Shown here in pieces: positions 1-64,000 of a stretch of 64,000 nt of DNA; position 1 is the stretch's first letter; the number at the start of each line of letters is the position of its first letter. Below the pieces are notes generated by a model. The model ran no database searches. It was not told where the DNA came from and saw only the letters and a list, made by a program, of their open reading frames with translations. The stretch is from an uncultured Bacteroidales bacterium (lineage in GTDB: Bacteria > Bacteroidota > Bacteroidia > Bacteroidales > FEN-979): NCBI GenBank assembly GCA_903916595.1, contig CAIWXI010000010.1, forward strand, positions 25,311 to 89,310, given 5' to 3'. The position numbers and the translations under genes are program-made.

Positions 1-1002
1 CTGAATCGGAACAGACCTGATCCTTGAAAGGCCGGAAGCCATTGTACCGGCCCAAAGGTTATCTTCCATATCTCTGAATAAAGACACAACCAGGTTCGAT
101 GCGAGATGTTTCCGGGAATCAAGCCGTTCGGTTTTTCCCGACAGGGTATTTAAAAATAACACTCCCTGCCCCTCAGTTGCAATAGCCAGAGTGTTTTTTC
201 CAAAGCCCGCGATCTGCCTTATACTGCTTCTGATAATCCCTTGTTTGTCCTCCCAGGTGTTGATTATCCCGTTTTTCATATAATACAAGTGGCCGTCAGC
301 GCTGCCGATCCATAAAGTATTTGCTAAATCCATCCACAAAGCGTTTATGTTATGATGCATCAGCCCTTCATGTTCGGTATACCTTTTTATCTCATCTTTC
401 CCAATCAAACAAAGACCGTTATCTGTTCCTACCCATACTTCTGAGCCCTTGCCGGGGCAAATAGCGTTAATGTCGTTGTCGCAAAGTCCTTCCGCAATGG
501 AAAATACCTTCGACGTACTTCGGCTGTATCTGATAATACCCCTGCCTGAAAGTCCGATCCAGAGATTATGATCGATATCTTCAGAAATGGCCGTTATGTT
601 TTTGTCCATAAAAACCTTCGCTGAATCCAAAACGCTCCATTGCTGATTCTTATACGTTAGAATCAGTCCCCTGCTGAAGCCGGCAATCAAGGTGCTGTCA
701 CTGGCGAGAAACAAGGCGCCGCAATCCTGGTATTTGAAAACATTTCCTGAAGATTTATTCAGATAGGTGAAATTGATCCCGTCAAACCTGAAAAGGCCAA
801 ACTCATTTGCCAGCCATAAATAGCCGTCGGGGGTCTGGGCTATATTATAAATGCTGGACGGTGCATTGTTTTCGGGGAGCCAGTTTCTTACCTGGTAGGA
901 CTGCCCCGAAATATCGTTCAGGTTTTCCTGGGAATAGGTAAATGGCATTTGAGAAATGAAAACAAATACCAACATTATCATAGCATAATTACGGCGCCAC
1001 AT
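1..1002 (-). CDS. N-terminal part of a two-component-regulator beta-propeller sensor (probable hybrid two-component system), truncated by the window edge
   Basis: Not in the ORF track because it is open at the edge. I read the minus strand from ATG (1002..1000): MWRRNYAMIMLVFVFISQMPFTYSQENLNDISGQSYQVRNWLPENNAPSSIYNIAQTPDGYLWLANEFGLFRFDG... I checked all triplets 1..1002 in this frame and found no stop. 'DGYLWL..GLFRFDG' is the typical propeller repeat of Bacteroidota HTCS periplasmic domains. Confidence 0.7.
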   Translation of the reverse strand, partial: MWRRNYAMIMLVFVFISQMPFTYSQENLNDISGQSYQVRNWLPENNAPSSIYNIAQTPDGYLWLANEFGLFRFDGINFTYLNKSSGNVFKYQDCGALFLASDSTLIAGFSRGLILTYKNQQWSVLDSAKVFMDKNITAISEDIDHNLWIGLSGRGIIRYSRSTSKVFSIAEGLCDNDINAICPGKGSEVWVGTDNGLCLIGKDEIKRYTEHEGLMHHNINALWMDLANTLWIGSADGHLYYMKNGIINTWEDKQGIIRSSIRQIAGFGKNTLAIATEGQGVLFLNTLSGKTERLDSRKHLASNLVVSLFRDMEDNLWAGTMASGLSRIRSVPIQ

Positions 1003-1128
1003 GCTAAAATATATTAATTCATTTACAAATCAAAGATATAACAATTTAAAGTTCTTAACAAATAATATTGTTTTATGCAGGATATTTAATAATTTAGTGC
1101 AAAAATTATTAACCAAAATTCCGATTAT

Positions 1129-1440
1129 ATGCCAGGCACTGATAAATTAACCGTTCACATTTTTAATTCGGCAGGGACTTTTGCAAAGTCGATAGTTATT
1201 GATCAGATCGATCTCACCCAACTACGCCCGGTCGATTTTATTCAACTTGTTTATCAAAAGAAATTGAATGTTACAACACCGGGTGGATCGATATGGAAAA
1301 TGGGTCGATGCATTCACCCTGCGGGAGACCCTAATCCTGCTCCCGGCACTCCCTTTAAAGAATTTGTATTTCTTACCGATCCCTCAAATGCAGTGCAGAA
1401 TAGCAATGAGGTGACTCTGGTTGAGATACAACTTGGCTAA
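1129..1440 (+). CDS. hypothetical protein (103 aa), no recognisable domain
   Basis: ATG-initiated ORF in an otherwise ORF-free gap. No signal peptide and no motif I recognise. Confidence 0.4.
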   Translation: MPGTDKLTVHIFNSAGTFAKSIVIDQIDLTQLRPVDFIQLVYQKKLNVTTPGGSIWKMGRCIHPAGDPNPAPGTPFKEFVFLTDPSNAVQNSNEVTLVEIQLG

Positions 1441-1495
1441 TTTGATTTGAAATTGAATCAGGCAAAGTAGTTCTGCGGAATCAGAATCTGCTTTG

Positions 1496-3637
1496 TTATT
1501 TCCTGCATTCCACCTCATCTACGAAAAGCCAGCATTTTTGACCCGGGGCGTAATGCCAGGGAGGATTTGTTTTTTGGTTTTTCGCGATCACTTTAATAAA
1601 TCTGACCGGGCGCTTGATGCCTTGGATTGTTATACTTATTATCTTGGGCTGTGCGATTAATGATGAAGAGTCGGGAGCAGAGAGTTTAAATTCACCGGCT
1701 TTTATAAAATTTTGCCCATTCTCACTGGCAAATATTTCAACCAGGGTAGGAGGGAAAATATACGAAGCCGTATTAATAAGGAAATTAATCTTTACCGAAC
1801 CAATGAGTTTCGGCTGCATGAGGTCTATCATTGCCTGAAAATCGTTATATTGAAATCCCAGCCACCGCCCGTCATGGAAATCCTCGCTTCCATTGATCCC
1901 GTCGGTAAGTGTGTGTGTATTCCCATGGAATTTTTCAGAAGGCTTGCTGGTGAAAACCACATTAGACCCTAGAGCCTCATGGCCTATAAAGCTTATACTG
2001 GAGGATGACTGTGAGGGGACATTCTTCAGAAAGGCTTTTGTATTAACCCTGCAAGCGGTAGTAATGGTTATTGTATCGGACGACACGGCGGATGATAAGG
2101 CGGGCATACTGCCATCGGTAGTATAGCGGATCACGGCCGTAGGGTCAGGGCAGCGAGGTGAAATCTTCCAGAATTTTTTTACTGAATCAAATGCCGCTGC
2201 AAGATGTACTTCCCTGTAATTGACAGCCAGGGAGTCAGTCCTGAAGGAACCCGCCGGTAGTCCCGATTGATCAAATACCGAAGCCGTATCAGTATTCAAA
2301 AAAGCATACCTAAGGTATTTGGGCGATGGAACATCCGTACTGCCTGCCATCACTGAATTTCCAACGAAAACGGCCCGTGCCTGCCTGAAAATCCCATCAC
2401 TTCCCGCGACCCTGAAACCGCTTAGAAAATCCTTCCTTCCGCCAAGAGCATCACTGTTTTTAAAAAAGACCTGTATCTTGTCTCCTTCAATCCGTGATAA
2501 CCGGTAGGCAGGTCCCGAAAATGAGGCAGGGTCTGCCTGAGAATATGTTCCGGCAAATGCCAGCAGTGCGAGTCGCCGCCCAACCTGCTGCTTGTTTTTC
2601 GGATGGATGTTTTGGATGTTGCCAATATCAAGAGTCACAGCCATTCCTGTGTTTTTCAGCTCAAGCGCTTTTTCCTGGGCTTCTCTCAAAAAACCGCTTG
2701 CTTCCTCAAAATCCTTGTAGTCGTAAGGGGCAATCTGGACAAAATAGAATGGAAGATCAGGCTTTTCCCAGTACTTTCGCCATGAAAGTATCATCGTTTT
2801 AAACAACGTCGCATAAAGGTCACAATCATAGCGGTTCGATTCTCCCTGGTACCAGATGACTCCTTTAATAGTATAATAGCGCAAAGGATATATCATCCCG
2901 TTAAACAGTACAGAAGGAGCTGAGGCTTCCCATTCAGGGTTATTCGGATGATTCAGGTAATAGGAAAGGCCGGGAGTGTCTTTCAGATATTCGTTTGGTG
3001 TCCAGGCCTCAGCGGGTGTGCCTCCCCAGCTAGAGACGATAAGGCCTACGGGCACATTGAATTTTTTATAGATCTCCAGCCCGAAATAAAAAGCGGTTGA
3101 GCTGAAATTCAGAATCGATGAAGCATCAGCTTGCAGCCAAAGGGCTTTACAACTGTCTGAAGGATGTTGTGAGACCTGCTGCCCGATAGTGCATAGCCGG
3201 ATCTTTCGCAGGTCGGTACTGTCGATCTGCTTTTTTAGTCCGCTGTAATACTTCCATCCACCAAGCATATTTAACGTGAACTCCATGTTCGACTGACCGC
3301 TGCAAAACCAGACTTCTCCAAGCATCACATCCCTGAGCTCTACCTTGTTCTTTCCGGTAAAACGAATTGTATAGGGTCCTCCAGGACCTCCCGAAAACAG
3401 TTTAAGCTTCCACTGCCCGGTCTGGTCGGCCTGTATGGAGTAATTTTTACTGTCCCAACTTGTGAAAACGGTAAAACCTTCCCCCCGGTCGGCCCTGCCC
3501 CACAGAGTGATCCAGCTGAATTGCTGCAGCACCATATGGTCGGAAAGAACCGACGGCAAAATGACCTCCCCGCTAAGCGATTTTACTAACAGCAGAAAAA
3601 GAAATGAACAAAGCAGCCTTTTGATTAACCTTAACAT
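1496..3637 (-). CDS. sialate O-acetylesterase family protein with C-terminal carbohydrate-binding (discoidin-like) module
   Basis: 713 aa with a signal peptide. SASA-type motifs 'GEVWFCSGQSNME' and 'VIWYQGESN'. 'IRYTTDGSMP' is a CHB_HEX_C-like segment, followed by a discoidin-like C-terminus. Confidence 0.8.
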   Translation of the reverse strand: MLRLIKRLLCSFLFLLLVKSLSGEVILPSVLSDHMVLQQFSWITLWGRADRGEGFTVFTSWDSKNYSIQADQTGQWKLKLFSGGPGGPYTIRFTGKNKVELRDVMLGEVWFCSGQSNMEFTLNMLGGWKYYSGLKKQIDSTDLRKIRLCTIGQQVSQHPSDSCKALWLQADASSILNFSSTAFYFGLEIYKKFNVPVGLIVSSWGGTPAEAWTPNEYLKDTPGLSYYLNHPNNPEWEASAPSVLFNGMIYPLRYYTIKGVIWYQGESNRYDCDLYATLFKTMILSWRKYWEKPDLPFYFVQIAPYDYKDFEEASGFLREAQEKALELKNTGMAVTLDIGNIQNIHPKNKQQVGRRLALLAFAGTYSQADPASFSGPAYRLSRIEGDKIQVFFKNSDALGGRKDFLSGFRVAGSDGIFRQARAVFVGNSVMAGSTDVPSPKYLRYAFLNTDTASVFDQSGLPAGSFRTDSLAVNYREVHLAAAFDSVKKFWKISPRCPDPTAVIRYTTDGSMPALSSAVSSDTITITTACRVNTKAFLKNVPSQSSSSISFIGHEALGSNVVFTSKPSEKFHGNTHTLTDGINGSEDFHDGRWLGFQYNDFQAMIDLMQPKLIGSVKINFLINTASYIFPPTLVEIFASENGQNFIKAGEFKLSAPDSSSLIAQPKIISITIQGIKRPVRFIKVIAKNQKTNPPWHYAPGQKCWLFVDEVECRK

Positions 3638-3705
3638 TGTTCCAAAGATCAGATTTTATAATTTTAACGCCTGAATAATCTTACAATTCTCAAACAAATA
3701 TACTA

Positions 3706-5754
3706 ATGAAACGATCACTGGTCCTGATTTTGCTTTCTTTTTGTTTTGTTCCCTGGCTCTCTGCCCAGAAGGAAACTGCCGCTGAACATGATACGCGTAT
3801 GCAATGGTGGCGTGATGCACGGTTCGGAATGTTTATCCATTGGGGGTTATATGCGGTTCCCGCCGGAACCTGGAACGGAAAGACCGGGTACGGGGAATGG
3901 ATCCGCACTTCGGCCGAGATTCCCCTGGAAACCTATGATAAATTTGTTCCCGAATTCAATCCGGTCAATTTCAATGCAGAGGAATGGGTAAAGACAGCCA
4001 GGAATGCAGGCATGAAATATATTGTCATCACCTCGAAACACCATGATGGGTTTTGTATGTTCGGCACCAGGCAGACCGGTTTCAATATCATGAAAACGCC
4101 CTTTCAGAGGGATCCCATGAGAGAGCTTGCTGCAGCATGCAAAAAGTATGGACTTAAATTCTGTTTTTATTATTCAATCATGGACTGGCATCATCCCGAT
4201 TATCTGCCTCGCAGGGAATGGGAGAAGGACAGGCCTGCCGGAGATGCTGATTATAATAAGTATGTGGACTATATGAAGGCTGAACTCAAGGAACTCCTCA
4301 CTCAGTATGGCGATATAGGAGTACTCTGGTTCGACGGGGAATGGGAATCGACATGGAACCAGACCCGGGGGCTAGATCTGTATTATTATGTGAAAAGCCT
4401 TCAGCCTTCAATCATAATAAACAACAGGGTAGGCGCCGGAAGGCTGGATATGGAAGGCCTAACCAAACAAGGGATGTTCGGTGGCGATTTCGGCACTCCT
4501 GAGCAGCAGGTACCTCCAACAGGACTTCCCGGAACCGACTGGGAGACCTGCATGACCATGAACGACCATTGGGGCTATAACAGCAATGACAAGAATTTCA
4601 AAAGCTCAAAGGAGCTTATCCGCATGCTTGCCGATATTGCCTCAAAAGGCGGGAACTTACTATTAAACGTGGGGCCTACCGCACTGGGCACTTTTCCCGG
4701 CGAAAGTTCCGAAAAACTAAAGGACATCGGAAAATGGATGGAGCTGAACTCCGAATCAATATATGGTACTACGGCCAGCCCCCTGAACTTTACACCCTGG
4801 GGCAGATGTACCATGAAAACCACCAAAGAAGGCTTTCGACTGTATCTTCATGTGTTTGGCTGGCCAACAAACGGACAGCTGCTTATAGAGGGATGCCTGA
4901 ACAAAGTGGGCAAAGCGTTCATTCTTTCGAATAAAAACCATACCGGGCTCAAAACAGAGAAAATAAATGATGCAATAACCATCAGGCTGCCAAAAATACC
5001 ACCAGACAGCATAAATACCGTGATCGTTCTCGATTTGAAAGGTGAACCCGACTTTACCAATCCTCCCGGGATCCTTGCCGATTATTCCAGTTTGGTCGAT
5101 TCCCTGAAGATCATTATCACTTCTTCACGAAAGAATGTGGAAATACGGTTCAAAGTGAGCGACTCTGCCCGGGTCGTTGATGCAAACGGAGTGCTTTACA
5201 AAGGACCTTTCAACCTCTACAATGAATGCATGGTCAATGCACGCTGCTTCAGGGATGGAAAACCGGTGAGCGGAACAGCCAGCAGGTTTTTTTACCTGAA
5301 AATACCCATGGCTGCCAAGGCTGTTTCTGATCTCAAACCCGGACTTTCCTACCGTTATTTTGAAGGCGAATGGGATCAGATTCCGAACTTCAAAAAAATG
5401 CTGCAATGGGTTTTTGGAGTGGTCGATACCCTCACCCTGGCACCGAAAAAACGCGATGAAAATTTTGGAATGTACTTCTTTGGTTATATAAAAATCCCGA
5501 AACGGGCGTTGTACAGATTCACTTTGTCCTCCGACGATGGCAGTAAGCTTATTATTGATGACCGTACCGTGATTAATAACGACGGATTACATTCTCTTCA
5601 GGAAAAAAGCGCTGAAATCGGACTGAACGCTGGATATCACTCGATCAGGGTGGAGTATCTGCAACGTACCGGGAGCGCCGGTCTGCAGCTCTACATTGAA
5701 AGCCGGGGAATGCCAAAAACACTGGTCAGGAAAGAAATGCTGTTCCATGAATAA
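3706..5754 (+). CDS. alpha-L-fucosidase (GH29) with C-terminal PA14-like module
   Basis: Signal peptide. GH29 motifs 'RFGMFIHWGLYAVPAG', 'ITSKHHDGFCMF' and 'WFDGEW'. The C-terminus 'YRYFEGEWDQIPNF...SSDDGSKLIIDD' is PA14-like. Confidence 0.85.
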   Translation: MKRSLVLILLSFCFVPWLSAQKETAAEHDTRMQWWRDARFGMFIHWGLYAVPAGTWNGKTGYGEWIRTSAEIPLETYDKFVPEFNPVNFNAEEWVKTARNAGMKYIVITSKHHDGFCMFGTRQTGFNIMKTPFQRDPMRELAAACKKYGLKFCFYYSIMDWHHPDYLPRREWEKDRPAGDADYNKYVDYMKAELKELLTQYGDIGVLWFDGEWESTWNQTRGLDLYYYVKSLQPSIIINNRVGAGRLDMEGLTKQGMFGGDFGTPEQQVPPTGLPGTDWETCMTMNDHWGYNSNDKNFKSSKELIRMLADIASKGGNLLLNVGPTALGTFPGESSEKLKDIGKWMELNSESIYGTTASPLNFTPWGRCTMKTTKEGFRLYLHVFGWPTNGQLLIEGCLNKVGKAFILSNKNHTGLKTEKINDAITIRLPKIPPDSINTVIVLDLKGEPDFTNPPGILADYSSLVDSLKIIITSSRKNVEIRFKVSDSARVVDANGVLYKGPFNLYNECMVNARCFRDGKPVSGTASRFFYLKIPMAAKAVSDLKPGLSYRYFEGEWDQIPNFKKMLQWVFGVVDTLTLAPKKRDENFGMYFFGYIKIPKRALYRFTLSSDDGSKLIIDDRTVINNDGLHSLQEKSAEIGLNAGYHSIRVEYLQRTGSAGLQLYIESRGMPKTLVRKEMLFHE

Positions 5755-8700
5755 ACGATTCCTTTGCCTGAGTCTGGCCTTTATTCTTTTACTTTCTGTC
5801 GCTAAGAATTTGTATGCAGCAGATGAAAAAACCTGGCCATCGGTTTGTTTCAAGGGTTGGGATCGCTCTGTAAGCGGTGGGGGTTTCGTGTATCATTCTC
5901 CTGAGCCTGATGTAAGAACCTCATTGCTGGTCCGTTCCGAAGATTCTCTTCAATACATCGAATGGGAAACAGAAACAGCGCCTTTAGAACTTTCTTCAGA
6001 TATTTTTCAGTTTGTGTGGATGTTCGGGATAGATGCCAATCAGAACGGCCATTCTTACAAGCTGTTCCTTAACGGAAGATATTGCCTGGAGTTCTCGAAT
6101 CCGCCGGTATCTGAGAAAAAAACATGGACGGTGAACGGAACCGATGGAATCTCCCTGACTTTCAGCGCAACCATGCTCGACAAATACAATGATCTGATGG
6201 GTTATGCCTTTCTTAAGGTGCCCTCAGCCCTTATCAGAAAAGGCGAACGTCAGAACCTCAGGGTAAGCGGGGAATCGGCAGGCAGCCGTACCTGGTATAT
6301 GACATTCGAAACGGGCGTGGCGGAAAAAACTATCCTGACCCAGCAGGACGCAGTCATCCGCGGAGCGAAAAACATAAATTATTTTACTGTCATAGCCGCT
6401 TTTGTCCATCTTGGCGATCCGGTAAAAACGACGATTGAGCAGGCCGGTGGAAAGATCACTGCCTTCATTCTTCAGCCTGGCTATAATGCTGTAAGACTAC
6501 TGTTTCCAATAACAGCCGCGGATCAGAAGCAAAACCTGAAGATCAGCATCGAAGGAAGTCCACCTCTGCACAAAGAGATCATTTTACATACTGTGAGGCC
6601 ATGGAAGCTCTATTTCGTTCAGCATGCTCATACTGATATAGGCTATACCAGGCCACAGACCGAGATCCTTCCCGAGCACCTCAGATATATCGATTATGCT
6701 CTCGATTACTGCGACCAGACCGATTCTCTTCCCGATGCGGCCAGGTTCAGGTGGACCTGCGAGACCTCCTGGGCACTGAATGAGTACCTTAAAACGCGGC
6801 CGGCTTCCCAGATCGAACGACTGAAACGCAGGGCTGCAGAAGGCAGGATCGAGCTTACCGGCCTCTATCTTAATTCTTCAGATCTTGCAGATGAAATAAC
6901 TATCGCAGCTTCGCTTCAGCCTGTAAATTATTTCCGAAGTCTGGGTTTTAAAGTGAAAACTGCGATGCAGGACGATATTAACGGGGTTCCCTGGTGCCTG
7001 GTTGATTATCTCAGCGGGGCCGGCATTGACTACCTGAATATGGGGCAGAATACCGACAGGGCATTGAAACCTTTTGACCGGCCGACTACTTTCTGGTGGG
7101 AAAGCCCCTCGGGCAAACGAATCATAGTGAACCGCCCCGAACATTACATGTGGGGCAACAACCTGGGTATTATCAACAGCAGGGAGGCTCTGGAAAAGAA
7201 CCTGTTCATCCATCTCTCGGAGATAAGCGGCAAAGGATACCCGTTCAATGAATATGCCATTCAGTTCAGCGGATACCTGACCGATAATTCGCCTCCCTCT
7301 ACAACCGCCTGCAATATCGTTAAGGAATGGAACGAAACTTATGTATGGCCTGAACTGCGGCTTGCCACGGTCTCTGAATTCATGGATCAGATTAAAGAGA
7401 AACATGCTTCGGAGCTGACTGTGATACGCGGAGCCTGGCCCGACTGGTGGATCGATGGTTTCGGTTCAGCCGCACTTACCACGGCTTACACCCGGATGGC
7501 CCATGCCGACTTTATTGCCAATAACGGGCTGATGGCCCTGGCGGTAATCATGGGAGCTGAGCTGAGCCCGCACATTGGGAGTCTTCATCAGCAGATCTTT
7601 GAAGACCTTGCTTTTTACGACGAACATACTTTTGGCGCGGCCGAAAGTATCACTGACCCCATGTGCGAAAACAGCGTGGTTCAGCTCGGCGAGAAACTGT
7701 CGTATGCCTGGGAAGCCGTGAAGAAAAACAGGATATTGCGAGAGGAAGTTATGGGTTGCGTGCAAAACTATCTTCCTTCTTATCCCAAAGAATCTTCCGT
7801 GGCGGTAATAAATACTCTCAACTGGAACCGTAGCGGGAATGTGAACCTGTATATCGATCAGCAGTTACTCCCGGCAGGCAGGCAATTCAGGATACTTGAT
7901 GCATCAAATAAAGAAGTGAAGGCCCAGTCCTGGAATGAACGTCCAGAGGGCAGCTACTGGACTCTTTTTGCCGAAAAGGTGCCACCTATGGGATTCAGCT
8001 CTTACCGTATCCTTGTTTCGGAGGAACCGCTGAAAAGGCCTGTACTCCCGAAATTTACCGGCAGCCTGGAGAACCCGTGGTATCTGCTGAAAATAGATAC
8101 TCTTACCGCTAAGATCATCAGCCTGTACGACAAGGACCTTCACCGGGAACTGGTCGACAAAGCAGCGAAATACGGCTTCGGTGAATTTATTTACGAAACC
8201 CTTGGAAAGAACCGGGAACAGATATCCAAAGGTCACCTTGATGAATATAAAAGGGAAACCTGGGAAAACATTAAAATACAGTCAGTTGAGAGAGGCCCGG
8301 TCTGGATAAGCCTCAAACTCACGGGTCAACTCCCGGGCTGTGCAAGCAGCGATGGAATACACTGTGAGATCAGACTCTACAGCGCTGAGAAAAAGATCGA
8401 ATTCCTGTACTCGATGAAAAAAACTGCTGTTACTGATCCCGAAGGAGTCTATATCGCTTTCCCCTTCGGCATGAAAAAAGAAAACAAGATGTTTTTTGAA
8501 GTCGCCGGGGCAGCGGTGGAGGCAGGAAAAGACCAGATTAATGGTTCTGCCTCCGATTGGCAGGGGATACAGAATTTTGTAACACTCACCGACGATAGCT
8601 GCAGTGTGGTTTTTGTCTCGCCCGAGATTCCCCTCGTGCAGCTTGGAGATCTCAACCTCGGCAGGTTCTCGGCTGTGGTTCAGAAGCCTGCCCCGGTAAT

Positions 8701-9184
8701 TTATTCCTGGGTGCTGAATAATTACTGGACCACCAACTTTCTGGCCAGCCAGGAAGGAGAACTGAAGTGGACCTACCAGATCACTTCGGGCCCTCACTCA
8801 GCCAACGACGTGGCGGCCCGTTTTGCCTGGGCTGCCCGGCTGCCTATGCTGGCCAGAGTATCGCCTTCGGGCAACAAAAACAATAATGCAAATGAAGAAG
8901 CGTTTATGGGGAATATTCCCCAAAACATATTACTTTTGAATGCCTTACCCTCTACAGGCCAGAAGGGTGTGGTATACCAGCTACGCGAAACCGCCGGTCA
9001 CGAGGCTAGTTTCAATCCCCTGTCGCTGTTGAAATTTCATGCTGCCAACGAGGCTCAGAAAAAGAAGAACATCAGAGTTTCCCGGGTGAATGTGCTTGGT
9101 GAGGAGATCTCTCCGCTGAAAGGAGAACTGACGATGGCCGCTTTTGAAACAATATTTATAAAACTTGAATGGAATGAACAGTAA
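5747..9184 (+). CDS. glycoside hydrolase family 38 (alpha-mannosidase-like)
   Basis: 'YFVQHAHTDIGYTRPQ' is the GH38 N-terminal metal-site motif. I moved the start from 5696 to ATG 5747, which gives the signal peptide MNKRFLCLSLAFILLLSVAKNLYA. It overlaps the GH29 stop by 8 nt. Confidence 0.8.
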   Translation: MNKRFLCLSLAFILLLSVAKNLYAADEKTWPSVCFKGWDRSVSGGGFVYHSPEPDVRTSLLVRSEDSLQYIEWETETAPLELSSDIFQFVWMFGIDANQNGHSYKLFLNGRYCLEFSNPPVSEKKTWTVNGTDGISLTFSATMLDKYNDLMGYAFLKVPSALIRKGERQNLRVSGESAGSRTWYMTFETGVAEKTILTQQDAVIRGAKNINYFTVIAAFVHLGDPVKTTIEQAGGKITAFILQPGYNAVRLLFPITAADQKQNLKISIEGSPPLHKEIILHTVRPWKLYFVQHAHTDIGYTRPQTEILPEHLRYIDYALDYCDQTDSLPDAARFRWTCETSWALNEYLKTRPASQIERLKRRAAEGRIELTGLYLNSSDLADEITIAASLQPVNYFRSLGFKVKTAMQDDINGVPWCLVDYLSGAGIDYLNMGQNTDRALKPFDRPTTFWWESPSGKRIIVNRPEHYMWGNNLGIINSREALEKNLFIHLSEISGKGYPFNEYAIQFSGYLTDNSPPSTTACNIVKEWNETYVWPELRLATVSEFMDQIKEKHASELTVIRGAWPDWWIDGFGSAALTTAYTRMAHADFIANNGLMALAVIMGAELSPHIGSLHQQIFEDLAFYDEHTFGAAESITDPMCENSVVQLGEKLSYAWEAVKKNRILREEVMGCVQNYLPSYPKESSVAVINTLNWNRSGNVNLYIDQQLLPAGRQFRILDASNKEVKAQSWNERPEGSYWTLFAEKVPPMGFSSYRILVSEEPLKRPVLPKFTGSLENPWYLLKIDTLTAKIISLYDKDLHRELVDKAAKYGFGEFIYETLGKNREQISKGHLDEYKRETWENIKIQSVERGPVWISLKLTGQLPGCASSDGIHCEIRLYSAEKKIEFLYSMKKTAVTDPEGVYIAFPFGMKKENKMFFEVAGAAVEAGKDQINGSASDWQGIQNFVTLTDDSCSVVFVSPEIPLVQLGDLNLGRFSAVVQKPAPVIYSWVLNNYWTTNFLASQEGELKWTYQITSGPHSANDVAARFAWAARLPMLARVSPSGNKNNNANEEAFMGNIPQNILLLNALPSTGQKGVVYQLRETAGHEASFNPLSLLKFHAANEAQKKKNIRVSRVNVLGEEISPLKGELTMAAFETIFIKLEWNEQ

Positions 9185-10256
9185 AAATTATCTGATACTC
9201 GACGATGGGATTCGGCTGGAAGGCAAACATTTCGGAGCCGACCGCTCCGTTGCCGGGGAAGTCGTTTTCAATACCGCGATGACCGGATATCCTGAAAGTC
9301 TTACCGATCCTTCGTACAAAGGGCAGATACTGACGCTTACCTACCCCCTGATCGGTAACTATGGTGTGCCCCGCGACCGTTTTGAAAAAGGACTGTCGAA
9401 ATTTTTCGAATCCGATCATGTACATATCACCGGTCTTATCATTTCTGATTATTCGGCCGACTATAGTCACTGGAATGCCATGAAAAGCCTGTCTGACTGG
9501 CTGCGCGAATACAATGTACCCGGTTTGTTTGGTATCGACACCCGTGCACTTACCAAACATCTCCGCGAAAAAGGGACCATGCTCGGAAAAATCATTTCCT
9601 CATCCGAAGGTGATATTGATTTTTACGACCCCAACAGGGATAACCTGGTAGCCATGGTAAGTATTCCAAAACCCCAGGTTTACGAGGGAAATGATCAGAA
9701 AGTGATACTGGTTGACTGCGGAGTGAAAAACAATATTCTCCGTTGCCTCATCGATCTGGGGGTTACGGTAAAAAGAGTACCATGGGATTATGATTTTACA
9801 AAAGAGGATTACAGCGGATTGGTTATCTCGAATGGCCCGGGCGATCCCCGGATGTGTGCGGCAACCATAAGCCATATTGCAAAAGCGCTTGAACGGGATA
9901 CGCCTGTCTTCGGGATATGCCTGGGAAACCAGCTTATGTCGGTCGCGGGAGGCGCAAGCACCTATAAACTGAAATACGGCCATCGGGGATACAACCAGCC
10001 GGTACTGAGGGTGGGTTCTAACAGGGCCTACATCACCAGCCAGAATCATGGCTTTGCTGTAGACAACGAAACACTGGGCCCCGATTGGGAACCATACTTT
10101 ATTAACCTCAACGACAATACCAACGAAGGAATACGGCATAAAACAAAACCTTTCTTCTCGACCCAGTTTCATCCTGAAGCCTCTGGTGGTCCTAACGACA
10201 CAAAATTCCTGTTTGATGAGTTTCACCGCTTGATGGAGAAAGGCAGTAAAAAATGA
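9174..10256 (+). CDS. carA: carbamoyl-phosphate synthase small (glutamine amidotransferase) subunit
   Basis: 'GICLGNQL' nucleophile motif and '[16 protein letters not shown]'. The ORF track starts at TTG 9165; I chose ATG 9174 ([12 protein letters not shown]...). ATGA overlap with carB. Confidence 0.9.
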
Positions 10257-13200
10257 ATAAATCAACAATGTACCACGACATACGCAAAGTAATCATTCTC
10301 GGTTCAGGAGCTTTGAAAATAGGGGAGGCCGGGGAGTTTGACTACTCGGGATCCCAGGCTCTGAAGGCGCTGAAAGAGGAAGGGATATCGACGGTTCTGG
10401 TCAACCCCAATATTGCCACGATACAGACATCCGAAGAGATAGCAGATAAAGTATATTTTCTGCCTGTCACTCCCGATTTCGTTGAACGGGTGATTGAAAA
10501 AGAGAAACCCGATGGTATCCTTCTGTCATTCGGAGGGCAGACGGCCCTGAACTGTGGAATAAAACTGTTTCAGACAGGGGTGCTCGAAAAGCACAACGTA
10601 AAAGTGCTGGGGACTCCGGTTCAGACTATCATTGATACCGAAGACAGGGAAAGATTTGTTGAAAAATTGCTGGAGATCGGTGTAAAGACACCTGCCAGTT
10701 TTGCGGTAGACTCGACCGAGGCAGCTCTCAACGCGGCATCAAAAATCGGTTACCCTGTCATTATCAGAGCGGCTTTCACACTCGGCGGACAAGGCAGTGG
10801 TTTCAGTGCGAATGAGGAAGAGCTTAAAACCGCCTCGGCTAAGGCTTTTTCCTACTCTCCCCAGATCCTGGTAGAGGAATCTCTGAAAGGCTGGAAGGAG
10901 ATCGAATACGAGGTCGTACGTGACCGTTACGACAACTGTATCACCGTTTGCAATATGGAGAACTTCGATCCGCTGGGTATACATACCGGTGAAAGTATCG
11001 TGGTTGCTCCTTCACAAACCCTTACCAATGCCGAGTATTACAAGCTTCGCGATCTTTCCATCAGGGTAATCAGGCATCTCGGGATCATAGGCGAATGCAA
11101 TATACAGTACGCACTGAATCCCGATTCAGAGGAATACAGGGTTATCGAAGTCAATGCCCGGCTTTCACGGTCTTCGGCCCTGGCCTCCAAAGCAACAGGC
11201 TATCCCCTGGCATTCGTGGCTGCTAAGCTTGGCCTGGGTTACGGATTGCATGAATTGAAAAATTCGGTTACTAAAGTCACCAGCGCCTGTTTTGAACCGG
11301 CCCTCGATTATATCGTGGTGAAAATCCCGCGCTGGGACCTCGGCAAATTCAGCGGGGTCTCCAAGCAGATCGGTTCCAGCATGAAGAGCGTGGGTGAGAT
11401 CATGGCTATAGGCCGCACTTTTGAAGAAGCTATTCAGAAAGGACTGCGGATGATAGGGCAGGGGATGCATGGCTTCGTGGGAAACAAGGACCTGGAGGTC
11501 GAAGCTATTGAGACCGAGCTCACTGAACCTACCGACATGAGGATCTTCGTGATCGCACAAGCCCTTGAAGCCGGGTTCACGGTCGACAGGATATGGGAAC
11601 ATACCCGTATCGACCGCTGGTTCCTGTTCAAACTGCAGAATATTTTCAGGCTCAGTAATGAACTGTCGAAGATCACCGGCCTGAGAGAACTTCCCGATGA
11701 ACTGCTGAAAGAAGCCAAACGCCTTGGTTTCTCTGATTTTCAGATCGCCAGGCTGATTCTGAAACATGACAAGACCGAAGTGGGCAAAGATATGCTTCTG
11801 GTGAGGGAGCACCGCATCAGCCATGGCATACTTCCGGCCGTGAAACAGATCGACACCCTGGCCGCCGAATACCCCGCCGTTACCAATTATCTTTATATGA
11901 CCTATGGCGGAACGGAACATGATATCGATTACAAGGCCGATGCTTCATCCTTGCAAAGGTCGGTCATCGTGCTGGGTTCCGGCGCCTACCGCATCGGCAG
12001 TTCCGTGGAATTTGACTGGTGCAGCGTGAATGCACTTACAACAGTGCAGAAAGCAGGCTACCGCTCGGTGATGATCAATTATAACCCTGAGACCGTGAGT
12101 ACCGATTACGATCTCTGCGATCGTCTGTATTTTGATGAGCTCTCATTTGAAAGGGTAATGGATATCATCACTTTGGAAAACCCCGCCGGGGTAATTATCT
12201 CTATGGGCGGACAGATTCCGAACAACCTGGCTCTGAGGCTGCATGCCCAGGGGGTTCCAGTTCTAGGCACATCCCCGGTCGACATAGACCGGGCTGAAGA
12301 CCGGCATAAGTTTTCGACCCTGCTCGATACTCTCGATATCGACCAGCCCCGCTGGCAGGAACTCACCAACCTCGAAGATATTCTCGGTTTTGCCGAAAAA
12401 GTAGGTTTTCCGGTGCTTGTAAGGCCTTCGTACGTGCTTTCGGGAGCCGCGATGAACGTGGTCTCCAATATCAACGAGCTGGAATATTTTCTGAAACTGG
12501 CGGCCAAAGTGTCAAAAGAACATCCGGTGGTAGTTTCCGAGTTTATCCAGGAAGCCAAGGAGATCGAAGTCGATGCCATCGCCCGTAAAGGCGAGATCAT
12601 CGTGTATGCTATCTCTGAACATGTCGAATTCGCCGGTGTTCATTCTGGCGATGCCACTATAGTGTTTCCTCCCCAAAAGCTGTATATCGAAACCGTGAGA
12701 AGGATCAAGAGGATCAGCCGCGACATCGCGGGCTCCCTCAATATTACCGGACCCTTCAATATTCAGTTTCTGGCCAGGAAGAACGATATCAAAGTGATCG
12801 AATGCAACCTTCGGGCTTCACGTTCCTTTCCATTCGTTTCCAAAGTGCTGAAAACAAACCTTATCGAAATCGGCACCCAGGTCATGCTTGGCCTGCCTTT
12901 TGAGAAACCCGACAAATCGCTGTTCGATCTTGACTATATCGGCGTGAAGGCGCCCCAGTTCTCCTTTTCAAGGTTAAGCAAGGCCGATCCTGTTCTGGGT
13001 GTCGACATGGCTTCAACCGGAGAAGTAGGATGTATCGGAGATACGTTTTATGAAGCTATCCTGAAATCGATGCTGTCGGTGGGCTACAGGGTACCCGGTA
13101 AAAATATCATGCTTTCGACCGGCCCCGCCAAGGCAAAGACAACCCTTCTGGAGGGATGCCGCAAGTTGTTCGAGCTTGGGTATAACTTATATGCTACTCC

Positions 13201-13498
13201 GGGTACGGCTGAATTTTTAACGTCATTCGGTATCCCGGCAACAGTGCTTCACTGGCCCGACGAAGACCTTCAGCCCAACATAGTCGATTATCTGAAGGAA
13301 AGAAAAATTGATCTGGTCATCAACATCCCGAAAAATCTTTCCCGAACTGAGCTGAATAACGACTATCTCATCCGCAGGACTTCGGTCGATTTTAATATCC
13401 CTCTCATCACCAACGCCAACCTCGCCAATGCATTCATTATGGCGTTCTGCACGATCAAAATGGAGGATATCGAGATCAAGAGCTGGGATGAATATTAA
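10253..13498 (+). CDS. carB: carbamoyl-phosphate synthase large subunit
   Basis: 1081 aa with duplicated ATP-grasp halves ('[22 protein letters not shown]' and '[19 protein letters not shown]'). Lies immediately downstream of carA. Confidence 0.95.
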
Positions 13499-13500
13499 AT

Positions 13501-13563
13501 GATGTACGATGGACGATGGACGATGTACGATGTACGATGGACGATGTATGATGGACGATGTAC
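13501..13563. repeat. tandem heptamer array (GATG[T/G]AC) x9 filling the convergent carB/sulfatase intergenic gap
   Basis: Read directly: gatgtac gatggac gatggac gatgtac gatgtac gatggac gatgtat gatggac gatgtac. This is the reverse-complement rotation of the ATCGTAC arrays at 59630 and 63924. Confidence 0.95.
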
Positions 13564-13566
13564 GGT

Positions 13567-15051
13567 TTATTGATGAAGGAAGTTCCACTCGGGTATTGCA
13601 GAGGGTGTGCGTTTGCGTGAGTATTCTTTCATTTTCTGAATGATTTCGGGATGCTGACCGGCTACATTAATTTTTTCACTCCTATCAAGAGAAAGATCGT
13701 AGAGTTCAAACTTTCTCAAAGGCTCCTTGATCAGGTCTTTGCGGATGGCTTTCCATCGGCCGGCCCTGATAGCCTGACTCCCTCCGCTGCTGGCAAATTC
13801 CCAGTAAAGAAAATCATGCTGAGTGGGATTTTTTGCCCCGGCCAGTACCGGGGCAAAAGAAATTCCGTCGATGTTTTCAGCTGCCTTGCAATGCGCCAAT
13901 TCTGCGATCGTTGGGAGGATGTCCCAGAACGCGTAAGGTATTGAACAAACCTGCCCTGCCTTGATCTTTCCCGGCCACGATGCAATAAAGGGGACCCTGA
14001 TGCCTCCTTCATAGAGACTGCCTTTTCCTCCTCTCAAAGCCCCGTTACTGCTGAAAAAAGAAGGATCCGCTCCACCCAGGCTGAACGTGGCCCCGTTATC
14101 ACTTGTAAAGATCACGCAGGTGTTCGAATCAAGATGATTCTCAGCAAGGGCTTGTAAAATTTTACCAGTTGCATCGTCCAGCGCGCTGATCATAGCCGCA
14201 TACGTGGCATGAGGGTAAAACACCGGCAGGTAGCCCATCTGTCCTGTATAGGGCTTGTCGTTCATCAGGTCACGGTATTCCTGTAAGTAACTATCGGGTA
14301 CCTGCAGGGCAAGGTGAGGCAAGGTATAACTCATCAGTAAAAAGAAAGCAGAATCTTTATTTGTCCTGATAAAATTCTGCGCTTCTTCGGTAAATAAATC
14401 TTCGGCATAGGATGTGCCCAGGAATTTTTTGTATAAGGCCGGATCATTCGGATTTCCGCTCAGTTTTTGCTGTGAGCTTATTTCGGGGTTGCCGGTGATG
14501 AACTTTTTGTCGTTGTACCAGAGGTAAGCAGGGTAATGGTTGTGGGCCTGACGCTGACAGAGGTATCCCAAGAAAAAATCAAAGCCCTGTTCCCCGGGTA
14601 CACCGCTTGAACCTGGCCCCCCGAGCCCCCATTTGCCAATGCAAGCAGTCTTGTATCCTGCATCCTGCATCGTTTTTCCAAGCGTGCTGGTGTTTGGCTC
14701 AAGCGGCTTTTGTCCCCCGTAATCATTCCATTCACCAATCTCCATATTGTCGCGTATCTGGGCATGCCCGGTATTCAGGCCTGTCATCAGGCAGCAACGC
14801 GAAGGAGCACAAACCGCGCTTCCCGAGTAAAAATCAGTAAACCTTATTCCCTGTTCCGCCAGCTTGTCAATATGTGGTGTGCGGATGATCTTTTGCCCGT
14901 AGCATCCCGTTTCACCGTAACCAAGATCATCAGCCAGAATGATGATGAAATTGGGCCGTTTGTTTTCTTTTTTAAGGGGCTGGCTGATTGCATTTCCCGC
15001 GAAAATCATCCAGAGTAAAACAAAGGCAAGGTAGTTGAGCGAGGGTCGCAT
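13567..15051 (-). CDS. arylsulfatase-family sulfatase (formylglycine-dependent)
   Basis: 'CAPSRCCLMTG' C-x-P-x-R motif and 'IIILADDLGYGE'. Start moved to ATG at 15051, giving the signal peptide MRPSLNYLAFVLLWMIFAGNAISQ. Confidence 0.85.
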   Translation of the reverse strand: MRPSLNYLAFVLLWMIFAGNAISQPLKKENKRPNFIIILADDLGYGETGCYGQKIIRTPHIDKLAEQGIRFTDFYSGSAVCAPSRCCLMTGLNTGHAQIRDNMEIGEWNDYGGQKPLEPNTSTLGKTMQDAGYKTACIGKWGLGGPGSSGVPGEQGFDFFLGYLCQRQAHNHYPAYLWYNDKKFITGNPEISSQQKLSGNPNDPALYKKFLGTSYAEDLFTEEAQNFIRTNKDSAFFLLMSYTLPHLALQVPDSYLQEYRDLMNDKPYTGQMGYLPVFYPHATYAAMISALDDATGKILQALAENHLDSNTCVIFTSDNGATFSLGGADPSFFSSNGALRGGKGSLYEGGIRVPFIASWPGKIKAGQVCSIPYAFWDILPTIAELAHCKAAENIDGISFAPVLAGAKNPTQHDFLYWEFASSGGSQAIRAGRWKAIRKDLIKEPLRKFELYDLSLDRSEKINVAGQHPEIIQKMKEYSRKRTPSAIPEWNFLHQ

Positions 15052-15098
15052 AGGATGAAATAATGTTTGGAGATTGCGAAAATACCTAATTTTGCTGC

Positions 15099-15713
15099 AT
15101 GAGCATAAAGACCCTTCAAAAACTGTTACTGACCGCATTAGTGTTTCTGACTATGGCAGCCTGCCAGATGACAAATCAGACAAAGACCGCGCTGAACCTG
15201 GCAAACTGCGAGTTTCGTCTCGTTTCGGCCGAGAATATCGTTATTGCCGGAATATCAATTGAAAACTATACTTCGGTGAAAGATCTCGGGGTAGGCGATT
15301 TTGCCATGTTCATGGGAGCGCTTACTCAGCCTGAACTGCCGCTTTCACTGCAGCTGAATATCGAAGTAAAAAATCCCAATCCTGCTCCGGCCGGAATAAA
15401 CAGTCTTGATTATATTGTTATTATTGATGACATTCAGATGCTTCAGGGTTCATATACCCAGCCCATTACCGTACCCGCATCCTCATCCGCAGTAATTCCT
15501 GTTCAACTGAACGTTGACCTGAAGCAGGCGCTGAAGGGCAAATCGATGGATGCCATTCTGAATTTTGGCTTTAATTTAGCTGGCGTTGGCCATCAACCCA
15601 CACGCTTTAAACTAAAGCTAAAACCCAGTATTCTGGTTGGAAGTACCGTTTTGGCTTATCCCGCCTATATTACCGTGAAGACCGAATACCAAAACGGAAA
15701 CGTGGTCAGGTAA
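15099..15713 (+). CDS. putative lipoprotein (LEA_2/WHy-like fold suspected)
   Basis: Lipobox 'FLTMAAC'. The domain assignment is only an impression from the sequence pattern. A TAATTTTG box (15087-15094) lies 4 nt upstream of the ATG. Confidence 0.5.
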   Translation: MSIKTLQKLLLTALVFLTMAACQMTNQTKTALNLANCEFRLVSAENIVIAGISIENYTSVKDLGVGDFAMFMGALTQPELPLSLQLNIEVKNPNPAPAGINSLDYIVIIDDIQMLQGSYTQPITVPASSSAVIPVQLNVDLKQALKGKSMDAILNFGFNLAGVGHQPTRFKLKLKPSILVGSTVLAYPAYITVKTEYQNGNVVR

Positions 15714-15732
15714 AGTCTATTACCTTATTACG

Positions 15733-16209
15733 TTACTGAGAATACTTCGTGAGATAAAAGTCCAGACCTACCGGGAAATCTTGTGTTTGATCTTTGAGTG
15801 CGCATAGTAATGCAATCTCATCGGGCGTGAGACATTGAACCTTTTCAATAGTTCCTTCCAGCTTAGCTTCAAGCCAATGTGCTTTCTTTATGTCGATCTC
15901 AGATGGTTTATTAATCATATACGATGATACAGATTCAATAAAAAGAACCCGCCACATATCGTCCCTCGGCTTATTCATGATGGCCAGATTAATTTCGAAA
16001 AGCAGCTCAAGATCTTCCAATATCGGTGGAATGTCCTGGCAGACCATCTCCCTGAGGATTTCTATCTCGTTGAAATCAATTGTGCTATCCTTTAAAATCT
16101 CTTCATATAACGCAAGCAGAAAGTTGCTGTCTGATTTATTCATAAAGATCAAATCACCAGTAATTTCTATTAGATTTTTTATCAGGATAAGTTCAACCTC
16201 ACTCATCAT
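15733..16209 (-). CDS. hypothetical acidic protein (158 aa), paralogous segment shared with the upstream ORF
   Basis: ATG start. Same strand as, and downstream of, nhaA. 'LELLFEINLAIMNKPRDDMWRVLFIESVSSYM' resembles a segment of the 126-aa neighbour. Confidence 0.5.
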   Translation of the reverse strand: MMSEVELILIKNLIEITGDLIFMNKSDSNFLLALYEEILKDSTIDFNEIEILREMVCQDIPPILEDLELLFEINLAIMNKPRDDMWRVLFIESVSSYMINKPSEIDIKKAHWLEAKLEGTIEKVQCLTPDEIALLCALKDQTQDFPVGLDFYLTKYSQ

Positions 16210-16236
16210 GCCAACATTTTTAATGGTGGTCTTAAC

Positions 16237-16617
16237 CTAGTCAAAAAGCATTGCTGCTTTTGCAAGAGGAAGTTTAATTTTTTCTCCTGCATTGGCCGAA
16301 AAATACCTGGTTGTTTCATCCAGAAACAATGCTTCCCAGGAAGGATCATTTCCTTGCCCGTAAGTATGATCATGGATATCGAAAAGAAGGCGTATTTCAT
16401 AGCCGCCAGGTTGTTTTTCACGGTAAATAAATTTTTTTATCTCTTCTGCATCAGCGGCATCAACCTTCTTGTCTTCAACAATTTTTTCAATCATTTTTTG
16501 TGATTCTGCAGGAAGTTCGTGTAAAAGTTCATACAGCTCCTCTTTAATGGCAGGCATTTGCTCAGGATGATTTTTCAATATTAGCAATCTTCTGAAATAA
16601 TTTTGGGCTGAGATCAT
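16237..16617 (-). CDS. hypothetical acidic protein (126 aa)
   Basis: ATG start. 'IRLLFDIHDHTYGQGNDPSWEALFLDETTRYF' aligns with the 158-aa neighbour. Confidence 0.5.
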   Translation of the reverse strand: MISAQNYFRRLLILKNHPEQMPAIKEELYELLHELPAESQKMIEKIVEDKKVDAADAEEIKKFIYREKQPGGYEIRLLFDIHDHTYGQGNDPSWEALFLDETTRYFSANAGEKIKLPLAKAAMLFD

Positions 16618-16646
16618 AACAGGCGACTTTTTTAATTATTTAAAGA

Positions 16647-17837
16647 TTATAAATATGAATAACCTTTAGGTTTTCTTAAATCGTTCTTCTTACCTGGAAA
16701 AAAATACAAAACCCCCATTCCGCAGAGTGCCGAGAGGGTAGAGCCGGCCAGGATAGAGAGCTTGGAGATGTCAAGTACTGCAGGTTCTTTGTAAGACAAC
16801 CCGGCAATAAAGATCGACATGGTGAAACCTATACCTGCCAGCATTCCTGTGGCTGCAAGTTGTTTCCAGTTCGTTCCCGCGGGAAGGATGGATATCTTTG
16901 TTTTTACTCCGATCCAGGAAAACAGAGTGATCCCAAGGGGTTTTCCTATTAAAAGGCCCAGTATGATTCCTGCTGTAAGGCCGCTGAACAGTCCGGAGGG
17001 GTCAAAAGTGAGTGGTATAGCGGTATTCGCAAGCGCAAACAAGGGAAGTATATAGTAATTCACCGGTCTGTGAAGACTGAGTTCGAGTTTTAGGGCCATA
17101 TCCCAGGGGATAAAAAAGGCTGCAACTACACCTGCGATAGTTGGATGTATTCCTGATTTCAGCACAAAATACCATAAGCCAAGAGCCGGAATCAGATAAA
17201 AAAGGAAATATTTCACCTTAAACCGGTTCAGGAAAAAAAGAACCAAAATGAACAGAAAGGCGATTAGCAGCATTCCCATGTTAAGCTGATGAGTATAAAA
17301 GGTGGCAATGATCACGATGGCGCCCAGGTCATCGATGATCGCGAGGGCAGTGAGAAATATTTTCAGCGATAAGGGGGCACGTTTTCCCAGTAATGACAGT
17401 ATACCCAGTGAAAACGCAATATCGGTAGCCGTGGGTATAGCCCATCCGCTGAGATGTTCCGTGGAGCCGGCATTAAACGCGTAGAAGATGATGGCTGGGA
17501 AAAGCATTCCGCCTAATGCTGCGAGCACAGGCAGAATCGCCTTCTCCTTTACGGCAAGTTCTCCGTCGCGGAGCTCCTGTTTGATCTCAAGCCCGATCAG
17601 GAAAAAAAACACGGCCATCAGGCCGTCGTTGATCCAATGCAGAACACTCTCATGCAGGAAATCAAAACCGATCTCAATATGCCAGATACTGAGATAAGAT
17701 GCAGCTCTGCCTGAATTGCTCAGTATAAGAGAAAGAATGGTGGCGAGGATAAGCAGTAATCCCGAAAGCTTGCCGCTTTCGGCAAGGTCTTTGAAGGGAT
17801 CGGTAAGTCTTTTTTTTACGTTCATATTAATCCTCAT
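16647..17837 (-). CDS. nhaA: Na+/H+ antiporter NhaA
   Basis: 'WINDGLMAVFFFLIGLEIKQEL' and 'AIIDDLGAIVIIA' are NhaA signatures. An alternative ATG at 17825 (MNVKK...) would remove the overlap with the upstream gene. Confidence 0.9.
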   Translation of the reverse strand: MRINMNVKKRLTDPFKDLAESGKLSGLLLILATILSLILSNSGRAASYLSIWHIEIGFDFLHESVLHWINDGLMAVFFFLIGLEIKQELRDGELAVKEKAILPVLAALGGMLFPAIIFYAFNAGSTEHLSGWAIPTATDIAFSLGILSLLGKRAPLSLKIFLTALAIIDDLGAIVIIATFYTHQLNMGMLLIAFLFILVLFFLNRFKVKYFLFYLIPALGLWYFVLKSGIHPTIAGVVAAFFIPWDMALKLELSLHRPVNYYILPLFALANTAIPLTFDPSGLFSGLTAGIILGLLIGKPLGITLFSWIGVKTKISILPAGTNWKQLAATGMLAGIGFTMSIFIAGLSYKEPAVLDISKLSILAGSTLSALCGMGVLYFFPGKKNDLRKPKGYSYL

Positions 17838-20256
17838 CTTTCATGGCTACTGGTTTGACAAAAGCCGAGCGCACAGGCCCCGGGTAAGGGACATCAGGCC
17901 CTTTTACAGCAAACCAAAGCACCTTGTTCAGCAGATCGTCGGGAGCCCTGTCTTCTTTACTGAAATCAAATCCTTCACTCATCCTCTGCCATTCATTGTA
18001 GGCAAGGTTCCTTTCGTTGAGGTCGATAAAGGGACCGAGAGTCTGAAAAGGATAAGACTTTGGGTGGTTGGTAAAACATCGCCACATCGGGGTTGCAGCT
18101 GCATCGTACTGGCTCATGGGCGGCAGGCCGAGAATAAGTTCAATGGTTCGAAGCACCGACGAGGTGGTATAGGGTGTATGATCCACGAAATTACGTTTCA
18201 CATAACCTCCGGCGATATATGCGGTGCTGCGGTGGGCATCCACGTGATCGGGCCCGTTCTGGGCATCATCTTCGAGAATAAAAATCACACATTCATCCCA
18301 GATCCGTGATTTTGACAGGTGTTCAACCAGCCTCCCCACGGCAAAATCATTATCTGCAGCCTGTGCAAAAGGAGTTGGCTTGCCGGCTTTTAATCCCTGG
18401 GTATGGTCGTTTATAAAACGAATGGTATTCAGCTGAGGAACCTTGTCGATATAAAGCAGGGAGTCGAAATCTTTCCTCCACTGCCGGTAACGGATGGTGT
18501 CTAAAACATCCTGGTCCCAGCTCGTGAAAAACTTGCAGTAGTGGTCTTTCAATACCGGGATATTGGGTTTGTAATTATCGGCAAATTCGCCATAGGTGCG
18601 GTAAGAAATGCCCTTGCGGGCACAGAAATTCCATATAAAACCATCTTTATTATTGCTGATTTTCCTGTTTCCTTCCGCGTCATAATCACCACCTCTTCCG
18701 CCGTAACTACTGGGCCAGGTCTTTTCCAGGTAATCGGTAGCGTAAGCGCCCATGCTCCAGTTATGACCGTCGGCGCTGACTTCCCCGTCGACATAGAAAT
18801 TATCGAGCAATACAAAATCTTTTACCAGCCTGTGCTGGTTGGGTGTGATCTCCTGCCCGAAAAGCACCAGGGAAGTGTCGCCGTTCCCTTCAGGTACATC
18901 ACCCAGAACCTGGTCGTACGTTCTGTTTTCCTTGATGACGTAAAACACATATCTGATAGGCGATTTATATGAGGCAGCATAGGGGATGGCAGTACCCAGA
19001 GCTTCGGGGATACTCAGTACTTTTTCCTGGGTGTAAGGTGTATTTTTATATACCATAGATGAATATGAAGCCAGTTTTTTCTCATCCGGTTCGGCGATGA
19101 TGCTCATGGTTCCCCGCAACAACCCGCCAATATACTGTACTTTTGGTGGCTTGCGGCTGTCGGCCTGCTGGGAGAAGACCTTCTGTGAATTCCCTGCAGG
19201 ATTTGGGCCGTTGGGATTTGCATAGGAGGTATACCCTTTTCCGTTTGCAATCCACAGCTGTTTATTCACTACACGCACGCAGCTGGGATACCAGCCTGTA
19301 GGGATAAATCCTTTGCTGAAACTTTTTCCAGGGATGGAAACGTCGAACACGGCCAGGCAGTTGTTGTCAGCATTGGCTATATATAACGTCTTGTTGTCGG
19401 CACTCAGGGCTACACTGTTGGTCGTGCTCCCTGCCGGGGAATTCGGGAACAGAGCTGAATTCAGGGTTTCTATGACTTTCCCGGCTTGGAGGTCGATGCA
19501 GGAAACCGAATTGTCGTTAGCATTGGCCACATAAAGGTATCTTCCGCTCCTGCTAAGGCAAAGGTCATTCGGGTTGCTGCCAACCTTGATCGGGTTGGAG
19601 AATTTCCCGGTTTCGGTATCGAAAATCTGGATCTTCCCACAGCCCCAGCAGCTGATATATAGTCTCCGGGAGTCACCCGACAGAATGCAAGCGTAACCTT
19701 CGCCCTCGAGGCTGAACTTCCGGAGTAGCTGTTTTTTCTTCAGGTCGACGAGATACAGCGAATTGTTTTCTTTGGTGACGACGTACAGCAGATTTTTTCT
19801 CTCGTCAAGGGCTATACCGGCAGGGGAGATCTTCTCGGGCCAGGGCTTACCAATCACAAGAGTGTCGGCAATAGACAGTTTGCTGTCTTTTATGGAATAT
19901 TTGAGGATGATGTTATTGTTCCCTCCTGAAGCATACAGACTCTTCTCGTCTTTGCTGAACACAAGACCCAGCCAGGCCGCTTTTATGATAATCGTATCAA
20001 GGACTTTATGCGACTGTGAATCAATAAGATAAATAGACTGGTCGCTTTGTCCGTTGTTGGTCACTGCCAACAGACGGCCCGAGGCAGAAACAGCGATATT
20101 CAACGGAAGATCGCCGAGCTGAACGCTTTCTCCCAACCGGCTGATGCCCCAGCCGTTGGGCAGGGTAATATGTTTGTATTCCGTTTCGTCCTGGCCGTTT
20201 GCATGTATAAATGCCAGTACCATAAGAAGAACAGGGAACAGTCTGATGTGTTTCAT
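17827..20256 (-). CDS. fused YncE-like beta-propeller / phosphoesterase (phospholipase C/AcpA-type) family protein
   Basis: 809 aa with a signal peptide. N-terminal YVTN-like repeats ('[16 protein letters not shown]', '[15 protein letters not shown]'). C-terminal motifs '[15 protein letters not shown]' and '[18 protein letters not shown]'. Confidence 0.75.
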
Positions 20257-20349
20257 GGGTTCTGGGAGTCTTTAAGAATGATCAAAAATACGATTTTTGA
20301 CGAGAAAAATGATACGTTTATATTGTACAAACAATTCCTGTCATTTTCG

Positions 20350-20357
20350 TATCTTTG
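20350..20357 (+). promoter_or_regulatory. candidate Bacteroidota -7 promoter box (TAtcTTTG) upstream of guaB
   Basis: Matches the TAnnTTTG consensus. It ends 19 nt upstream of the guaB ATG. Confidence 0.4.
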
Positions 20358-20376
20358 CACTTTTATTTTGAGGCCT

Positions 20377-21843
20377 ATGATCACAGATTCAAATAAATTC
20401 CTTGGAGAAGGGTTAACCTACGATGATGTGCTCCTGATTCCTGCCTATTCAGAGGTTCTTCCGAGGGATGTGGATATCTCTACTCTGCTATCCAGGAACA
20501 TCCCTATGAACATCCCTATTCTGTCTGCTGCTATGGATACCGTTACTGAGTCGCATATGGCTATTGCCATGGCTCAGGAGGGAGGCATCGGGGTTCTTCA
20601 CAAAAACATGTCGATAGAAAACCAGGCGCTGCAGGTCAGGAAGGTGAAAAGAGCCGAGAACGGGATGATACTCGATCCGGTAACTTTACACGTATCGGCT
20701 TTGGTCGGCGATGCACTGGCCATGATGAAAGAACATTCCATCGGAGGAATCCCTGTTGTGAATGAACGCGAAGAACTGGTAGGTATAGTCACCAACCGTG
20801 ACCTGCGTTTCGAAAGGGATATGTCGCGCCCGGTGGCAGAGGTAATGACTCATAAGGTGATTACCATATCTGAGTTCATGAATTTTGAGAAAGCGGAGCA
20901 GATACTTCAGGAATATAAAATTGAGAAACTTCCGGTTATCGATAAAAACAACAGGCTTGTCGGCCTTATCACGTATAAAGATATCATCAAGATTAAAGCC
21001 AGGCCGAATGCCTGCAAGGACAGCCTCGGACGGCTGCGCGTGGCTGCTGCGATAGGCATTACTGCCGACACCCTGGAGCGTGCTGCCGCCCTCGTCAGAG
21101 AAGGTGTCGACGCTATCGTGATCGACACGGCCCATGGCCATACCAGAAACGTATTAGAAATTGCAAAGAAATTCAAAGCGGCCTATCCTAACATCGATAT
21201 GGTGGTAGGGAACATAGGTACCGCCGATGCTGCCAGAGACCTGGCTAAGGCTGGAGCCGATGCAGTAAAGGTGGGCATCGGGCCTGGATCTATCTGCACT
21301 ACAAGAATCATCGCGGGGATAGGCATTCCGCAGCTTTCAGCCGTATACGAGGTTGCAAAAGCCCTTAAAGGGACCGGAGTTCCGGTAATCGCCGACGGTG
21401 GGATCCGCTATACCGGCGATATTGTGAAAGCCCTTGCAGCAGGCGCCCACTCTATCATGGCGGGCTCCCTCTTCGCGGGCGTGGATGAATCGCCCGGCGA
21501 GACTATCATCTTTGAAGGCCGCAAATTCAAAACCTATAGAGGAATGGGTTCAATCGAAGCCATGCAGCATGGCTCCAGGGACCGCTATTTCCAGGATATG
21601 GAAGACGATATTAAAAAGTTGGTCCCCGAAGGTATCGTTGGCCGCGTGCCCTATAAAGGCTCCCTCTCTGAAGTGATCTACCAGATGGTTGGCGGACTGC
21701 GTTCAGGTATGGGATACACCGGCTCGGCCAACATGGAAGCTCTTCAGAAATCAAGGTTCATCAAAATCACATCGGCCGGTGTCACCGAAAGCCACCCCCA
21801 CGATGTCACTATCATCAGCGAAGCGCCAAATTACAGCCGTTAA
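20377..21843 (+). CDS. guaB: IMP dehydrogenase
   Basis: '[14 protein letters not shown]', a CBS pair and the catalytic loop '[11 protein letters not shown]'. Start moved from 20047 to ATG 20377 ([12 protein letters not shown]...). Confidence 0.95.
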
Positions 21844-21898
21844 TACTGTTTTTCTATTTTTTACGTTATTATTTAAGAACAAATTAAATATTAATAAT

Positions 21899-23884
21899 AT
21901 GAGCTTGAAATTATCCGCGTTACTACTATTTCTTGTTTTGGTTTTTGATGCGTACTCCCAGGTTGATAATAGCGCCACTCTTATGTCGATCGCCGGAAAA
22001 CCGGTCACCGTGGGCGAATTCATGTCGATTTACCAGAAAAATAATGTCAGAGGTGAAGCGATCGATAAAAAGTCGATGGACGATTACCTTGATCTATTCA
22101 TTAATTTCAAACTTAAAGTTCTTCAGGCGGAACAGCTTGGGCTTGATACCGTGTCATCGTTCATCAAGGAACTCGATGGCTACCGTGACCAGCTTGCCAA
22201 GCCATTTTTTACTGATGAAGCAACATTAAATAGTCTCATTCAGGAGGCCTATGAACGTAAAAAACTGGATCTCAGGGCAAGCCATATCTATTTCAGGGTA
22301 AAACCAGATGCCACGGCCCAGGATACCCTCAACTCGTTCAACAAGGCAATGGAAGCCCGGGAAAAGATCCTAAAAGGCGAACGCTTCGACAAGGTTGTGA
22401 TGGAATATTCAGAAGATCCTTCAGCCAAGGACCGTGAAGCTACAGCACAGCATCCTTTTATGAAAGGGAACAAGGGTGACCTGGGTTATTTTACCGTGTT
22501 CGACATGGTTTATCCGTTCGAGACTGCTGCATACAACACACAGGTCGGCCAGGTTTCGAAACCTATCAGGACCGATTATGGGTTCCATGTAATCAACGTT
22601 ACCGACAGGATCCCGGCATTGGGTGACTTCGTGGTCGCTCATCTCTTCCTTGGCATTCCCAAAGGGGCTAACGCTGCCGACTCGGCAAAAGTAAAATCAA
22701 AGATCGACTCTTTGTACACTCAGCTAAAAGCCGGCGCGAAATTTGAAGACCTGGTGAAAATATATTCCGAAGATAAAGGTTCCTCATCGAAAGGCGGGGT
22801 TCTCCCAAAACGTGGTGTTAACCGGCTGATGCCGGAATTCATTGCGGCCATAGCAAACATTCCAAACGTGGGCGATTTTTCAGTACCTGTGCTAACCCCG
22901 GGCTACGGTTGGCATATCGTTAAACTGGTTGAACGTAAACCTATCGGCACTTTCGATGAAGAAAAAGTTGACCTGAAACAACGGGTTATGAAGGATAGCC
23001 GCGCTCAACAGATTACCGATGCAGTACTTGCCCGCCTTAAAAATGAATACAACTTCTCTGAAAATCTGAAAGCCAGGGATGATTTTTATACTCTGGTAAC
23101 CGATAGTATCTTTTTCGGCAAATGGGATCCTTCCAAAGCGTTGGAGAAAAACCAGTTAATGTTTAAAATCGGGACTTCGACTTCTACCCAGAGAGAATTT
23201 GCGCGATATCTTGCTTCGAAACAGAAAAAGGGAGATAAGAAAGATATCCAACTGTATGTTAACGTGATGTATGAGGATTTTGTAAATGAAACGGTCCTGA
23301 ACTACGAAAACGGATTTCTGGAAACGAAATACCCCGACTTCAGAGCTCTGATGAAAGAATACCGCGATGGAATACTGCTGTTTGACCTCACCGATCAGAA
23401 AGTCTGGGCTAAGGCAATAAAAGATACAAGCGGACTTCAGGAGTTTTATCAGAAGAGCAAAAAAAATTATATGTGGGGACCAAGAGCTGAAGCCAGCATT
23501 TACACCTTAAAAAATCCCGCCCTGTCGCAGAAAGTCAGAAACTTTATTAAAAGCGGACTTAAGGATGATGATATTCTGAAGGAAGTGAATTCCGATTCAG
23601 CTAAAGTACTTACTATTGAATCGGGTAAATATTCCAGAAAAGATAATTCATTAATCGATACCGTTGCTTTTGCTACAGGGATATCAAAGGATATTGCAGT
23701 GAAGGGAGGGATCGTAATTGTGAACATCAGACGTATTCTTTCACCTGAGCCCAAATCCCTGAATGAAGCTCGCGGGCTCATCACTGCCGATTACCAGAAT
23801 TTCCTTGAAAAGGAATGGATCGGCTCACTCAAGGCAAAGTATACTGTTGTGGTAAACCGTGAAGTCCTTGCAAAAATTAAATAA
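21899..23884 (+). CDS. peptidylprolyl isomerase (parvulin/PpiC-type, SurA/PpiD-like periplasmic chaperone)
   Basis: Start moved to ATG 21899 (signal peptide MSLKLSALLLFLVLVFDAYSQ). Parvulin segments 'ASHIYFRV...GDLGYFTVFDMVYPFE...GFHVINV' and 'GWHIVKL'. Confidence 0.8.
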   Translation: MSLKLSALLLFLVLVFDAYSQVDNSATLMSIAGKPVTVGEFMSIYQKNNVRGEAIDKKSMDDYLDLFINFKLKVLQAEQLGLDTVSSFIKELDGYRDQLAKPFFTDEATLNSLIQEAYERKKLDLRASHIYFRVKPDATAQDTLNSFNKAMEAREKILKGERFDKVVMEYSEDPSAKDREATAQHPFMKGNKGDLGYFTVFDMVYPFETAAYNTQVGQVSKPIRTDYGFHVINVTDRIPALGDFVVAHLFLGIPKGANAADSAKVKSKIDSLYTQLKAGAKFEDLVKIYSEDKGSSSKGGVLPKRGVNRLMPEFIAAIANIPNVGDFSVPVLTPGYGWHIVKLVERKPIGTFDEEKVDLKQRVMKDSRAQQITDAVLARLKNEYNFSENLKARDDFYTLVTDSIFFGKWDPSKALEKNQLMFKIGTSTSTQREFARYLASKQKKGDKKDIQLYVNVMYEDFVNETVLNYENGFLETKYPDFRALMKEYRDGILLFDLTDQKVWAKAIKDTSGLQEFYQKSKKNYMWGPRAEASIYTLKNPALSQKVRNFIKSGLKDDDILKEVNSDSAKVLTIESGKYSRKDNSLIDTVAFATGISKDIAVKGGIVIVNIRRILSPEPKSLNEARGLITADYQNFLEKEWIGSLKAKYTVVVNREVLAKIK

Positions 23885-23898
23885 TCCAAGTCCGGACC

Positions 23899-24741
23899 AT
23901 GTATTGGCGCTCTTTGCTGTTTTGCCTGATTTTTCTCACTTCCTGTTCTGGTTTCCTGAAAAAGAAAACTGAAAGGTCACTTGCTCGTGTTTTTGATGAT
24001 TACCTTTTTGAGTCGGACATGAAAGGAGTGGTACCTCCGGGAATCTCTGCCAAAGACAGCCTGATGATCGTTAAATCGTACGTGGAGAACTGGGTACGGC
24101 AACGTCTGATCCTTCACCAGGCCGAAAAAAACCTCCCGGGTTCACAGCTGGATTTCTCAAAGCAGCTTGAAAATTACAAGAACTCACTGATCATTTTTGA
24201 ATACGAAAACCAGCTAATACAACAGAAACTTGATACCGTAGTCACCGGGGAGGAGATCAGGAATTATTATAAAACAAATCAGAATACTTTCCTTGTCAGA
24301 GATAATATCGTGAGAGTCTTGTATGCAAAACTTCCGCTGAAATCGAAATTCATTCCCCAGGCCCGGATGTTGCTGCTGTCAGATAAAACAGATAACAGAA
24401 ATAAACTTGCTGATCTTTGTGAAAAACAATCCTTCGGATATTTCATTGACGATGAGAAATGGATCTTTTTTACAGATCTGATCAACGATGTCCCGTTAAG
24501 ACCTGCCGACCAGGATGATTTTCTGAAGAAGAACCAGCTGGTAGAAGTCAGCGACAATACCTTTACTTACCTTATCCGGTTCAAGGACTACAAGCTCAGA
24601 GACAGCAACTCGCCTATGGAGATGGAAACACAAAAAATCCATAACATAATCCTGAACAAAAGGAAAATGGAACTCCTGGGAAAGATGCACGATTATATTT
24701 TTCAGAATGCACAGAAACAAAACGATTTCGACATATTTTAA
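23899..24741 (+). CDS. hypothetical lipoprotein (SurA-N-like chaperone domain suspected)
   Basis: Lipobox 'FLTSC'. Sits between two PPIase genes. Confidence 0.55.
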   Translation: MYWRSLLFCLIFLTSCSGFLKKKTERSLARVFDDYLFESDMKGVVPPGISAKDSLMIVKSYVENWVRQRLILHQAEKNLPGSQLDFSKQLENYKNSLIIFEYENQLIQQKLDTVVTGEEIRNYYKTNQNTFLVRDNIVRVLYAKLPLKSKFIPQARMLLLSDKTDNRNKLADLCEKQSFGYFIDDEKWIFFTDLINDVPLRPADQDDFLKKNQLVEVSDNTFTYLIRFKDYKLRDSNSPMEMETQKIHNIILNKRKMELLGKMHDYIFQNAQKQNDFDIF

Positions 24742-24762
24742 ACCCACAAAGGAATAATCCCC

Positions 24763-26133
24763 ATGCAGTTAATCCGAAGTTTCCTCCTGATTATGGTAAT
24801 CAGCCTTTCACCCTTGCTAAAAGGATATTCCCAGCAGTCACAGGACACAATTATCGACGGGGTTGTTGCCGTGGTGGGCGGGAATATCGTGCTCAGATCA
24901 GATATTGAAGGTCAGTACCTTCAGCTACGAGCCCAGGGTATTATCAAAGGCAGTCCGGCCAAGGTGAAGTGCCAGATCCTCGACAAACTGCTGTATATGA
25001 AATTGTTGCTTCACCAGGCTCAGGTCGACAGTATTAAGGTGACTGATTCACAGGTGGAAGCTGAGATGGACCGAAGGATGAGGTACTTTATTTCTCAGGC
25101 AGGATCTCCTGAGAAGCTGGAAGAGTATTATCAGAAATCTCTTCTGGAGATCAAAAATGAGTTGAAAGATATTATACGGGAACAGATGCTAACCGAGCAG
25201 GAAGAGGCAAAAATATCAAAAGATCTTACCATCACCCCATCCGAAGTTAAAAGTTTTTACCGGAAGATTGATAAAGACAGTATTCCTCTGATCAATGCTG
25301 AATTTGAGATCGGACTGATTTTGAGGCAACCGGTGATTGGTCAGGAAGAAAAGCTGATCGTTATCAATAAAATGAAGGGGTTTAAAGACAGAATTGCCAA
25401 AGGTGATGAGTTTGCAACTCTGGCCGTGCTCTATTCCGAAGACCCGGGTTCGGCAAAACAGGGAGGCGAACTTGGCATGTTCAAGAGGGGGGAAATGAGG
25501 CCGGAGTTTGAGGCCGCTTCATTTAAACTAAAGACGACTGGCGAAGTCTCAGACATCGTGGAGACAGATGACGGATTCCATCTTATTCAGCTCATCGAGC
25601 GTAGAGGGGAATATATCAACGTGCGTCATATTCTTTTACAACCCCAGGTTTCCATGGCTAACCTGAATAAGGCGAAGGTCTCACTCGACAGCGTGGTGCT
25701 TCTGATCAGTACAAAAAAAATGAAATTCGATGAGGCTGTCGTCAGGTTCTCCGACGATCCTTCAAAAAATAACGGAGGATTACTGGTGAATAATGCGAAC
25801 GGGACTACCCGCTTCGAAGCCAGTCAGCTTTCACAGCTTGACCCTAAAGTGTTTTTTATAGTCGATAAACTAAAAGTTGGCGATATCAGCGCTCCTGTGC
25901 TGATGAAGACCGACCGTGGCAAACAGGAGTACAGGATTTATTATTTGAAAGACAGGACAAATCCGCACCGTGCGAACATTGAAAGTGATTATTCCCGGAT
26001 TCAGCTGATGGCGCTGAGTCAGAAAAAAGAAAAGGTGATCAACGAATGGGTGAACCTGAAAATGATAGGAAGTTATATCAGGATCTCCGAGCAGTACAAA
26101 AATTGCGAATTTACTAGAAAATGGATACATTAA
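24763..26133 (+). CDS. SurA-like peptidylprolyl isomerase (two parvulin domains)
   Basis: Signal peptide. 'GGELGMFKRGEMRPEFE...DGFHLIQL' and 'RHILLQP'. Confidence 0.8.
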   Translation: MQLIRSFLLIMVISLSPLLKGYSQQSQDTIIDGVVAVVGGNIVLRSDIEGQYLQLRAQGIIKGSPAKVKCQILDKLLYMKLLLHQAQVDSIKVTDSQVEAEMDRRMRYFISQAGSPEKLEEYYQKSLLEIKNELKDIIREQMLTEQEEAKISKDLTITPSEVKSFYRKIDKDSIPLINAEFEIGLILRQPVIGQEEKLIVINKMKGFKDRIAKGDEFATLAVLYSEDPGSAKQGGELGMFKRGEMRPEFEAASFKLKTTGEVSDIVETDDGFHLIQLIERRGEYINVRHILLQPQVSMANLNKAKVSLDSVVLLISTKKMKFDEAVVRFSDDPSKNNGGLLVNNANGTTRFEASQLSQLDPKVFFIVDKLKVGDISAPVLMKTDRGKQEYRIYYLKDRTNPHRANIESDYSRIQLMALSQKKEKVINEWVNLKMIGSYIRISEQYKNCEFTRKWIH

Positions 26134-27107
26134 ATAATTCTGCCGTTTATTATAAATCTGACGTTGAAGCTGTTGATGCTCTCGTGGAAAAATATTCCCG
26201 GCTGAAACAGGAAATCTCAAAAGTGATTGAAGGTCAGAAAGAAGTGATCGACGGCCTTCTGATTTCTGTATTCAGCAGAGGGCATTGCCTTCTTGTTGGT
26301 GTGCCAGGGTTGGCTAAAACACTCATGGTACATACGATCTCAAACGTCCTTGGACTGAGCTTTAACCGTATACAGTTCACCCCCGACCTGATGCCTTCCG
26401 ATATCATAGGTACTGAGATACTTGATGAATCAAGGCATTTCAGATTTATCAAAGGGCCTGTTTTTGCCAATATCATTCTGGCTGATGAAATCAACCGCAC
26501 CCCACCCAAAACGCAGAGCGCCCTCCTTGAAGCAATGCAGGAAAAGGCTGTCACCGTGGCAGGGCAAACATATCACCTGGATGAACCTTTTTTTGTGCTT
26601 GCAACACAGAATCCCATTGAACAGGAGGGTACTTATCCATTGCCTGAGGCCCAGCTCGACCGGTTCATGTTTAATTTATGGCTCAACTACCCCTCGCTTG
26701 AGGAGGAGATCAGGATCATGAAAATGACCACTTCCGACCAGATCCAAAAACCTGAGGTTGTTCTTTCTGCTGCCGAAATTCTCTTTTTTCAGAATCTGAT
26801 CAGAAAGATTCCGGTTCCTGAAAATGTATATCATTATGCTGTCGGACTCGCATCAAAAACCAGGCCCGGGACCCCGTTGGCACACCCCTGGGCAAAGGAA
26901 TACCTGACCTGGGGCGCTGGTCCCAGGGCTTCGCAGAACCTGATTATCGGGGCAAAATGCCATGCTGTAATAAGGGGCAAATATTCTCCCGATATTGAAG
27001 ACGTAAAAGCGATGGCTATCCCGGTTCTGAGGCACAGGATTGTCAGAAATTTTAAAGCCGAAGCTGAAGGAATCCGGGAGGAAGCAATAATTAATCATCT
27101 ATTATAG
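26121..27107 (+). CDS. MoxR-family AAA+ ATPase
   Basis: Walker A 'LLVGVPGLAKT', 'ILADEINRTPPKTQSALLEAMQE' and 'ATQNPIEQEGTYPLPEAQLDRF'. Confidence 0.9.
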   Translation: MDTLNNSAVYYKSDVEAVDALVEKYSRLKQEISKVIEGQKEVIDGLLISVFSRGHCLLVGVPGLAKTLMVHTISNVLGLSFNRIQFTPDLMPSDIIGTEILDESRHFRFIKGPVFANIILADEINRTPPKTQSALLEAMQEKAVTVAGQTYHLDEPFFVLATQNPIEQEGTYPLPEAQLDRFMFNLWLNYPSLEEEIRIMKMTTSDQIQKPEVVLSAAEILFFQNLIRKIPVPENVYHYAVGLASKTRPGTPLAHPWAKEYLTWGAGPRASQNLIIGAKCHAVIRGKYSPDIEDVKAMAIPVLRHRIVRNFKAEAEGIREEAIINHLL

Positions 27108-27112
27108 GGCAT

Positions 27113-28093
27113 ATGAAAGCAAACCCCGGGGGTAATGTCTTCTTAGCTATTTTTCTGTCAATATTATCTATATCCATCACATCCTGCAATTCTGGTGACG
27201 GATCTGCTTCTTCTGCCGATAAGCTGAAAGGGAAAATTACTATCTCGGGAGCCTTTGCTCTTTACCCCCTTACCGTCAAATGGGCAGAGGAGTTCCATAA
27301 GCTTCATCCGAGGGTGACTGTAAATATTTCTGCAGGTGGTGCGGGTAAAGGGATGGCCGATGCTCTCTCAAAAATGGTGGAGCTCGGAATGTATTCAAAG
27401 GAAATCAGTCCTGAAGAGAAAGCCAAAGGCGCATGGTGGATCGCTACAGCAAAAGACGCGGTGCTTCCGGTTATGAATTCCAACTGCCCTTTTGCTGCCA
27501 GCCTTACTGCAACAGGTGTAACAAAGCAGAAACTTTATAATGTTTTCATCACCGAAAATATAAAAACCTGGGGACAACTACTGGGAACCGGATCGAATGA
27601 AGAACTACAGGTGTTTACCCGTTCCGATGCCTGCGGCGCTGCCGACATGTGGGCGAAATTCCTGAATAACAAAAAACAGGAAGACCTTGCCGGGGTTGGT
27701 GTGAACGGTGACCCTGGCGTTGCAGATGCTGTAAGAAGAAATATATATGGTATAGGATATAACAACCTGAATTTTGTTTTTGATATGCAAACCCGAAAGC
27801 CTTATCTGGGACTCTCGGTAATACCCATAGATCTGAACGGGAACGGAAAAATTGATAAAGAAGAAGCTTTTTATAATAGTCTGGATGGGGTTATGAATGC
27901 TATCAACACAGGAATGTATCCTTCCCCTCCGGCCCGGAAGTTATACTTTGTCTCTGCAGGTAAACCGGTCAGCAAGCTCGTGATCACCTTCCTGCAGTGG
28001 ATACTTACCGATGGACAAAAATATGTTGGTGAAGCCGGATATGTAGCTCTGAAACCAGAAGACATCAGCAAAGAACTTACGAAGCTGCAGTAA
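27113..28093 (+). CDS. pstS: phosphate ABC transporter substrate-binding lipoprotein (PstS family)
   Basis: Lipobox 'SITSC'. 'ISGAFALYPLTVKWAEEF...NISAGGAGKG'. Followed by pstCAB. Confidence 0.8.
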   Translation: MKANPGGNVFLAIFLSILSISITSCNSGDGSASSADKLKGKITISGAFALYPLTVKWAEEFHKLHPRVTVNISAGGAGKGMADALSKMVELGMYSKEISPEEKAKGAWWIATAKDAVLPVMNSNCPFAASLTATGVTKQKLYNVFITENIKTWGQLLGTGSNEELQVFTRSDACGAADMWAKFLNNKKQEDLAGVGVNGDPGVADAVRRNIYGIGYNNLNFVFDMQTRKPYLGLSVIPIDLNGNGKIDKEEAFYNSLDGVMNAINTGMYPSPPARKLYFVSAGKPVSKLVITFLQWILTDGQKYVGEAGYVALKPEDISKELTKLQ

Positions 28094-28094
28094 G

Positions 28095-28985
28095 ATGTAT
28101 ATACTCAACCGCCAACAAAGACATGTTGTAAACTACAGCTGGATGCTGATTAGTCTCTCGCTGGTTGCTTTTCTTCCCTTTCTTCTTTTCAGCGTATTAT
28201 ACTTCAAATCATTTCTTTTACTCAGAGATTTCGGTCTGGGCCAGCTGATCTTCTCCCACTCCTGGCATCCTTCAAGGGGCGAGTTTGGTTTTTACCCATT
28301 TATAATAGGATCTATCTGGGTCACTCTGCTGGCTATTCTCATTTCCACGCCCATATGCCTTCTTACAGCTATTAACGTTACTCAATATGCCAGGAAACGT
28401 TTTCTCAGGATAATGCACCCAGTTATTGATATTCTTGCCGGGATACCGAGCGTGGTTTACGGGGTCTGGGGTATCCTTGTTATCGTGCCGTTCATCTCCC
28501 GGTACCTGGGTCCCTGGCTTGGAATAAAAACCATGGGTTACAGTATACTTGCCGCTGCATTTGTATTAAGTATCATGATCATCCCCTTTATCCTGAACAT
28601 CATGATAGAGATCTTTAAAACCATCCCCATGGAGCTCAAAGAAGCTGCCCTCTCTCTCGGGTCCACTAAATGGCAGATGGTGAAGCATGTGCTTTTGCGA
28701 AAAGCCCTCCCTGGTATTATTGCCGCCGTGGGCTTCGGACTGGCAAGGGCATTTGGTGAAACCATGGCCGTTTTAATGGTTGTAGGGAATGTTGTGAAAG
28801 TCCCAACCAGCGTATTTGACCCAGGCTATACCCTGCCTGCACTTATTGCAAACAATTACGGCGAGGTTCTTTCCATCCCGCAGTATGATTCAGCGCTGAT
28901 GTTCGCGGCACTCCTGCTACTGGTGGTTTCACTGTTTTTCAACCTTCTGATGCATTTTTTCATTTCGAGATATAACAAGTATTAG
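28095..28985 (+). CDS. pstC: phosphate ABC transporter permease PstC
   Basis: Multi-TM protein with the permease EAA-type segment 'ELKEAALSLGSTKWQMV'. Operon position supports the call. Confidence 0.85.
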   Translation: MYILNRQQRHVVNYSWMLISLSLVAFLPFLLFSVLYFKSFLLLRDFGLGQLIFSHSWHPSRGEFGFYPFIIGSIWVTLLAILISTPICLLTAINVTQYARKRFLRIMHPVIDILAGIPSVVYGVWGILVIVPFISRYLGPWLGIKTMGYSILAAAFVLSIMIIPFILNIMIEIFKTIPMELKEAALSLGSTKWQMVKHVLLRKALPGIIAAVGFGLARAFGETMAVLMVVGNVVKVPTSVFDPGYTLPALIANNYGEVLSIPQYDSALMFAALLLLVVSLFFNLLMHFFISRYNKY

Positions 28986-28986
28986 G

Positions 28987-29844
28987 ATGAAGAGGAGACT
29001 GAAAGTTGAAGAAGCATTCTTCCGTGTGATGATGAACTTGTCAACGGCCTTTATCCTGCTCATTTTGGGTGTGATCATCTACAGTGTGTTTGAAAAAGGG
29101 ATGAAAGCAATTTCCTGGGAAATGCTCACAAGTATTCCTTCGGGCGGATATTATTACGGGAAAGGAGGGGGTATACTTAATGCCATCGTGGGCTCCATGA
29201 CACTAGCATTCGGGGCCACTATCCTGGCATTTCTTATCGGTCTCCCCGTTGCTCTTTATATTAATGTATTCCTTCATGGTAAAAAGAAACTCGTAAACCT
29301 GATTCGGTTTATCCTTGACCTGATATGGGGCATTCCTTCCATCGTTTATGGAGCTTTTGGTTTTACACTCATGGTTCTGGTCGGATTGCAGACGTCTCTT
29401 CTGGCCGGGATTATTACAGTAACCCTGTTTATCCTTCCGATTATGATACGATCGATGGATGAGATACTGCGCACTGTTCCTGACGGGCTTATGGAGGCTA
29501 CTTACTCTCTCGGCAGCAATAAATCGGAACTGGCTTTCAAAATATTTACCCGGCAATCTGTGTCGGGAATTATCACGGCTGTGCTTCTTTCATTCGGCCG
29601 TGCAATAGGCGATGCGGCATCCGTGCTTTTCACCGCCGGGTATACCGATAACCTTCCGAACTCGCTGATGGAACCGGTTGCGACCCTGCCCCTGTCAATA
29701 TTCTTCCAGCTTTCATCTCCTGTCCCTGAAGTCCAGGAGCGAGCCTATGCATCGGCCCTGGTCCTTACAGTCATAATACTGATCGTAAGCCTGTTTTCTA
29801 GAGGTCTTGGAAAAAGATATCATAAAACAAAAATAAATTTCTGA
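28987..29844 (+). CDS. pstA: phosphate ABC transporter permease PstA
   Basis: Multi-TM protein with 'GLMEATYSLGSNKSELAFKI'. Operon position supports the call. Confidence 0.85.
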   Translation: MKRRLKVEEAFFRVMMNLSTAFILLILGVIIYSVFEKGMKAISWEMLTSIPSGGYYYGKGGGILNAIVGSMTLAFGATILAFLIGLPVALYINVFLHGKKKLVNLIRFILDLIWGIPSIVYGAFGFTLMVLVGLQTSLLAGIITVTLFILPIMIRSMDEILRTVPDGLMEATYSLGSNKSELAFKIFTRQSVSGIITAVLLSFGRAIGDAASVLFTAGYTDNLPNSLMEPVATLPLSIFFQLSSPVPEVQERAYASALVLTVIILIVSLFSRGLGKRYHKTKINF

Positions 29845-29851
29845 TCTTCGC

Positions 29852-30610
29852 ATGATGGAGACCGCCATTAAAATAAATAATCTGAATGTATTTGCAGAAA
29901 AATCGCAGATTCTGAAAAATATCAATTGCGAGATCCCCAAAAACAAAATAACTGTTATCCTGGGGCCTTCAGGCTGTGGTAAAACCACGCTTCTTAAATG
30001 TATGAACCGGCTCACCGACCTTTATCCCGAACTTAAGGTAAGCGGTGAGATACTCATAAACGATAAGAATGTCCTTGATCCCGACGCCGATATTTATAAA
30101 CTCAGACAATCCATGGGGCTGCTTTCACAAAGGCCATATCCCCTGCCAATGACAATCTACAACAATATTGCATATGCCCTTAAATTGAGGGGAGTAAAGG
30201 GAAACCGGAAAATCTCACTTCTGGTTATGGATTACCTTCGGCAGGCTAACCTTTATGAGGAAGTCAGAAAAAGACTCAAGGAGCCTGCTTCCAAGCTTTC
30301 TATTGGCCAGCAACAGAGACTCTGCCTTGCACGCGGTCTGGCAGTCAATCCCGAGATTATCCTTGCTGATGAACCCACATCTGCCCTTGATCCCATATCG
30401 AGCCGTTTTATTGATGAGAAGTTTCAGGAAATCAAGACAAATTACACTATCGTCGTTGTTACTCATATCCTCCGGCAGGCCAGGCGAATAGCAGACCATG
30501 TAATATTTATGTACCTTGGAGAAGTGATTGAACAGGGACCTGCCGCACAATTCTTTGAGAATCCCAGGGAGGAACAGACGAGGTTATATCTGGATGGGAT
30601 GTTTAATTAA
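29852..30610 (+). CDS. pstB: phosphate ABC transporter ATP-binding protein PstB
   Basis: Walker A 'GPSGCGKTT', signature 'LSIGQQQRL' and Walker B 'ILADEPTSALD'. Confidence 0.9.
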   Translation: MMETAIKINNLNVFAEKSQILKNINCEIPKNKITVILGPSGCGKTTLLKCMNRLTDLYPELKVSGEILINDKNVLDPDADIYKLRQSMGLLSQRPYPLPMTIYNNIAYALKLRGVKGNRKISLLVMDYLRQANLYEEVRKRLKEPASKLSIGQQQRLCLARGLAVNPEIILADEPTSALDPISSRFIDEKFQEIKTNYTIVVVTHILRQARRIADHVIFMYLGEVIEQGPAAQFFENPREEQTRLYLDGMFN

Positions 30611-30714
30611 ATGGTGAAATGGTGAAATCGCTCGCAGCTTCACACCGCCGCTACGGTGTTCCACCTGATGCGGCTTATGTGAACTGCTTCGCTCATTATA
30701 ATTTCACCATTTCC
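30609..30714. repeat. palindromic intergenic element whose arms are AATGGTGA/ATTTCACC octamer units (probable bidirectional terminator)
   Basis: Left arm aaATGGTGAAATGGTGAAATcgctcgcagcttcaca (from 30609). Right arm tgtgaactgcttcgctcattataATTTCACCATTTC (to 30714). An inner CACCG...CGGTG hairpin is present. The element lies between convergent pstB and the radical SAM gene. Confidence 0.8.
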
Positions 30715-31649
30715 CTTCCCTGCCACGTCTCCCTCTTTTCCAGCTCCTTCTCAATTCTCCGCAGCACCTCATCATACCTCAGCAATCCCCAGTTATGGTC
30801 TTCTATGTAACGTGGCGGGACCTCACCTGCAAAGCGTTCAATTGAGATCTCAGGGCTAAGGTCCTCGAGGAATTTAATAATAAAATCAATGTAGGATTCA
30901 AGGGTGAACGGATGGAAGTCCCCTGGCTGAGCCATGAATTCTTTCTCCATCACAGTCTCCTTGATGACCTGCAGCTGATGGAATTTCACGCTGTCGAGGG
31001 GCAGGGCTGAAATAAACCCTGCATAAGCACGCATCATTTCCGGGGTCTCTCCGGGCAGCCCAAAGATGAAATGGGCCCCGGTGCTGATCCCCATGGCATT
31101 GGTCCTGCCGATGGCATCCACGCCTTGTTCAACGGTATGGCATCGGTTGATGCGCTTCAATGTCTCATTGTAGATGGACTCGATCCCGTATTCAACCTGA
31201 ATGAAATATTTCCTTGTCAGTGAGGATAAGTAACTGAGGATGTCATCGTCAATGCAATCAGGGCGTGTGCCTAATACAAGGCCAACGACGCCGGGATAGG
31301 AGAGGGCTTCTTCATATTTCTCCTTCAGTACCTCAAGGGGGGCATAGGTGTTTGAATAGGGCTGGAAATAGGCGAGGAATTTGTTCGCACGCCGGTACCT
31401 GACTGCATGAAACTCTATCCCAAGCCTGAGTTGCTCGGTGATGGAGGATGTGCTTTTGCAATAAGAGGGATTGAAGGCTTCATTGACGCAGTAGGTGCAG
31501 CCTCCAATCCCTTTCGTCCCGTCTCGGTTCGGACAGGTAAATCCGGCATCAATGGCGAGCTTCTGAAGTCTTTCTCCGAAAAGGGTCTTCATTTTCCAGG
31601 TATAGGAATTATACCTGTGGGGCCCCCAGTTATGGATCTTCTTATTCAA
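30696..31649 (-). CDS. TIGR01212-family (YhcC/YtqA-like) radical SAM protein
   Basis: 'HRYNSYTWKMKTLFGERLQKLAIDAGFTCPNRDGTKGIGGCTYC'. TTG start at 31649; the conserved N-terminal segment lies upstream of the first ATG. Confidence 0.85.
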   Translation of the reverse strand: MNKKIHNWGPHRYNSYTWKMKTLFGERLQKLAIDAGFTCPNRDGTKGIGGCTYCVNEAFNPSYCKSTSSITEQLRLGIEFHAVRYRRANKFLAYFQPYSNTYAPLEVLKEKYEEALSYPGVVGLVLGTRPDCIDDDILSYLSSLTRKYFIQVEYGIESIYNETLKRINRCHTVEQGVDAIGRTNAMGISTGAHFIFGLPGETPEMMRAYAGFISALPLDSVKFHQLQVIKETVMEKEFMAQPGDFHPFTLESYIDFIIKFLEDLSPEISIERFAGEVPPRYIEDHNWGLLRYDEVLRRIEKELEKRETWQGREMVKL

Positions 31650-31655
31650 TTCAGA

Positions 31656-33323
31656 TTAGCTGGTTGTTGCGCGTTCCAGCCGTTTCAGGATTGAGAAAAT
31701 AAATATGGCAGATAAAATAGTCAAGCAAACAAGTAGCATAAAGAATTGCCATAGCTGCCATTTATCCCAGAAAGGCCCTATAAAGCCAGCCATCAGGTTC
31801 CCTATTGCGGTTGCAAAAAACCAGCCCCCCTGTGCCAGCCCTTTGAACTGGGGAGGGGCTACTTTTGAAACAAAGGAGATCCCTATCGGGCTGAGAAACA
31901 ATTCAGCTATAGTCAGTGTGAAATAAGTGCCGATGAGCCAGTAGGGCGAAAGCAGAGTGTCTGAAACTCCTCCTTTTACAGCCAGTTCTGCCGGGCTCAT
32001 CAATCCCTGGGAAGCAAGTACCATGATGAGGAATCCAACGGCTGTAATCAACATCCCTATCCCGATCTTTTTTGGTGAGGATGGCTCCTTCCCTTTTTTA
32101 TTGAGATAGGAGAAAAATCCGATAACTATAGGTGTGAGAAATACAATGAAGATCGGGTTGAATTGCTGAAAGATCTCAGGTGAAATTTTATTTCCTTCAG
32201 GCTGAAGATGATGGATCGTGAACCAGGCAACAAGTATTGATCCCAGAGCGATCACCGCACCAATGATCCGGGTCTTGCCCGCGTTGCCTTTCCCAAACAG
32301 CAGGACGAATCCCAGGATCGCAATCAGCAAAGGCAGGAAAGTGGCCAGGTTGAAAATGATCGCGGAACCCTGAGATACAGACGATACGGTATAATCCCTT
32401 GCAAAAATGGTCAGAGTAAATCCATTCTGGTGGAATGCCATCCAGAAAAATCCGACGACAAAGAAAACCAGTCCAAGCGCTACCAGGCGGTCTTTGGTCT
32501 GGCTGGCAGTAAGTTCAACCAGGTTAGGCGATTTGGCGGCTTTTTGCTGTTTATGAGTTACATCAGCAGTTTTGTAGTATTTTCTAAAGCCTATGAAGAT
32601 GATCAATGAGGCGATCATGCTAACTGCAGCAACAGCGAAACCGGCATTGTATGCCTGGCTGATGCTGGCGATGTATTGGTTGCAAAAATCAGTAAGGTTG
32701 GTAAAGAGCGCACCTTGCTGTGCATGTGCAAGCTGCTCGAGCTGGGTTGTGTTTTCAAGGGTGTGATTTAAATATTTATGGGCGAGGCTGGGGATGGCTG
32801 AATCATACGTGAAGCCCGAACGGGCAAGAATCCAGTTTCTCATTCCACCGGCTGCGCTGGGGGCGAAAAAAGCGCCTATGTTGATCCCCATGTAAAACAG
32901 ATTGAAGGCTGAATCCCTGAGGTGGCTGAATTTTGCCTCATCATACAGATTTCCAACCAGAGCCTGCAGGTTCCCTTTGAAAAAACCCGTCCCGAGGGCA
33001 ATGACACCCAATGCGAAATAAATGAAATATTCACCTGTTCCGGGTAAAGCCAGCAAAACGTATCCCGCAAACATCACAATAATACCCAAGAGTATTGTTT
33101 TCCCGTATCCCAGGATGTTATCCGAAATAAACCCACCCAGAAGCGGAAGAAAATAAACCCCGAAAAGGAAAAAGCCGTAAACACGCCCTGCCTCAGAGGT
33201 GGTCCATCCAAACTTCGATTGAAGATACAGGAGAAAGATTGCAAGCATGGTGTAATAGCCGAAACGCTCGCCCATGTTGGCAAAAAAAGCCACAAATAGT
33301 CCTTTTGGATGTCCTTTAAACAT
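31656..33323 (-). CDS. POT/PTR2-family di-/tripeptide:proton symporter
   Basis: 'GERFGYYTMLAIFLLYL', 'GGFISDNILGYGKTILLG' and 'FYMGINIGAF'. Confidence 0.85.
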   Translation of the reverse strand: MFKGHPKGLFVAFFANMGERFGYYTMLAIFLLYLQSKFGWTTSEAGRVYGFFLFGVYFLPLLGGFISDNILGYGKTILLGIIVMFAGYVLLALPGTGEYFIYFALGVIALGTGFFKGNLQALVGNLYDEAKFSHLRDSAFNLFYMGINIGAFFAPSAAGGMRNWILARSGFTYDSAIPSLAHKYLNHTLENTTQLEQLAHAQQGALFTNLTDFCNQYIASISQAYNAGFAVAAVSMIASLIIFIGFRKYYKTADVTHKQQKAAKSPNLVELTASQTKDRLVALGLVFFVVGFFWMAFHQNGFTLTIFARDYTVSSVSQGSAIIFNLATFLPLLIAILGFVLLFGKGNAGKTRIIGAVIALGSILVAWFTIHHLQPEGNKISPEIFQQFNPIFIVFLTPIVIGFFSYLNKKGKEPSSPKKIGIGMLITAVGFLIMVLASQGLMSPAELAVKGGVSDTLLSPYWLIGTYFTLTIAELFLSPIGISFVSKVAPPQFKGLAQGGWFFATAIGNLMAGFIGPFWDKWQLWQFFMLLVCLTILSAIFIFSILKRLERATTS

Positions 33324-33472
33324 AATTCTGATTGTTTGGTGAATACTAAATTATTCCGGTCGGTTTATGCAAATGTAGAAAAATATTCCAGCTATCATTG
33401 TACCGGCATGCATTTTACTGAAAAATTGCAGATTAATGTAATAATTTTATACAATCGTCGTCTAAACTTCAG

Positions 33473-33988
33473 ATGAATCTTCAGGACTTTAACATAAAAA
33501 TATACCCTTTAAAGGACAAAATATTTCGCTTTGCAAAGCGGATGCTTGAGCAGACTGAAGAAGCTGAGGACATCGTGCAGGAAGTGTTCATAAGAATGTG
33601 GAAGCAGCGTGAGAAACTTGATGAATATCGCAGCCTCGAAGCCCTGGCTATGGTCACAACAAAAAATCTTTGTCTCGACAAGCTGAAGGCAAGGAAGTTC
33701 CCGGTGGAAAGCTGGAATGGCCAGCGACAGTTCATTGAAGCAATAGCAGAAGAGATCCGGCCTGATTATTCCGACATTATTGCAGGAGTAAAAGAAGCAA
33801 TGAGCAGCCTCCCGGAACAACCTCGAATGATTATTCACCTGCGTGATATTGAGGGATATGGGTTTGATGAGATCGCCGAGATACTGGGTATGCAGGAAAA
33901 TGCTGTACGTGTGGCTCTTTCAAGGGCCAGGAAACATATCCGTGAAATACTCATAACAAATAGAAGCTATGAATACCAAAGAAATTGA
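33473..33988 (+). CDS. ECF (sigma-70 family) RNA polymerase sigma factor
   Basis: Region 2 'EDIVQEVFIRMW' and region 4 'EIAEILGMQENAVRVALSRARKHI'. Confidence 0.85.
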   Translation: MNLQDFNIKIYPLKDKIFRFAKRMLEQTEEAEDIVQEVFIRMWKQREKLDEYRSLEALAMVTTKNLCLDKLKARKFPVESWNGQRQFIEAIAEEIRPDYSDIIAGVKEAMSSLPEQPRMIIHLRDIEGYGFDEIAEILGMQENAVRVALSRARKHIREILITNRSYEYQRN

Positions 33989-34544
33989 AGGAATTCTTCA
34001 GAGGTATTACGATGGGGAAACAAGCCTGGCTGAAGAAAAGCTGCTAAAGGAATTTTTCTCAGGCGGGGATGTGCCCCCACAGCTCAGGCTGCATCAGCCA
34101 TTGTTCCGGTTTTTTACTATGGAAGCCAGTGAAACCATAAGTGAAGACAACCAGGATGAGATACTGATACGAAAATTAGAGCAATACAAAAGAGAGACTT
34201 CATCTGTTGTGAAATCACATCCGGGTAAAAAACGCTTGTATTACCTGAGTGGTATTGCTGCCGGTCTTCTTATCATGCTCGGTCTGATCTTCGCAATAAA
34301 AAACGAAACCCTTAAACGGCATCACGATGAGGCTGTAAGAACTTCTACAGAACTGGCTTTTCTTGAAACCAGACAGGCTCTGCTGATGGTTTCGGTTGGC
34401 CTTAATACCGGGCTTGATGCTGTTCAACACTTCACAACACTCGATAATGCAATAGGGCAGGTGCACAAGTTCAATAAATTTAATATATATCAAACCCAGT
34501 TTATAAACCCGGAATGGATGCAAACTCCTTCCATAAACAAATAG
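33969..34544 (+). CDS. putative anti-sigma factor / membrane protein
   Basis: Overlaps the sigma gene by 20 nt. Single TM segment 'LYYLSGIAAGLLIMLGLIFAI'. Position is typical for an anti-sigma factor. Confidence 0.5.
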   Translation: MNTKEIEGILQRYYDGETSLAEEKLLKEFFSGGDVPPQLRLHQPLFRFFTMEASETISEDNQDEILIRKLEQYKRETSSVVKSHPGKKRLYYLSGIAAGLLIMLGLIFAIKNETLKRHHDEAVRTSTELAFLETRQALLMVSVGLNTGLDAVQHFTTLDNAIGQVHKFNKFNIYQTQFINPEWMQTPSINK

Positions 34545-34548
34545 AAAA

Positions 34549-35118
34549 ATGAAAACAAGAATCATCAGTTTAGTTATCACGGCATTTCTGGCAGTACCAT
34601 TATTGCTAAATGCACAAAGTCCGCTGGATAAGGTTTTTAGTAAATATTCAGGCCAGGACAGGTTTACGACTGTAAACCTTTCGAAGGAAATGTTCACCCA
34701 ATTCATGGCGATGATGGGTAATCAAAAGGACTCATCGTCCAGGGAAATGAAAGGGATTATAGATCAGCTGACAGGTTTAAAGGTCCTTACTTATGATATT
34801 GATACAACCGATTACAGCAAGGCTGTTTCTATTTACAACGAATGGGCCGGACTTTTTCCGCCTGCCACATACAAGGAACTTATGGCCGTTACCGAAGGCC
34901 GTGATAATTACAAGTTCATGACAAAACTCGATCCCAACGGCACGATCAGCGAAATGGTCATGCTGATGAAAGGCAGGAAAGAGATAGTCGTTATTAGTCT
35001 TACCGGTGTTATCGATATGGCTAATGTTTCGAAGATTTCACGTTCCATGGGCATTCATGGCATGGAAGGTTTTCAGAAGATGCATCAGCGTCAGCAGGGG
35101 ACACCTCCGAAGAAATAA
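34549..35118 (+). CDS. DUF4252-like secreted protein
   Basis: Signal peptide. Third gene of the common Bacteroidota ECF sigma / membrane protein / DUF4252 trio. Family call is from pattern memory. Confidence 0.55.
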   Translation: MKTRIISLVITAFLAVPLLLNAQSPLDKVFSKYSGQDRFTTVNLSKEMFTQFMAMMGNQKDSSSREMKGIIDQLTGLKVLTYDIDTTDYSKAVSIYNEWAGLFPPATYKELMAVTEGRDNYKFMTKLDPNGTISEMVMLMKGRKEIVVISLTGVIDMANVSKISRSMGIHGMEGFQKMHQRQQGTPPKK

Positions 35119-35125
35119 ATAAGTA

Positions 35126-35159
35126 AACCATCGCTCCGCGTTTTTGCAGGGCGATGGTT
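35126..35159. terminator. hairpin between convergent genes (AACCATCGC / GCGATGGTT, 16-nt loop)
   Basis: Perfect 9-bp inverted repeat read directly. The right arm overlaps the stop codon of the minus-strand gene. Confidence 0.35.
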
Positions 35160-37245
35160 ATATCCTGACCCGGAGCTGAGCTGTGAGATCAAGCCTCCAG
35201 TTCGCATCAATCAGGTCCAGCCCACTCCCAATAACGTCTTTATCATTATACCTTGTAAGCCCCGCTTTGATGCTGAAAACCCAGCGCCGGCCGGGCGCAT
35301 AACGTATAAACAAACAAGTCCTTATCCCTTGTCCGTAATAGGCCGGCATGGAATATCCGTAAAGCACATCAGGTTCATAAGCCCATATCCTTGCACTATA
35401 AAATGGGCAGTCGAAAACTGAATACCTGAACACAATCTTCAGAGGAAAGCTCAGGGGCTTCAGGCTTATGTCCTGGAAAAGCAGCCATCCCGAGCTTACA
35501 GACTGAAGATTTTGTTTCGTTTTTTTTATTTCGATACGGCTCTGGAGGGTGACAGCCTGGGATACGGTCCAGTTCAGCTGGAAACGAAAATCTTCTGAGC
35601 TTTCATCACCGGTTCCGTGGATTATTTCATCAGCTTGGATGTTATTGGCGTTTGCCGAGGAATACATATAACGCCAGATCAGATTCAGATTTTTATTCAG
35701 CGGCCAGGTAAGCAAGGCACCAAGATCGTTACTTGTTGATGGCATACCAATATTGAATCTGACCCATGGAAAGCTGCAGAAATCAGCAAACAAACTAAGG
35801 TTATACCGCCATGGCAGGCTTGCCGAAAGGCTTAGGAACCAGGCTTTCTCATTTGAACAATAGCTACTCTGACTGAAACAATTTGAATATAGGTTCTGGA
35901 AATCGGGGGGATAGCAGCGGTACAGAATTACTGCACTGAACCTCGGATCAGGGTTCAGGTTCAGACCTGCAATCCAGGCTATGTTTCCGTTCGCACTCCG
36001 GCTAACTTCTCCCGATAGCCTGAAGAAACGGTAAAAACAATTGAAATCAGCACCTGTCACAAAATTGTTCCTGCCCATGAAGGTAAAATAGTTGTAAAGT
36101 TCAGTCCGCGGCTGAAACCGGGCGCTGAGTGAAACGGAATAAGCAGTAACACCCAGGCTGAAAAAATTACCTCTGAAATTCAGGTTACCACCTAAGATAA
36201 ACTCCGTTACTTTCCCTTTCTTATTGATCTCGGCAAGGGTGCGGTGATACCCTGTTTCTATAAAAGAGCTGAACACTGTCGCATTTCCATTCTCAGGATC
36301 TTCTTCAGTTACGGTGGCGTCGCGTTTACGGTATGAACAGATCCCGCTTAATGTAAAGTGCCCGGCCCCTAAACTTACCGCTATTCCGCGAAGGATATTG
36401 CTTTCCGAAACCGATTGGGTAGGATGGATGCCACTGCTTCCTGAGAATTCCTGATTAAAACCGGGATAGATTCCAAGTGAACTTCCTGTATTGAACGTCA
36501 AACCAAGCCCCCAGCCTGCACGAAAATTTCCTATGATCAGGCGTTTAAGTATCTTACCGGCAGATACACTGAGATATCCCGAATAATAATCCATGCCATA
36601 TTTCTGTGCACCGGCGAAAAATTGCTCACCCGCATCCTTATCCGCAGAAAACCCGATAGCCAGGCGGTCAGAATACGAAAACGTATAACGGAAACTCATC
36701 CCAAACGGACTGCCGGGGTAAGAGTTAATAATGTCCCCTTCATTACCCTTGTCGGGAACACTATACCCCTTCGATCTGGGAAAAATAGTGCCTGCCTGAA
36801 CCAATACTTCGCTTTTTCCATACCTGAATATGTTTTTTAATGTGAGTGGGGCTAAACGTGAAACGGGGAGAAACCTTATAAAAGGTGCAATTTTCTCGAT
36901 CAGACAAGAGTCAAAGCCTTGAACAGCAAGCAATTCATAAATAGAAAGCAGCTCGCCATAATCCTTCAGATAGGCAAGGAGTTTGCCACGCTGAAATCCA
37001 TTGAGTACAGGTATTTTTAAAAGATCTTCTTCCGATGCCAGATTCAGATTAAGGGGATGTGACCTGAGCTCATCCTGATCTTCCGTAATGATCCTGCTGG
37101 AAGTCTCGTTTTCTGCCTTCCAGTTAAGGTCATCCAGCCCATCACCAGTCCACTGTAAAGGTTCTGTCTGTGCATACGCTATGCCAGCAATAAAGAACTG
37201 TAGCCAAAGTAAGCTATTGAGTATTTTAAATATACTTTTTTTCAT
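35158..37245 (-). CDS. outer-membrane-type protein with N-terminal ComEA-like helix-hairpin-helix domain
   Basis: Signal peptide 'LQFFIAGIAYA'. HhH segment 'LNLNLASEEDLLKIPVLNGFQRGKLLAYLKDYGELLSIYELLAVQGFD'. About 550 aa of Y/F/G-rich alternating sequence follow, suggestive of a beta-barrel. Confidence 0.6.
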   Translation of the reverse strand: MKKSIFKILNSLLWLQFFIAGIAYAQTEPLQWTGDGLDDLNWKAENETSSRIITEDQDELRSHPLNLNLASEEDLLKIPVLNGFQRGKLLAYLKDYGELLSIYELLAVQGFDSCLIEKIAPFIRFLPVSRLAPLTLKNIFRYGKSEVLVQAGTIFPRSKGYSVPDKGNEGDIINSYPGSPFGMSFRYTFSYSDRLAIGFSADKDAGEQFFAGAQKYGMDYYSGYLSVSAGKILKRLIIGNFRAGWGLGLTFNTGSSLGIYPGFNQEFSGSSGIHPTQSVSESNILRGIAVSLGAGHFTLSGICSYRKRDATVTEEDPENGNATVFSSFIETGYHRTLAEINKKGKVTEFILGGNLNFRGNFFSLGVTAYSVSLSARFQPRTELYNYFTFMGRNNFVTGADFNCFYRFFRLSGEVSRSANGNIAWIAGLNLNPDPRFSAVILYRCYPPDFQNLYSNCFSQSSYCSNEKAWFLSLSASLPWRYNLSLFADFCSFPWVRFNIGMPSTSNDLGALLTWPLNKNLNLIWRYMYSSANANNIQADEIIHGTGDESSEDFRFQLNWTVSQAVTLQSRIEIKKTKQNLQSVSSGWLLFQDISLKPLSFPLKIVFRYSVFDCPFYSARIWAYEPDVLYGYSMPAYYGQGIRTCLFIRYAPGRRWVFSIKAGLTRYNDKDVIGSGLDLIDANWRLDLTAQLRVRI

Positions 37246-37265
37246 TTTCTGCGGATGAAGACGGG

Positions 37266-38093
37266 TTATTTTCGGAATTGGTACTGGATTGAGATGGCCG
37301 GACTGAATCCCAGCGTCTGATTGTATTCCGAGGCAAAATCGACAGAAAAACGATTGATCACAATACCAGCACCAATGCTAAGCCTGAAAGGGCTTGTTGC
37401 CATGCCGGCCCTGGCTGAGAGAATTCTGGCAAACCGGTACTCGGCACCTACTCTCGCACAGGTTTTGCTTACAGGATCTTTTTCTGCCTCAGCTGAAACC
37501 AGAAGCTCATCGGTAAAATTATAGGAAAGCCCAAGCTGAAAGAGAGTTGGCAGGGATTCCCCTGAGACCCGGGATAGTTTAACCGGAACCGGATTTATAC
37601 AATGAAATCCAATTGCAACATGTTTTCCCGGTTTGAACAACAAACCTGCCTCGCAGTTGAGAATGTTCCTGGAACCATTATTATCCGAAATATGGAAACG
37701 GTAATAATTCAGCTGCACCCCTGCCGAAAAATGCTTTCCGAATTTTCTTGCATACCCCAGCCCGGTTTTTAGTTCACTGTAGATGCTTGTTCCAAAATGA
37801 GTACAGGTAAATGAAAATGTACCGGGACTGATAGTGGCTGAGAATACAAGTGCTTTGGCAGACAGTTCCTTGACCATAAAACGGTTTTCAAAAAATATTC
37901 CGCAGAGAATTCCTTCGTTCCATGCATTTGAGCCCTGGTTGCTTATGGCCGACCAGTTGTCGGTCAATGCAACCGAGATCCCCGACATCCCGCTTGCACG
38001 GCCTCCGACCGGTCTCCATTCTCCTGCCGCATGCATGTTCAGCGAAAAGATTAATAACAGAAAGCCAGGCCCTTTACTCACGAACTTCCTCAT
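37266..38093 (-). CDS. small beta-barrel-like outer membrane protein, N-terminus embedded in a 12-bp repeat
   Basis: Start placed at ATG 38093 (MRKFVSKGPGFLLLIFSLNMHA signal peptide). The frame stays open to ATG 38141 through the repeat (MRKFAKKFVRKFVKKF...). Confidence 0.55.
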   Translation of the reverse strand: MRKFVSKGPGFLLLIFSLNMHAAGEWRPVGGRASGMSGISVALTDNWSAISNQGSNAWNEGILCGIFFENRFMVKELSAKALVFSATISPGTFSFTCTHFGTSIYSELKTGLGYARKFGKHFSAGVQLNYYRFHISDNNGSRNILNCEAGLLFKPGKHVAIGFHCINPVPVKLSRVSGESLPTLFQLGLSYNFTDELLVSAEAEKDPVSKTCARVGAEYRFARILSARAGMATSPFRLSIGAGIVINRFSVDFASEYNQTLGFSPAISIQYQFRK

Positions 38094-38142
38094 GAACTTC
38101 TTTACGAACTTCCTCACGAACTTCTTTGCGAACTTCCTCACG
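38079..38142. repeat. tandem 12-mer ([CT][AG][CT]GAACTTC[CT]T) x5.3, in frame with the 5' end of the OMP gene
   Basis: cacgaacttcct catgaacttctt tacgaacttcct cacgaacttctt tgcgaacttcct cacg. On the minus strand it encodes (R/K)KF(V/A/M)-type repeats. Confidence 0.9.
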
Positions 38143-38311
38143 TTTTTCCTCCCTTTCCTTTCTCCTTAATCCGCCATCATCCAAAAAGTAATACATCCCG
38201 GACCAAAAAATGTTGAAAAAATTATCGTGTACCATGAAAATTGATTAATTTTCCTGTCTGAATATTAACGAAGTTGCTGAAAATGAAGGTGTACTTCTTA
38301 AACCATATGCC

Positions 38312-38971
38312 ATGAACCACATTATCCTCGATTTTTTAAATGAGTTAAAAGAAAACAACTCCCGCGAATGGTTTCATGCAAATAAGAAACTATACGACGA
38401 TGCCAAAGCCGGGATGGAAGCCTTTGTCGACAGTCTGATTCCGCAAATAGCAGTGTTCGATCCTGCGGTCAAATTTGTGAGTGCTAAGGAATGTATGTTC
38501 AGGATTTTCAGGGATGTGAGGTTTTCTAAGGATAAATCACCCTATAAAACCAATATGGGTGCATGGATCTCCCGGGGAGGTCGCAAGAGTCCGGGTCCGG
38601 GTTATTACCTGCATATTCAGCCGGGAGAATCAATGTTAGCAGGGGGTGTATATATGCCTGAACCAGATCAGCTTAAAAAAATAAGACAGGAGATCTTTTA
38701 CAATGCAGAGGAATTCAAGGCTATCCTGGGTAACAGTAAGGCAACAAAATATTTCAACGGCTTATCAGAATGGGATAAACAGAAATTGGCTCCGCGAGAC
38801 TTCCCGAAAGATTTTCCTGATATTGAGTTGCTGAAATACCGGCATTACACGGTTTCGCATATGCTCGATGACAAGAAGGTGAATGATAAGGATTTTACGA
38901 AACTTGTTATTAAGGTCTTCAGGCTGATTCAACCTCTGAACGTTTTCCTCGAAAGGGCACTGAACGGTTGA
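38312..38971 (+). CDS. DUF2461 (TIGR02453) family protein
   Basis: 'LKENNSREWFHANKKLYD' and 'FRIFRDVRFSKDKSPYKTNMGAW'. Confidence 0.8.
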   Translation: MNHIILDFLNELKENNSREWFHANKKLYDDAKAGMEAFVDSLIPQIAVFDPAVKFVSAKECMFRIFRDVRFSKDKSPYKTNMGAWISRGGRKSPGPGYYLHIQPGESMLAGGVYMPEPDQLKKIRQEIFYNAEEFKAILGNSKATKYFNGLSEWDKQKLAPRDFPKDFPDIELLKYRHYTVSHMLDDKKVNDKDFTKLVIKVFRLIQPLNVFLERALNG

Positions 38972-39631
38972 TTAGTCAAAGCTGCCGATCACAGTTTGGG
39001 TCCCTGTTACTTTTTGTCCGAGTTTTACGTCAATCTTGGTATTAACAGGCAGGAGCAGATCGACTCTTGAACCAAATTTAATAAAGCCAAGCTCTTCTCC
39101 CTGATTCACGGGTTCTCCTACTTTAGGATAACATTTTATCCGGCGGGCCATTGCGCCAGCTATCTGACGTATAAGCACCTTTTTCTTCCCCCAGGTTTCA
39201 ATAACGGTGGTTGCCCTTTCATTTTCCAGGCTTGCCTTTGGATTGAAGGCAACCATATGTTTACCGGGATGATAGAAATAATATTTTATTTCCCCGTCAA
39301 CAGGAAACCAGTTCACGTGAACATTCGTAGCCGACATGAAAATAGAAACCTGTATTCGCTCATCCTTGAAATATTCCGGTTCATGAGTCCTCTCAATAAC
39401 GACTATTTTTCCGTCGGCCGGTGCAAGGATGCGGTTTCTTCCCGTATTGGTATCCCTAACGGGAGATCGGAAAAAGCGGACGATCATCAGAAAAAACCAT
39501 AAGCCGAGAGTATAAAGGAAATAATGGAACCAGGTCTGATCGGGAAAAATATGATTGAACCCGAGAAGTACTGTAACAACAAACAGAAATACTATGGTAA
39601 TAGTTTTGTATCCTTCCCGGTGTATCGTCAT
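38972..39631 (-). CDS. psd: phosphatidylserine decarboxylase proenzyme
   Basis: 'GFIKFGSRVDLLLP' with the G-S self-cleavage site. N-terminal TM segments. Adjacent to cdsA. Confidence 0.9.
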   Translation of the reverse strand: MTIHREGYKTITIVFLFVVTVLLGFNHIFPDQTWFHYFLYTLGLWFFLMIVRFFRSPVRDTNTGRNRILAPADGKIVVIERTHEPEYFKDERIQVSIFMSATNVHVNWFPVDGEIKYYFYHPGKHMVAFNPKASLENERATTVIETWGKKKVLIRQIAGAMARRIKCYPKVGEPVNQGEELGFIKFGSRVDLLLPVNTKIDVKLGQKVTGTQTVIGSFD

Positions 39632-39637
39632 TCGCGT

Positions 39638-40480
39638 TTAAATGTTTCTTATAACAAAATACAAAAATACAAAAGGAGCTGAGATAAACACGGTATCAAA
39701 CCGATCAAGTATTCCTCCATGGCCAGGAAGGATGTTTCCTGAATCTTTAATGTTCAGGCTTCGTTTAAAAAGTGATTCACTCAGATCACCAAAAGTCCCG
39801 AAAATAACTACGAGTAATGCAAGCATAAGCCAGTCGGTCAAAGGAATTCCCGGGACAAGGAGACTCAGGCAGAAAGCAGTGAGACCAGCCACAACTGTTC
39901 CGGCAATAGTGCCTTCCCATGTTTTTTTCGGTGAGATCCTCTCGAAAAATTTATGTTTTCCGAAAGGTTTTCCATATAGATATGCTCCTGTATCATATAC
40001 CCAGGTGATGATAAAATATCCCAGGAGGTAGGCCGGAAAGCCAAAGAAGTAAGCTGAATCGGGCAGATATAACTGGTTCAGAAGGGCGAGGGGCAAAGCA
40101 ACATACAGCAGGCCGGTAGTTGTGATTGCAATATTTTCGAAAGGCCGGGATTTTTTTCTGTATATTTCGATGATTACAGACAGAAAAAACATTACCAGGG
40201 CTGCAAAAACCGGTAAATAGTACCATGTGCGTGAAGGCAGATCGAATATTTTATGATTGCTAAGAAACAAGAGAAGATAAAGGATGCATCCGCATACCGT
40301 TCCGTAAATCTTCTGAGGTTGAATCTTTGTGGCTGCGAACAGGGAGTAGAACTCCCAGAGGCCAAGTATTGTTATCAGCAGGAAAGTACCTGCAAAGAGC
40401 CAGTGATTGAACCAGAGCGAGAATAATAGCAAAAAAACCATGCTGAGGCCTGTAATCGTACGCATCCAAAAATTATTCAT
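39638..40480 (-). CDS. cdsA: phosphatidate cytidylyltransferase
   Basis: 'SLFKRSLNIKDSGNILPGHGGILDRFD' signature. Multi-TM protein. Confidence 0.9.
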   Translation of the reverse strand: MNNFWMRTITGLSMVFLLLFSLWFNHWLFAGTFLLITILGLWEFYSLFAATKIQPQKIYGTVCGCILYLLLFLSNHKIFDLPSRTWYYLPVFAALVMFFLSVIIEIYRKKSRPFENIAITTTGLLYVALPLALLNQLYLPDSAYFFGFPAYLLGYFIITWVYDTGAYLYGKPFGKHKFFERISPKKTWEGTIAGTVVAGLTAFCLSLLVPGIPLTDWLMLALLVVIFGTFGDLSESLFKRSLNIKDSGNILPGHGGILDRFDTVFISAPFVFLYFVIRNI

Positions 40481-40706
40481 CAGTAACAGCCCTTTCCATA
40501 ATTTGCTTTGCCTTCAGAACATCTTCCCGTGGCACAAACAACTCAATCTCCCCGAAAGCGAGATAAGAAGAATCCTGTTTGTTTACAATAACGCATGGTA
40601 TACCTTCATCTTCAAGCAGACCTTTGATGATTTCTGCTTTGTACAGCAAAGTAGTGCTGAAAATAACTTCCCACTCGAAGTCTTTATCTTCAGGATGTCT
40701 GGGCAT
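40473..40706 (-). CDS. DUF2007-like small protein
   Basis: 77 aa. 'EGIPCVIVNKQDSSY' pattern. Overlaps both neighbours, which suggests translational coupling. Confidence 0.55.
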   Translation of the reverse strand: MPRHPEDKDFEWEVIFSTTLLYKAEIIKGLLEDEGIPCVIVNKQDSSYLAFGEIELFVPREDVLKAKQIMERAVTDE

Positions 40707-41346
40707 TCTGGTCGTCGATTAAAAAAACATAAAGTTCACGAGGTCCGTGAGCGCCAAGCACAAGGGTCTTTTCAATATCAGCTGTGCGGCTGGGACCTGT
40801 AATCAAAGATATCATTGAAGGATAATTGTGAAGGTATTTTTTGCGGATGGCAGCCAGGGCATGTTTCAGATCTGGTACCAGTTGCGATGTATACCCCAGG
40901 ATAAGATGGGCATCAGGGTATACGTTGATCTTCCGGCCGGGGCTCAGATGCGATGAAACCATTACTGATCCAAGCCTTGCAATGAGATACTCGCAGCGTG
41001 TAATCCCGATCTTTGAATCAAGAAATTCTTTCTGATTTGACACGAAGGGTATACCAGCTTCCCTCAGCAATCTCTGTATTATAGGGTCAAGGCAGAAAAG
41101 CACCGACCAGTCTTTCTCCAGGATAAACTGCTTAAGCAAAGCGGTGAATTCATCGTCGCTATCACAATACACAAATTTTCCTGAGACTTTGACCAGTTCC
41201 TGGGCAAAATTCACATCAAGTGGTTCGGTCATTTCCCTGAAGACCGGTGATTCCTGGTCAATAATAGGAAAGGGAGGTTCAGTCTTCTCTATCAGGGCAT
41301 CTCTCACCCTTTTAAGTACCTTCTCACGTGAAGTGGATTCTTCCAT
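40690..41346 (-). CDS. LUD-domain (LutC/YkgG-like) protein
   Basis: 218 aa. 'GITRCEYLIARLGSVMVSS' and 'ITGPSRTADIEKTLVLGAHGPRELYVFL' are typical of the LUD family. Confidence 0.7.
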   Translation of the reverse strand: MEESTSREKVLKRVRDALIEKTEPPFPIIDQESPVFREMTEPLDVNFAQELVKVSGKFVYCDSDDEFTALLKQFILEKDWSVLFCLDPIIQRLLREAGIPFVSNQKEFLDSKIGITRCEYLIARLGSVMVSSHLSPGRKINVYPDAHLILGYTSQLVPDLKHALAAIRKKYLHNYPSMISLITGPSRTADIEKTLVLGAHGPRELYVFLIDDQNAQTS

Positions 41347-41357
41347 CGGCTTATAAC

Positions 41358-43427
41358 TTAGGTTTTGTCTTCAGTTGCCTGGGCAGTCGGAAGAGGATTT
41401 TTTGTTGGAAGAAACCGCTCCTCTTCTCTCTCAAAGGGGCGTTTTCCGAAAACTAGTTCCAGGTCTTCTCTGAAAATGACTTCTTTCTCTAAGAGCAGAT
41501 TAGCCAGAGCAGCAACTTTTTCCTTGTTTTCGGTGATCAGTTCCTTAGCTTTGGCATAAGCTGCATCAATTATTTTTTTGACTTCAAAGTCGATTACCTC
41601 AGCAGTATGCTCGCTATAGGGTTTCTGAAAAGCGTATTCATTCTGACCGCTGGAATCATAAAAGCTGATATTACCGACCGCCTCATTCAGGCCGAAATAA
41701 ACCACCATGGCATACGTCTGTTTGGTGACCTTTTCTAAATCATTCAGGGCTCCGGTCGATATTTTACCGAAAAATATATGTTCCGAGACTCTGCCAGCCA
41801 GTGCAGCAGCAAGTTCGTCGAACATTTGTTCATACGTTGTGATCTGCCTTTCTTCAGGCAGGTACCATGCGGCCCCCAGGGCTTTTCCGCGAGGCACTAT
41901 AGTAACCTTAACCAGGGGATGAGCATATTCAAGAAGCCAGCTAACCGCGGCGTGGCCGGATTCATGGAAGGCAATGACTTTCTTCTCATGCTGGCTGATG
42001 ATTTTGTTCTTCTTCTCAAGCCCTCCCACAATACGGTCAATTGCATCCAGAAAATCCTGCTTCTCTATTATATTTTTGTTCTTCCGGGCAGCAATCAGAG
42101 CCGATTCATTGCAAACATTGGCAATATCGGCACCTGAGAAACCGGGCGTTTGGCGGGCCAGAAAATCAACATCGAGGTTCTGATCCAGTTTCAGAGGCTT
42201 CAGATGCACTTTGAATATCGCTTTACGCTCCTCCAGGTCGGGGAGCTCTATGTAAATCTGACGGTCAAAACGTCCTGCACGCATAAGCGCCCGGTCCAGG
42301 ATATCAGCACGGTTTGTAGCTGCAAGTATGATAACACCAGTATTGGTTGCAAAACCATCCATCTCGGTGAGCAGCTGATTCAGTGTATTCTCCCGTTCGT
42401 CATTCCCTCCGGTGATGGCATTCTTTCCGCGGGCACGCCCTATAGCGTCGATCTCATCGATGAAGATAATACAGGGCGCTTTTTCCTTGGCCTGCCTGAA
42501 CAGGTCACGCACCCTCGAAGCCCCGACTCCAACGAACATTTCAACGAAATCGGAACCTGAAATACTGAAAAAGGGCACCTTGGCTTCGCCTGCAACTGCT
42601 TTTGCAAGCAAGGTCTTACCTGTCCCCGGAGGACCCACAAGCAATGCTCCCTTCGGAATTTTTCCTCCGAGCTGTGTGTATTTTGTAGGGTTTTTTAAAA
42701 AATCAACGATCTCCATGATCTCTACCTTGGCTTCTTCAAGCCCCGCCACATCATTAAAATTGATGTTCACCATGGTGTCTTTGTCGAACAACGTTGCCTT
42801 TGACTTGCCAATGTTAAAGATCTGTGCCCCGCCGCCGCCACCGCCACGGCTCATAAACCGCATGATAAGAAACCACGCGCCAACAAGGATGAGGATGGGA
42901 AGGATGTATCCCAGAATATCACCAAAAATGTCTTTGCGCGTTTCAGTCCCCGGTGGATAGGGAAACTGTTTCTTGAATTCTGCAATCTTCATTACGGAAA
43001 CACTGTCGCGCTTCATTCGTGTGGCAATAGTATCGCGGCAATCCTTAAGCAGCCTGTCTAAAATATCAACGCTGTTGATCTCATAGTAAAACTGAGGGTT
43101 GGCGCCGTTAAAGGCCGTACTCAGACCTTTTTTATTGAACTGCTTATAAGCAGTGTCGCTTTGTATCTTTTCTTTCTTGATATAAATCTCGGCTTTTTCC
43201 TTGTTAACTACAACGATCTTCTCAACATCCTGACTTAATAACATCTCTTCAAGCCTGGTGTAATCAACAGGTTTAACAGGATTATTGTAATTGAAAACCT
43301 GTAATCCCAAAAATCCCAGCAACAGAACCCCATAAATCCAATAAAAACTGAATTTGGGTTTCTTGCCTTTAATAGGATTGAAATTTGGTTTAAAACTTTC
43401 TTTTGGTGTATTATCTTTTTCTGCCAT
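41358..43427 (-). CDS. ftsH: ATP-dependent zinc metalloprotease FtsH
   Basis: Walker A '[13 protein letters not shown]', 'IIFIDEIDA' and the zinc motif 'HESGHA'. Confidence 0.95.
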
Positions 43428-43448
43428 TATGTCGTATGCCTTCTGTAA

Positions 43449-43838
43449 TTATTTATGCGTTAAATCTTGTTCATCGATCTTAACTATCCGGGCATCGGCC
43501 CACAACTTCTCGAGATTGAAGAACTTACGCTGTGTTTCCTGAAAAATATGTACCACGACGTCAATGTAGTCTATCAAAATCCATTCCGCATTTTCAAAAC
43601 CCTCCTTATGCCAGGGATTTAATCCGGTTTGTTTTTTTACCCGCTGTACTACTTCATCGGCAAGAGCCTCAGACTGGGTGCGGGAATTTCCGTGGGCTAC
43701 AACAAATGCATCGCACACCGAATGGCCCGTTCCTTTAAAATCAAGGATTAGGGGATCTTTTGCTTTTTTCTCGAGCAGTGCTTCCGAAATGGCTTCCAGC
43801 AGCAGCTCCTGAGCTTCTTTTTTTTTCTTTCTGGGCAT
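43449..43838 (-). CDS. rsfS: ribosome silencing factor RsfS
   Basis: 129 aa. 'DAFVVAHGNSRTQSEALAD' and 'WILIDYIDVVVHIF'. Confidence 0.85.
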   Translation of the reverse strand: MPRKKKKEAQELLLEAISEALLEKKAKDPLILDFKGTGHSVCDAFVVAHGNSRTQSEALADEVVQRVKKQTGLNPWHKEGFENAEWILIDYIDVVVHIFQETQRKFFNLEKLWADARIVKIDEQDLTHK

Positions 43839-43871
43839 TAATTATTCTATTACTGAGGCAAAGGTAAGCAA

Positions 43872-44582
43872 TTAAAAATTAGGTTTCAACGCATAAGTCT
43901 TGTAGAAGTCGGTGATGTAGTTCACAGCTTCTTCAGCAGTGTCAACAACGATGAACAAAGCCAGGTCATTTTCGGAGATCATACTCTCCGGTAAAACTTT
44001 CTTTGTGATCCAGTCGGTAAAGCCCTGCCAGTAGTCCTTGCAGACCAGCACAATCGGGAATCGCACGAGCTTGTGGGTCTGTATCAGGGTGATCGCTTCC
44101 GTAAGTTCATCAAGAGTGCCAAACCCCCCAGGCAAGGCGATAAATCCCATGGAGTAGCGCATGAACATTGTCTTGCGCACAAAAAAATAGTCGAAGTTGA
44201 GAAGCCTGGTCCGATCAATAAATGGATTTGGCTTTTGCTCGAAAGGCAGGGATATATTGAGCCCCACCGACTTGCCTCCCGCGAAATGTGCGCCTTTATT
44301 TGCCGCCTCCATAATTCCGGGGCCACCACCCGTAATAACTCCAAACCCGTTCTTGGTGAGAAGATAAGCGATCTCCTCGGCCAGGTGATAGTATTTATTG
44401 CTTTCCGGAGTACGGGCCGATCCGAAGATCGAAACACAGGGGCCTATCTTGCTAAGCTTGTCGAAACCTTCAACCATTTCAGACATAACCTTGAATATTT
44501 CCCAGGTATCGACTGAGATTGTTTCGCTCCAGCTCTTCTGCTGAAACGATTCCCTTAATTGTTCAATTTCTTTGTTTTCCAT
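43872..44582 (-). CDS. TIGR00730/LOG-family Rossmann-fold protein
   Basis: 'GGGPGIMEAANKGA' and 'PGGFGTLDE'. Confidence 0.85.
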   Translation of the reverse strand: MENKEIEQLRESFQQKSWSETISVDTWEIFKVMSEMVEGFDKLSKIGPCVSIFGSARTPESNKYYHLAEEIAYLLTKNGFGVITGGGPGIMEAANKGAHFAGGKSVGLNISLPFEQKPNPFIDRTRLLNFDYFFVRKTMFMRYSMGFIALPGGFGTLDELTEAITLIQTHKLVRFPIVLVCKDYWQGFTDWITKKVLPESMISENDLALFIVVDTAEEAVNYITDFYKTYALKPNF

Positions 44583-44591
44583 ATATTATAA

Positions 44592-44634
44592 AATGGTGAA
44601 ATGGTGAAATGGTGAAATGGTGAAATGGTGAAAT
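44592..44634. repeat. tandem octamer (AATGGTGA) x5.4, left arm of a long repeat-armed hairpin
   Basis: Read directly. Begins 10 nt upstream of the LOG gene ATG on the coding strand. Confidence 0.95.
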
Positions 44635-44675
44635 TAATAAAATATCTGCAATCCGTCATCCGCCATCTGCGCATG

Positions 44676-44711
44676 ATTTCGCCATTTCGCTATTTCACCA
44701 TTTCACCATTT
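44676..44711. repeat. inverted octamer array (ATTTCGCC ATTTCGCT ATTTCACC ATTTCACC ATTT), right arm; overlaps the uvrA 3' end
   Basis: Reverse complement of the left-arm unit. Positions 44690-44710 encode the uvrA tail N-G-E-M-V-K-stop. Confidence 0.95.
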
Positions 44712-47521
44712 AATTCCCTCCTCAAATGCATCCCTGTATAACTCTTGTCATTCCCCGCCACCTCCTCGGGCGTGCCTTTACAAACTATCGTGCCTCCCCG
44801 TTCCCCGCCTTCCGGACCAAGATCAACAATATAATCGGCTACCTTGATCACTTCCATATTATGCTCAATCACGAGTATGGTATTCCCTTTAGCCACCAGT
44901 TTGTTTAAAACGCTTAGAAGCACTTTCACATCTTCAAAATGCAGTCCGGTAGTGGGTTCATCAAGAATGTACAAAGTATTGCCGGTATCGTTCTTGCTGA
45001 GTTCAGACGCAAGTTTAACTCTTTGGGCTTCACCTCCCGATAGGGTCGTCGACTGTTGCCCGAGTGTAATATATCCCAGGCCGACTTCGTTCATAGTGCT
45101 GATCTTGTTCAATATCATCGGGATGTTCTCGAAAAAGTCGACCGCCTGTTCTATGGTCATATTCAGCACATCATTGATGGATTTTCCTTTGTACCGGACG
45201 TCGAGCGTTTCCCGGTTATATCTGTGGCCCTGACAGGTCTCACACAGCACATATACATCGGGAAGAAAGTTCATTTCAATGACTTTCAACCCTCCACCTT
45301 TACAGGTCTCACACCTTCCGCCTTTAACATTAAATGAAAACCTTCCAGGCTGATATCCCCTGATTTTTGACTCTGGCAGGGTGGCAAAGAGTTTTCGGAT
45401 CTCATCAAAGACCTTGGTATAAGTGGCTGGATTTGAACGTGGCGTGCGGCCGATCGGGCTCTGGTCGATCTCGATCACCTTGTCAATGTTTTTAATCCCC
45501 TCAATACGGTCGTATGCAAGAGGTTTTTTGTCTGATTTGTAGAAATACCTGCTGAGGATCGGATATAAGGTTTCGTTGATCAGGCTTGATTTTCCGCTAC
45601 CCGATAAGCCGGTAATACAGATAAACTTGCCCAGAGGGATTTCAAGATCAACCCTTTTCAGGTTGTTGCCCTGAGCTCCAAACAGTTCCAGCCTCTTCCC
45701 GTTTCCTTTCCTCCTTTTTTCAGGTACACTGATCTTTTTCTTTCCGCTGAGATACTGCCCTGTAAGATGTCCGTTGCTCATTATCTCCGCGGGTGTGCCG
45801 TGGTCAACGATCCTTCCGCCGTGAATACCTGCTCCCGGACCAATATCTATAACGTAGTCTGACGCGAGAATGGTCTCTTTGTCATGCTCCACGACGATAA
45901 CCGAGTTTCCTGTATCACGCAGGCTTTGAAGAGCCTTTATGAGTTTCATATTGTCGTGATGGTGAAGTCCGATGCTGGGTTCATCTAAAATATAAAGCAC
46001 TCCAACAAGCTGTGATCCTATCTGTGTGGCAAGACGAATTCGCTGACTTTCACCACCCGATAGAGACCTTGCCGGACGGTTCAGGGTAAGATACCCTATC
46101 CCTACATCCAGTAAAAACCGTATCCGGTTCTGTATCTCCCTTACAATTTCAAATGCTATAAATTTTTTGCGATCATCCAGATGTTCATCTATGTGATTCA
46201 TCCACGCTTCCAGGCTTAGCATATCCATCACTGCAAGTTCAGCAATGTTCTTTGCGCCAATCCTGAACTGCATCGATTCTTTCTTCAGCCTTGAACCCTG
46301 GCATTCAGGGCAAGGCATTTTATTCATAAAACTGCTCACCCATTTCATTATACCGGCAGGAGCAGTTTCAGAGGTCTGTGAGTTAATAAAACTTACAATG
46401 CCTTCAAAATTAAGCGAATATGTGGATGTGATCCCCAGGTAGTCATTCTTTACCCTGATAATCTCGTCCGATCCGTATAATATTGTGTTGATAGCTTGTT
46501 CCGGGATATCAATGATAGGAGAATTCAGATCGAAACCATATTTTTCACCGATAGCCTCAATCTGCTTGAAAATCCAGGTGTTTTTGTATTCACCAAGAGG
46601 GACTATCCCGCCTTTCTTAATGCTTTTGGCGGTATCAGGCATGATTTTCCGGATGTCGATCTCCGATATCGTTCCTAGCCCGTTGCAGCGGTTACAAGCG
46701 CCATAAGGGGAGTTAAATGAAAACGTGTTGGGCTCAGGCTCCTCATAGGATATCCCGCTTGTAGGGCACATCAGCATCCGGCTGAAATGCCGGGCCTGGT
46801 CCATCCCGAGATCAAGAACCGTAAGAGAATCCTTGCCCTGTTTCATAGCTGTGTTCACTGAACCCGCGAGCCGTTTTACAGATTCAGAGCCAATCTGAAT
46901 CTGGTCAATCACAATTTCTATATCATGGATCTTATAGCGGTCGAGCTGAAGCCCGTGAGCGATCTCGCGCACATCACCATCGATCCTTACACTAAGGAAT
47001 CCCTGCTTACGTATCTGTTCGAATAACTCCCGGTAATGGCCTTTCCTCCCTTTAACAACCGGCGAGAGAATCATCACCTGCTTGCCGGTATATTGCGAAA
47101 GGATCAGATCAACAATCTGCTGCTCAGAATACCTTACCATCTTCTCGTCGGTCACATAAGAGTAGGCGTCGGCTACCCTTGCGTACAGAAGACGCAGGAA
47201 ATCATAGATCTCGGTGATTGTGCCGACCGTTGAACGGGGATTTTTGCTGGCAGATTTCTGTTCGATGGAAATTACCGGGTTAAGACCGGTAATACGATCC
47301 ACATCGGGCCTTTCAAGACTGCCAATAAACTGCCTTGCATAGGCCGAAAAGGTTTCCATATACCTTCTCTGGCCTTCAGCATAAATGGTATCAAAGGCCA
47401 AAGAGGATTTGCCGCTGCCACTTAATCCTGTGAAGACAACAAGTTTGTTCCTGGGAATGCTTAGGTCGATATTCCTGAGGTTGTGAACCCTTGCACCTGA
47501 TATTTCGAGCTTGTCTTCCAA
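44690..47521 (-). CDS. uvrA: excinuclease ABC subunit UvrA
   Basis: 'GLSGSGKSSLAFDTIYAEGQRRY', zinc modules 'CPECQGSRL' and 'CETCKGGG', and a second ABC domain. TTG start at 47521; there is no in-frame ATG nearby. Confidence 0.95.
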   Translation of the reverse strand: MEDKLEISGARVHNLRNIDLSIPRNKLVVFTGLSGSGKSSLAFDTIYAEGQRRYMETFSAYARQFIGSLERPDVDRITGLNPVISIEQKSASKNPRSTVGTITEIYDFLRLLYARVADAYSYVTDEKMVRYSEQQIVDLILSQYTGKQVMILSPVVKGRKGHYRELFEQIRKQGFLSVRIDGDVREIAHGLQLDRYKIHDIEIVIDQIQIGSESVKRLAGSVNTAMKQGKDSLTVLDLGMDQARHFSRMLMCPTSGISYEEPEPNTFSFNSPYGACNRCNGLGTISEIDIRKIMPDTAKSIKKGGIVPLGEYKNTWIFKQIEAIGEKYGFDLNSPIIDIPEQAINTILYGSDEIIRVKNDYLGITSTYSLNFEGIVSFINSQTSETAPAGIMKWVSSFMNKMPCPECQGSRLKKESMQFRIGAKNIAELAVMDMLSLEAWMNHIDEHLDDRKKFIAFEIVREIQNRIRFLLDVGIGYLTLNRPARSLSGGESQRIRLATQIGSQLVGVLYILDEPSIGLHHHDNMKLIKALQSLRDTGNSVIVVEHDKETILASDYVIDIGPGAGIHGGRIVDHGTPAEIMSNGHLTGQYLSGKKKISVPEKRRKGNGKRLELFGAQGNNLKRVDLEIPLGKFICITGLSGSGKSSLINETLYPILSRYFYKSDKKPLAYDRIEGIKNIDKVIEIDQSPIGRTPRSNPATYTKVFDEIRKLFATLPESKIRGYQPGRFSFNVKGGRCETCKGGGLKVIEMNFLPDVYVLCETCQGHRYNRETLDVRYKGKSINDVLNMTIEQAVDFFENIPMILNKISTMNEVGLGYITLGQQSTTLSGGEAQRVKLASELSKNDTGNTLYILDEPTTGLHFEDVKVLLSVLNKLVAKGNTILVIEHNMEVIKVADYIVDLGPEGGERGGTIVCKGTPEEVAGNDKSYTGMHLRRELNGEMVK

Positions 47522-47535
47522 ATGCGGGTGAAAGC

Positions 47536-48537
47536 TTAATGTATCTCGTTAATCTTCAGGGTGTCGTGGAAATAGGTCTCGGAAGGAACCATGCTTTTTA
47601 GAAGGAAATCTGAATTCAATGCCCCTTCTTTGGGAAGCACTATTTGATATGACTTCTTAAGCTTGTTCGAGAGCGAATATTTTCTCAGCCATGGATTTAA
47701 ATCCCGGAAAACCTTGTAACTGACTTTATTCTTCATTGCGAAAGCAGGGATATCATGGATGGGAGTATCAATATCAATACTATATGTAGGGATGACCGGG
47801 TAGAAATCACTGGGCCACAGGTAGAGTCCGTATTTAACCGGATGGTTGTAGATCTCCTTGAGGGCTACTATCCTGTAAATATAACGTGATGTTTCATCGT
47901 TAAGAAAGAGGTCATAAAAAGTCCTTGCTTTCTGGTTTTCAAGAGCGTCGCTGAGGCCTTCCATCCCCCGGTTGAAGGATGCCGCAACCAGAGTCCAGTT
48001 ACCATATTTTGCATACGATTCAAGAAAATATTTACAGGCTGCTTCGGTAGACTTTGCCACATTGTACCGCTCATCAACTTCTTCATTGACCTCAAGGGCG
48101 TAATGTGTTGCAGTGGGTTTGATGAACTGCCAGAATCCTTCTGCTTTGGCCGGAGAAACAACGTTAGAAAAATTGCTTTCGGCCAACGACAGAAACTTGA
48201 AATCATCAGGAACCTTGTTCTTTCTCAATATAGGCTCGATGAGTGGAAACCAGCGGTTTGCCCTCTTGAACATCAGTATGGTAGAAGCATGCATAAACGT
48301 ATTGATCATGATCTCCCTGTCGAGACTTTCCTTCACGTAAAAGAGCTCAAGCGGTACTTTTTCACCTGCGAAATCAGCCTTTACAGGGCATTCAGGCGAA
48401 AAAATACGGTACGATCTCTGGGCCACCTCTCGATACTCCCTGCCAGAATTCTTTTGGTATATTACGGCAAACATCAAAAGACATGAAATGCCAATAATTG
48501 TGAAGATGATCAGGGTGTACTTAAGGCTTTGTTTCAT
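47536..48537 (-). CDS. lytic transglycosylase (SLT-domain) family protein
   Basis: N-terminal TM segment. 'SLAESNFSNVVSPAKAEGFWQF' is a catalytic-Glu region typical of the SLT domain. Confidence 0.65.
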   Translation of the reverse strand: MKQSLKYTLIIFTIIGISCLLMFAVIYQKNSGREYREVAQRSYRIFSPECPVKADFAGEKVPLELFYVKESLDREIMINTFMHASTILMFKRANRWFPLIEPILRKNKVPDDFKFLSLAESNFSNVVSPAKAEGFWQFIKPTATHYALEVNEEVDERYNVAKSTEAACKYFLESYAKYGNWTLVAASFNRGMEGLSDALENQKARTFYDLFLNDETSRYIYRIVALKEIYNHPVKYGLYLWPSDFYPVIPTYSIDIDTPIHDIPAFAMKNKVSYKVFRDLNPWLRKYSLSNKLKKSYQIVLPKEGALNSDFLLKSMVPSETYFHDTLKINEIH

Positions 48538-49082
48538 TGTGAGAAAGGACTTATAAACTCTTTAAACTTCGGGGAGGTTTTGTCTTTGTCGGAAATCACG
48601 GGAGCCTCAAGGCCCCAGTTGATATTCAGATCCGGATCATTCCAAAAAATACTACCCTCGGATGCTTTGTTGTAAATGTTGGTGCATTTATAGAAGAAAA
48701 TCGTGTCGTCTTCAAGTGTTGCAAACCCATGGGCAAATCCGGCAGGAATCCAGTACATCCATTTGTTTTGCCCCGACAATACTATCGATTCCCATTTGCC
48801 GTAAGTGGGTGAATTACTGCGGATATCTACTGCCACATCAAGCACTGAGCCACGCATCACGCGCACAAGCTTGCCCTGGGCAAATGGCGGAGCCTGGAAA
48901 TGCAGTCCTCGCAATACTCCCTTTTTCGATTTGGATTCATTGTCCTGCATAAACTTCAGGTCCAGCCCCAGATTGAGAAATTTGCCATGGTTAAAAGATT
49001 CGAAAAAATATCCTCTTTCATCTTCAAATACATCAGGCTTGATGATAAGCAGGCCTTCGAGAGGAGTTTTGATTATTTCCAT
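48534..49082 (-). CDS. rfbC: dTDP-4-dehydrorhamnose 3,5-epimerase
   Basis: 'RGLHFQAPPFAQGKLVRV' and 'WIPAGFAHGF'. Confidence 0.9.
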   Translation of the reverse strand: MEIIKTPLEGLLIIKPDVFEDERGYFFESFNHGKFLNLGLDLKFMQDNESKSKKGVLRGLHFQAPPFAQGKLVRVMRGSVLDVAVDIRSNSPTYGKWESIVLSGQNKWMYWIPAGFAHGFATLEDDTIFFYKCTNIYNKASEGSIFWNDPDLNINWGLEAPVISDKDKTSPKFKEFISPFSQ

Positions 49083-49084
49083 AT

Positions 49085-49114
49085 TGACTGACTGATTGAC
49101 AGAATGACTGATTA
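49085..49114. repeat. degenerate octamer array (TGACTGAC TGATTGAC AGAATGAC TGATTA)
   Basis: Read directly, immediately upstream of the rfbC start on the coding strand. Confidence 0.7.
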
Positions 49115-49115
49115 A

Positions 49116-49151
49116 ATTTCGCTATTTCACCATTTCACCATTTCACCATTT
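49116..49151. repeat. tandem octamer array (ATTTCGCT ATTTCACC x3 ATTT) abutting the lpdA stop codon
   Basis: Same unit and same degenerate terminal unit as the 44676-44711 array. No inverted partner nearby. Confidence 0.95.
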
Positions 49152-50538
49152 ATAAATGCACACATTCCCCATAAGCCTGCGCTACCGCTTCCATGATGGC
49201 TTCGCTCATAGTCGGATGGGGGTGAACGGCTTCAATGATTTCCCTGCCTGTGGTTTCCAGCTTACGAGCCGTGACTACTCCGGCAATAAGTTCCGTGACG
49301 TTCTCGCCTATCATATGAGCGCCCAGCCATTCCCCGTATTTTGCATCGAAGATCACCTTGATGAACCCTTCGCGGGCGCCGGATGCCGTTGCCTTGCCTG
49401 ATGCGGTGAAAGGAAACTTTCCAACCAGTATCTCGTATCCTGCATCTTTTGCAGCCTTTTCGGTCATTCCTACCGAAGCGATCTCGGGATGAGTGTAAGT
49501 GCAACCGGGAATATTGCCGTAATCAAGTGGTTCGACTTGCTTACCCGCAATCTTTTCAACACAGATAATTCCTTCATGAGAAGCCACATGAGCCAGGGCA
49601 GGTCCTTTCACAATATCTCCAATGGCATAGTACCCTTTTACGCTGGTGCAATAGAAATCATCCACAACAACCTTCCCTCTCTCAACAGTTATGCCCGTCT
49701 CTTCAAGGCCTATACCTTCAATATTTGTTGCAACGCCTACGGCGGATAATACAATGTCGCATTCAATGATCTCGTCGCCTTTTTTAGTCTTTACCGTGAC
49801 TTTGCATCCTTCACCGCCGGTATCCACTGATTCAACGGAAACTCCTGTCATCACTTTCATGCCAGCCTTCTTAAAAGAGCGCTCAAGCGTTTTCGATACT
49901 TCTTCATCTTCCACAGGAACAATATTGGGAAGGACTTCGATGAGTGTAACTTTGGTTCCTATGGAATTGTAGAAATAAGCAAACTCGGAACCTATGGCGC
50001 CCGAACCCACTACCACCATGGTCTTCGGCTGTAAAGGCAGTGTCATCGCTTCCCGGTATCCGATGATTTTTTTGCCATCCAGTTTGAGGTTCGGCAATTC
50101 TTTTGAGCGCGCTCCGGTAGCCAGAATGATATGATCGGCAGCATATTCCACGGTATTTCCGGTTTCGTCGGTCACATCCACTACCTTTCCGGGCTTGATT
50201 TTTCCGCTACCCTTCAGATGCTCTATTTTATTTTTTTTGAACAGGAACTGTATCCCTTTGCTCATTGTGTCGGCAACTTCGCGGCTGCGTTTGATCATAG
50301 CCGGGAAATCAGCTTGGGGTTCAGAAGCTGAAATGCCGTATTCAGAGGCATGCTGAATGTACTGGAAAACGCTGGCGCTTTTTAATAATGTTTTTGTTGG
50401 AATGCAGCCCCAGTTGAGGCAGATGCCTCCAAGTTCTGCTTTCTCGACAACGGCAACTTTCAATCCCAGCTGAGCTGCCCGTATCGCGGCAACATAACCC
50501 CCCGGGCCGCTGCCTATTACAATGATATCAAACTTCAT
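49150..50538 (-). CDS. lpdA: dihydrolipoyl dehydrogenase
   Basis: 'GSGPGGYVAAIRAAQLG', redox-active disulfide 'GGICLNWGCIPTK' and 'HPHPTMSE'. Start moved to ATG 50538 (MKFDIIVIG...). Confidence 0.9.
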   Translation of the reverse strand: MKFDIIVIGSGPGGYVAAIRAAQLGLKVAVVEKAELGGICLNWGCIPTKTLLKSASVFQYIQHASEYGISASEPQADFPAMIKRSREVADTMSKGIQFLFKKNKIEHLKGSGKIKPGKVVDVTDETGNTVEYAADHIILATGARSKELPNLKLDGKKIIGYREAMTLPLQPKTMVVVGSGAIGSEFAYFYNSIGTKVTLIEVLPNIVPVEDEEVSKTLERSFKKAGMKVMTGVSVESVDTGGEGCKVTVKTKKGDEIIECDIVLSAVGVATNIEGIGLEETGITVERGKVVVDDFYCTSVKGYYAIGDIVKGPALAHVASHEGIICVEKIAGKQVEPLDYGNIPGCTYTHPEIASVGMTEKAAKDAGYEILVGKFPFTASGKATASGAREGFIKVIFDAKYGEWLGAHMIGENVTELIAGVVTARKLETTGREIIEAVHPHPTMSEAIMEAVAQAYGECVHL

Positions 50539-50623
50539 ACTAGCATGATTTAATGAATCTGCGAAATTAGGAAAAATAAGGGAGAAGGGCAAGCGATCCG
50601 ATGCAGACTTTGCATCAATCTGT

Positions 50624-51391
50624 TTAATGGCTGATACTTTTCACTTTATTATTATCAGGCGGCTGTGAGGATGAGGTTTGTCTGCTTAAGGTCATCATGA
50701 CTGCCGCGGCCAGAGTGGAGGTTGCCAGGCATGCGAAGAGGGCGATATAGCCGAAACCGGCAATCAGCTGCCCGCCCAGTAAAGGACCCAGGAAAAAACC
50801 TCCCTGCATCATGATCAGCAGAAGATTCTGGTTTAATGCTCGTGCCGGGGGTAATGAAATATCGAACATGGCCGCGGCCTGAAGGGGCATGGCAATTCCC
50901 CAGCCGAGGCCTGTAACAACCGCGAGGAAGAATAATATGGCGGCGGAATCCGCATATGGGACCAGGCGAACAAGAGATACATAGCCAAAGGCGCGGCCGC
51001 TCATTCCGGGAGGTATAAAGGGAATGAGCATGGTAATAAGGGAAGAAAGTACGCAGATGAACCCAGCTCCCTGCAGCAGGCGGGCTGCGATCAGCAGGGG
51101 AATGGCCGAGAGTTGGCCGAGCATGAACAATGACAGTGAGAACAGGATAGCACCGCCCAGAAGCCACCGGCGGGCATTGCCGGCATGAATAAGAGGAGTG
51201 ATCAGAGGCTGGACGATAAATGCCGCAAGTGAGTCGGCGCTTAAAATGAGACCTCCCGTGGCAGGGTTGAACCCCATTTGGCTTAGATAGCCTGAAAAAA
51301 GAAAAAAAAGTGCGGTAATTGTTGTGATCAGCCCAAACTGGAGATTGATCAACACAAAGCCGGGCGAGAGAAGTGTGGAACGTTCAGTCAT
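50624..51391 (-). CDS. MFS-type transporter, unusually short (255 aa; possible internal deletion or pseudogene)
   Basis: MFS loop-2/3-like 'HAGNARRWLLGG'. About 8 TM segments instead of 12. A C-terminal-half-like segment follows directly after about TM5. Confidence 0.45.
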   Translation of the reverse strand: MTERSTLLSPGFVLINLQFGLITTITALFFLFSGYLSQMGFNPATGGLILSADSLAAFIVQPLITPLIHAGNARRWLLGGAILFSLSLFMLGQLSAIPLLIAARLLQGAGFICVLSSLITMLIPFIPPGMSGRAFGYVSLVRLVPYADSAAILFFLAVVTGLGWGIAMPLQAAAMFDISLPPARALNQNLLLIMMQGGFFLGPLLGGQLIAGFGYIALFACLATSTLAAAVMMTLSRQTSSSQPPDNNKVKSISH

Positions 51392-51657
51392 TTAGTCCCT
51401 CCAGAAAAACTGCCAGCAGGTTGCCTGCCAGTCTGCGCCGGTCGATAAAAGGCCGTTTGGGCTATAATATCTCCTGAGGCGGTGCTCTTGCCTTGCCAGG
51501 ATCTCAAGCGCTTCAGCTCTGTCCATAAAAAGGAGTATTTGACAATCGATATGAGCAAATTTAATAAAACTTTTTAAATACGAAAATAACCATATCAATT
51601 TTTGACTAGACTCAAAATTAAGTTATGTGCATTTTTGAATTTGTAAAAAATAATATC

Positions 51658-51665
51658 TATTTTTG
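51658..51665 (+). promoter_or_regulatory. candidate Bacteroidota -7 promoter box (TAttTTTG) upstream of the bcr cluster
   Basis: Matches TAnnTTTG. It ends 13 nt before the point (51679) where the bcrC reading frame opens. Confidence 0.35.
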
Positions 51666-51825
51666 GAAAGCCTTTTAACCTGATTTTATTCATCAAAAAA
51701 CCATACGCAAACTGAGCACCCTGAACGAAATAATTGCCCGATGTGAAGTACTGGCCTTTGACCTTTCTTTTTCCCGTGCAAAAGAATGGAAATCACAGAT
51801 TAGCAACAGGGTCCTCATCGGGCAT

Positions 51826-52875
51826 ATGCCGGTTTATTTTCCCCGTGAGATCATTCATGCTGCCAACGGTCTGGCCATAGGAATCCTGGGCGGAGGTGAT
51901 AAAAAACTGATCATCAAAGGCGATGCCTATTACCAGTCGTATATCTGCCATATGCCCCGCAGTATCATCGAGCTGGCTCTCGATAAGCATTTTGAAGGCT
52001 TCGACGGCTTCATTTTTCCTTCCATCTGCGATGTCATAAGGAACCTTTCCGGGATGTTCCAGCTGATGGAGATCGGTAAATTTGTCAAATACCTCGATTT
52101 TCCACAGAATTTTCTGCCCCACATTGGCGGTACCTTTTACCGGCATGAACTTCAGACGGTCCTCGATCAGGTCTATAAACTGAACGGGGTGGAAGTGACC
52201 GCCCAAAAGCTCAATCATTCCATAGGGCTGTTCAACTTAAACCGTCAGCTTATCTGCAAGTTGTATGACATCCGCCAGGAATTCCCATGGCGACTTACAG
52301 CTGCTGATGTTTACCATATAGTACGCGCTGGATATGTGATCCCCGTGGAAGAACATAATGAGATCCTTGAGGAAGTCATACGGCATATGCAAAAGGAATT
52401 CGGCGATCCTCTCGACAAGATCCGTGTTCTGGTGATCGGCGCTTTCTGTGAACAACCGCCGGCCGGACTGATCAAAACGATTGAACTGGCAGGCTGCTAT
52501 ATCGTAGAAGATGATTTCCTGCTTGGAGCCCGATGGATACAGGGTGATATTGATACTGCCGGATCAGATCCTTTAGGGGCAATTACTCAGGCTTACCTTG
52601 ATATGAGTACGTTCTCATCATCGGTTTATGATGTGGGTAATCCCAAGGAAGCCAGGCTGCTTCAGCTGATCAGGCAACGGAAGATCGACGGCGTGATCTT
52701 TGCCGCTCCGAGTTTTTGCGACCCTGCTTTACTTGACCATCCGATACTTCAAAAAGAATGTAATGACAAAGGCATCCGTTTTGTGAGCTTCCTCTACAGC
52801 GAAAATACGGGTCAGTTCAAGGTCATCAAGGAACAGGTTGGTACATTTTCTGATTCGATAAAGCTCTGGGACTGA
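51826..52875 (+). CDS. bcrC: benzoyl-CoA reductase subunit C-like (BcrC/BadD/HgdB family)
   Basis: 'PVYFPREIIHAANGLAIGILGGGD', 'YYQSYICHMPRS', 'FPSICDVIRN' and 'FAAPSFCDPALLDHP'. The first ATG is 51826, but family-typical sequence (LNEIIARCEVLAFDLSFSRAKEWK...) is in frame from 51679 with no ATG, GTG or TTG. Confidence 0.8.
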   Translation: MPVYFPREIIHAANGLAIGILGGGDKKLIIKGDAYYQSYICHMPRSIIELALDKHFEGFDGFIFPSICDVIRNLSGMFQLMEIGKFVKYLDFPQNFLPHIGGTFYRHELQTVLDQVYKLNGVEVTAQKLNHSIGLFNLNRQLICKLYDIRQEFPWRLTAADVYHIVRAGYVIPVEEHNEILEEVIRHMQKEFGDPLDKIRVLVIGAFCEQPPAGLIKTIELAGCYIVEDDFLLGARWIQGDIDTAGSDPLGAITQAYLDMSTFSSSVYDVGNPKEARLLQLIRQRKIDGVIFAAPSFCDPALLDHPILQKECNDKGIRFVSFLYSENTGQFKVIKEQVGTFSDSIKLWD

Positions 52876-52917
52876 GAGGTGCTCAGCGATAGTTTTAAAC
52901 TCTTCTGAAAAAAACAT

Positions 52918-54201
52918 ATGTCGAAAGAGGTTGCGAAAGAACGAAGCATGATCATCCAGAAAGAGATGATCACCCGGCAGTTTAAGGAACTGAGCATGGC
53001 CGGGGAGACAGGGAAGAAAGTGGTCTATACCTTCGTTCCGGGTAACATCTCCGAGTTGATCCTTTCGTTCGATATGCTGCCTGTATATCCCGAGATCAAT
53101 GCCTTGCAATCGGGAATGCGAAAAAAATCGGGTGGGTATATACGCGATGCCGAACAGCATGGTCATTCCGAAGATGTATGCACCTATGTGAAATGTGATG
53201 TTGGGATGATGCTGAGCGGGAATATAGGCCCCACGGGCGAAAAGATCCCGAAGCCGGATCTGCTGCTGCTTAGCTATACCGGCTGCTTTACGTTCATGAA
53301 ATGGTTTGAAACCCTCGAACGACTGTATCCCGGCGTCCCGGTTGCTATGCTCCATACTCCTTACCAGGAGGCCCATAAGATCACCCCCGAGATGACCGCC
53401 TATATGGTCAAACAGCTGAAGGAAGAAGTGATCCCGAAAATGGAAAAAGTTTCTGGGAATAAGTATGATGAAGAAAAACTGAAATCCATCCTCCGGAACT
53501 CTTCCAAAGTAGAGGATTATATTGTAAAGATCTTCGATACTACCAAACACAGGCCTTCTCCCATCGATGCCTATTTCGCCGGGGTGTATTATATAGGCCC
53601 CATCAACAGCGGCTTCAGGGGTACACCCCAGGCTGTTGATTATTATGCCGAGTTATATAAGGAGATACTTGAACGCATTGATAACAAGCTGGGGCCGATC
53701 ACTCCTGAGGGTGTGATGGAAGAAGAACGCTTCCGTCTGGTGGTGGAAGGCCCCCCAAACTGGACCCATTTTCGTGAATTCTGGAAACTTTTTTATGACA
53801 TGGGCGCCGTGATCGTGGCCTCTTCCTATACAAAAGTAGGAGGAGTGTACGATATGGGTTTCCGTGTCAATCCTGATAAACCCCTCGAAAGCCTGGCCGA
53901 ATACTGCATGAACTGCTACACTAATCTCAATCTTCAGCAACGTGTTGATCTTCTTTCCAAATGTATCACCGACTACCACGCCGACGGCTTCCTGGTAAAT
54001 TCAATTAAAAGTTGTAATTCATTCTCTGCAGGGCAATTGATGATTATGCAGAAACTGGAACGAAAGCTGGAAATACCTATTGGATTCATCGAATCCGACC
54101 TGGTCGATCCAAGATATTTCTCTTACTCGAATATCAAAAACAGGCTTGAATCATTTTTCCAGATGCTGGAGCAGAGGAAGATGATGAATATCCAGTCCTG
54201 A
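52918..54201 (+). CDS. bcrB: benzoyl-CoA reductase subunit B-like (BcrB/BadE/HgdA family)
   Basis: 'KVVYTFVPGNISELILSFDMLPVYPEINALQSGMRKKSGGYIRDAEQHGHSEDVCTYVKCDVGMM', 'YTGCFTFMKWFE' and 'NSIKSCNSFSAGQ'. Confidence 0.8.
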   Translation: MSKEVAKERSMIIQKEMITRQFKELSMAGETGKKVVYTFVPGNISELILSFDMLPVYPEINALQSGMRKKSGGYIRDAEQHGHSEDVCTYVKCDVGMMLSGNIGPTGEKIPKPDLLLLSYTGCFTFMKWFETLERLYPGVPVAMLHTPYQEAHKITPEMTAYMVKQLKEEVIPKMEKVSGNKYDEEKLKSILRNSSKVEDYIVKIFDTTKHRPSPIDAYFAGVYYIGPINSGFRGTPQAVDYYAELYKEILERIDNKLGPITPEGVMEEERFRLVVEGPPNWTHFREFWKLFYDMGAVIVASSYTKVGGVYDMGFRVNPDKPLESLAEYCMNCYTNLNLQQRVDLLSKCITDYHADGFLVNSIKSCNSFSAGQLMIMQKLERKLEIPIGFIESDLVDPRYFSYSNIKNRLESFFQMLEQRKMMNIQS

Positions 54202-54268
54202 TACTGCTGATGAGAATTGGTTTCTCCTGTGAACGGAGCAGGAATAGTTTAATTAAATAAGTTCATCA

Positions 54269-55645
54269 ATGAAGAAATATTTTTTGGGAATAGATCTCGG
54301 ATCAACCACCTCCAAAGCCATCATCATTGATGATAATGACAGGATCATTGGTCGGGGAATTACCAACACAAGGGCAAATTATACGGTTGCCACCGAGATC
54401 GCAAGGCTCGAAGCCATCTATAATGCAAGGTTTTCGCTGCTTAAGATGAAGCTCGAAGATGAAATCGAAAGCAAACCCGAATACAAACGATATATAAAGG
54501 ATGTTGAATCCATTTTTCAATATCTGCAGTTCAAACGCAGGCTCGACCGCCTGAATGTGCAATTCAGGGATACTATCGACAGTACTTTCAGCGGAGAGAA
54601 GAAAGACAAAATCAGCGGATTTGTCGACCGGATCGTAAAAGAGATCGGCCCTGCCGTCCTCAATGAATACCTGACCGGGAACCTGGGCCAGAAGAATCAG
54701 TTCTTCAGGGATATTATAAGCGAAAAATACAATAAAGATGTAAACGCACTTCCTAAAGATTATTTTGAACCTACAATGCTTGTTTACGACAAGAGCATAA
54801 GCCATGTTGAAAATGAACTCACCGAATATGATTTCAGGGACCTGGTTTACCAGGCAATGGAACTGCTGAATGATAAATATTCGGGGATGGACGATTCCTC
54901 TCCTGAAGAGACCGGTGTTGGTTTTGATAGCGAGCTGAATCTCCTAAAAGGTAATTATAAGCATATTTACGACTCACTGAAAGAGCATATCAGTTTTGTG
55001 GCCAACCTTGATATCCACATAACCAATATGGTTGGTACCGGCTATGGCCGTGCCCTTCTGCCTTTCCCTGAGAAATCAATACGCTCGGAGATCCTTTGTC
55101 ACGCATTTGGGGCCCATGCAGTTTTTCCCAATACACGGACCGTTCTCGATATTGGCGGACAGGATACCAAGGCGATACAGGTCGACAGTCATGGACTAGT
55201 CACGAGTTTTTACATGAACGACCGCTGCGCTGCAGGTTGCGGGCGTTATCTGGGGTATATCGCCGACGAGTTCAGCATTTCGTTGAATGAACTGGGCCCC
55301 CTGGCCATGGAAGCCACCAATGAAGTGAATATCTGCTCTACATGTACTGTGTTTGCTGCTGCAGAGATCAGGGAGCTGCTAAACGTGGGACAGAAACGAT
55401 CGGACATCCTGGCTGGTTTGCACAGGGCCATCGTGATGCGGGCTATGTCGCTGCTTGCACGCTCGGGAGGGGTCAGGAATGAGTTTACATTTACCGGCGG
55501 CGTCGCCCGCAACCAGGCTGTGCTGAAATATGTTTCGGACCTGGTGCTGCAGAATTACGGCAAGGATATTACGATCAATGTGCATACCGATTCGATATTC
55601 ATGGGAGCCCTCGGTGGCGCCATGTTTGCCCGAAGGGGTGCATGA
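54269..55645 (+). CDS. bcrA: benzoyl-CoA reductase subunit A-like (BcrAD/BadFG ATPase, long form)
   Basis: 'LGIDLGSTTSKAII', cluster-ligand region 'NDRCAAGCGRYLG' and 'ICSTCTVFAAAE'. A roughly 200-aa insertion after the first ASKHA motif, as in BcrA-type subunits. Confidence 0.8.
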   Translation: MKKYFLGIDLGSTTSKAIIIDDNDRIIGRGITNTRANYTVATEIARLEAIYNARFSLLKMKLEDEIESKPEYKRYIKDVESIFQYLQFKRRLDRLNVQFRDTIDSTFSGEKKDKISGFVDRIVKEIGPAVLNEYLTGNLGQKNQFFRDIISEKYNKDVNALPKDYFEPTMLVYDKSISHVENELTEYDFRDLVYQAMELLNDKYSGMDDSSPEETGVGFDSELNLLKGNYKHIYDSLKEHISFVANLDIHITNMVGTGYGRALLPFPEKSIRSEILCHAFGAHAVFPNTRTVLDIGGQDTKAIQVDSHGLVTSFYMNDRCAAGCGRYLGYIADEFSISLNELGPLAMEATNEVNICSTCTVFAAAEIRELLNVGQKRSDILAGLHRAIVMRAMSLLARSGGVRNEFTFTGGVARNQAVLKYVSDLVLQNYGKDITINVHTDSIFMGALGGAMFARRGA

Positions 55646-55691
55646 AACATACAGGAATTATTTGAATAGCGGGCCCGGTTTCGGGAAAAAA

Positions 55692-56525
55692 ATGAAGAAA
55701 CAGGAAATTTATACCATAGGTGTCGACGTGGGCAGCAGTAACATCAAAGCTGTACTGATGGAGTATTCAGACCAGCCGGTCATTATTGATCAGCTCAGCG
55801 AAAGGATCAGGAAAAGAAACCCTGAAATGGTCGCCGATCAGCTTATTGATCTTATCCTTGAGAGAAATTCACTCAATTACAAGGACATCGCTTACCTCGC
55901 TTCTACAGGTGAAGGAGAAATGCTGATGCGGAAACGCGGGCATTTTTACAGCATGACAACCCATGCCAAAGGCGGCGTCTTCCTATGCCCGGGCTCAATG
56001 ACCGTTGTAGATATGGGCGCCCTGTATGTGAGGGCCATTAAAATAAATGAACTGGGAAGGGTGCTTGACTATAAGATGACCGGGCAATGCGCTTCCGGCT
56101 CAGGGCAGTTTATTGAAAACATTTCCCGTTACCTGGGTCTGGCTATCGATGATGTAGGACCCACATCCCTTAAATCGGTCACTCCTGAAACACCTTCAGG
56201 GATATGTTCAGTCCTTGCCGAAACCGATGTGATCAATATGGTGTCACGGGGAATATCCACACCCGATATCATCAAAGGAATCCATCTGTCGATAGCCAAT
56301 AAGATCGTCAAACTGCTGTCTTCACTCAAAGCTACTTCCCCGGTCGTCCTTACCGGCGGAATGGCTATGAATACCGGCATGATCCAGGCAGTGCAGGAAC
56401 TGATCGAAGAAAGTAAGATGAATCTTGAAATCAAGGCGCATCCCGATTCCATCTATTCAGGCGCTATCGGAGCGGCCATCTGGGGAGGCTTCCGATATTA
56501 TAAATTAAATCTGACCAGAAATTAA
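55692..56525 (+). CDS. bcrD: benzoyl-CoA reductase subunit D-like (BcrAD/BadFG ATPase, short form)
   Basis: Start moved to ATG 55692 (MKKQEIYTIGVDVGSSNIKAV...). 'MTGQCASGSGQFIE' and 'ICSVLAETDVINM'. Confidence 0.8.
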   Translation: MKKQEIYTIGVDVGSSNIKAVLMEYSDQPVIIDQLSERIRKRNPEMVADQLIDLILERNSLNYKDIAYLASTGEGEMLMRKRGHFYSMTTHAKGGVFLCPGSMTVVDMGALYVRAIKINELGRVLDYKMTGQCASGSGQFIENISRYLGLAIDDVGPTSLKSVTPETPSGICSVLAETDVINMVSRGISTPDIIKGIHLSIANKIVKLLSSLKATSPVVLTGGMAMNTGMIQAVQELIEESKMNLEIKAHPDSIYSGAIGAAIWGGFRYYKLNLTRN

Positions 56526-56552
56526 CAGGATTGGAACTTCAAATACCTTTCA

Positions 56553-58634
56553 ATGAACGACGCGCTTGATGCATTATTCAAACCCAGGGCCGTTGCGCTC
56601 ATCGGGGCTTCTGCCAAAGAACTCTCAATCGGCAATGTGATCATCAAAAACCTTATCCATTACAGGTTCAACGGTCCGGTTTATCCGATAAATCCTAAGG
56701 TGGATGAGATCCGTGGGCTGAAAGCATATCCCTCAATTCTTGATGTTCCGGGCGAAGTCGACCTGGCCCATATCGTAATCCCTCCTCCTTTTGTACCTGA
56801 AGAAGTTGAGAACTGCGGAAAGAAGGGAATCAAAGCCATCATTATAAATACAGCAGGGTTCAAGGAAATGGGTGCCGAAGGACAGGCACTGGAGAATGAC
56901 TTTCTCAAAAGGGCCGCAAAATATGGTATTCGCATCGTTGGCCCGAACTGCCAGGGGATCATTAATTCAGATCCGGCCATTAACGCCTATTGCAATTTTA
57001 CGTTTACCTTCCCTCATCCCGGACATATCTCTGTGGTAGCACAAAGCGGAGGAGTAGGAGCGGTCCTTATGCAGGCCTTTCATGATATGGGTGTAGGACA
57101 GCGGATGTATGCTTCCAATGGTAATGGGTCGGATGTTTCCATTACCGAATTCATCAGTTATTACGGAAAAGATGAAGAAACAAGGGCTATTGTGCTGTAT
57201 GCCGAAAGCCTTGGAAATCCTTTGGAGTTTATTGAAGTCGTAAAAAAAGTAACAGCACGTAAGCCGGTTCTTGCCATCACTGCAGGTAGGACTGATAAAG
57301 GCGCTGAAGCTTCAAGGTCGCATATTGGCGGATTGGCCGGCAGTATTTCAATGGATCTCATTTATAAAAAGGCTGGTATACTTACATTTCACAACCAGGA
57401 AGAGTTATGCCATGCAGCCGTGGCTTTATCCTCTCAGCCAGTCCCCAAAGGAAACAGGGTAGGTATCATAACAAATACTGGCGGGCCTTCGGTCATCGCC
57501 ATCGATGAGCTGGTGAGTTGCGGACTTACACTTCCACCCTTATCCGCCAATGCTATTGAAACCCTGAAAGGGACCATGCTTGAATCAGCATCTATAAGAA
57601 ATCCGCTGGATGTAGTTGCCACCGCCGGCCCTCTTCATTTCCGAAGTGCCCTCGAAGTAATGATGAACGAGGAACAGTATGATAGTATTTATCTGAACTT
57701 TGTTACTCCACCATTTGTTGATTGTGAAAGTGTTGCCCGGGAGATCACGTCAGCAGCCCGCGCAGGGAATAAGCCCGTCGTATGTAATTATATGACCGAT
57801 AAACAGGAATGGCGCTCTACTTCCGCTATTCTGAAAGAAGGAAAGATCCCCTGCTTTGATTTTGCTGAAACCGCTGCGAGGGCCTTGTATTCACTGGTTC
57901 GTTATAATTCTATCCTGTCATCAGAAAAAGGTAAAATAAAACTATTTGCTGATGTCGAAAAGGAGAGAGTCAGGATGATACTCACCGATGCCCATCATCA
58001 GAACAGGGAAGTGCTTTCGGCTCATGATGTATACTCAATTCTTGATGCCTATAAAATACCTGTTGCTCCATGGAAAGTTGCATCAGATGTGAAAGAGGTA
58101 GTCTATGTGGCAGGTCAGATTGGCTTTCCGGTCGTAATAAAAGCCGACTCTGAACAGATCATTCATAAAAGTGATGTAGGAGGTGTTGCTGTTAACATTA
58201 TGACTACTGCTGAAGCAAATGCTGCAGTTGAGAAAATGAAAAGTACTCTGGGTGGCGGAATGAGGTTTCTGGTCCAGAAATGTCTTGTCCCGGGCAGGGA
58301 ACTTATTATTGGTGCGAAAGCTTCTCCGGGCACCGGGCCTATCATCATGTTCGGCCTTGGTGGGATCTTTGTCGAAGTCCTGAAAGATGTTGCCTTTGCC
58401 ATCAGCCCGCTAAGTGATACCGAAGCCAGCGAAATGATCAGCTCAATTAAAGCTGCAGCCCTGATCAACGGTTTCAGAGGGCAAAAAGGAATCAATAAGG
58501 CAAAAACTGTTGAGATAATTCAACGGATATCTATGCTTTGCAACGATTTTCCAATAATTAAAGAGCTTGACCTTAATCCTTTGTTTGCAACGGGCGACGA
58601 TATATGCGTTGTGGATGCAAGGATTATTCTTTAG
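56553..58634 (+). CDS. ADP-forming (NDP-forming) acyl-CoA synthetase, fused alpha-beta type
   Basis: CoA-binding N-terminus 'AVALIGASAKELSIGNVIIKNL...VYPINPK'. Phosphohistidine segment 'EASRSHIGGLAGS'. C-terminal ATP-grasp 'GFPVVIKADSEQIIHKSDVGGVAVNI'. Confidence 0.85.
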   Translation: MNDALDALFKPRAVALIGASAKELSIGNVIIKNLIHYRFNGPVYPINPKVDEIRGLKAYPSILDVPGEVDLAHIVIPPPFVPEEVENCGKKGIKAIIINTAGFKEMGAEGQALENDFLKRAAKYGIRIVGPNCQGIINSDPAINAYCNFTFTFPHPGHISVVAQSGGVGAVLMQAFHDMGVGQRMYASNGNGSDVSITEFISYYGKDEETRAIVLYAESLGNPLEFIEVVKKVTARKPVLAITAGRTDKGAEASRSHIGGLAGSISMDLIYKKAGILTFHNQEELCHAAVALSSQPVPKGNRVGIITNTGGPSVIAIDELVSCGLTLPPLSANAIETLKGTMLESASIRNPLDVVATAGPLHFRSALEVMMNEEQYDSIYLNFVTPPFVDCESVAREITSAARAGNKPVVCNYMTDKQEWRSTSAILKEGKIPCFDFAETAARALYSLVRYNSILSSEKGKIKLFADVEKERVRMILTDAHHQNREVLSAHDVYSILDAYKIPVAPWKVASDVKEVVYVAGQIGFPVVIKADSEQIIHKSDVGGVAVNIMTTAEANAAVEKMKSTLGGGMRFLVQKCLVPGRELIIGAKASPGTGPIIMFGLGGIFVEVLKDVAFAISPLSDTEASEMISSIKAAALINGFRGQKGINKAKTVEIIQRISMLCNDFPIIKELDLNPLFATGDDICVVDARIIL

Positions 58635-58669
58635 AAAAACCATTTGATATTTAATTAATAATCGAAATC

Positions 58670-59629
58670 ATGGAAAACAAGAATTATAAGATCGGGATCA
58701 TCGGATTAGGGCCCATAGGCCATACTTTAGCCGTGCATTTCAAGCATGCAGGATGTGAAGTTGCTATTACTGACCTTGACAGGGGCAAGCTCAGCCTGAT
58801 CATGCAGGAAGGGATCGAATTAGTTAACCGTCTTGAGAAAAAATCTTTTTTCAAACATGTTTACTATTCACTGGAGGAGATGCTTGAACATGATTTTGAC
58901 ATTCTCATCTCCGCTGTAAAAGATTATCATGTCGATCATATTGTCCAGGTCATTAAACGTAATCTCAAGAAAGATGTGTTCCTGCTGAGCGCTCAAAACG
59001 GGATTGACGTCAGAAAAAAATACCTCGCTCATTTTCCGAACTCATCAATCCTCAGGATGGTGATCAATTTTGCCGGGAACCTTCAGGCACCGAATGTAAC
59101 GGCGATTAGCTTTTTTAATCCTCCTAATTACATTGGTTCAATGGATGATTCACAGGAGGAGTTGGCAAAATGGGTTGCTGCAACATTATCAAGTGTGGGC
59201 ATGAAAACAGAACAGGCAAATTCATTCACAATTATCGACAAGATATGGGAAAAGACTATTCTTAACGCGGCTCTCAGTCCGCTCTGCGCCATATCCCGTC
59301 TTACCATGAAAGAAGCCATGAACAATGGCGATACCCTGGAAATTATCGAACAGATACTGTATGAAGCAGTACAGGTTGCTAATGCCGAAGAAATAAAGCT
59401 CCCCGACAATTTTATCAAACTGGCGATACGTTACCTCAGCAATGCAGGGAATCATATGCCATCCCTTGCCGTTGACCTTATAAATAACCGGGAGACCGAG
59501 ATCGACTTCATGAACGGGAAAATCGTTGAATACGGAAGAAAACATTATATAAAAACCCCAATAAACCTTGTTCTTACCAACCTCGTCAATGCCATCTCCT
59601 GCAAAAACGGAGTCGGGAAATGTAAGTAA
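58670..59629 (+). CDS. 2-dehydropantoate 2-reductase (PanE/ApbA) family oxidoreductase
   Basis: Rossmann motif 'KIGIIGLGPIGHTLA'. ApbA_C-like 'MPSLAVDLINNRETEIDFMNGKIVEYGRKHYIKTPINLVL'. Confidence 0.75.
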   Translation: MENKNYKIGIIGLGPIGHTLAVHFKHAGCEVAITDLDRGKLSLIMQEGIELVNRLEKKSFFKHVYYSLEEMLEHDFDILISAVKDYHVDHIVQVIKRNLKKDVFLLSAQNGIDVRKKYLAHFPNSSILRMVINFAGNLQAPNVTAISFFNPPNYIGSMDDSQEELAKWVAATLSSVGMKTEQANSFTIIDKIWEKTILNAALSPLCAISRLTMKEAMNNGDTLEIIEQILYEAVQVANAEEIKLPDNFIKLAIRYLSNAGNHMPSLAVDLINNRETEIDFMNGKIVEYGRKHYIKTPINLVLTNLVNAISCKNGVGKCK

Positions 59630-59675
59630 ATCGTACATCGTACATCGTACATCGTACTTCGCACATCGTACATCG
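59630..59675. repeat. tandem heptamer (ATCGTAC) x6.5 immediately after the PanE-like stop codon, inside the cluster
   Basis: atcgtac x4, ttcgcac, atcgtac, atcg, read directly. Confidence 0.95.
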
Positions 59676-59697
59676 AATATTATAAAAGTCAACCGTG

Positions 59698-60759
59698 ATG
59701 AAAAAAATATTGTTCTCCTTCCAAATGACCGCTCCCGATGCTGATTTTCAGCTTACCGAAAGCGTATTACCTGTCCCTGCCGAACATGAAGCCCTTGTAA
59801 AAATAGCAGGCTGCGGTGTTTGTCATACCGACCTCAGCTTCTGGCATCACGGAGTGAAAACAAAGAAAGAACTTCCTCTTACACTGGGGCACGAAATCAG
59901 CGGAACCGTTGTTGCTGGTCCTGCTCAATGGCTTGGAAAAAATGTGATCATTCCGGCTGTTTTGCCATGCGGGGAATGTGAATTATGCCGTAAAGGCAGA
60001 AGTAATATGTGCCAGAAACAACTTATGCCGGGGAATGATTTCAATGGTGGCTTTGCTTCACATATCCTTGTTCCGTCGAGATTTCTTTGCGAAGTGCCGG
60101 ATTCCCTGTTGTCAAAATATTCCCTTGAAAAATTATCGGTCATCGCCGATGCCATTTCAACTCCTTACCAGGTCATTAAAAAGTCGGAACTCGAAGCAGG
60201 TGATTTTGCTATCGTGATCGGAGTGGGAGGTGTTGGCATTTATGCTGCGCTGATTGCACGTATATTCGGTGCTAAGGTGTTAGCTCTCGATATCGATGAT
60301 AATAAGCTTGAAACAGCGAAGAAGCATGGAATTGACGCAGTACTGAACATAAAAGGCCTGGATATAAAAGCGATCAAGGAAAACGTAAGGGAAATAGCGA
60401 AAGGGCTCGGAGTTTCACGTTACGGATGGAAGATTTTCGAGATGTCGGGAACCAAACCCGGACAGGAACTCGGATTTAATCTGATCACCTTCACCTCAAC
60501 CCTGTCAATCGTGGGGTTCACTCTCGACCGGACTGAAGTTCGCCTGAGTAACCTGATGGCGTTTGATGCAAAAGTCATAGGGACCTGGGGCTGTAAACCG
60601 GAACTTTATCCCGAAGTCGTGGATCTTATCGCCACAGGCAAGTTGAAGATCGATGATTTTATTGAAACTTTTCCCTTGTCAAAGATCAACGAAGTGTTCC
60701 GGAATACCCTGAACCATATGTATTCAAAGAGATCGGTACTGGTCCCGGATTTTGATTAA
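59698..60759 (+). CDS. had: 6-hydroxycyclohex-1-ene-1-carbonyl-CoA dehydrogenase-like (Zn-dependent MDR family)
   Basis: 'GCGVCHTDLSFWHHGV...PLTLGHEISGTVV', structural-Zn 'CGECELCRKGRSNMC' and 'VIGVGGVGIYA'. Size and position next to oah and dch support the call. The ORF track begins at GTG 59695. Confidence 0.7.
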   Translation: MKKILFSFQMTAPDADFQLTESVLPVPAEHEALVKIAGCGVCHTDLSFWHHGVKTKKELPLTLGHEISGTVVAGPAQWLGKNVIIPAVLPCGECELCRKGRSNMCQKQLMPGNDFNGGFASHILVPSRFLCEVPDSLLSKYSLEKLSVIADAISTPYQVIKKSELEAGDFAIVIGVGGVGIYAALIARIFGAKVLALDIDDNKLETAKKHGIDAVLNIKGLDIKAIKENVREIAKGLGVSRYGWKIFEMSGTKPGQELGFNLITFTSTLSIVGFTLDRTEVRLSNLMAFDAKVIGTWGCKPELYPEVVDLIATGKLKIDDFIETFPLSKINEVFRNTLNHMYSKRSVLVPDFD

Positions 60760-60786
60760 ACAGTTTCATTCATAAAAAACAATACT

Positions 60787-61878
60787 ATGTTAGCAAGTCA
60801 CAATCTTACGGAATTCAGTTACAAGGCGATACTGTTCGAAAAACGTCCCTGTCTCGACCATGGCGGTAAGCCCGTAGAAGGGTTGTTTAATGCCTGGATC
60901 ATTCTCAACAACCCCCAGCAGTTCAACTCATATACAACCGAAGCGGTCAAGGAGGTGATCCTTGCGATGCGTGAAGCCTCGAACGATCGCAGCGTGGTTG
61001 CCATAGTCTTTACTGCGGTAGGCGACAAGGCTTTCTGTACTGGTGGCAACACCAGGGAGTATGCCGAATATTATGCCGGAAACCCCCAGGAATACAAGCA
61101 ATACATGCGTTTGTTCAACGATATGGTTTCTGCTATTCTGATGAACGACAAGCCGGTTGTTTGCCGGGTCAACGGGATGAGGATAGGGGGCGGACAGGAG
61201 ATTGGTATGGCCTGTGATTTTTCAATTGCCCAGGATTTTGCGAGATTCGGGCAGGCCGGTCCTAAGCACGGAAGCGCACCCGACGGGGGATCCACCGACT
61301 TCCTTCCGCTTTTTGTCGGAATTGAAAGTGCCATGTTCTCCTGTACAGTTTGTGATCCGTGGTCAGCCTACGAAGCCCTGAAAGGCGGATTGCTGACCGA
61401 AGTGGTCCCGGCCCTGAAAGTCAATGGTGAATTTATTCCCAATCCGCTTGTTTATACCGATCAGTGGGTGAACAGCAAGGGGCAGATCATCTATGGAAAA
61501 TCCAAAACAGGAGAGGAACTCGCCAAAGCAAAAGAACTGGTGAAAACAGGCGTGATGGATCTCGCGATGCTGGATATGGCCGTTGAGAAATTTTGTACCA
61601 GGCTGATGTACCTTATGCCCAACTGCCTTAGTAAAACCCTCAATTCCCTCAGAAAACATAAACTCGAGCATTGGGATAAGAACAAGGAAAGCAACCGTGA
61701 CTGGCTGGCACTGAACATGATGACCGAAGGCAAAGCCGGTTTCCGCGCTTTCAACGACGGTCCCAAAGATAAGCGGGAAGCTGATTTTATCAAACTCAGG
61801 CAGATGCTTGCCCAGGGCCATGAATGGAATGATGACCTCATTAAAGCCATATCCCCCCAGTTTCAGGAAACAAAATAA
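60787..61878 (+). CDS. oah: 6-oxocyclohex-1-ene-1-carbonyl-CoA hydrolase (ring-cleaving crotonase, Oah/BamA)
   Basis: 'PQQFNSYTTEA', 'CTGGNTREYAEYYAGNPQEYKQYMRLFNDMV' and 'NGMRIGGGQEIGMACDF'. At 363 aa it is much longer than ordinary enoyl-CoA hydratases. Confidence 0.85.
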   Translation: MLASHNLTEFSYKAILFEKRPCLDHGGKPVEGLFNAWIILNNPQQFNSYTTEAVKEVILAMREASNDRSVVAIVFTAVGDKAFCTGGNTREYAEYYAGNPQEYKQYMRLFNDMVSAILMNDKPVVCRVNGMRIGGGQEIGMACDFSIAQDFARFGQAGPKHGSAPDGGSTDFLPLFVGIESAMFSCTVCDPWSAYEALKGGLLTEVVPALKVNGEFIPNPLVYTDQWVNSKGQIIYGKSKTGEELAKAKELVKTGVMDLAMLDMAVEKFCTRLMYLMPNCLSKTLNSLRKHKLEHWDKNKESNRDWLALNMMTEGKAGFRAFNDGPKDKREADFIKLRQMLAQGHEWNDDLIKAISPQFQETK

Positions 61879-61889
61879 TATCAGCAAGA

Positions 61890-62663
61890 ATGCAAAAGAT
61901 CAAAGTAGAATACCTGTACGACAATGCCGTGGCCAGGGTCATACTTGACGATGGCAAAGCCAATATCCTCGACAGCATCATGATGAGCGAGATCAATGAT
62001 TTCCTTACATCATTGAAAGATAAAAAGGAGGTCAAGCTGATCACCTTCGAAGGCGCCGGAAATAATTTTTCATATGGCGCCAGTGTGGCAGAGCACACCA
62101 AAGATAAGGCTGCGGAGATGCTGGATAGTTTCCATAAAATGTTCTTTTTACTTATCGGATTGCATATTCCCACTTTGGCCAAATTGTCGGGGAATTGCCT
62201 TGGCGGTGGATTTGAGCTGCCCCTGGCCTGTAATTTCATTTTCGCCGATAAGACTGCCAGGATCGGGCAGCCTGAGGTCATCCTGGGAGTGTTCGCTCCT
62301 CCGGCTTCAGTGATACTGCCGCTTAAAGTGGGCAATACAAGGGCCGAAGAACTGCTGATCACCGGAAGAGTTATTACGGCAGATGAAGCTAAAAATATCG
62401 GACTGGTCAATGATGTCTTCGACGACAGGGCCAGCCTCGATGCTGCCGTGGAGGCGTGGATACAAAAGAATATTCTTCCGAAAAGCGCTTCTGCACTCAG
62501 ATTTGCGACCCGGGCTGCCAGGGCCTCATTTGATTTCTTTATGCTGAAACATCTGCCGGCTTTCGCCGATATGTACGTTAAGGAAATGATGGAAACCCAT
62601 GATGCCAATGAAGGAATTAATTCATTTCTCGAAAAGAGAAAACCTGAATGGAAAAACTGTTAA
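61890..62663 (+). CDS. dch: cyclohexa-1,5-diene-1-carbonyl-CoA hydratase-like enoyl-CoA hydratase
   Basis: Crotonase fold 'FEGAGNNFSYGASVAEH' and 'GNCLGGGFELPLACNFIFA...IGQPEVILGVFAP'. 257 aa, adjacent to oah. Confidence 0.7.
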   Translation: MQKIKVEYLYDNAVARVILDDGKANILDSIMMSEINDFLTSLKDKKEVKLITFEGAGNNFSYGASVAEHTKDKAAEMLDSFHKMFFLLIGLHIPTLAKLSGNCLGGGFELPLACNFIFADKTARIGQPEVILGVFAPPASVILPLKVGNTRAEELLITGRVITADEAKNIGLVNDVFDDRASLDAAVEAWIQKNILPKSASALRFATRAARASFDFFMLKHLPAFADMYVKEMMETHDANEGINSFLEKRKPEWKNC

Positions 62664-63913
62664 ACATGAGTGAACCAATAATCCAGGAAAAAAGCGAGCT
62701 TGTAAAGCTGCAATCGGCCGGCGAATTACGAAAGACCATGGATGGGTATTTCTCCCGTCTGAGGGAAGCAGCCGAAACCGGAGTAAGAAAAGTCGCCTGG
62801 TGCACCAGTGTCGGACCTGCCGAACTCTTATATTCCATGGGCTTCGAGGTGTATTTCCCCGAGAACCACGGAGCTATGCTTGGCGCCGGAAAGAATGCCG
62901 ATAAATACATCCCCTCGGCCGTCGCCCATGGGTATTCTCCCGAGATCTGCTCTTACCTCACCAGCGACATAGGCGCCTTCCTGCAAAACGAAACCCCGCT
63001 TCAGAAAAGCGGGTTCAAGTCGGTACCCAAACCCGATGTGCTGGTCTACAATACGAACCAGTGCAGGGAAGTTGCCGACTGGTTTGGCTTTTATGCCAGG
63101 CATTTTAATGTGCCCATTCTTGGTATTCATACCCCTCTTTGTATTCCTGAACTCACCCCGGAAATAATAAAAACGGTAGCGGATCAGTACCGGAACATAA
63201 TTCCCTCACTGGAGCAGGTCGCCGGACGAAAATTCGACATGGACCTGTTCAGGCAGGCAGTGGCGCTTTCGCACGACGGCTGCGTTCTGTGGAAAGAGAT
63301 CCTGGGGAAAGCAAAGCACAGGCCTTCACCCATCAATTTCTTCGATTCGGCCATCCATATGGGCCCTATCGTAGTGATGCGGGGAACTCAATACGCCGTG
63401 GATTATTATAAAGTACTCCTGGCCGAGCTGGATCAAAGGATACAGGATGGGATCAGCGCCGTACCTCATGAAAAACACAGAATTTACTGGGAAGGCATGC
63501 CCCTCTGGTATAAACTCAGCAGCATGGCCAAGTTGTTTTCCAAATTTAATACCAGCATAGTCGCCTCCACATACTGCAACAGCTGGGTATTCGACGACCT
63601 TGACCCTGCCGATCCATTTGAATCCTCGGCTCTTGCTTATTGCAAACTGTTCATCGTAAGGTCTGATGCAGTCAAGGAAGACATCCTTCAGCAACTGATG
63701 ATCGATTTTTCGGTGGATGGCATTATCTACCATGAATCAAAGACCTGTACAAGGAACTCTAACAACCTGTTCGGCTTGCAGAACCGGCTGTTCAAAAAGA
63801 CCCGGCTGCCCTTCATAGAAATTAACGGAGATCTCAATGACCCCCGTTGTTTCAGTGAAGAGCAAAGCATCATCGCAATTGAAACATTCATACATCAACT
63901 TTCCGGCAGATGA
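62648..63913 (+). CDS. additional 2-hydroxyacyl-CoA dehydratase / benzoyl-CoA reductase family subunit (HgdA/BcrB-like paralogue)
   Basis: 'KVAWCTSVGPAELLYSMGFEVYFPENHGAMLGA', 'YSPEICSYLTSDIG', 'NTNQCREVADWF' and 'YHESKTCTRNSNN'. 16-nt overlap with dch; an alternative ATG lies at 62666. Confidence 0.75.
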   Translation: MEKLLNMSEPIIQEKSELVKLQSAGELRKTMDGYFSRLREAAETGVRKVAWCTSVGPAELLYSMGFEVYFPENHGAMLGAGKNADKYIPSAVAHGYSPEICSYLTSDIGAFLQNETPLQKSGFKSVPKPDVLVYNTNQCREVADWFGFYARHFNVPILGIHTPLCIPELTPEIIKTVADQYRNIIPSLEQVAGRKFDMDLFRQAVALSHDGCVLWKEILGKAKHRPSPINFFDSAIHMGPIVVMRGTQYAVDYYKVLLAELDQRIQDGISAVPHEKHRIYWEGMPLWYKLSSMAKLFSKFNTSIVASTYCNSWVFDDLDPADPFESSALAYCKLFIVRSDAVKEDILQQLMIDFSVDGIIYHESKTCTRNSNNLFGLQNRLFKKTRLPFIEINGDLNDPRCFSEEQSIIAIETFIHQLSGR

Positions 63914-63923
63914 TAAACCACAA

Positions 63924-64000
63924 TTCGTACATCGTACATCGTACATCGTACATCGTACATCGTACATCGTACATCGTACATCGTACATCGTACATCGTTT
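63924..64000. repeat. tandem heptamer (ATCGTAC) x at least 10.5, running to the window edge
   Basis: ttcgtac followed by nine atcgtac units, then atcgttt at the window end. Same orientation as the 59630 array. Confidence 0.95.

Follow-up and report, generated by a model that had tools for sequence, protein, structure and literature searches.

A predicted four-subunit class I benzoyl-CoA reductase operon, bcrCBAD, in an uncultured Bacteroidales bacterium

The bcrCBAD genes and their products

The stretch of DNA analysed here (the window, 64,000 nucleotides) contains four consecutive + strand genes in the order C-B-A-D, with order and coordinates as a first-pass annotation had given them: bcrC (gamma subunit, 51712..52875, 387 aa from a CTG at 51712, with its stop ending at 52875), bcrB (catalytic beta subunit, 52918..54201, 427 aa), bcrA (ATPase alpha subunit with a long insertion, 54269..55645, 458 aa) and bcrD (second ATPase subunit, 55692..56525, 277 aa). 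The intergenic gaps are 42, 67 and 46 nt. In NCBIfam the products match best to benz_CoA_red_C, B, A and D, at E-values of 1e-95 to 1e-193, so that these assignments are not due to chance. The TIGRFAM check proposed earlier held in part: BcrB and BcrD pass their curated cut-offs (643.5 bits vs 486.55 on TIGR02260; 319.6 vs 312.85 on TIGR02261) and BcrC passes on TIGR02263 if read from the CTG (450.6 bits vs 421.15; 410.1 from the downstream ATG), while BcrA finds its best match in TIGR02259 and yet, at 424.7 bits, falls below the cut-off of 578. BcrA aligns over its full length with BcrA of Proteobacteria and others at 43-50% identity. Judging from sequence, 51712-56525 (+) very probably encodes a complete four-subunit, heterotetrameric class I ATP-dependent benzoyl-CoA reductase (BCR) of the Bcr (Thauera) type.

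The ligands expected of such an enzyme are conserved in every subunit. In BcrC the cysteine contexts pointed out by the first-pass annotation, ICH (C79), ICD (C106) and FCDP (C336), are joined by FCEQ (C246) and GCY (C262), and all five are kept in all Bcr-type sequences compared. In BcrB the cluster cysteines are C88 (VCTY), C123 (GCFTF) and C366 (KSCN), aligned with C95, C128 and C380 of BzdO; C88 and C366 had been correctly picked out, but C123 was missed, and the C93 of 'VKCD' is not a conserved residue, its place being taken by Ala in proteobacterial enzymes. Y90 and Y304 of BcrB align with the thioester-binding Tyr97 and Tyr298 of BzdO, and the motifs SEDVCTYVK, SYTGCFTFMKWFE, EGPPNWT and SIKSCNSFSAGQ are identical across the BcrB compared from Proteobacteria and from the Fibrobacterota-Chlorobiota-Bacteroidota (FCB). 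The two ATPase subunits do differ from one another, and the long BcrA-type insertion is real: it spans approximately residues 40-245, is homologous to its proteobacterial counterpart and absent from MbdQ, HgdC and HadI, and includes a clade-specific extra segment of ~25 residues at about 205-230. C320 and C359 of BcrA, like C133 and C172 of BcrD, align with HgdC C127 and C166; the degenerate DxGAL motif of BcrD also occurs in proteobacterial BcrD.

Upstream of bcrC, a pattern search used the Bacteroides promoter motif, TTTG, 20 nt, TAnnTTTG. A match at 51634..51665 (+), which lies ~45 nt before bcrC begins, might be a Bacteroidota-type promoter of the operon; the pattern occurs four times in the window vs 1.65 expected, and one match alone precedes the operon.

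Downstream genes and the predicted pathway

The run of genes continues operon-like after bcrD. A fused alpha-beta ADP-forming acyl-CoA synthetase (56553..58634, +, 693 aa; Pfam CoA_binding, Succ_CoA_lig and ATP-grasp_5) is closest, in both NCBIfam and PDB, to 4-hydroxybutyrate--CoA ligase [ADP-forming]: it belongs to the same fused family as PDB 8wzu (433 bits, full length) and scores 518 bits on the family model, far under the cut-off of 1300. In 30 sister-clade loci this position is occupied by an AMP-forming ligase, and among the models compared neither enzyme resembles known benzoate-CoA ligases. There follow a PanE/ApbA-like NAD(P)H-dependent reductase (58670..59629, +, 319 aa; TIGR00745, 166.8 bits vs 141.35) and then, beginning 3.2 kb downstream of bcrD and so borne out as annotated, had (59695..60759, +; TIGR03201, 444.3 bits vs 338.65), oah (bamA), encoding the ring-opening 6-oxocyclohex-1-ene-1-carbonyl-CoA hydrolase (60787..61878, +; TIGR03200, 576.6 bits vs 464.45), and a dch-like cyclohexa-1,5-dienecarbonyl-CoA hydratase gene (61890..62663, +) whose best model is TIGR03189, at 216.7 bits under the cut-off of 292.5. 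Identities to the proteobacterial proteins are 49-50% for Had, 60-64% for Oah and 37-38% for the Dch-like protein.

The last gene of the run in the window encodes an orphan alpha-type subunit of the dehydratase/BCR family (62648..63913, +, 421 aa; Pfam HGD-D), whose nearest solved relative is HadB (170 bits vs 115 for MbdO) and which is found in most related loci that reach far enough downstream. Beyond the window, on the same contig, it is followed by a 256-aa activase and further by genes for a thiolase, a FadB-like protein, an acyl-CoA dehydrogenase and a molybdoenzyme, an ortholog of which reaches 964 bits with the alpha model of 4-hydroxybenzoyl-CoA reductase vs 578 with the next family. 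The trio of dehydratase-like subunit, activase and PanE-like protein is conserved, and in at least 22 related loci the PanE-like domain and an activase ATPase form a single fused protein. As the first-pass annotation noted, no ferredoxin gene follows bcrD; the window contains no ferredoxin-like ORF, and neither it nor the 10 kb around bcr in close relatives contains genes for ferredoxin or for 2-oxoglutarate: or pyruvate:ferredoxin oxidoreductase.

By homology, BcrA and BcrD would form an ATPase dimer with C320/C359 and C133/C172 as ligands of a single bridging [4Fe-4S] cluster, and this dimer would accept an electron from a low-potential donor presumably encoded elsewhere. ATP hydrolysis would push the electron first to the FeS cluster in BcrC and from there to the [4Fe-4S] cluster that C88, C123 and C366 hold in BcrB, where benzoyl-CoA would be reduced to cyclohexa-1,5-diene-1-carbonyl-CoA. 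Hydration, oxidation and ring opening by Dch, Had and Oah of the same operon could then yield 3-hydroxypimeloyl-CoA, and the thiolase, FadB-like and glutaryl-CoA-dehydrogenase-like proteins encoded just downstream may carry this on to acetyl-CoA. From its position in the operon, we infer that the ADP-forming synthetase most likely runs in the direction of activation, converting the incoming acid to its CoA thioester at the cost of one ATP, and the 4-hydroxybenzoyl-CoA-reductase-like molybdoenzyme would feed in 4-hydroxylated substrates. The locus would thus supply an uncultured member of the Bacteroidales with a complete predicted gene set for the oxygen-independent, ATP-driven breaking of the aromatic ring of benzoyl-CoA.

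Relation to known enzymes and alternative readings

The tie to the characterised enzyme of Thauera aromatica was made via NCBIfam models (TIGR02259-02263) and proteobacterial orthologs, with Azospirillum sp. sgz301742 (L083) and Inmirania thermothiophila (L084) as representatives of the Bcr type. The clusters of these two are ordered had-oah-dch-bcrCBAD-fdx, and NCBI names their products BCR subunits. Relative to the proteins of the Azospirillum isolate and of Inmirania, identity is 47-50% for C, 62-66% for B, 43-45% for A and 50-51% for D. Shared with the Bcr type are the C-B-A-D order, similar subunit sizes (387/427/458/277 aa here vs 390-393/428-436/435-436/280-281), the long A insertion, the degenerate DxGAL in D, all cluster cysteines, the active-site motifs of BcrB and the linkage to had, oah and dch. 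In contrast, the sequences here belong to a separate clade (100% support, 43-66% identity); BcrA is ~25 residues longer and under its curated cut-off; bcr lies ahead of had-oah-dch instead of behind, with genes for an ADP-forming synthetase and a PanE-like protein inserted; CTG or TTG serves as the start codon of bcrC; and there is neither an 81-aa ferredoxin gene after bcrD nor a KGOR (2-oxoglutarate:ferredoxin oxidoreductase) gene nearby.

Among solved structures the nearest for all four subunits is 3-methylbenzoyl-CoA reductase MbdONQP (PDB 9g87, 9gai and others), and MbdO, MbdN, MbdQ and MbdP rank above the dehydratase HadBC. The C-x-T-F-x-K-W after the second BcrB cysteine and the five cysteine positions in the C/N subunit are common to both enzymes, but the scores are just 196, 190, 206 and 119-126 bits, and MbdQ lacks the long BcrA insertion. 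BzdNOPQ of Aromatoleum, for which crystal structures of BzdNO are available (8s02 and others; PMC11971306), belongs to the same enzyme family at scores of 69-87 bits. BcrB keeps the three cysteines of its catalytic aqua-[4Fe-4S] cluster and both tyrosines, while Gln274 is replaced by Pro, and His131 of BzdO by Phe, as it is also in MbdO and proteobacterial BcrB. Two cysteine positions that BzdN has in common with the double-cubane protein are missing from BcrC, which has two others instead, so the cysteine pattern does not point to one particular cluster type in BcrC.

Several points count against a benzoyl-CoA reductase: the sub-threshold scores of BcrA (424.7 vs 578) and Dch (216.7 vs 292.5), the non-canonical start of bcrC, the lack of nearby electron-donor genes, a synthetase/ligase unlike benzoate-CoA ligase, and Phe in place of BzdO His131. 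It is conceivable, though unlikely, that this class I aryl-CoA reductase acts, as MBR-type enzymes do, on a substituted analogue (hydroxy-, methyl-, amino- or halo-benzoyl-CoA) rather than on benzoyl-CoA itself, given a clade set apart from the proteobacterial enzymes (43-66% identity), non-canonical CoA-activating neighbours, a divergent Dch, and nearby 4-hydroxybenzoyl-CoA-reductase-like genes that show entry of substituted substrates into the cluster. However, BcrB has exactly the same active-site motifs as the proteobacterial Bcr type, MBR-type subunits are far more distant (196 and 190 bits), Had and Oah pass equivalog cut-offs for the unsubstituted pathway, and the presence of a dedicated enzyme resembling 4-hydroxybenzoyl-CoA reductase speaks for loss of hydroxyl groups ahead of ring reduction.

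The start of bcrC raises the question of whether the operon is decaying or silent here, its canonical start codon having been lost. The ORF is open from 51679, after an in-frame stop at 51676-78, and no ATG, GTG or TTG occurs in the 49 codons between that stop and the ATG at 51826, where gene callers begin; a BcrC of 349 aa from this ATG would miss ~35 conserved N-terminal positions. Alignment of ~65 related loci places the homologous start at CTG 51712, which yields 387 aa and makes the earlier size of 'at least 349' a fair one. Five related loci also have CTG at this position, most close relatives have TTG and a distant clade has ATG. Across ~30 species the first 38 codons keep the reading frame without a stop and the protein sequence that they encode is conserved, the remaining genes of the operon are all intact, and identical proteins recur on >100 contigs; decay is very improbable.

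Another reading of the four genes is a 2-hydroxyacyl-CoA dehydratase made of two HGD-D subunits, together with one or more activators, since the Pfam families are identical (HGD-D, BcrAD_BadFG) and the same cluster contains a true dehydratase-like subunit accompanied by an activase of its own. Model scores speak so clearly for the ring reductase favoured by the first-pass annotation that we give the dehydratase hardly any credence: B and C reach 643 and 451 bits on BCR models vs 168 and 157 on HadB and HadC (cut-offs 750 and 700), there are two non-identical ATPases, one with the insertion that dehydratase activators and MbdQ lack, and one operon unites them with dch and with had and oah, whose products pass their cut-offs.

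Host, integrity of the locus and distribution

The host is a member of the Bacteroidota, as had been proposed. The housekeeping flanks cluster at >=90% identity with proteins of an NCBI 'Bacteroidales bacterium' metagenome-assembled genome (MAG), whose accessions (MEI6888108 to 143) follow the gene order of the window; independent MAGs of Bacteroidales show the same gene order in these flanks, and in the related MAG L004 uvrA-rmlC-lpd adjoins bcrC on one contig. A tRNA search and Rfam gave no match in the window, and the large ORFs scanned contain no transposase or integrase domain, in agreement with the first pass; GC, now computed, likewise shows no break (0.42-0.50 for operon genes vs 0.46 for the window). 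No chimera was found, including at ~50.6-51.7 kb, where one would have spoken against the first-pass reading: although a 255-aa fragment of an MFS (major facilitator superfamily) transporter there (50624-51391) has a GC of 0.527, above that of the window, and no counterpart in 80 related loci, a mis-assembled or mis-binned junction between bcr and a Bacteroidales backbone is next to impossible, with the order MoxR-FtsH-rmlC-bcr-orphan subunit matched by those running accessions, the L004 linkage, the exact proteins on contigs of up to 236 kb and unbroken GC across the cluster.

The rarity implied by the first-pass annotation was overstated. Among species-representative genomes searched, 533 stretches encode relatives, of which the best 80 are at 76-96% identity, come from MAGs throughout (at least 80 species) and are labelled nearly all as Bacteroidota, Ignavibacteria, Chlorobiota or Calditrichaceae; wherever bcr subunit genes are present in these 80 loci, they are ordered C-B-A-D. 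The exact BcrB protein is found on 129 contigs and the exact BcrA on 101. NCBI and JGI already name proteins of this clade BCR subunits, and class I bcr genes are reported, in passages of two papers, from MAGs of Krumholzibacteriota (PMC10936416) and of Zixibacteria, Acidobacteriota, Desulfobacterota and one Bacteroidota (PMC11704145). The accounts in those passages similarly place metagenome-derived bcrABCD and benzoyl-CoA pathway genes outside denitrifying Proteobacteria; they rest on gene-presence calls, whereas the Bacteroidota clade, its operon structure, start codon and accessory genes are analysed here. Since the operon is common in uncultured Bacteroidota and already labelled in databases, the find is sound but not a new kind of system. 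For each subunit the clade is monophyletic in 100% of 200 NJ bootstraps, for BcrA also against 20 non-FCB relatives, and relatives of BcrA occur as well in MAGs labelled Acidobacteria, Actinobacteria, Thermincola, Syntrophobacteraceae and Thermodesulfobacteriota.

The bcr gene run and its assignment

The genes for the predicted class I benzoyl-CoA reductase (BCR) lie where the first-pass annotation had placed a complete four-subunit enzyme (51679-56525), within a tight run of ten plus-strand genes that spans 51.7-63.9 kb with gaps of -16 to 67 nt between the window ORFs. The run opens with bcrC (ORF open from 51679, probable start CTG at 51712, stop at 52875), bcrB (52918-54201), bcrA (54269-55645) and bcrD (55692-56525), and continues with a fused ADP-forming acyl-CoA synthetase of 693 aa (56553-58634), a PanE/ApbA-like reductase (58670-59629), had (59695-60759), oah (60787-61878), dch (61890-62663) and a second gene of the HGD-D family, an orphan subunit (62648-63913). 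Four distinct subunits, two of HGD-D type and two BcrAD_BadFG ATPases, are encoded together in the order C-B-A-D, an order kept wherever the subunit genes were found among the best 80 of 533 related loci and four reference loci.

NCBIfam/TIGRFAM profile scores, in bits, were compared with the curated equivalog cut-off of each model. For all seven of bcrC, bcrB, bcrA, bcrD, had, oah and dch the top NCBIfam match is a BCR-pathway model, by a wide margin. Among the subunits, the cut-off of the respective benz_CoA_red model is reached by BcrB (643.5 against 486.55), by BcrD (319.6 against 312.85) and, from the CTG start, by BcrC (450.6 against 421.15), but not by BcrA (424.7 against 578), though benz_CoA_red_A is its top match by far. 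The linked dienoyl-CoA pathway genes include had (dearomat_had, 444.3 against 338.65) and oah (dearomat_oah, 576.6 against 464.45), as well as dch, which falls below its cut-off (dienoyl_CoA_hyt, 216.7 against 292.5). A 2-hydroxyacyl-CoA dehydratase can be set aside: scores on the HadB and HadC models, 168 and 157 bits, stay far short of the required 750 and 700, and the operon encodes two distinct ATPases, where dehydratases have a single homodimeric activator that is used catalytically. The identification as a class I BCR made from the raw sequence was correct.

In the crystal structure of BzdNO, from the Aromatoleum enzyme BzdNOPQ, the catalytic aqua-[4Fe-4S] cluster is ligated by BzdO Cys95, Cys128 and Cys380, with Glu65 and His131 beside the water ligand and Tyr97, Tyr298 and Gln274 at the thioester oxygen (PMC11971306). 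PDB alignments place BcrB C88, C123 and C366 on the three Cys, and Y90 and Y304 on Tyr97 and Tyr298. His131 and Gln274 are replaced by Phe126 and Pro279, residues also present in MbdO (of the 3-methylbenzoyl-CoA reductase MbdONQP) or in proteobacterial BcrB. BcrB E59 belongs to a YPEIN motif that matches PE motifs in MbdO and HadB, and is probably the equivalent of BzdO Glu65, the alignment with BzdO itself beginning only at residue 81. Motifs around the BcrB active-site residues are identical to those of BcrB from Azospirillum and Inmirania. In BcrC, C79, C106, C246, C262 and C336 are invariant in all Bcr-type sequences aligned. Pro and Leu occupy two positions (ATMC and DDQC contexts) at which BzdN and the double-cubane protein both have Cys; in their stead BcrC has two conserved Cys in common with MbdN. 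An enzyme of BZD or double-cubane type is disfavoured, as BcrC lacks the six-Cys pattern of the [8Fe-9S] double-cubane cluster and no more than 83 and 79 bits are reached on the models for BzdN and BzdO.

Both ATPase subunits carry a Cys pair (C320/C359 in BcrA, C133/C172 in BcrD) that aligns with C127/C166 of the dehydratase activator HgdC, and that suits the bridging [4Fe-4S] cluster of a predicted ATPase dimer; BcrA also carries the ATP-binding (ASKHA) motifs GSTTSK and GGQDTK. An insertion at about residues 40-245 of BcrA is homologous to that of proteobacterial BcrA, with FFRD and YDKSI..VEN motifs in common, and is absent from MbdQ, HgdC and HadI; alignments to activators in the PDB skip BcrA residues 55-249. 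BcrA from the Fibrobacterota-Chlorobiota-Bacteroidota (FCB) group is longer by some 25 residues at about 205-230, a segment absent from the aligned sequences of Proteobacteria, Syntrophobacteraceae and Thermincola. We take this segment, together with general divergence of the insertion, to be what holds BcrA below its cut-off.

Enzymes of the class I BCR type convert benzoyl-CoA to cyclohexa-1,5-diene-1-carbonyl-CoA in an ATP-dependent two-electron reduction that uses 2 ATP per 2 electrons. Judged from gene content and conserved residues, it is very probable that the window encodes a functional ATP-dependent benzoyl-CoA reductase, which would work like the Thauera enzyme and feed Dch, Had and Oah; its activity and substrate range are predicted accordingly from this likeness.

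The start of bcrC

Between the in-frame stop at 51676-78 and the ATG at 51826 there is no ATG, GTG or TTG in the bcrC frame, while 49 codons precede that ATG in frame and encode the conserved BcrC N-terminus; the family profile itself begins 35 positions before the ATG. The start was set by aligning the N-terminal region across about 65 related loci, in which the homologous start position lies ten codons before a conserved Cys codon. At that position the codon is ATG in the distant clade and TTG in most loci of the close clade, while the window (51712) and five relatives (L003, L004, L008, L010 and L011) have CTG. From the CTG, BcrC is 387 aa long and passes its cut-off; from ATG 51826 it scores 410.1 bits and fails. 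Public gene calls begin at ATG 51826, giving a protein of 349 aa that has lost 38 conserved residues, and it is because of this trimming that BcrC appears below the NCBIfam cut-off. We infer that bcrC is translated from CTG 51712.

Upstream, a candidate Bacteroidota-type promoter (TTTG-20 nt-TAnnTTTG) lies at 51634-51665. The motif has four matches in the window against 1.65 expected, and so gives weak support to its being the bcr promoter. A scan for sigma-70 promoters and terminators and a search for inverted repeats upstream of bcrC yielded nothing informative.

Electron supply, proposed acid activation and accessory genes

Two reference loci from isolates, Azospirillum sp. sgz301742 (L083) and Inmirania thermothiophila (L084), have the cluster order had-oah-dch-bcrCBAD-fdx, which we take to be that of Thauera aromatica too. 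In these an 81-aa fdx directly follows bcrD, whereas the window has no such gene, and in Inmirania a 2-oxoacid:ferredoxin oxidoreductase gene pair (POR/TPP domains) adjoins the cluster. In the window, where the first-pass annotation had noted the lack of an fdx after bcrD, a motif scan and tblastn searches with the Inmirania and Azospirillum Fdx and KorA/B found no ferredoxin or KGOR, and in close relatives they found none up to 10 kb from bcr. Likewise, neither the window nor any of 82 FCB loci holds a homologue of the 81-aa Fdx or of a ferredoxin-reducing oxidoreductase. With no ferredoxin or KGOR near bcr, the electron donor must, on this evidence, be encoded elsewhere; a dedicated fdx and 2-oxoglutarate oxidoreductase are a feature of the operon rather than one that defines the enzyme. 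Three Ignavibacteria loci hold a conserved 95-aa ferredoxin-like ORF (CxxCxxCxxxCP) a few to several kb from bcr (L039 5439-5726, L043 231-521 and L048 12553-12840); no other candidate for a ferredoxin was seen close to an FCB bcr cluster.

The gene directly after bcrD encodes an AMP-forming ligase in 30 loci of the distant FCB clade (for example at 13558-15318 of the sister-clade locus L054), and in the clade of the window, which is monophyletic in 71-100% of bootstraps, the ADP-forming synthetase takes that position. The nearest solved relative of the synthetase is 4-hydroxybutyrate--CoA ligase [ADP-forming]; the PDB relatives of the sister-clade ligase are all distant (about 100 bits or less) and do not point to its substrate, and neither protein resembles known benzoate-CoA ligases. 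Because the two replace each other at the same position, their exchange suggests that the synthetase serves in acid activation, at a cost of one ATP equivalent instead of two, and it may be an ATP-saving replacement. The synthetase could conceivably run in reverse, gaining ATP from an acyl-CoA.

Beside bcr in nearly all related loci that reach far enough downstream is a conserved trio comprising the orphan HGD-D subunit, its own activase and the PanE-like reductase. The orphan subunit is of alpha type and nearest to HadB (170 bits); it has the three Cys and the PE motif, and Val where BzdO has His131. Its activase, of 256 aa, lies just past the window at 11382-12152 of L001, the locus that extends the same contig downstream, and in at least 22 loci activase and PanE-like domain form a single fusion protein about 600 aa long (for example L054 16473-18287). 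PanE-family enzymes reduce 2-oxo acids to 2-hydroxy acids. Our guess, as the simplest reading, is that the trio forms a 2-hydroxyacyl-CoA dehydratase route, for example from aryl-lactyl-CoA to cinnamoyl-CoA, with subsequent beta-oxidation to benzoyl-CoA. Alternatively, the orphan subunit might act in a reverse hydroxyglutarate route from glutaconyl-CoA to 2-oxoglutarate; we rank this below the aryl-lactate route because, by our own reasoning, it would be unfavourable to oxidise a 2-hydroxy acid with NAD(P).

Further downstream on L001 are genes for a thiolase, a FadB-like protein of 821 aa and an acyl-CoA dehydrogenase that matches the Desulfococcus-type glutaryl-CoA dehydrogenase best, along with MocA, XdhC and a molybdoenzyme. 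MocA, XdhC, an FAD subunit and a fused [2Fe-2S] and molybdopterin subunit span 17192-21266, 17-21 kb downstream of bcrB, with counterparts at 9918-13610 of the related locus L031. There a full-length molybdoenzyme ortholog (82% identical), with the gamma subunit fused at its N-terminus, scores 964 bits on the 4-hydroxybenzoyl-CoA reductase alpha model, against a cut-off of 994.55 and 578 for the next family. The FAD subunit of L031 is XdhB-like, matching just the first 120 positions of the HcrB model and lacking most of the HcrB-specific part. The downstream molybdoenzyme thus looks like a variant 4-hydroxybenzoyl-CoA reductase.

It is possible, though in our estimate unlikely to be correct, to combine these genes into an energy-trimmed anaerobic aromatic pathway of strictly anaerobic Bacteroidales, fed by amino acids or phenylpropanoids and comprising the trio route, beta-oxidation, the variant 4-hydroxybenzoyl-CoA reductase and the class I reductase. 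The PanE-like reductase, the synthetase and the orphan subunit with its activase would convert aryl-2-oxo acids, taking phenylpyruvate or 4-hydroxyphenylpyruvate through aryl-lactate and aryl-lactyl-CoA to cinnamoyl- or coumaroyl-CoA. Beta-oxidation would then give benzoyl-CoA or 4-hydroxybenzoyl-CoA, with the variant 4-hydroxybenzoyl-CoA reductase and the class I reductase acting last, a general ferredoxin or flavodoxin being their electron source. Were this so, aromatic amino acids would reach benzoyl-CoA by a new route, and the rule that an ATP-dependent reductase is too costly for obligate anaerobes would have an exception. Four side features are of interest, though unproven in their proposed meaning: bcr has no ferredoxin of its own, the synthetase is ADP-forming, an accessory trio is present, and bcrC does not start with ATG. 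The lack of a dedicated ferredoxin, the ADP-forming synthetase as against the AMP-forming ligase of the sister clade, and the extra BcrA segment make this clade a natural variant for enzymology.

Host, lineage and spread

Elsewhere in the window the genes are of ordinary chromosomal kinds, among them those for glycoside hydrolases, a sulfatase, SurA-like isomerases, MoxR, a phosphate ABC transporter and an ECF sigma factor, as well as carAB, guaB, psd, cdsA, ftsH, uvrA, rmlC and lpd. Two minus-strand ORFs of 695 and 291 aa (35158-37245 and 37266-38141) have no Pfam match at E<=1e-6. As first reported, the region shows no sign of a mobile element, tRNA or break in composition: no mobile-element domains were seen among the remaining window genes, no tRNA or Rfam match was found in the window, and GC is even across the bcr cluster. 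Six flanking and three cluster proteins fall into clusters of at least 90% identity with proteins of NCBI 'Bacteroidales bacterium' MAGs, whose accessions, MEI6888108 to 143, run in window gene order, confirming the Bacteroidota host that had been proposed. The exact BcrB sequence occurs on 129 contigs, the longest of 236 kb, and in L004, a Bacteroidota MAG of a related species, uvrA-rmlC-lpd lies directly upstream of bcrC. A chimera or mis-binning at 50.6-51.7 kb, which the first-pass annotation had named as a possible flaw, is ruled out by this colinearity in independent MAGs, and we regard chimerism as excluded for practical purposes. Between lpd and bcrC lies a 255-aa MFS transporter fragment (50624-51391, minus strand), with a GC of 0.527 where the window as a whole has 0.46. 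None of the best 80 of 533 related loci contains a homologue, and lpd and bcrC are direct neighbours in L004; the fragment is the only lineage-specific piece, inside a conserved backbone.

Relative to the Azospirillum and Inmirania isolates, which served as references in place of Thauera, identity is 47-50% for BcrC, 62-66% for BcrB, 43-45% for BcrA, 50-51% for BcrD, 49-50% for Had, 60-64% for Oah and 37-38% for Dch. A search of a plasmid collection for named Thauera-type references returned only distant dehydratase-family matches (22-25% identity), and homologue searches aimed at Thauera BcrA brought up no Thauera record. In neighbour-joining distance trees (200 bootstraps, few outgroups, no Thauera, Rhodopseudomonas or Ferroglobus sequences), all FCB sequences group together, with 100% bootstrap in every case, whether C, B, A and D are taken singly or concatenated. 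When 20 further relatives were added to the BcrA tree, which was rooted with short activators, the FCB clade again had 100% and stood apart from the proteobacterial clade. Recent transfer from Proteobacteria is rejected by the separation of the two clades for all four subunits in trees of this limited reference set, and on the strength of the separate, fully supported FCB clade we read FCB bcr as an old, coherent lineage of the Bcr type.

Relatives were sought in one genome per species (GTDB), where 533 stretches encode BcrB relatives; the best 80, which were analysed, are 76-96% identical and all from MAGs. Labels among these 80 are Bacteroidales, Lentimicrobiaceae, Saprospiraceae, Flavobacteriales, Vicingaceae, Chitinophagales, Sphingobacteriales, Ignavibacteria, Chlorobiota and Calditrichaceae, with a few generic 'bacterium' and one 'Gammaproteobacteria' contig. 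Record titles point to stratified lakes, fens and groundwater as possible habitats. In a search of cluster representatives, few 50%-identity clusters of full-length, long BcrA-type proteins top the list, with members also in MAGs labelled Acidobacteria, Actinobacteria, Thermincola, Syntrophobacteraceae, Thermodesulfobacteriota and many Proteobacteria. Two published MAG studies already report class I bcr genes from Krumholzibacteriota MAGs (PMC10936416) and from Zixibacteria, Acidobacteriota and Desulfobacterota MAGs, with one Bacteroidota MAG among lignin-monomer degraders (PMC11704145); a full-text literature search found no paper analysing the Bacteroidota bcr clade itself. The rarity implied by the first-pass annotation, which placed characterised enzymes only in Proteobacteria and Ferroglobus, does not hold up: such genes are common in MAGs, already named, and published outside Proteobacteria, and what we describe is a distinct clade within an already known kind of enzyme.

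Anoxic waters and sediments contain much aromatic carbon, in lignin fragments, humic matter and aromatic amino acids, with ring reduction as the bottleneck in its use, and a widespread, coherent clade in uncultured Bacteroidota and their relatives adds an abundant group to the likely anaerobic degraders of aromatics. Public pipelines under-call this clade. The BcrB proteins already bear the name 'benzoyl-CoA reductase subunit B' at NCBI and JGI, but C is cut by the wrong start and A, in its 90% cluster, is named by NCBI only 'BadF/BadG/BcrA/BcrD ATPase family protein' or 'acyl-CoA dehydratase activase'; surveys that need all four named subunits may therefore miss these genomes. The single 'Gammaproteobacteria' contig (L041; RFGN01000074.1, 7.8 kb, 'Gammaproteobacteria bacterium J025') carries a bcr operon that adjoins a Saprospiraceae MAG (L042) in the tree on very short branches, and is probably mis-binned.

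Follow-up and report, generated by a model that had tools for sequence, protein, structure and literature searches.

The window analysed here, a 64,000-nucleotide stretch of a contig from an uncultured Bacteroidales bacterium, carries a gene for a predicted ADP(NDP)-forming acyl-CoA synthetase (ACD) among genes of the benzoyl-CoA pathway. The features concerned, with model scores in bits, are as follows.

50624–51391, minus strand: MFS-type transporter ORF (PF07690, MFS_1), short (255 aa) and divergent from the island
51712–52875, plus strand: bcrC, benzoyl-CoA reductase subunit C (TIGR02263, 410 bits, from profile position 36)
52918–54201, plus strand: bcrB (TIGR02260, 643 bits, cutoff 487)
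54269–55645, plus strand: bcrA, ATPase subunit (TIGR02259, 425 bits; PF01869)
55662–56525, plus strand: bcrD, ATPase subunit (TIGR02261, 320 bits, cutoff 313)
56553–58634, plus strand: ACD, fused alpha-beta, 693 aa, ATG start, assigned by Pfam architecture
56940–56957, plus strand: GPNCQG motif of the ACD
57114–57134, plus strand: SNGNGSD motif of the ACD, active-site loop
57312–57344, plus strand: phosphohistidine swinging-loop segment SRSHIGGLAGS, aa 254–264 (His257 codon 57321–57323)
57471–57488, plus strand: TNTGGP motif of the ACD, N-terminus of the power helix
58158–58175, plus strand: IIHKSD, second catalytic histidine (His538), ATP-grasp domain
58670–59629, plus strand: PanE/ApbA (ketopantoate-reductase family) NAD(P)H oxidoreductase (TIGR00745, 167 bits, cutoff 141)
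59626–59675, no strand: (GTACATC)7 tandem array, panE-like/had spacer
59725–60759, plus strand: had, 6-hydroxycyclohex-1-ene-1-carbonyl-CoA dehydrogenase (TIGR03201, 444 bits, cutoff 339)
60787–61878, plus strand: oah, 6-oxocyclohex-1-ene-1-carbonyl-CoA hydrolase (TIGR03200, 577 bits, cutoff 464)
61890–62663, plus strand: dch-like dienoyl-CoA hydratase (TIGR03189 best match, 217 bits, cutoff 292)
62648–63913, plus strand: HgdX, single HGD-D-family subunit (PF06050), HadB-like (2-hydroxyacyl-CoA dehydratase alpha type)
63925–63998, no strand: (TCGTACA)10.6 tandem array, HgdX/activase spacer
Just past the window end (11382–12152 of the related locus L031): activase (TIGR00241, 161 bits, cutoff 125)

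With bcrCBAD, dch, had and oah, the locus is a class I benzoyl-CoA reductase (BCR) island of the Thauera type that extends over ~30 kb. The bcrC, bcrA and dch genes are the best matches to their models, with scores just below the cutoffs. The probable start of bcrC is the CTG at 51712 (its first ATG is at 51826); its orthologues use a TTG that lies 38 codons further upstream, and at this codon the window has CTG. Gene calls for bcrD give 277 or 287 aa, and had has an alternative GTG start at 59695. The island also encodes an HcrA-like molybdoenzyme (612 bits to 1rm6_A versus 365 for the next match), a FadB-like enzyme, a thiolase and an acyl-CoA dehydrogenase. The two tandem arrays belong to one heptamer family, and several contigs terminate at the (TCGTACA) array.

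A reading made from the sequence alone (the sequence-only reading) had described the ACD as a fused alpha-beta synthetase of 693 aa embedded in a benzoyl-CoA cluster 27 nt past bcrD, and this description holds. The bcrD stop codon (TAA) occupies 56523–56525 and the ACD begins with the ATG at 56553; its bcr, had and oah neighbours are bona fide, and it is conserved in the island and shares its orientation. Its Pfam domains place the alpha part first (CoA_binding/CoA_binding_2 at aa 10–138, Succ_CoA_lig at 156–291), fused to the beta part (Ligase_CoA_2 at 303–440, ATP-grasp_5 at 480–693). PF13380/PF02629, PF13607, PF19045 and PF13549 all exceed their gathering thresholds, giving the five-subdomain architecture of CoA-binding, CoA-ligase (flavodoxin-like, two copies) and ATP-grasp parts.

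The phosphohistidine segment SRSHIGGLAGS noticed in the sequence-only reading lies at aa 254–264, and both catalytic histidines are present. His257 aligns with H256 of Nmar_0206, H503 of Nmar_1309 and H292 of DddX, and is followed in the window's own tier of relatives by Ile258 in place of the usual Thr (SHIG). His538 aligns with H535 of Nmar_0206 (PMC11494057). Across the ACD clade alignment H257, H538, K530, E671, D673 and N675 are invariant. The ACD is a real, intact gene, and its catalytic competence is read from these conserved residues.

The best PDB match of the ACD (8wzu, 433 bits over aa 8–691) is also its closest solved and characterised relative, the 4-hydroxybutyrate-CoA ligase Nmar_0206 of Nitrosopumilus maritimus, which is likewise fused alpha-then-beta. 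In the 3-hydroxypropionate (3-HP)-CoA ligase Nmar_1309 (9y43) the ATP-grasp part comes first, unlike in the ACD (PMC13018889). Both enzymes have the two catalytic histidines and are ligases acting on hydroxy-acids, with one ATP equivalent saved relative to AMP-forming enzymes, but they are archaeal and serve an autotrophic cycle. They also carry generic motifs (GPNCLG or GPNCIG; GN(K/R); SNAGGP) where the ACD has GPNCQG, SNGNGSD and TNTGGP.

These three motifs set the ACD clade apart. Of 96 clade members, 93 carry GPNCQG, with the clade-specific Gln134, and 84 carry TNTGGP, with the clade-specific Thr309. All three motifs are rare or absent among 144 generic representatives (~5 with GPNCQG, 1 with TNTGGP). 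SNGNGSD (SNGNxxD in the clade) stands where generic ACDs have (V/L/I)GN(K/R)AD, and the ACD matches none of the generic site-I motifs GPNC[MLVI]G, TN[AG]GGP and [VLI]GN[KR]AD. From phmmer alignments we mapped by hand the contacts that the 9y43 and DddX papers describe; because the 'V434' of the 9y43 paper is a Gly at residue 434 by our own count, the 9y43 contacts were used only at the level of motifs. In this mapping, residues that contact phosphate/3-HP in 9y43 fall within the altered motifs of the clade: Asn132 of GPNCQG aligns with the contact residue N376, and N308, G310 and G311 of TNTGGP align with N555, A557' and G558'. The ACD also scored below every NCBIfam equivalog cutoff, including those for acetate-type ACDs (TIGR02717, 438 bits versus 567; NF045494, 461 versus 1200) and for 4-hydroxybutyrate-CoA ligase (NF045493, 518 versus 1300). 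Judged from these comparisons, the acyl-phosphate site of the ACD clade is remodelled, unlike that of acetate-type ACDs, and the clade is a distinct one that is widespread in bacteria.

Archaeal and protist acetate-forming ACDs such as ckcACD (4xyl) and PH0766 of P. horikoshii (2csu) share the superfamily, fold, swinging loop and two-histidine relay, but the window ACD differs from them in its remodelled acyl-phosphate site and its operon with radical-enzyme genes. Another member of the superfamily, the ATP-dependent DMSP lyase DddX (7cm9; 261 bits to the ACD), has been turned to a non-acetate substrate; it is inactive on acetate or propionate and has its acyl site at the dimer interface (PMC8163506). 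DddX, however, cleaves its own CoA-ester product, and its specificity residues are unlike those of the ACD.

Database labels for the ACD read 'acetate--CoA ligase family protein' or 'acetyltransferase', which would fit an acetate-forming ACD with a housekeeping role, or a regulator of the Pat type, that lies in the island by chance. We consider this highly improbable, given the missed acetate-ACD cutoffs, the clade-specific motifs, the lack of a GNAT domain and a position kept across several phyla, in dozens of genomes counted at species level. Synteny statistics led us to reject a chance location. A Pat/PatZ acetyltransferase was likewise rejected, as the ACD has no GNAT domain and ends in ATP-grasp_5 at aa 693 (Pat chains score 240 bits).

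We searched the window and its relatives for other ways of activating an acid. Window ORFs of at least 150 aa contain no match to PF00501, the AMP-binding domain. The strict PROSITE pattern for AMP-binding may miss aryl-CoA ligases, so a relaxed P-loop motif was used as well; both were without matches, the P-loop motif being absent from the window and from 528 kb of related loci (flanks of ~10 kb were examined around loci). Nor does the 10 kb past the window end, as represented by L031, contain an AMP-forming ligase. The statement of the sequence-only reading that the window lacks such a ligase is therefore correct, and by PF00501 and the P-loop motif it extends to the ~30-kb island. CoA-transferases are absent from the island, and CoA-transferase families are absent from the frequent ACD neighbours in our neighbour census. 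BclA, BadA and BamY, which fill in benzoyl-CoA clusters the same logical slot (acid activation) that we propose for the ACD, have the unrelated PF00501 fold, convert ATP to AMP and PPi, and are found neither in the window nor in the island.

The premise that benzoate is activated only by AMP-forming ligases was nevertheless incomplete. CoA-transferases are low-cost activators of benzoate or hydroxybenzoate in Geobacter and Sporotomaculum. Nor would an ADP-forming step be new for aromatic acids: feruloyl-CoA synthetase FCS1, an NDP-forming enzyme that its authors relate to a Sphingobium SYK-6 enzyme, has been shown biochemically to be a ligase for a phenylpropanoid acid in the catabolism of lignin-derived aromatics (PMC6388921). 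FCS1 has the Pfam architecture of the ACD, and we liken the two by architecture and proposed function only. It differs in belonging to aerobic Sphingomonadales and in acting on cinnamate-type acids, followed by a hydratase/lyase, with no link to HGD-D, activase or BCR.

These observations bear on the first proposal of the sequence-only reading: the ACD might convert benzoate (or 4-hydroxybenzoate) to its CoA ester with formation of ADP, replacing BclA/BadA, feeding BCR directly and halving the activation cost. The ACD directly follows bcrD in both Bacteroidota tiers and lies downstream of bcrD-actX-HgdX in Ignavibacteriota, members of its clade occur with each of the three types of benzoyl-CoA reductase, and the HcrA-like enzyme of the island needs 4-hydroxybenzoyl-CoA. 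An AMP-binding ligase is absent from 61 of 63 loci as well as from the window and extended island, the island lacks a CoA-transferase, FCS1 provides an aromatic-acid activator in the superfamily, and the SHIG variant is particular to the window's tier. This Thr-to-Ile change beside the catalytic His could reflect a shift towards a BCR-linked role. We regard direct benzoate activation as unlikely, however, when the neighbourhood of the clade as a whole is considered.

Partners were counted in 63 loci, taken at species level, whose sequence continues for 4 kb or more to either side of the ACD. HgdX accompanies the ACD in 57, a PanE-like gene in 50 and an activase of the BcrAD_BadFG/HgdC type in 49, whereas class I benzoyl-CoA reductase (bcrB) is present in only 34. 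In the 55–64 % identity tier, HgdX occurs in 35 of 36 loci and lies within 3 kb in 32 of them; in the window's own tier, the ACD adjoins bcrD and the PanE-like gene, with HgdX ~4 kb off. An unbiased census of 97 loci gave a similar ranking: HGD-D family 77, BcrAD family 77 and PanE 75, followed by had (53), oah (46) and bcrC (38). MobA and XdhC occur in 22–23 loci and aminotransferases in seven. On the ACD tree (neighbor-joining and in effect unrooted, with the long-branched, module-free L042 as informal outgroup), HgdX linkage is found on every major branch while the reductase adjoining the module varies, being Thauera-type, Bzd-type, class II BamB (confirmed by 1237 bits to 4z3w) or none.

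The specific tie of the ACD to benzoate and BCR made in the sequence-only reading therefore did not hold up. A benzoate ligase would leave HgdX, the activase and the PanE-like enzyme, all linked more faithfully than BCR, without a role, and 12 loci pair the ACD with HgdX away from any nearby ring-reduction or ring-cleavage genes. One of the 12 is a biosynthetic (lipid/polyketide) island (L041), presumably of the aryl-polyene type, in which HGD-D, activase, ACD and PanE-like genes stand together among ACP/KS/LolA/MMPL genes. AMP ligases are present in two of the 63 loci, and in a sister lineage (L035) the ACD directly adjoins one, so that the ACD and AMP ligase are not simple alternatives. The L035 enzyme is a generic PRK06187-type acyl-CoA ligase that does not match the benzoate-CoA ligase model; it is evidence of coexistence with the ACD only and no pointer to its substrate. 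The ACD is thus probably no simple stand-in for benzoate-CoA ligase.

What the constant partners do bears on the function of the ACD. HgdX scores higher with the HadB model (220 bits, cutoff 750) than with the BcrB model (159 bits); its PDB matches are 3o3m_A (170 bits), MbdO (115) and BzdO (92), it has five invariant Cys, and its nearest characterised relative among the models and structures compared is HadB, a dehydratase alpha subunit. A single HGD-D gene accompanies the module. To our knowledge, all characterised 2-hydroxyacyl-CoA dehydratases are heterodimers (alpha plus beta), and HgdX may therefore do other chemistry. The PDB matches of the PanE-like protein are KPR-family proteins. The ketopantoate-reductase family includes D-mandelate and D-2-hydroxyisocaproate dehydrogenases, and we propose that the PanE-like enzyme reduces 2-oxoacids to (R)-2-hydroxyacids.

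Because HgdX, activase and PanE-like enzyme are the constant partners, the ACD probably activates the acid substrate of HgdX with conversion of one ATP to ADP. We give roughly an even chance to the reading that the ACD provides the ligase step, with ADP as a product, in a route that leads from 2-oxoacid through (R)-2-hydroxyacid and 2-hydroxyacyl-CoA to enoyl-CoA. The PanE-like enzyme would first turn a 2-oxoacid into the (R)-2-hydroxyacid. ATP would then phosphorylate His538 of the ACD, the phosphoryl group would move to His257 on the swinging loop, and the ACD would make the acyl-phosphate and then the 2-hydroxyacyl-CoA, with release of ADP and Pi. Finally, activase-primed HgdX would remove the alpha-hydroxyl group to give the enoyl-CoA. 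The ACD would thereby fill the place of the CoA-transferase in clostridial 2-hydroxyacyl-CoA dehydratase systems. We infer the reaction direction, the substrate class and the chemistry of HgdX from context.

Here the probable substrates are aromatic, namely aryl-pyruvates or aryl-lactates (phenyl, 4-hydroxyphenyl), and their product probably enters the benzoyl-CoA pathway. The resulting cinnamoyl- or coumaroyl-CoA would have its side chain shortened by the FadB-like enzyme and the thiolase, leaving benzoyl-CoA or 4-hydroxybenzoyl-CoA. The HcrA-like molybdoenzyme would remove the hydroxyl group of 4-hydroxybenzoyl-CoA, after which BcrCBAD, Dch, Had and Oah would take over. The lower benzoyl-CoA pathway requires the FadB-like enzyme, the thiolase and the acyl-CoA dehydrogenase in any case, so these three lend no specific support to side-chain beta-oxidation. 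In Geobacter (L104), actX-HgdX-ACD are followed by a thiolase, a hydratase, a dehydrogenase, a PaaK-type ligase and IorA, neighbours that point to arylpyruvate metabolism. Further hints of aromatic substrates come from the HcrA-like molybdoenzyme, from the MobA, XdhC and aminotransferase genes counted among the neighbours, and from a D-amino-acid transaminase encoded in L035.

ACDs are reversible, and in fermenters they mostly convert acyl-CoA to acid and ATP. Alternatively, in an extension of the second proposal of the sequence-only reading, the ACD might make ATP from a thioester of the pathway, either acetyl-CoA or, with HgdX and the PanE-like enzyme reversed, (R)-2-hydroxyglutaryl-CoA. Hydration of glutaconyl-CoA to (R)-2-hydroxyglutaryl-CoA could then yield ATP and 2-oxoglutarate, a possible low-potential electron source for BCR. 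The island acyl-CoA dehydrogenase is closest to the non-decarboxylating Desulfococcus-type glutaryl-CoA dehydrogenase (272 bits, below the cutoff), a type that yields glutaconyl-CoA, and the hydroxyglutarate pathway uses the components seen here, namely HgdX, activase, 2-oxoacid reductase and aminotransferases. Nevertheless, we find ATP formation rather unlikely. The ACD misses the acetate-ACD cutoffs and has non-acetate motifs, HgdX is closest to HadB among the models and structures compared, and the Geobacter context suggests arylpyruvates. The module is also found beside uptake transporters (L040, L017 and L035) and in the lipid island L041; on its gene content, ATP harvest makes no sense there and the module is portable. 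The superfamily as a whole works in both directions (PMC6388921), and the 4-hydroxybutyrate- and 3-hydroxypropionate-CoA synthetases and FCS1 are precedents for the ligase direction.

The proposed ligase route resembles the clostridial HadA-I-BC, FldA-I-BC plus FldH, and HgdCAB plus GctAB systems in its 2-oxoacid reductase, CoA activation, activase-primed dehydratase and enoyl-CoA product. The clostridial systems activate by CoA-transferase (FldA, for example, belongs to the FldABC complex; PMC13416013) rather than by an ADP-forming ligase, and their dehydratase is an alpha-beta heterodimer, whereas one gene is present here and the reductase is of the ketopantoate-reductase family.

Expression data are consistent with an operon. 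Contigs from an RNA run cover the island, one of them spanning 56391–56593 over the bcrD-ACD junction, and the spacers flanking the ACD contain no terminator-like hairpin. Co-transcription with bcrD, which the sequence-only reading had named as a check, is thus suggested rather than proven: a metatranscriptome contig crosses the junction, but the ACD sequence was found in one RNA run, stored as contigs without strand information. A conserved, co-oriented ACD, the absence of AMP ligases and CoA-transferases from the island, the non-acetate motifs and the junction contig together make a cheaper, ADP-forming activation step plausible, as first suggested, although its tie to benzoate and BCR is not upheld.

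Class I (ATP-dependent) ring reduction costs 2 ATP per ring and AMP-forming activation 2 ATP equivalents, a combination thought unaffordable for fermenters. If activation is ADP-forming, this would explain the class I reductases in uncultured Bacteroidota and Ignavibacteriota of lakes, fens and permafrost. Since members of the clade are misannotated as 'acetate--CoA ligase' or 'acetyltransferase', models of carbon flow built from metagenomes would misassign an acetate/ATP step. Geobacter argillaceus is a cultured carrier of the clade, which makes the question accessible to experiment.

More tentatively, and with some doubt on our part, the four genes, for a KPR-type 2-oxoacid reductase, an ADP-forming 2-hydroxyacid-CoA ligase, a ketyl-radical dehydratase of one subunit and an activase, might constitute an unrecognised module, widespread in strict anaerobes of many phyla, that converts 2-oxoacids derived from aromatic amino acids to arylacryloyl-CoA at the expense of one ATP to ADP and feeds either the benzoyl-CoA pathway, with any ring reductase, or lipid/polyketide starter units. 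If the proposed role of the ACD is true, HgdX would be the first 2-hydroxyacyl-CoA-dehydratase-like enzyme with a ligase in place of a CoA-transferase and with one subunit type. Buckel-type radical dehydratases would then have a new means of obtaining CoA-activated substrates, and the benzoyl-CoA pathway a new point of entry, perhaps for aromatic amino acids or aryl-lactates.

The ORF under study, a fused alpha-beta NDP/ADP-forming acyl-CoA synthetase (ACD), lies in an island of anaerobic benzoyl-CoA genes of about 30 kb that runs past the window end. The sequence-only reading had given its coordinates, length, fused alpha-beta build and SRSHIGGLAGS segment, all of which the analysis reproduced exactly, placing the segment at residues 254-264, and the claimed 27 nt between the bcrD stop codon and the ACD start codon were measured again on the window sequence.

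56553-58634, + strand: ACD, ATG start, 693 aa
62648-63913, + strand: HgdX, a single HGD-D-family, HadB-like gene

The predicted Pfam domains run CoA_binding/CoA_binding_2, Succ_CoA_lig, Ligase_CoA_2 and ATP-grasp_5, the layout that NDP-forming acyl-CoA synthetases have when alpha is fused in front of beta. Upstream lies a Thauera-type class I benzoyl-CoA reductase set (bcrC-B-A-D), and downstream follow a PanE/ApbA-family reductase, had, oah, a dch-like hydratase and HgdX, the last overlapping dch by 16 nt. No AMP-binding domain was found by Pfam in any window ORF of at least 150 aa, and a motif search of the window and of 528 kb of related loci found no AMP-binding P-loop; the earlier statement that the window holds no AMP-forming ligase thus stands.

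The 5' end of bcrC is unusual in the window. In the stretch 51682-51828, neither ATG, GTG nor TTG stands at the one codon where 12 of 14 orthologues start, the orthologous start being a TTG 38 codons upstream of the first window ATG at 51826. A CTG is present at 51712-51714 and the in-frame peptide upstream of the ATG is conserved, which points to a mutated or a non-canonical start codon; automatic gene calls shorten the protein to 349 aa. Divergent from bcrC, an MFS transporter ORF (50624-51391, - strand) reaches 255 aa, roughly half of what is usual, and may be truncated or code for a half-size transporter.

We read the continuation of the island on L031, a 189-kb contig from the same population. 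Directly after HgdX it encodes a BcrAD-type activase (L031:11382-12152; TIGR00241 above cutoff). Thiolase, FadB-like fusion protein and acyl-CoA dehydrogenase genes lie further on, the dehydrogenase matching best the model of Desulfococcus-type glutaryl-CoA dehydrogenase, and after them MocA-like and XdhC maturation factors and a xanthine-dehydrogenase-family enzyme are encoded. For the large subunit of this last enzyme, a full-length orthologue reaches 612 bits against 4-hydroxybenzoyl-CoA reductase alpha (1rm6), with the next structure at 365 bits. Neither an AMP-forming ligase nor a CoA-transferase occurs in this extension of the island.

A clade-alignment search returned 80 loci at 56 % identity or more, from Bacteroidota, Ignavibacteriota, Planctomycetota, Aminicenantes, Fischerbacteria, Fibrobacterota, Anaerolineae and Desulfobacterota, with Geobacter argillaceus as a cultured carrier. 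In G. argillaceus the ACD is WP_145023331.1, HgdX is WP_145023329.1 and the activase WP_145023327.1. Complete genomes with the module include Ignavibacterium sp. bin94 (CP070637.1), Kapaibacterium (JAVSMQ010000001.1) and a 1.5-Mb contig. Neighbour counts cover only the 63 loci where ACD has 4 kb or more on each side.

Genes near ACD in the 63 loci
HgdX: 57/63
PanE-like reductase: 50/63
activase: 49/63
had: 41/63
bcrB: 34/63
AMP-forming ligase: 2/63

Unbiased clustering of all neighbour ORFs left this ranking unchanged. HgdX is present in 35 of 36 loci in the 55-64 % tier, mostly immediately beside ACD, and in a neighbour-joining tree of ACDs its linkage is found on all major branches, with reductase type patchy. 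With such linkage, it is highly improbable that ACD is a chance or housekeeping gene. One relative, at 39 % identity, has no HGD-D, activase or PanE partner at its locus.

The sequence-only reading had treated ACD as a member of the benzoyl-CoA cluster. This holds in so far as the order bcrCBAD-ACD-PanE-had-oah-dch-HgdX is kept in about 20 species-level MAGs, but bcrB is near ACD in far fewer loci than HgdX (34 vs 57). In several close relatives the place of bcrCBAD is taken by a true BamB (1237 bits to 4z3w) and its HdrD-, MvhD- and NuoF-like partners, a class II reductase, in what looks like a reductase-class swap inside one family-level lineage; BamB stands upstream of ACD at loci L003, L016, L025, L044 and L047, and locus L006 has both class I bcrCBAD and class II BamB. 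Further lineages combine the module (PanE-like reductase, ACD, HgdX and activase) with a Bzd-type class I enzyme, and in 12 loci HgdX and ACD are paired without any ring-pathway gene. Since the reductase varies, HgdX, activase and PanE-like protein are constant and the module occurs in unrelated contexts, ACD is not tied to benzoyl-CoA reductase as such.

The arrangement HGD-D-activase-ACD(-PanE) persists in ACDs at 41-44 % identity, in one case within a biosynthetic island of ACP, ketosynthase, LolA, acyltransferase and MMPL genes. At this locus (L041; GCA_026393975.1, JAPKZD010000025.1) HGD-D-activase-ACD-PanE stands among ACP, two ketosynthases, LolA-like, LpxL-type acyltransferase, GT2 and MMPL genes, and the usual adenylating starter enzyme of such a lipid/polyketide island is absent; we take the island to be aryl-polyene-like. 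The nearest sister lineage (56 %) has, in this order, HGD-D, ACD, an AMP-binding ligase, PanE-like protein and activase, adjoined by true had and oah, so ACD and an AMP-forming ligase can coexist side by side. In the 56-58 % tier, HgdX and the PanE-like gene are separated by the gene of a conserved 159-aa protein without a Pfam match (L075:13335-13811 and 18 other loci), which the window lacks, and in one MAG a Bro-N-domain gene of phage/mobile-element type (L020:8619-9473) is inserted between bcrD and ACD.

By every sequence criterion ACD belongs to its superfamily; it falls outside the acetate-ACD, 4HB-ligase, Pat and AMP-ligase families and far below every NCBIfam equivalog cutoff. Its closest solved relatives are the Nitrosopumilus ADP-forming 4-hydroxybutyrate- and 3-hydroxypropionate-CoA ligases (433 and 354 bits), with archaeal acetate ACDs, DddX and Pat scoring behind them. 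The catalytic histidines His257 (swinging loop) and His538 (ATP-grasp domain), the ATP-grasp Lys and the residues that bind Mg are all invariant in the module clade. His257 is followed (window 57321-57326) by Ile (SHIG) in 37 of 44 ACDs at 64 % identity or more; deeper relatives nearly all have Thr (SHTG), as do characterised ACDs.

Motifs in the module clade and in generic ACD representatives
GPNCQG: 93/96 clade; about 5/144 generic, with Met/Leu/Val/Ile at the Gln position
TNTGGP: 84/96 clade; 1/144 generic
SNGN(A/G)(C/S)D: 88/96 clade; generic form (V/L/I)GN(K/R)AD

In 9y43, phosphate and 3-hydroxypropionate are contacted by N376, S411-T413, position 434, N555, A557', G558', D602' and D636' (PMC13018889). 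Mapped by hand on a pairwise alignment, these positions coincide with the clade-specific motifs and a clade-conserved FVTPPFVDC segment, so the acyl-phosphate site of the clade is predicted to be remodelled, with more polar residues and a basic residue lost, which argues against acetate as the substrate. Gln134, Asn189, Thr309, Phe383 and Phe388 are candidates for lining a pocket that would suit an aryl-2-hydroxyacid.

The best structural match of HgdX is the alpha subunit of 2-hydroxyisocaproyl-CoA dehydratase (3o3m, 170 bits), vs 115 bits for MbdO and 92 bits for BzdO among reductase subunits, and five cysteines (C52, C101, C139, C310 and C367) are invariant. Each module has one HGD-D gene only; every characterised dehydratase of this family is, to our knowledge, a heterodimer. 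The PanE-like protein scores above the threshold of the ketopantoate-reductase subfamily model, a family that takes in NADH-dependent D-mandelate and D-2-hydroxyisocaproate dehydrogenases. The transferase FldA supplies CoA in the canonical phenyllactate dehydratase system (PMC13416013).

We see an even chance that ACD serves as the ADP-forming ligase in a module of four steps, a reading built on gene content and homology. The PanE-like enzyme would reduce a 2-oxoacid to the (R)-2-hydroxyacid, which ACD would convert to 2-hydroxyacyl-CoA via phospho-His538, phospho-His257 and an acyl-phosphate, and activase-primed HgdX would dehydrate this to the enoyl-CoA. In this island the enoyl-CoA would be β-oxidised to benzoyl-CoA or 4-hydroxybenzoyl-CoA and broken down through Hcr-like, Bcr, Dch, Had and Oah proteins. 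As the thioester would continue downstream with no recycling by a transferase, a net activation step would be needed. ATP-yielding thioester cleavage, the reverse role proposed earlier and here including a reverse hydroxyglutarate route, is quite unlikely.

An HcrA-like molybdoenzyme and its maturation genes recur close to the module, aminotransferases are near it in seven loci, the sister lineage has a D-amino-acid transaminase, and solute transporters flank it in several loci. Behind the activase-HgdX-ACD triad of Geobacter sp. L104 come genes for thiolase, enoyl-CoA hydratase, 3-hydroxyacyl-CoA dehydrogenase, CoA-transferase, PaaK-type ligase and IorA-type arylpyruvate oxidoreductase. Taken together, these neighbours point to aryl-2-oxo or aryl-2-hydroxy acids that the cell may import or produce and turn into arylacryloyl-CoA. 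Benzoate activation can proceed by CoA-transferase, as in Geobacter and Sporotomaculum, and archaeal ACD II is aryl-specific. Activation of an aromatic acid with release of ADP has a precedent in the feruloyl-CoA synthetase FCS1, whose architecture is that of ACD (PMC6388921). That ACD directly ligates benzoate or 4-hydroxybenzoate is unlikely, given the loci that pair it with HgdX outside any ring pathway.

In one lake-water metatranscriptome, contigs at 95-100 % identity cover bcrC-bcrD, ACD, had/oah and HgdX. One of 203 nt (56391-56593) runs from the 3' end of bcrD across the spacer into the 5' end of ACD, and the spacers around ACD have no terminator-like hairpin. Both are compatible with the bcrD co-transcription that had been proposed as a check, if weakly so, because this one run has low depth, its contigs are strandless and DNA carry-over is possible.

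The remainder of the window carries housekeeping and glycan-degrading genes (fucosidase, GH38, sulfatase, SASA esterase, SurA). Those at 1496-15138 (SASA esterase, alpha-L-fucosidase with PA14, GH38, sulfatase) give the host the look of a glycan degrader, an unusual pairing for Bacteroidales with an island for ATP-dependent class I benzoyl-CoA reductase. The closest matches among reference genomes are MAGs of uncultured, Bacteroidales/Prolixibacteraceae-like bacteria sampled in lakes, fens, permafrost and groundwater, and 131 indexed blocks of the contig collection contain a protein identical to ACD.

A single heptamer family (GTACATC/GATGTAC) makes up three intergenic tandem arrays of 7-10 copies, at 13501-13564, 59626-59675 and 63925-63998, two of them within island spacers. 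Several public contigs terminate at such arrays, and RNA-run contig depth rises to 439 at 63609-64000. The arrays look strain-variable, because a related strain has another unit (CGTGATT) at the same site. Octamer arrays of AAATGGTG and its reverse complement ATTTCACC occur at 44591-44634, 44676-44711 and 49116-49151, the first two as an inverted pair about 40 bp apart between a LOG-like gene and uvrA. A 12/24-bp tandem repeat (CTCACGAACTTC, 38073-38151) at the 5' end of a DUF5723-like ORF (37266-38141, - strand) would encode a short N-terminal peptide repeat of that protein.

Our literature search found no paper joining '2-hydroxyacyl-CoA dehydratase' with 'ADP-forming'. The conserved coupling of ACD with a single-subunit HGD-D enzyme, an activase and a KPR-type reductase appears to be undescribed in the literature searched, as do its incorporation into benzoyl-CoA islands of all three reductase types and its occurrence in Bacteroidota and Ignavibacteriota equipped with class I benzoyl-CoA reductase. 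For such organisms, ADP formation would mean half the activation cost of an AMP-forming ligase.
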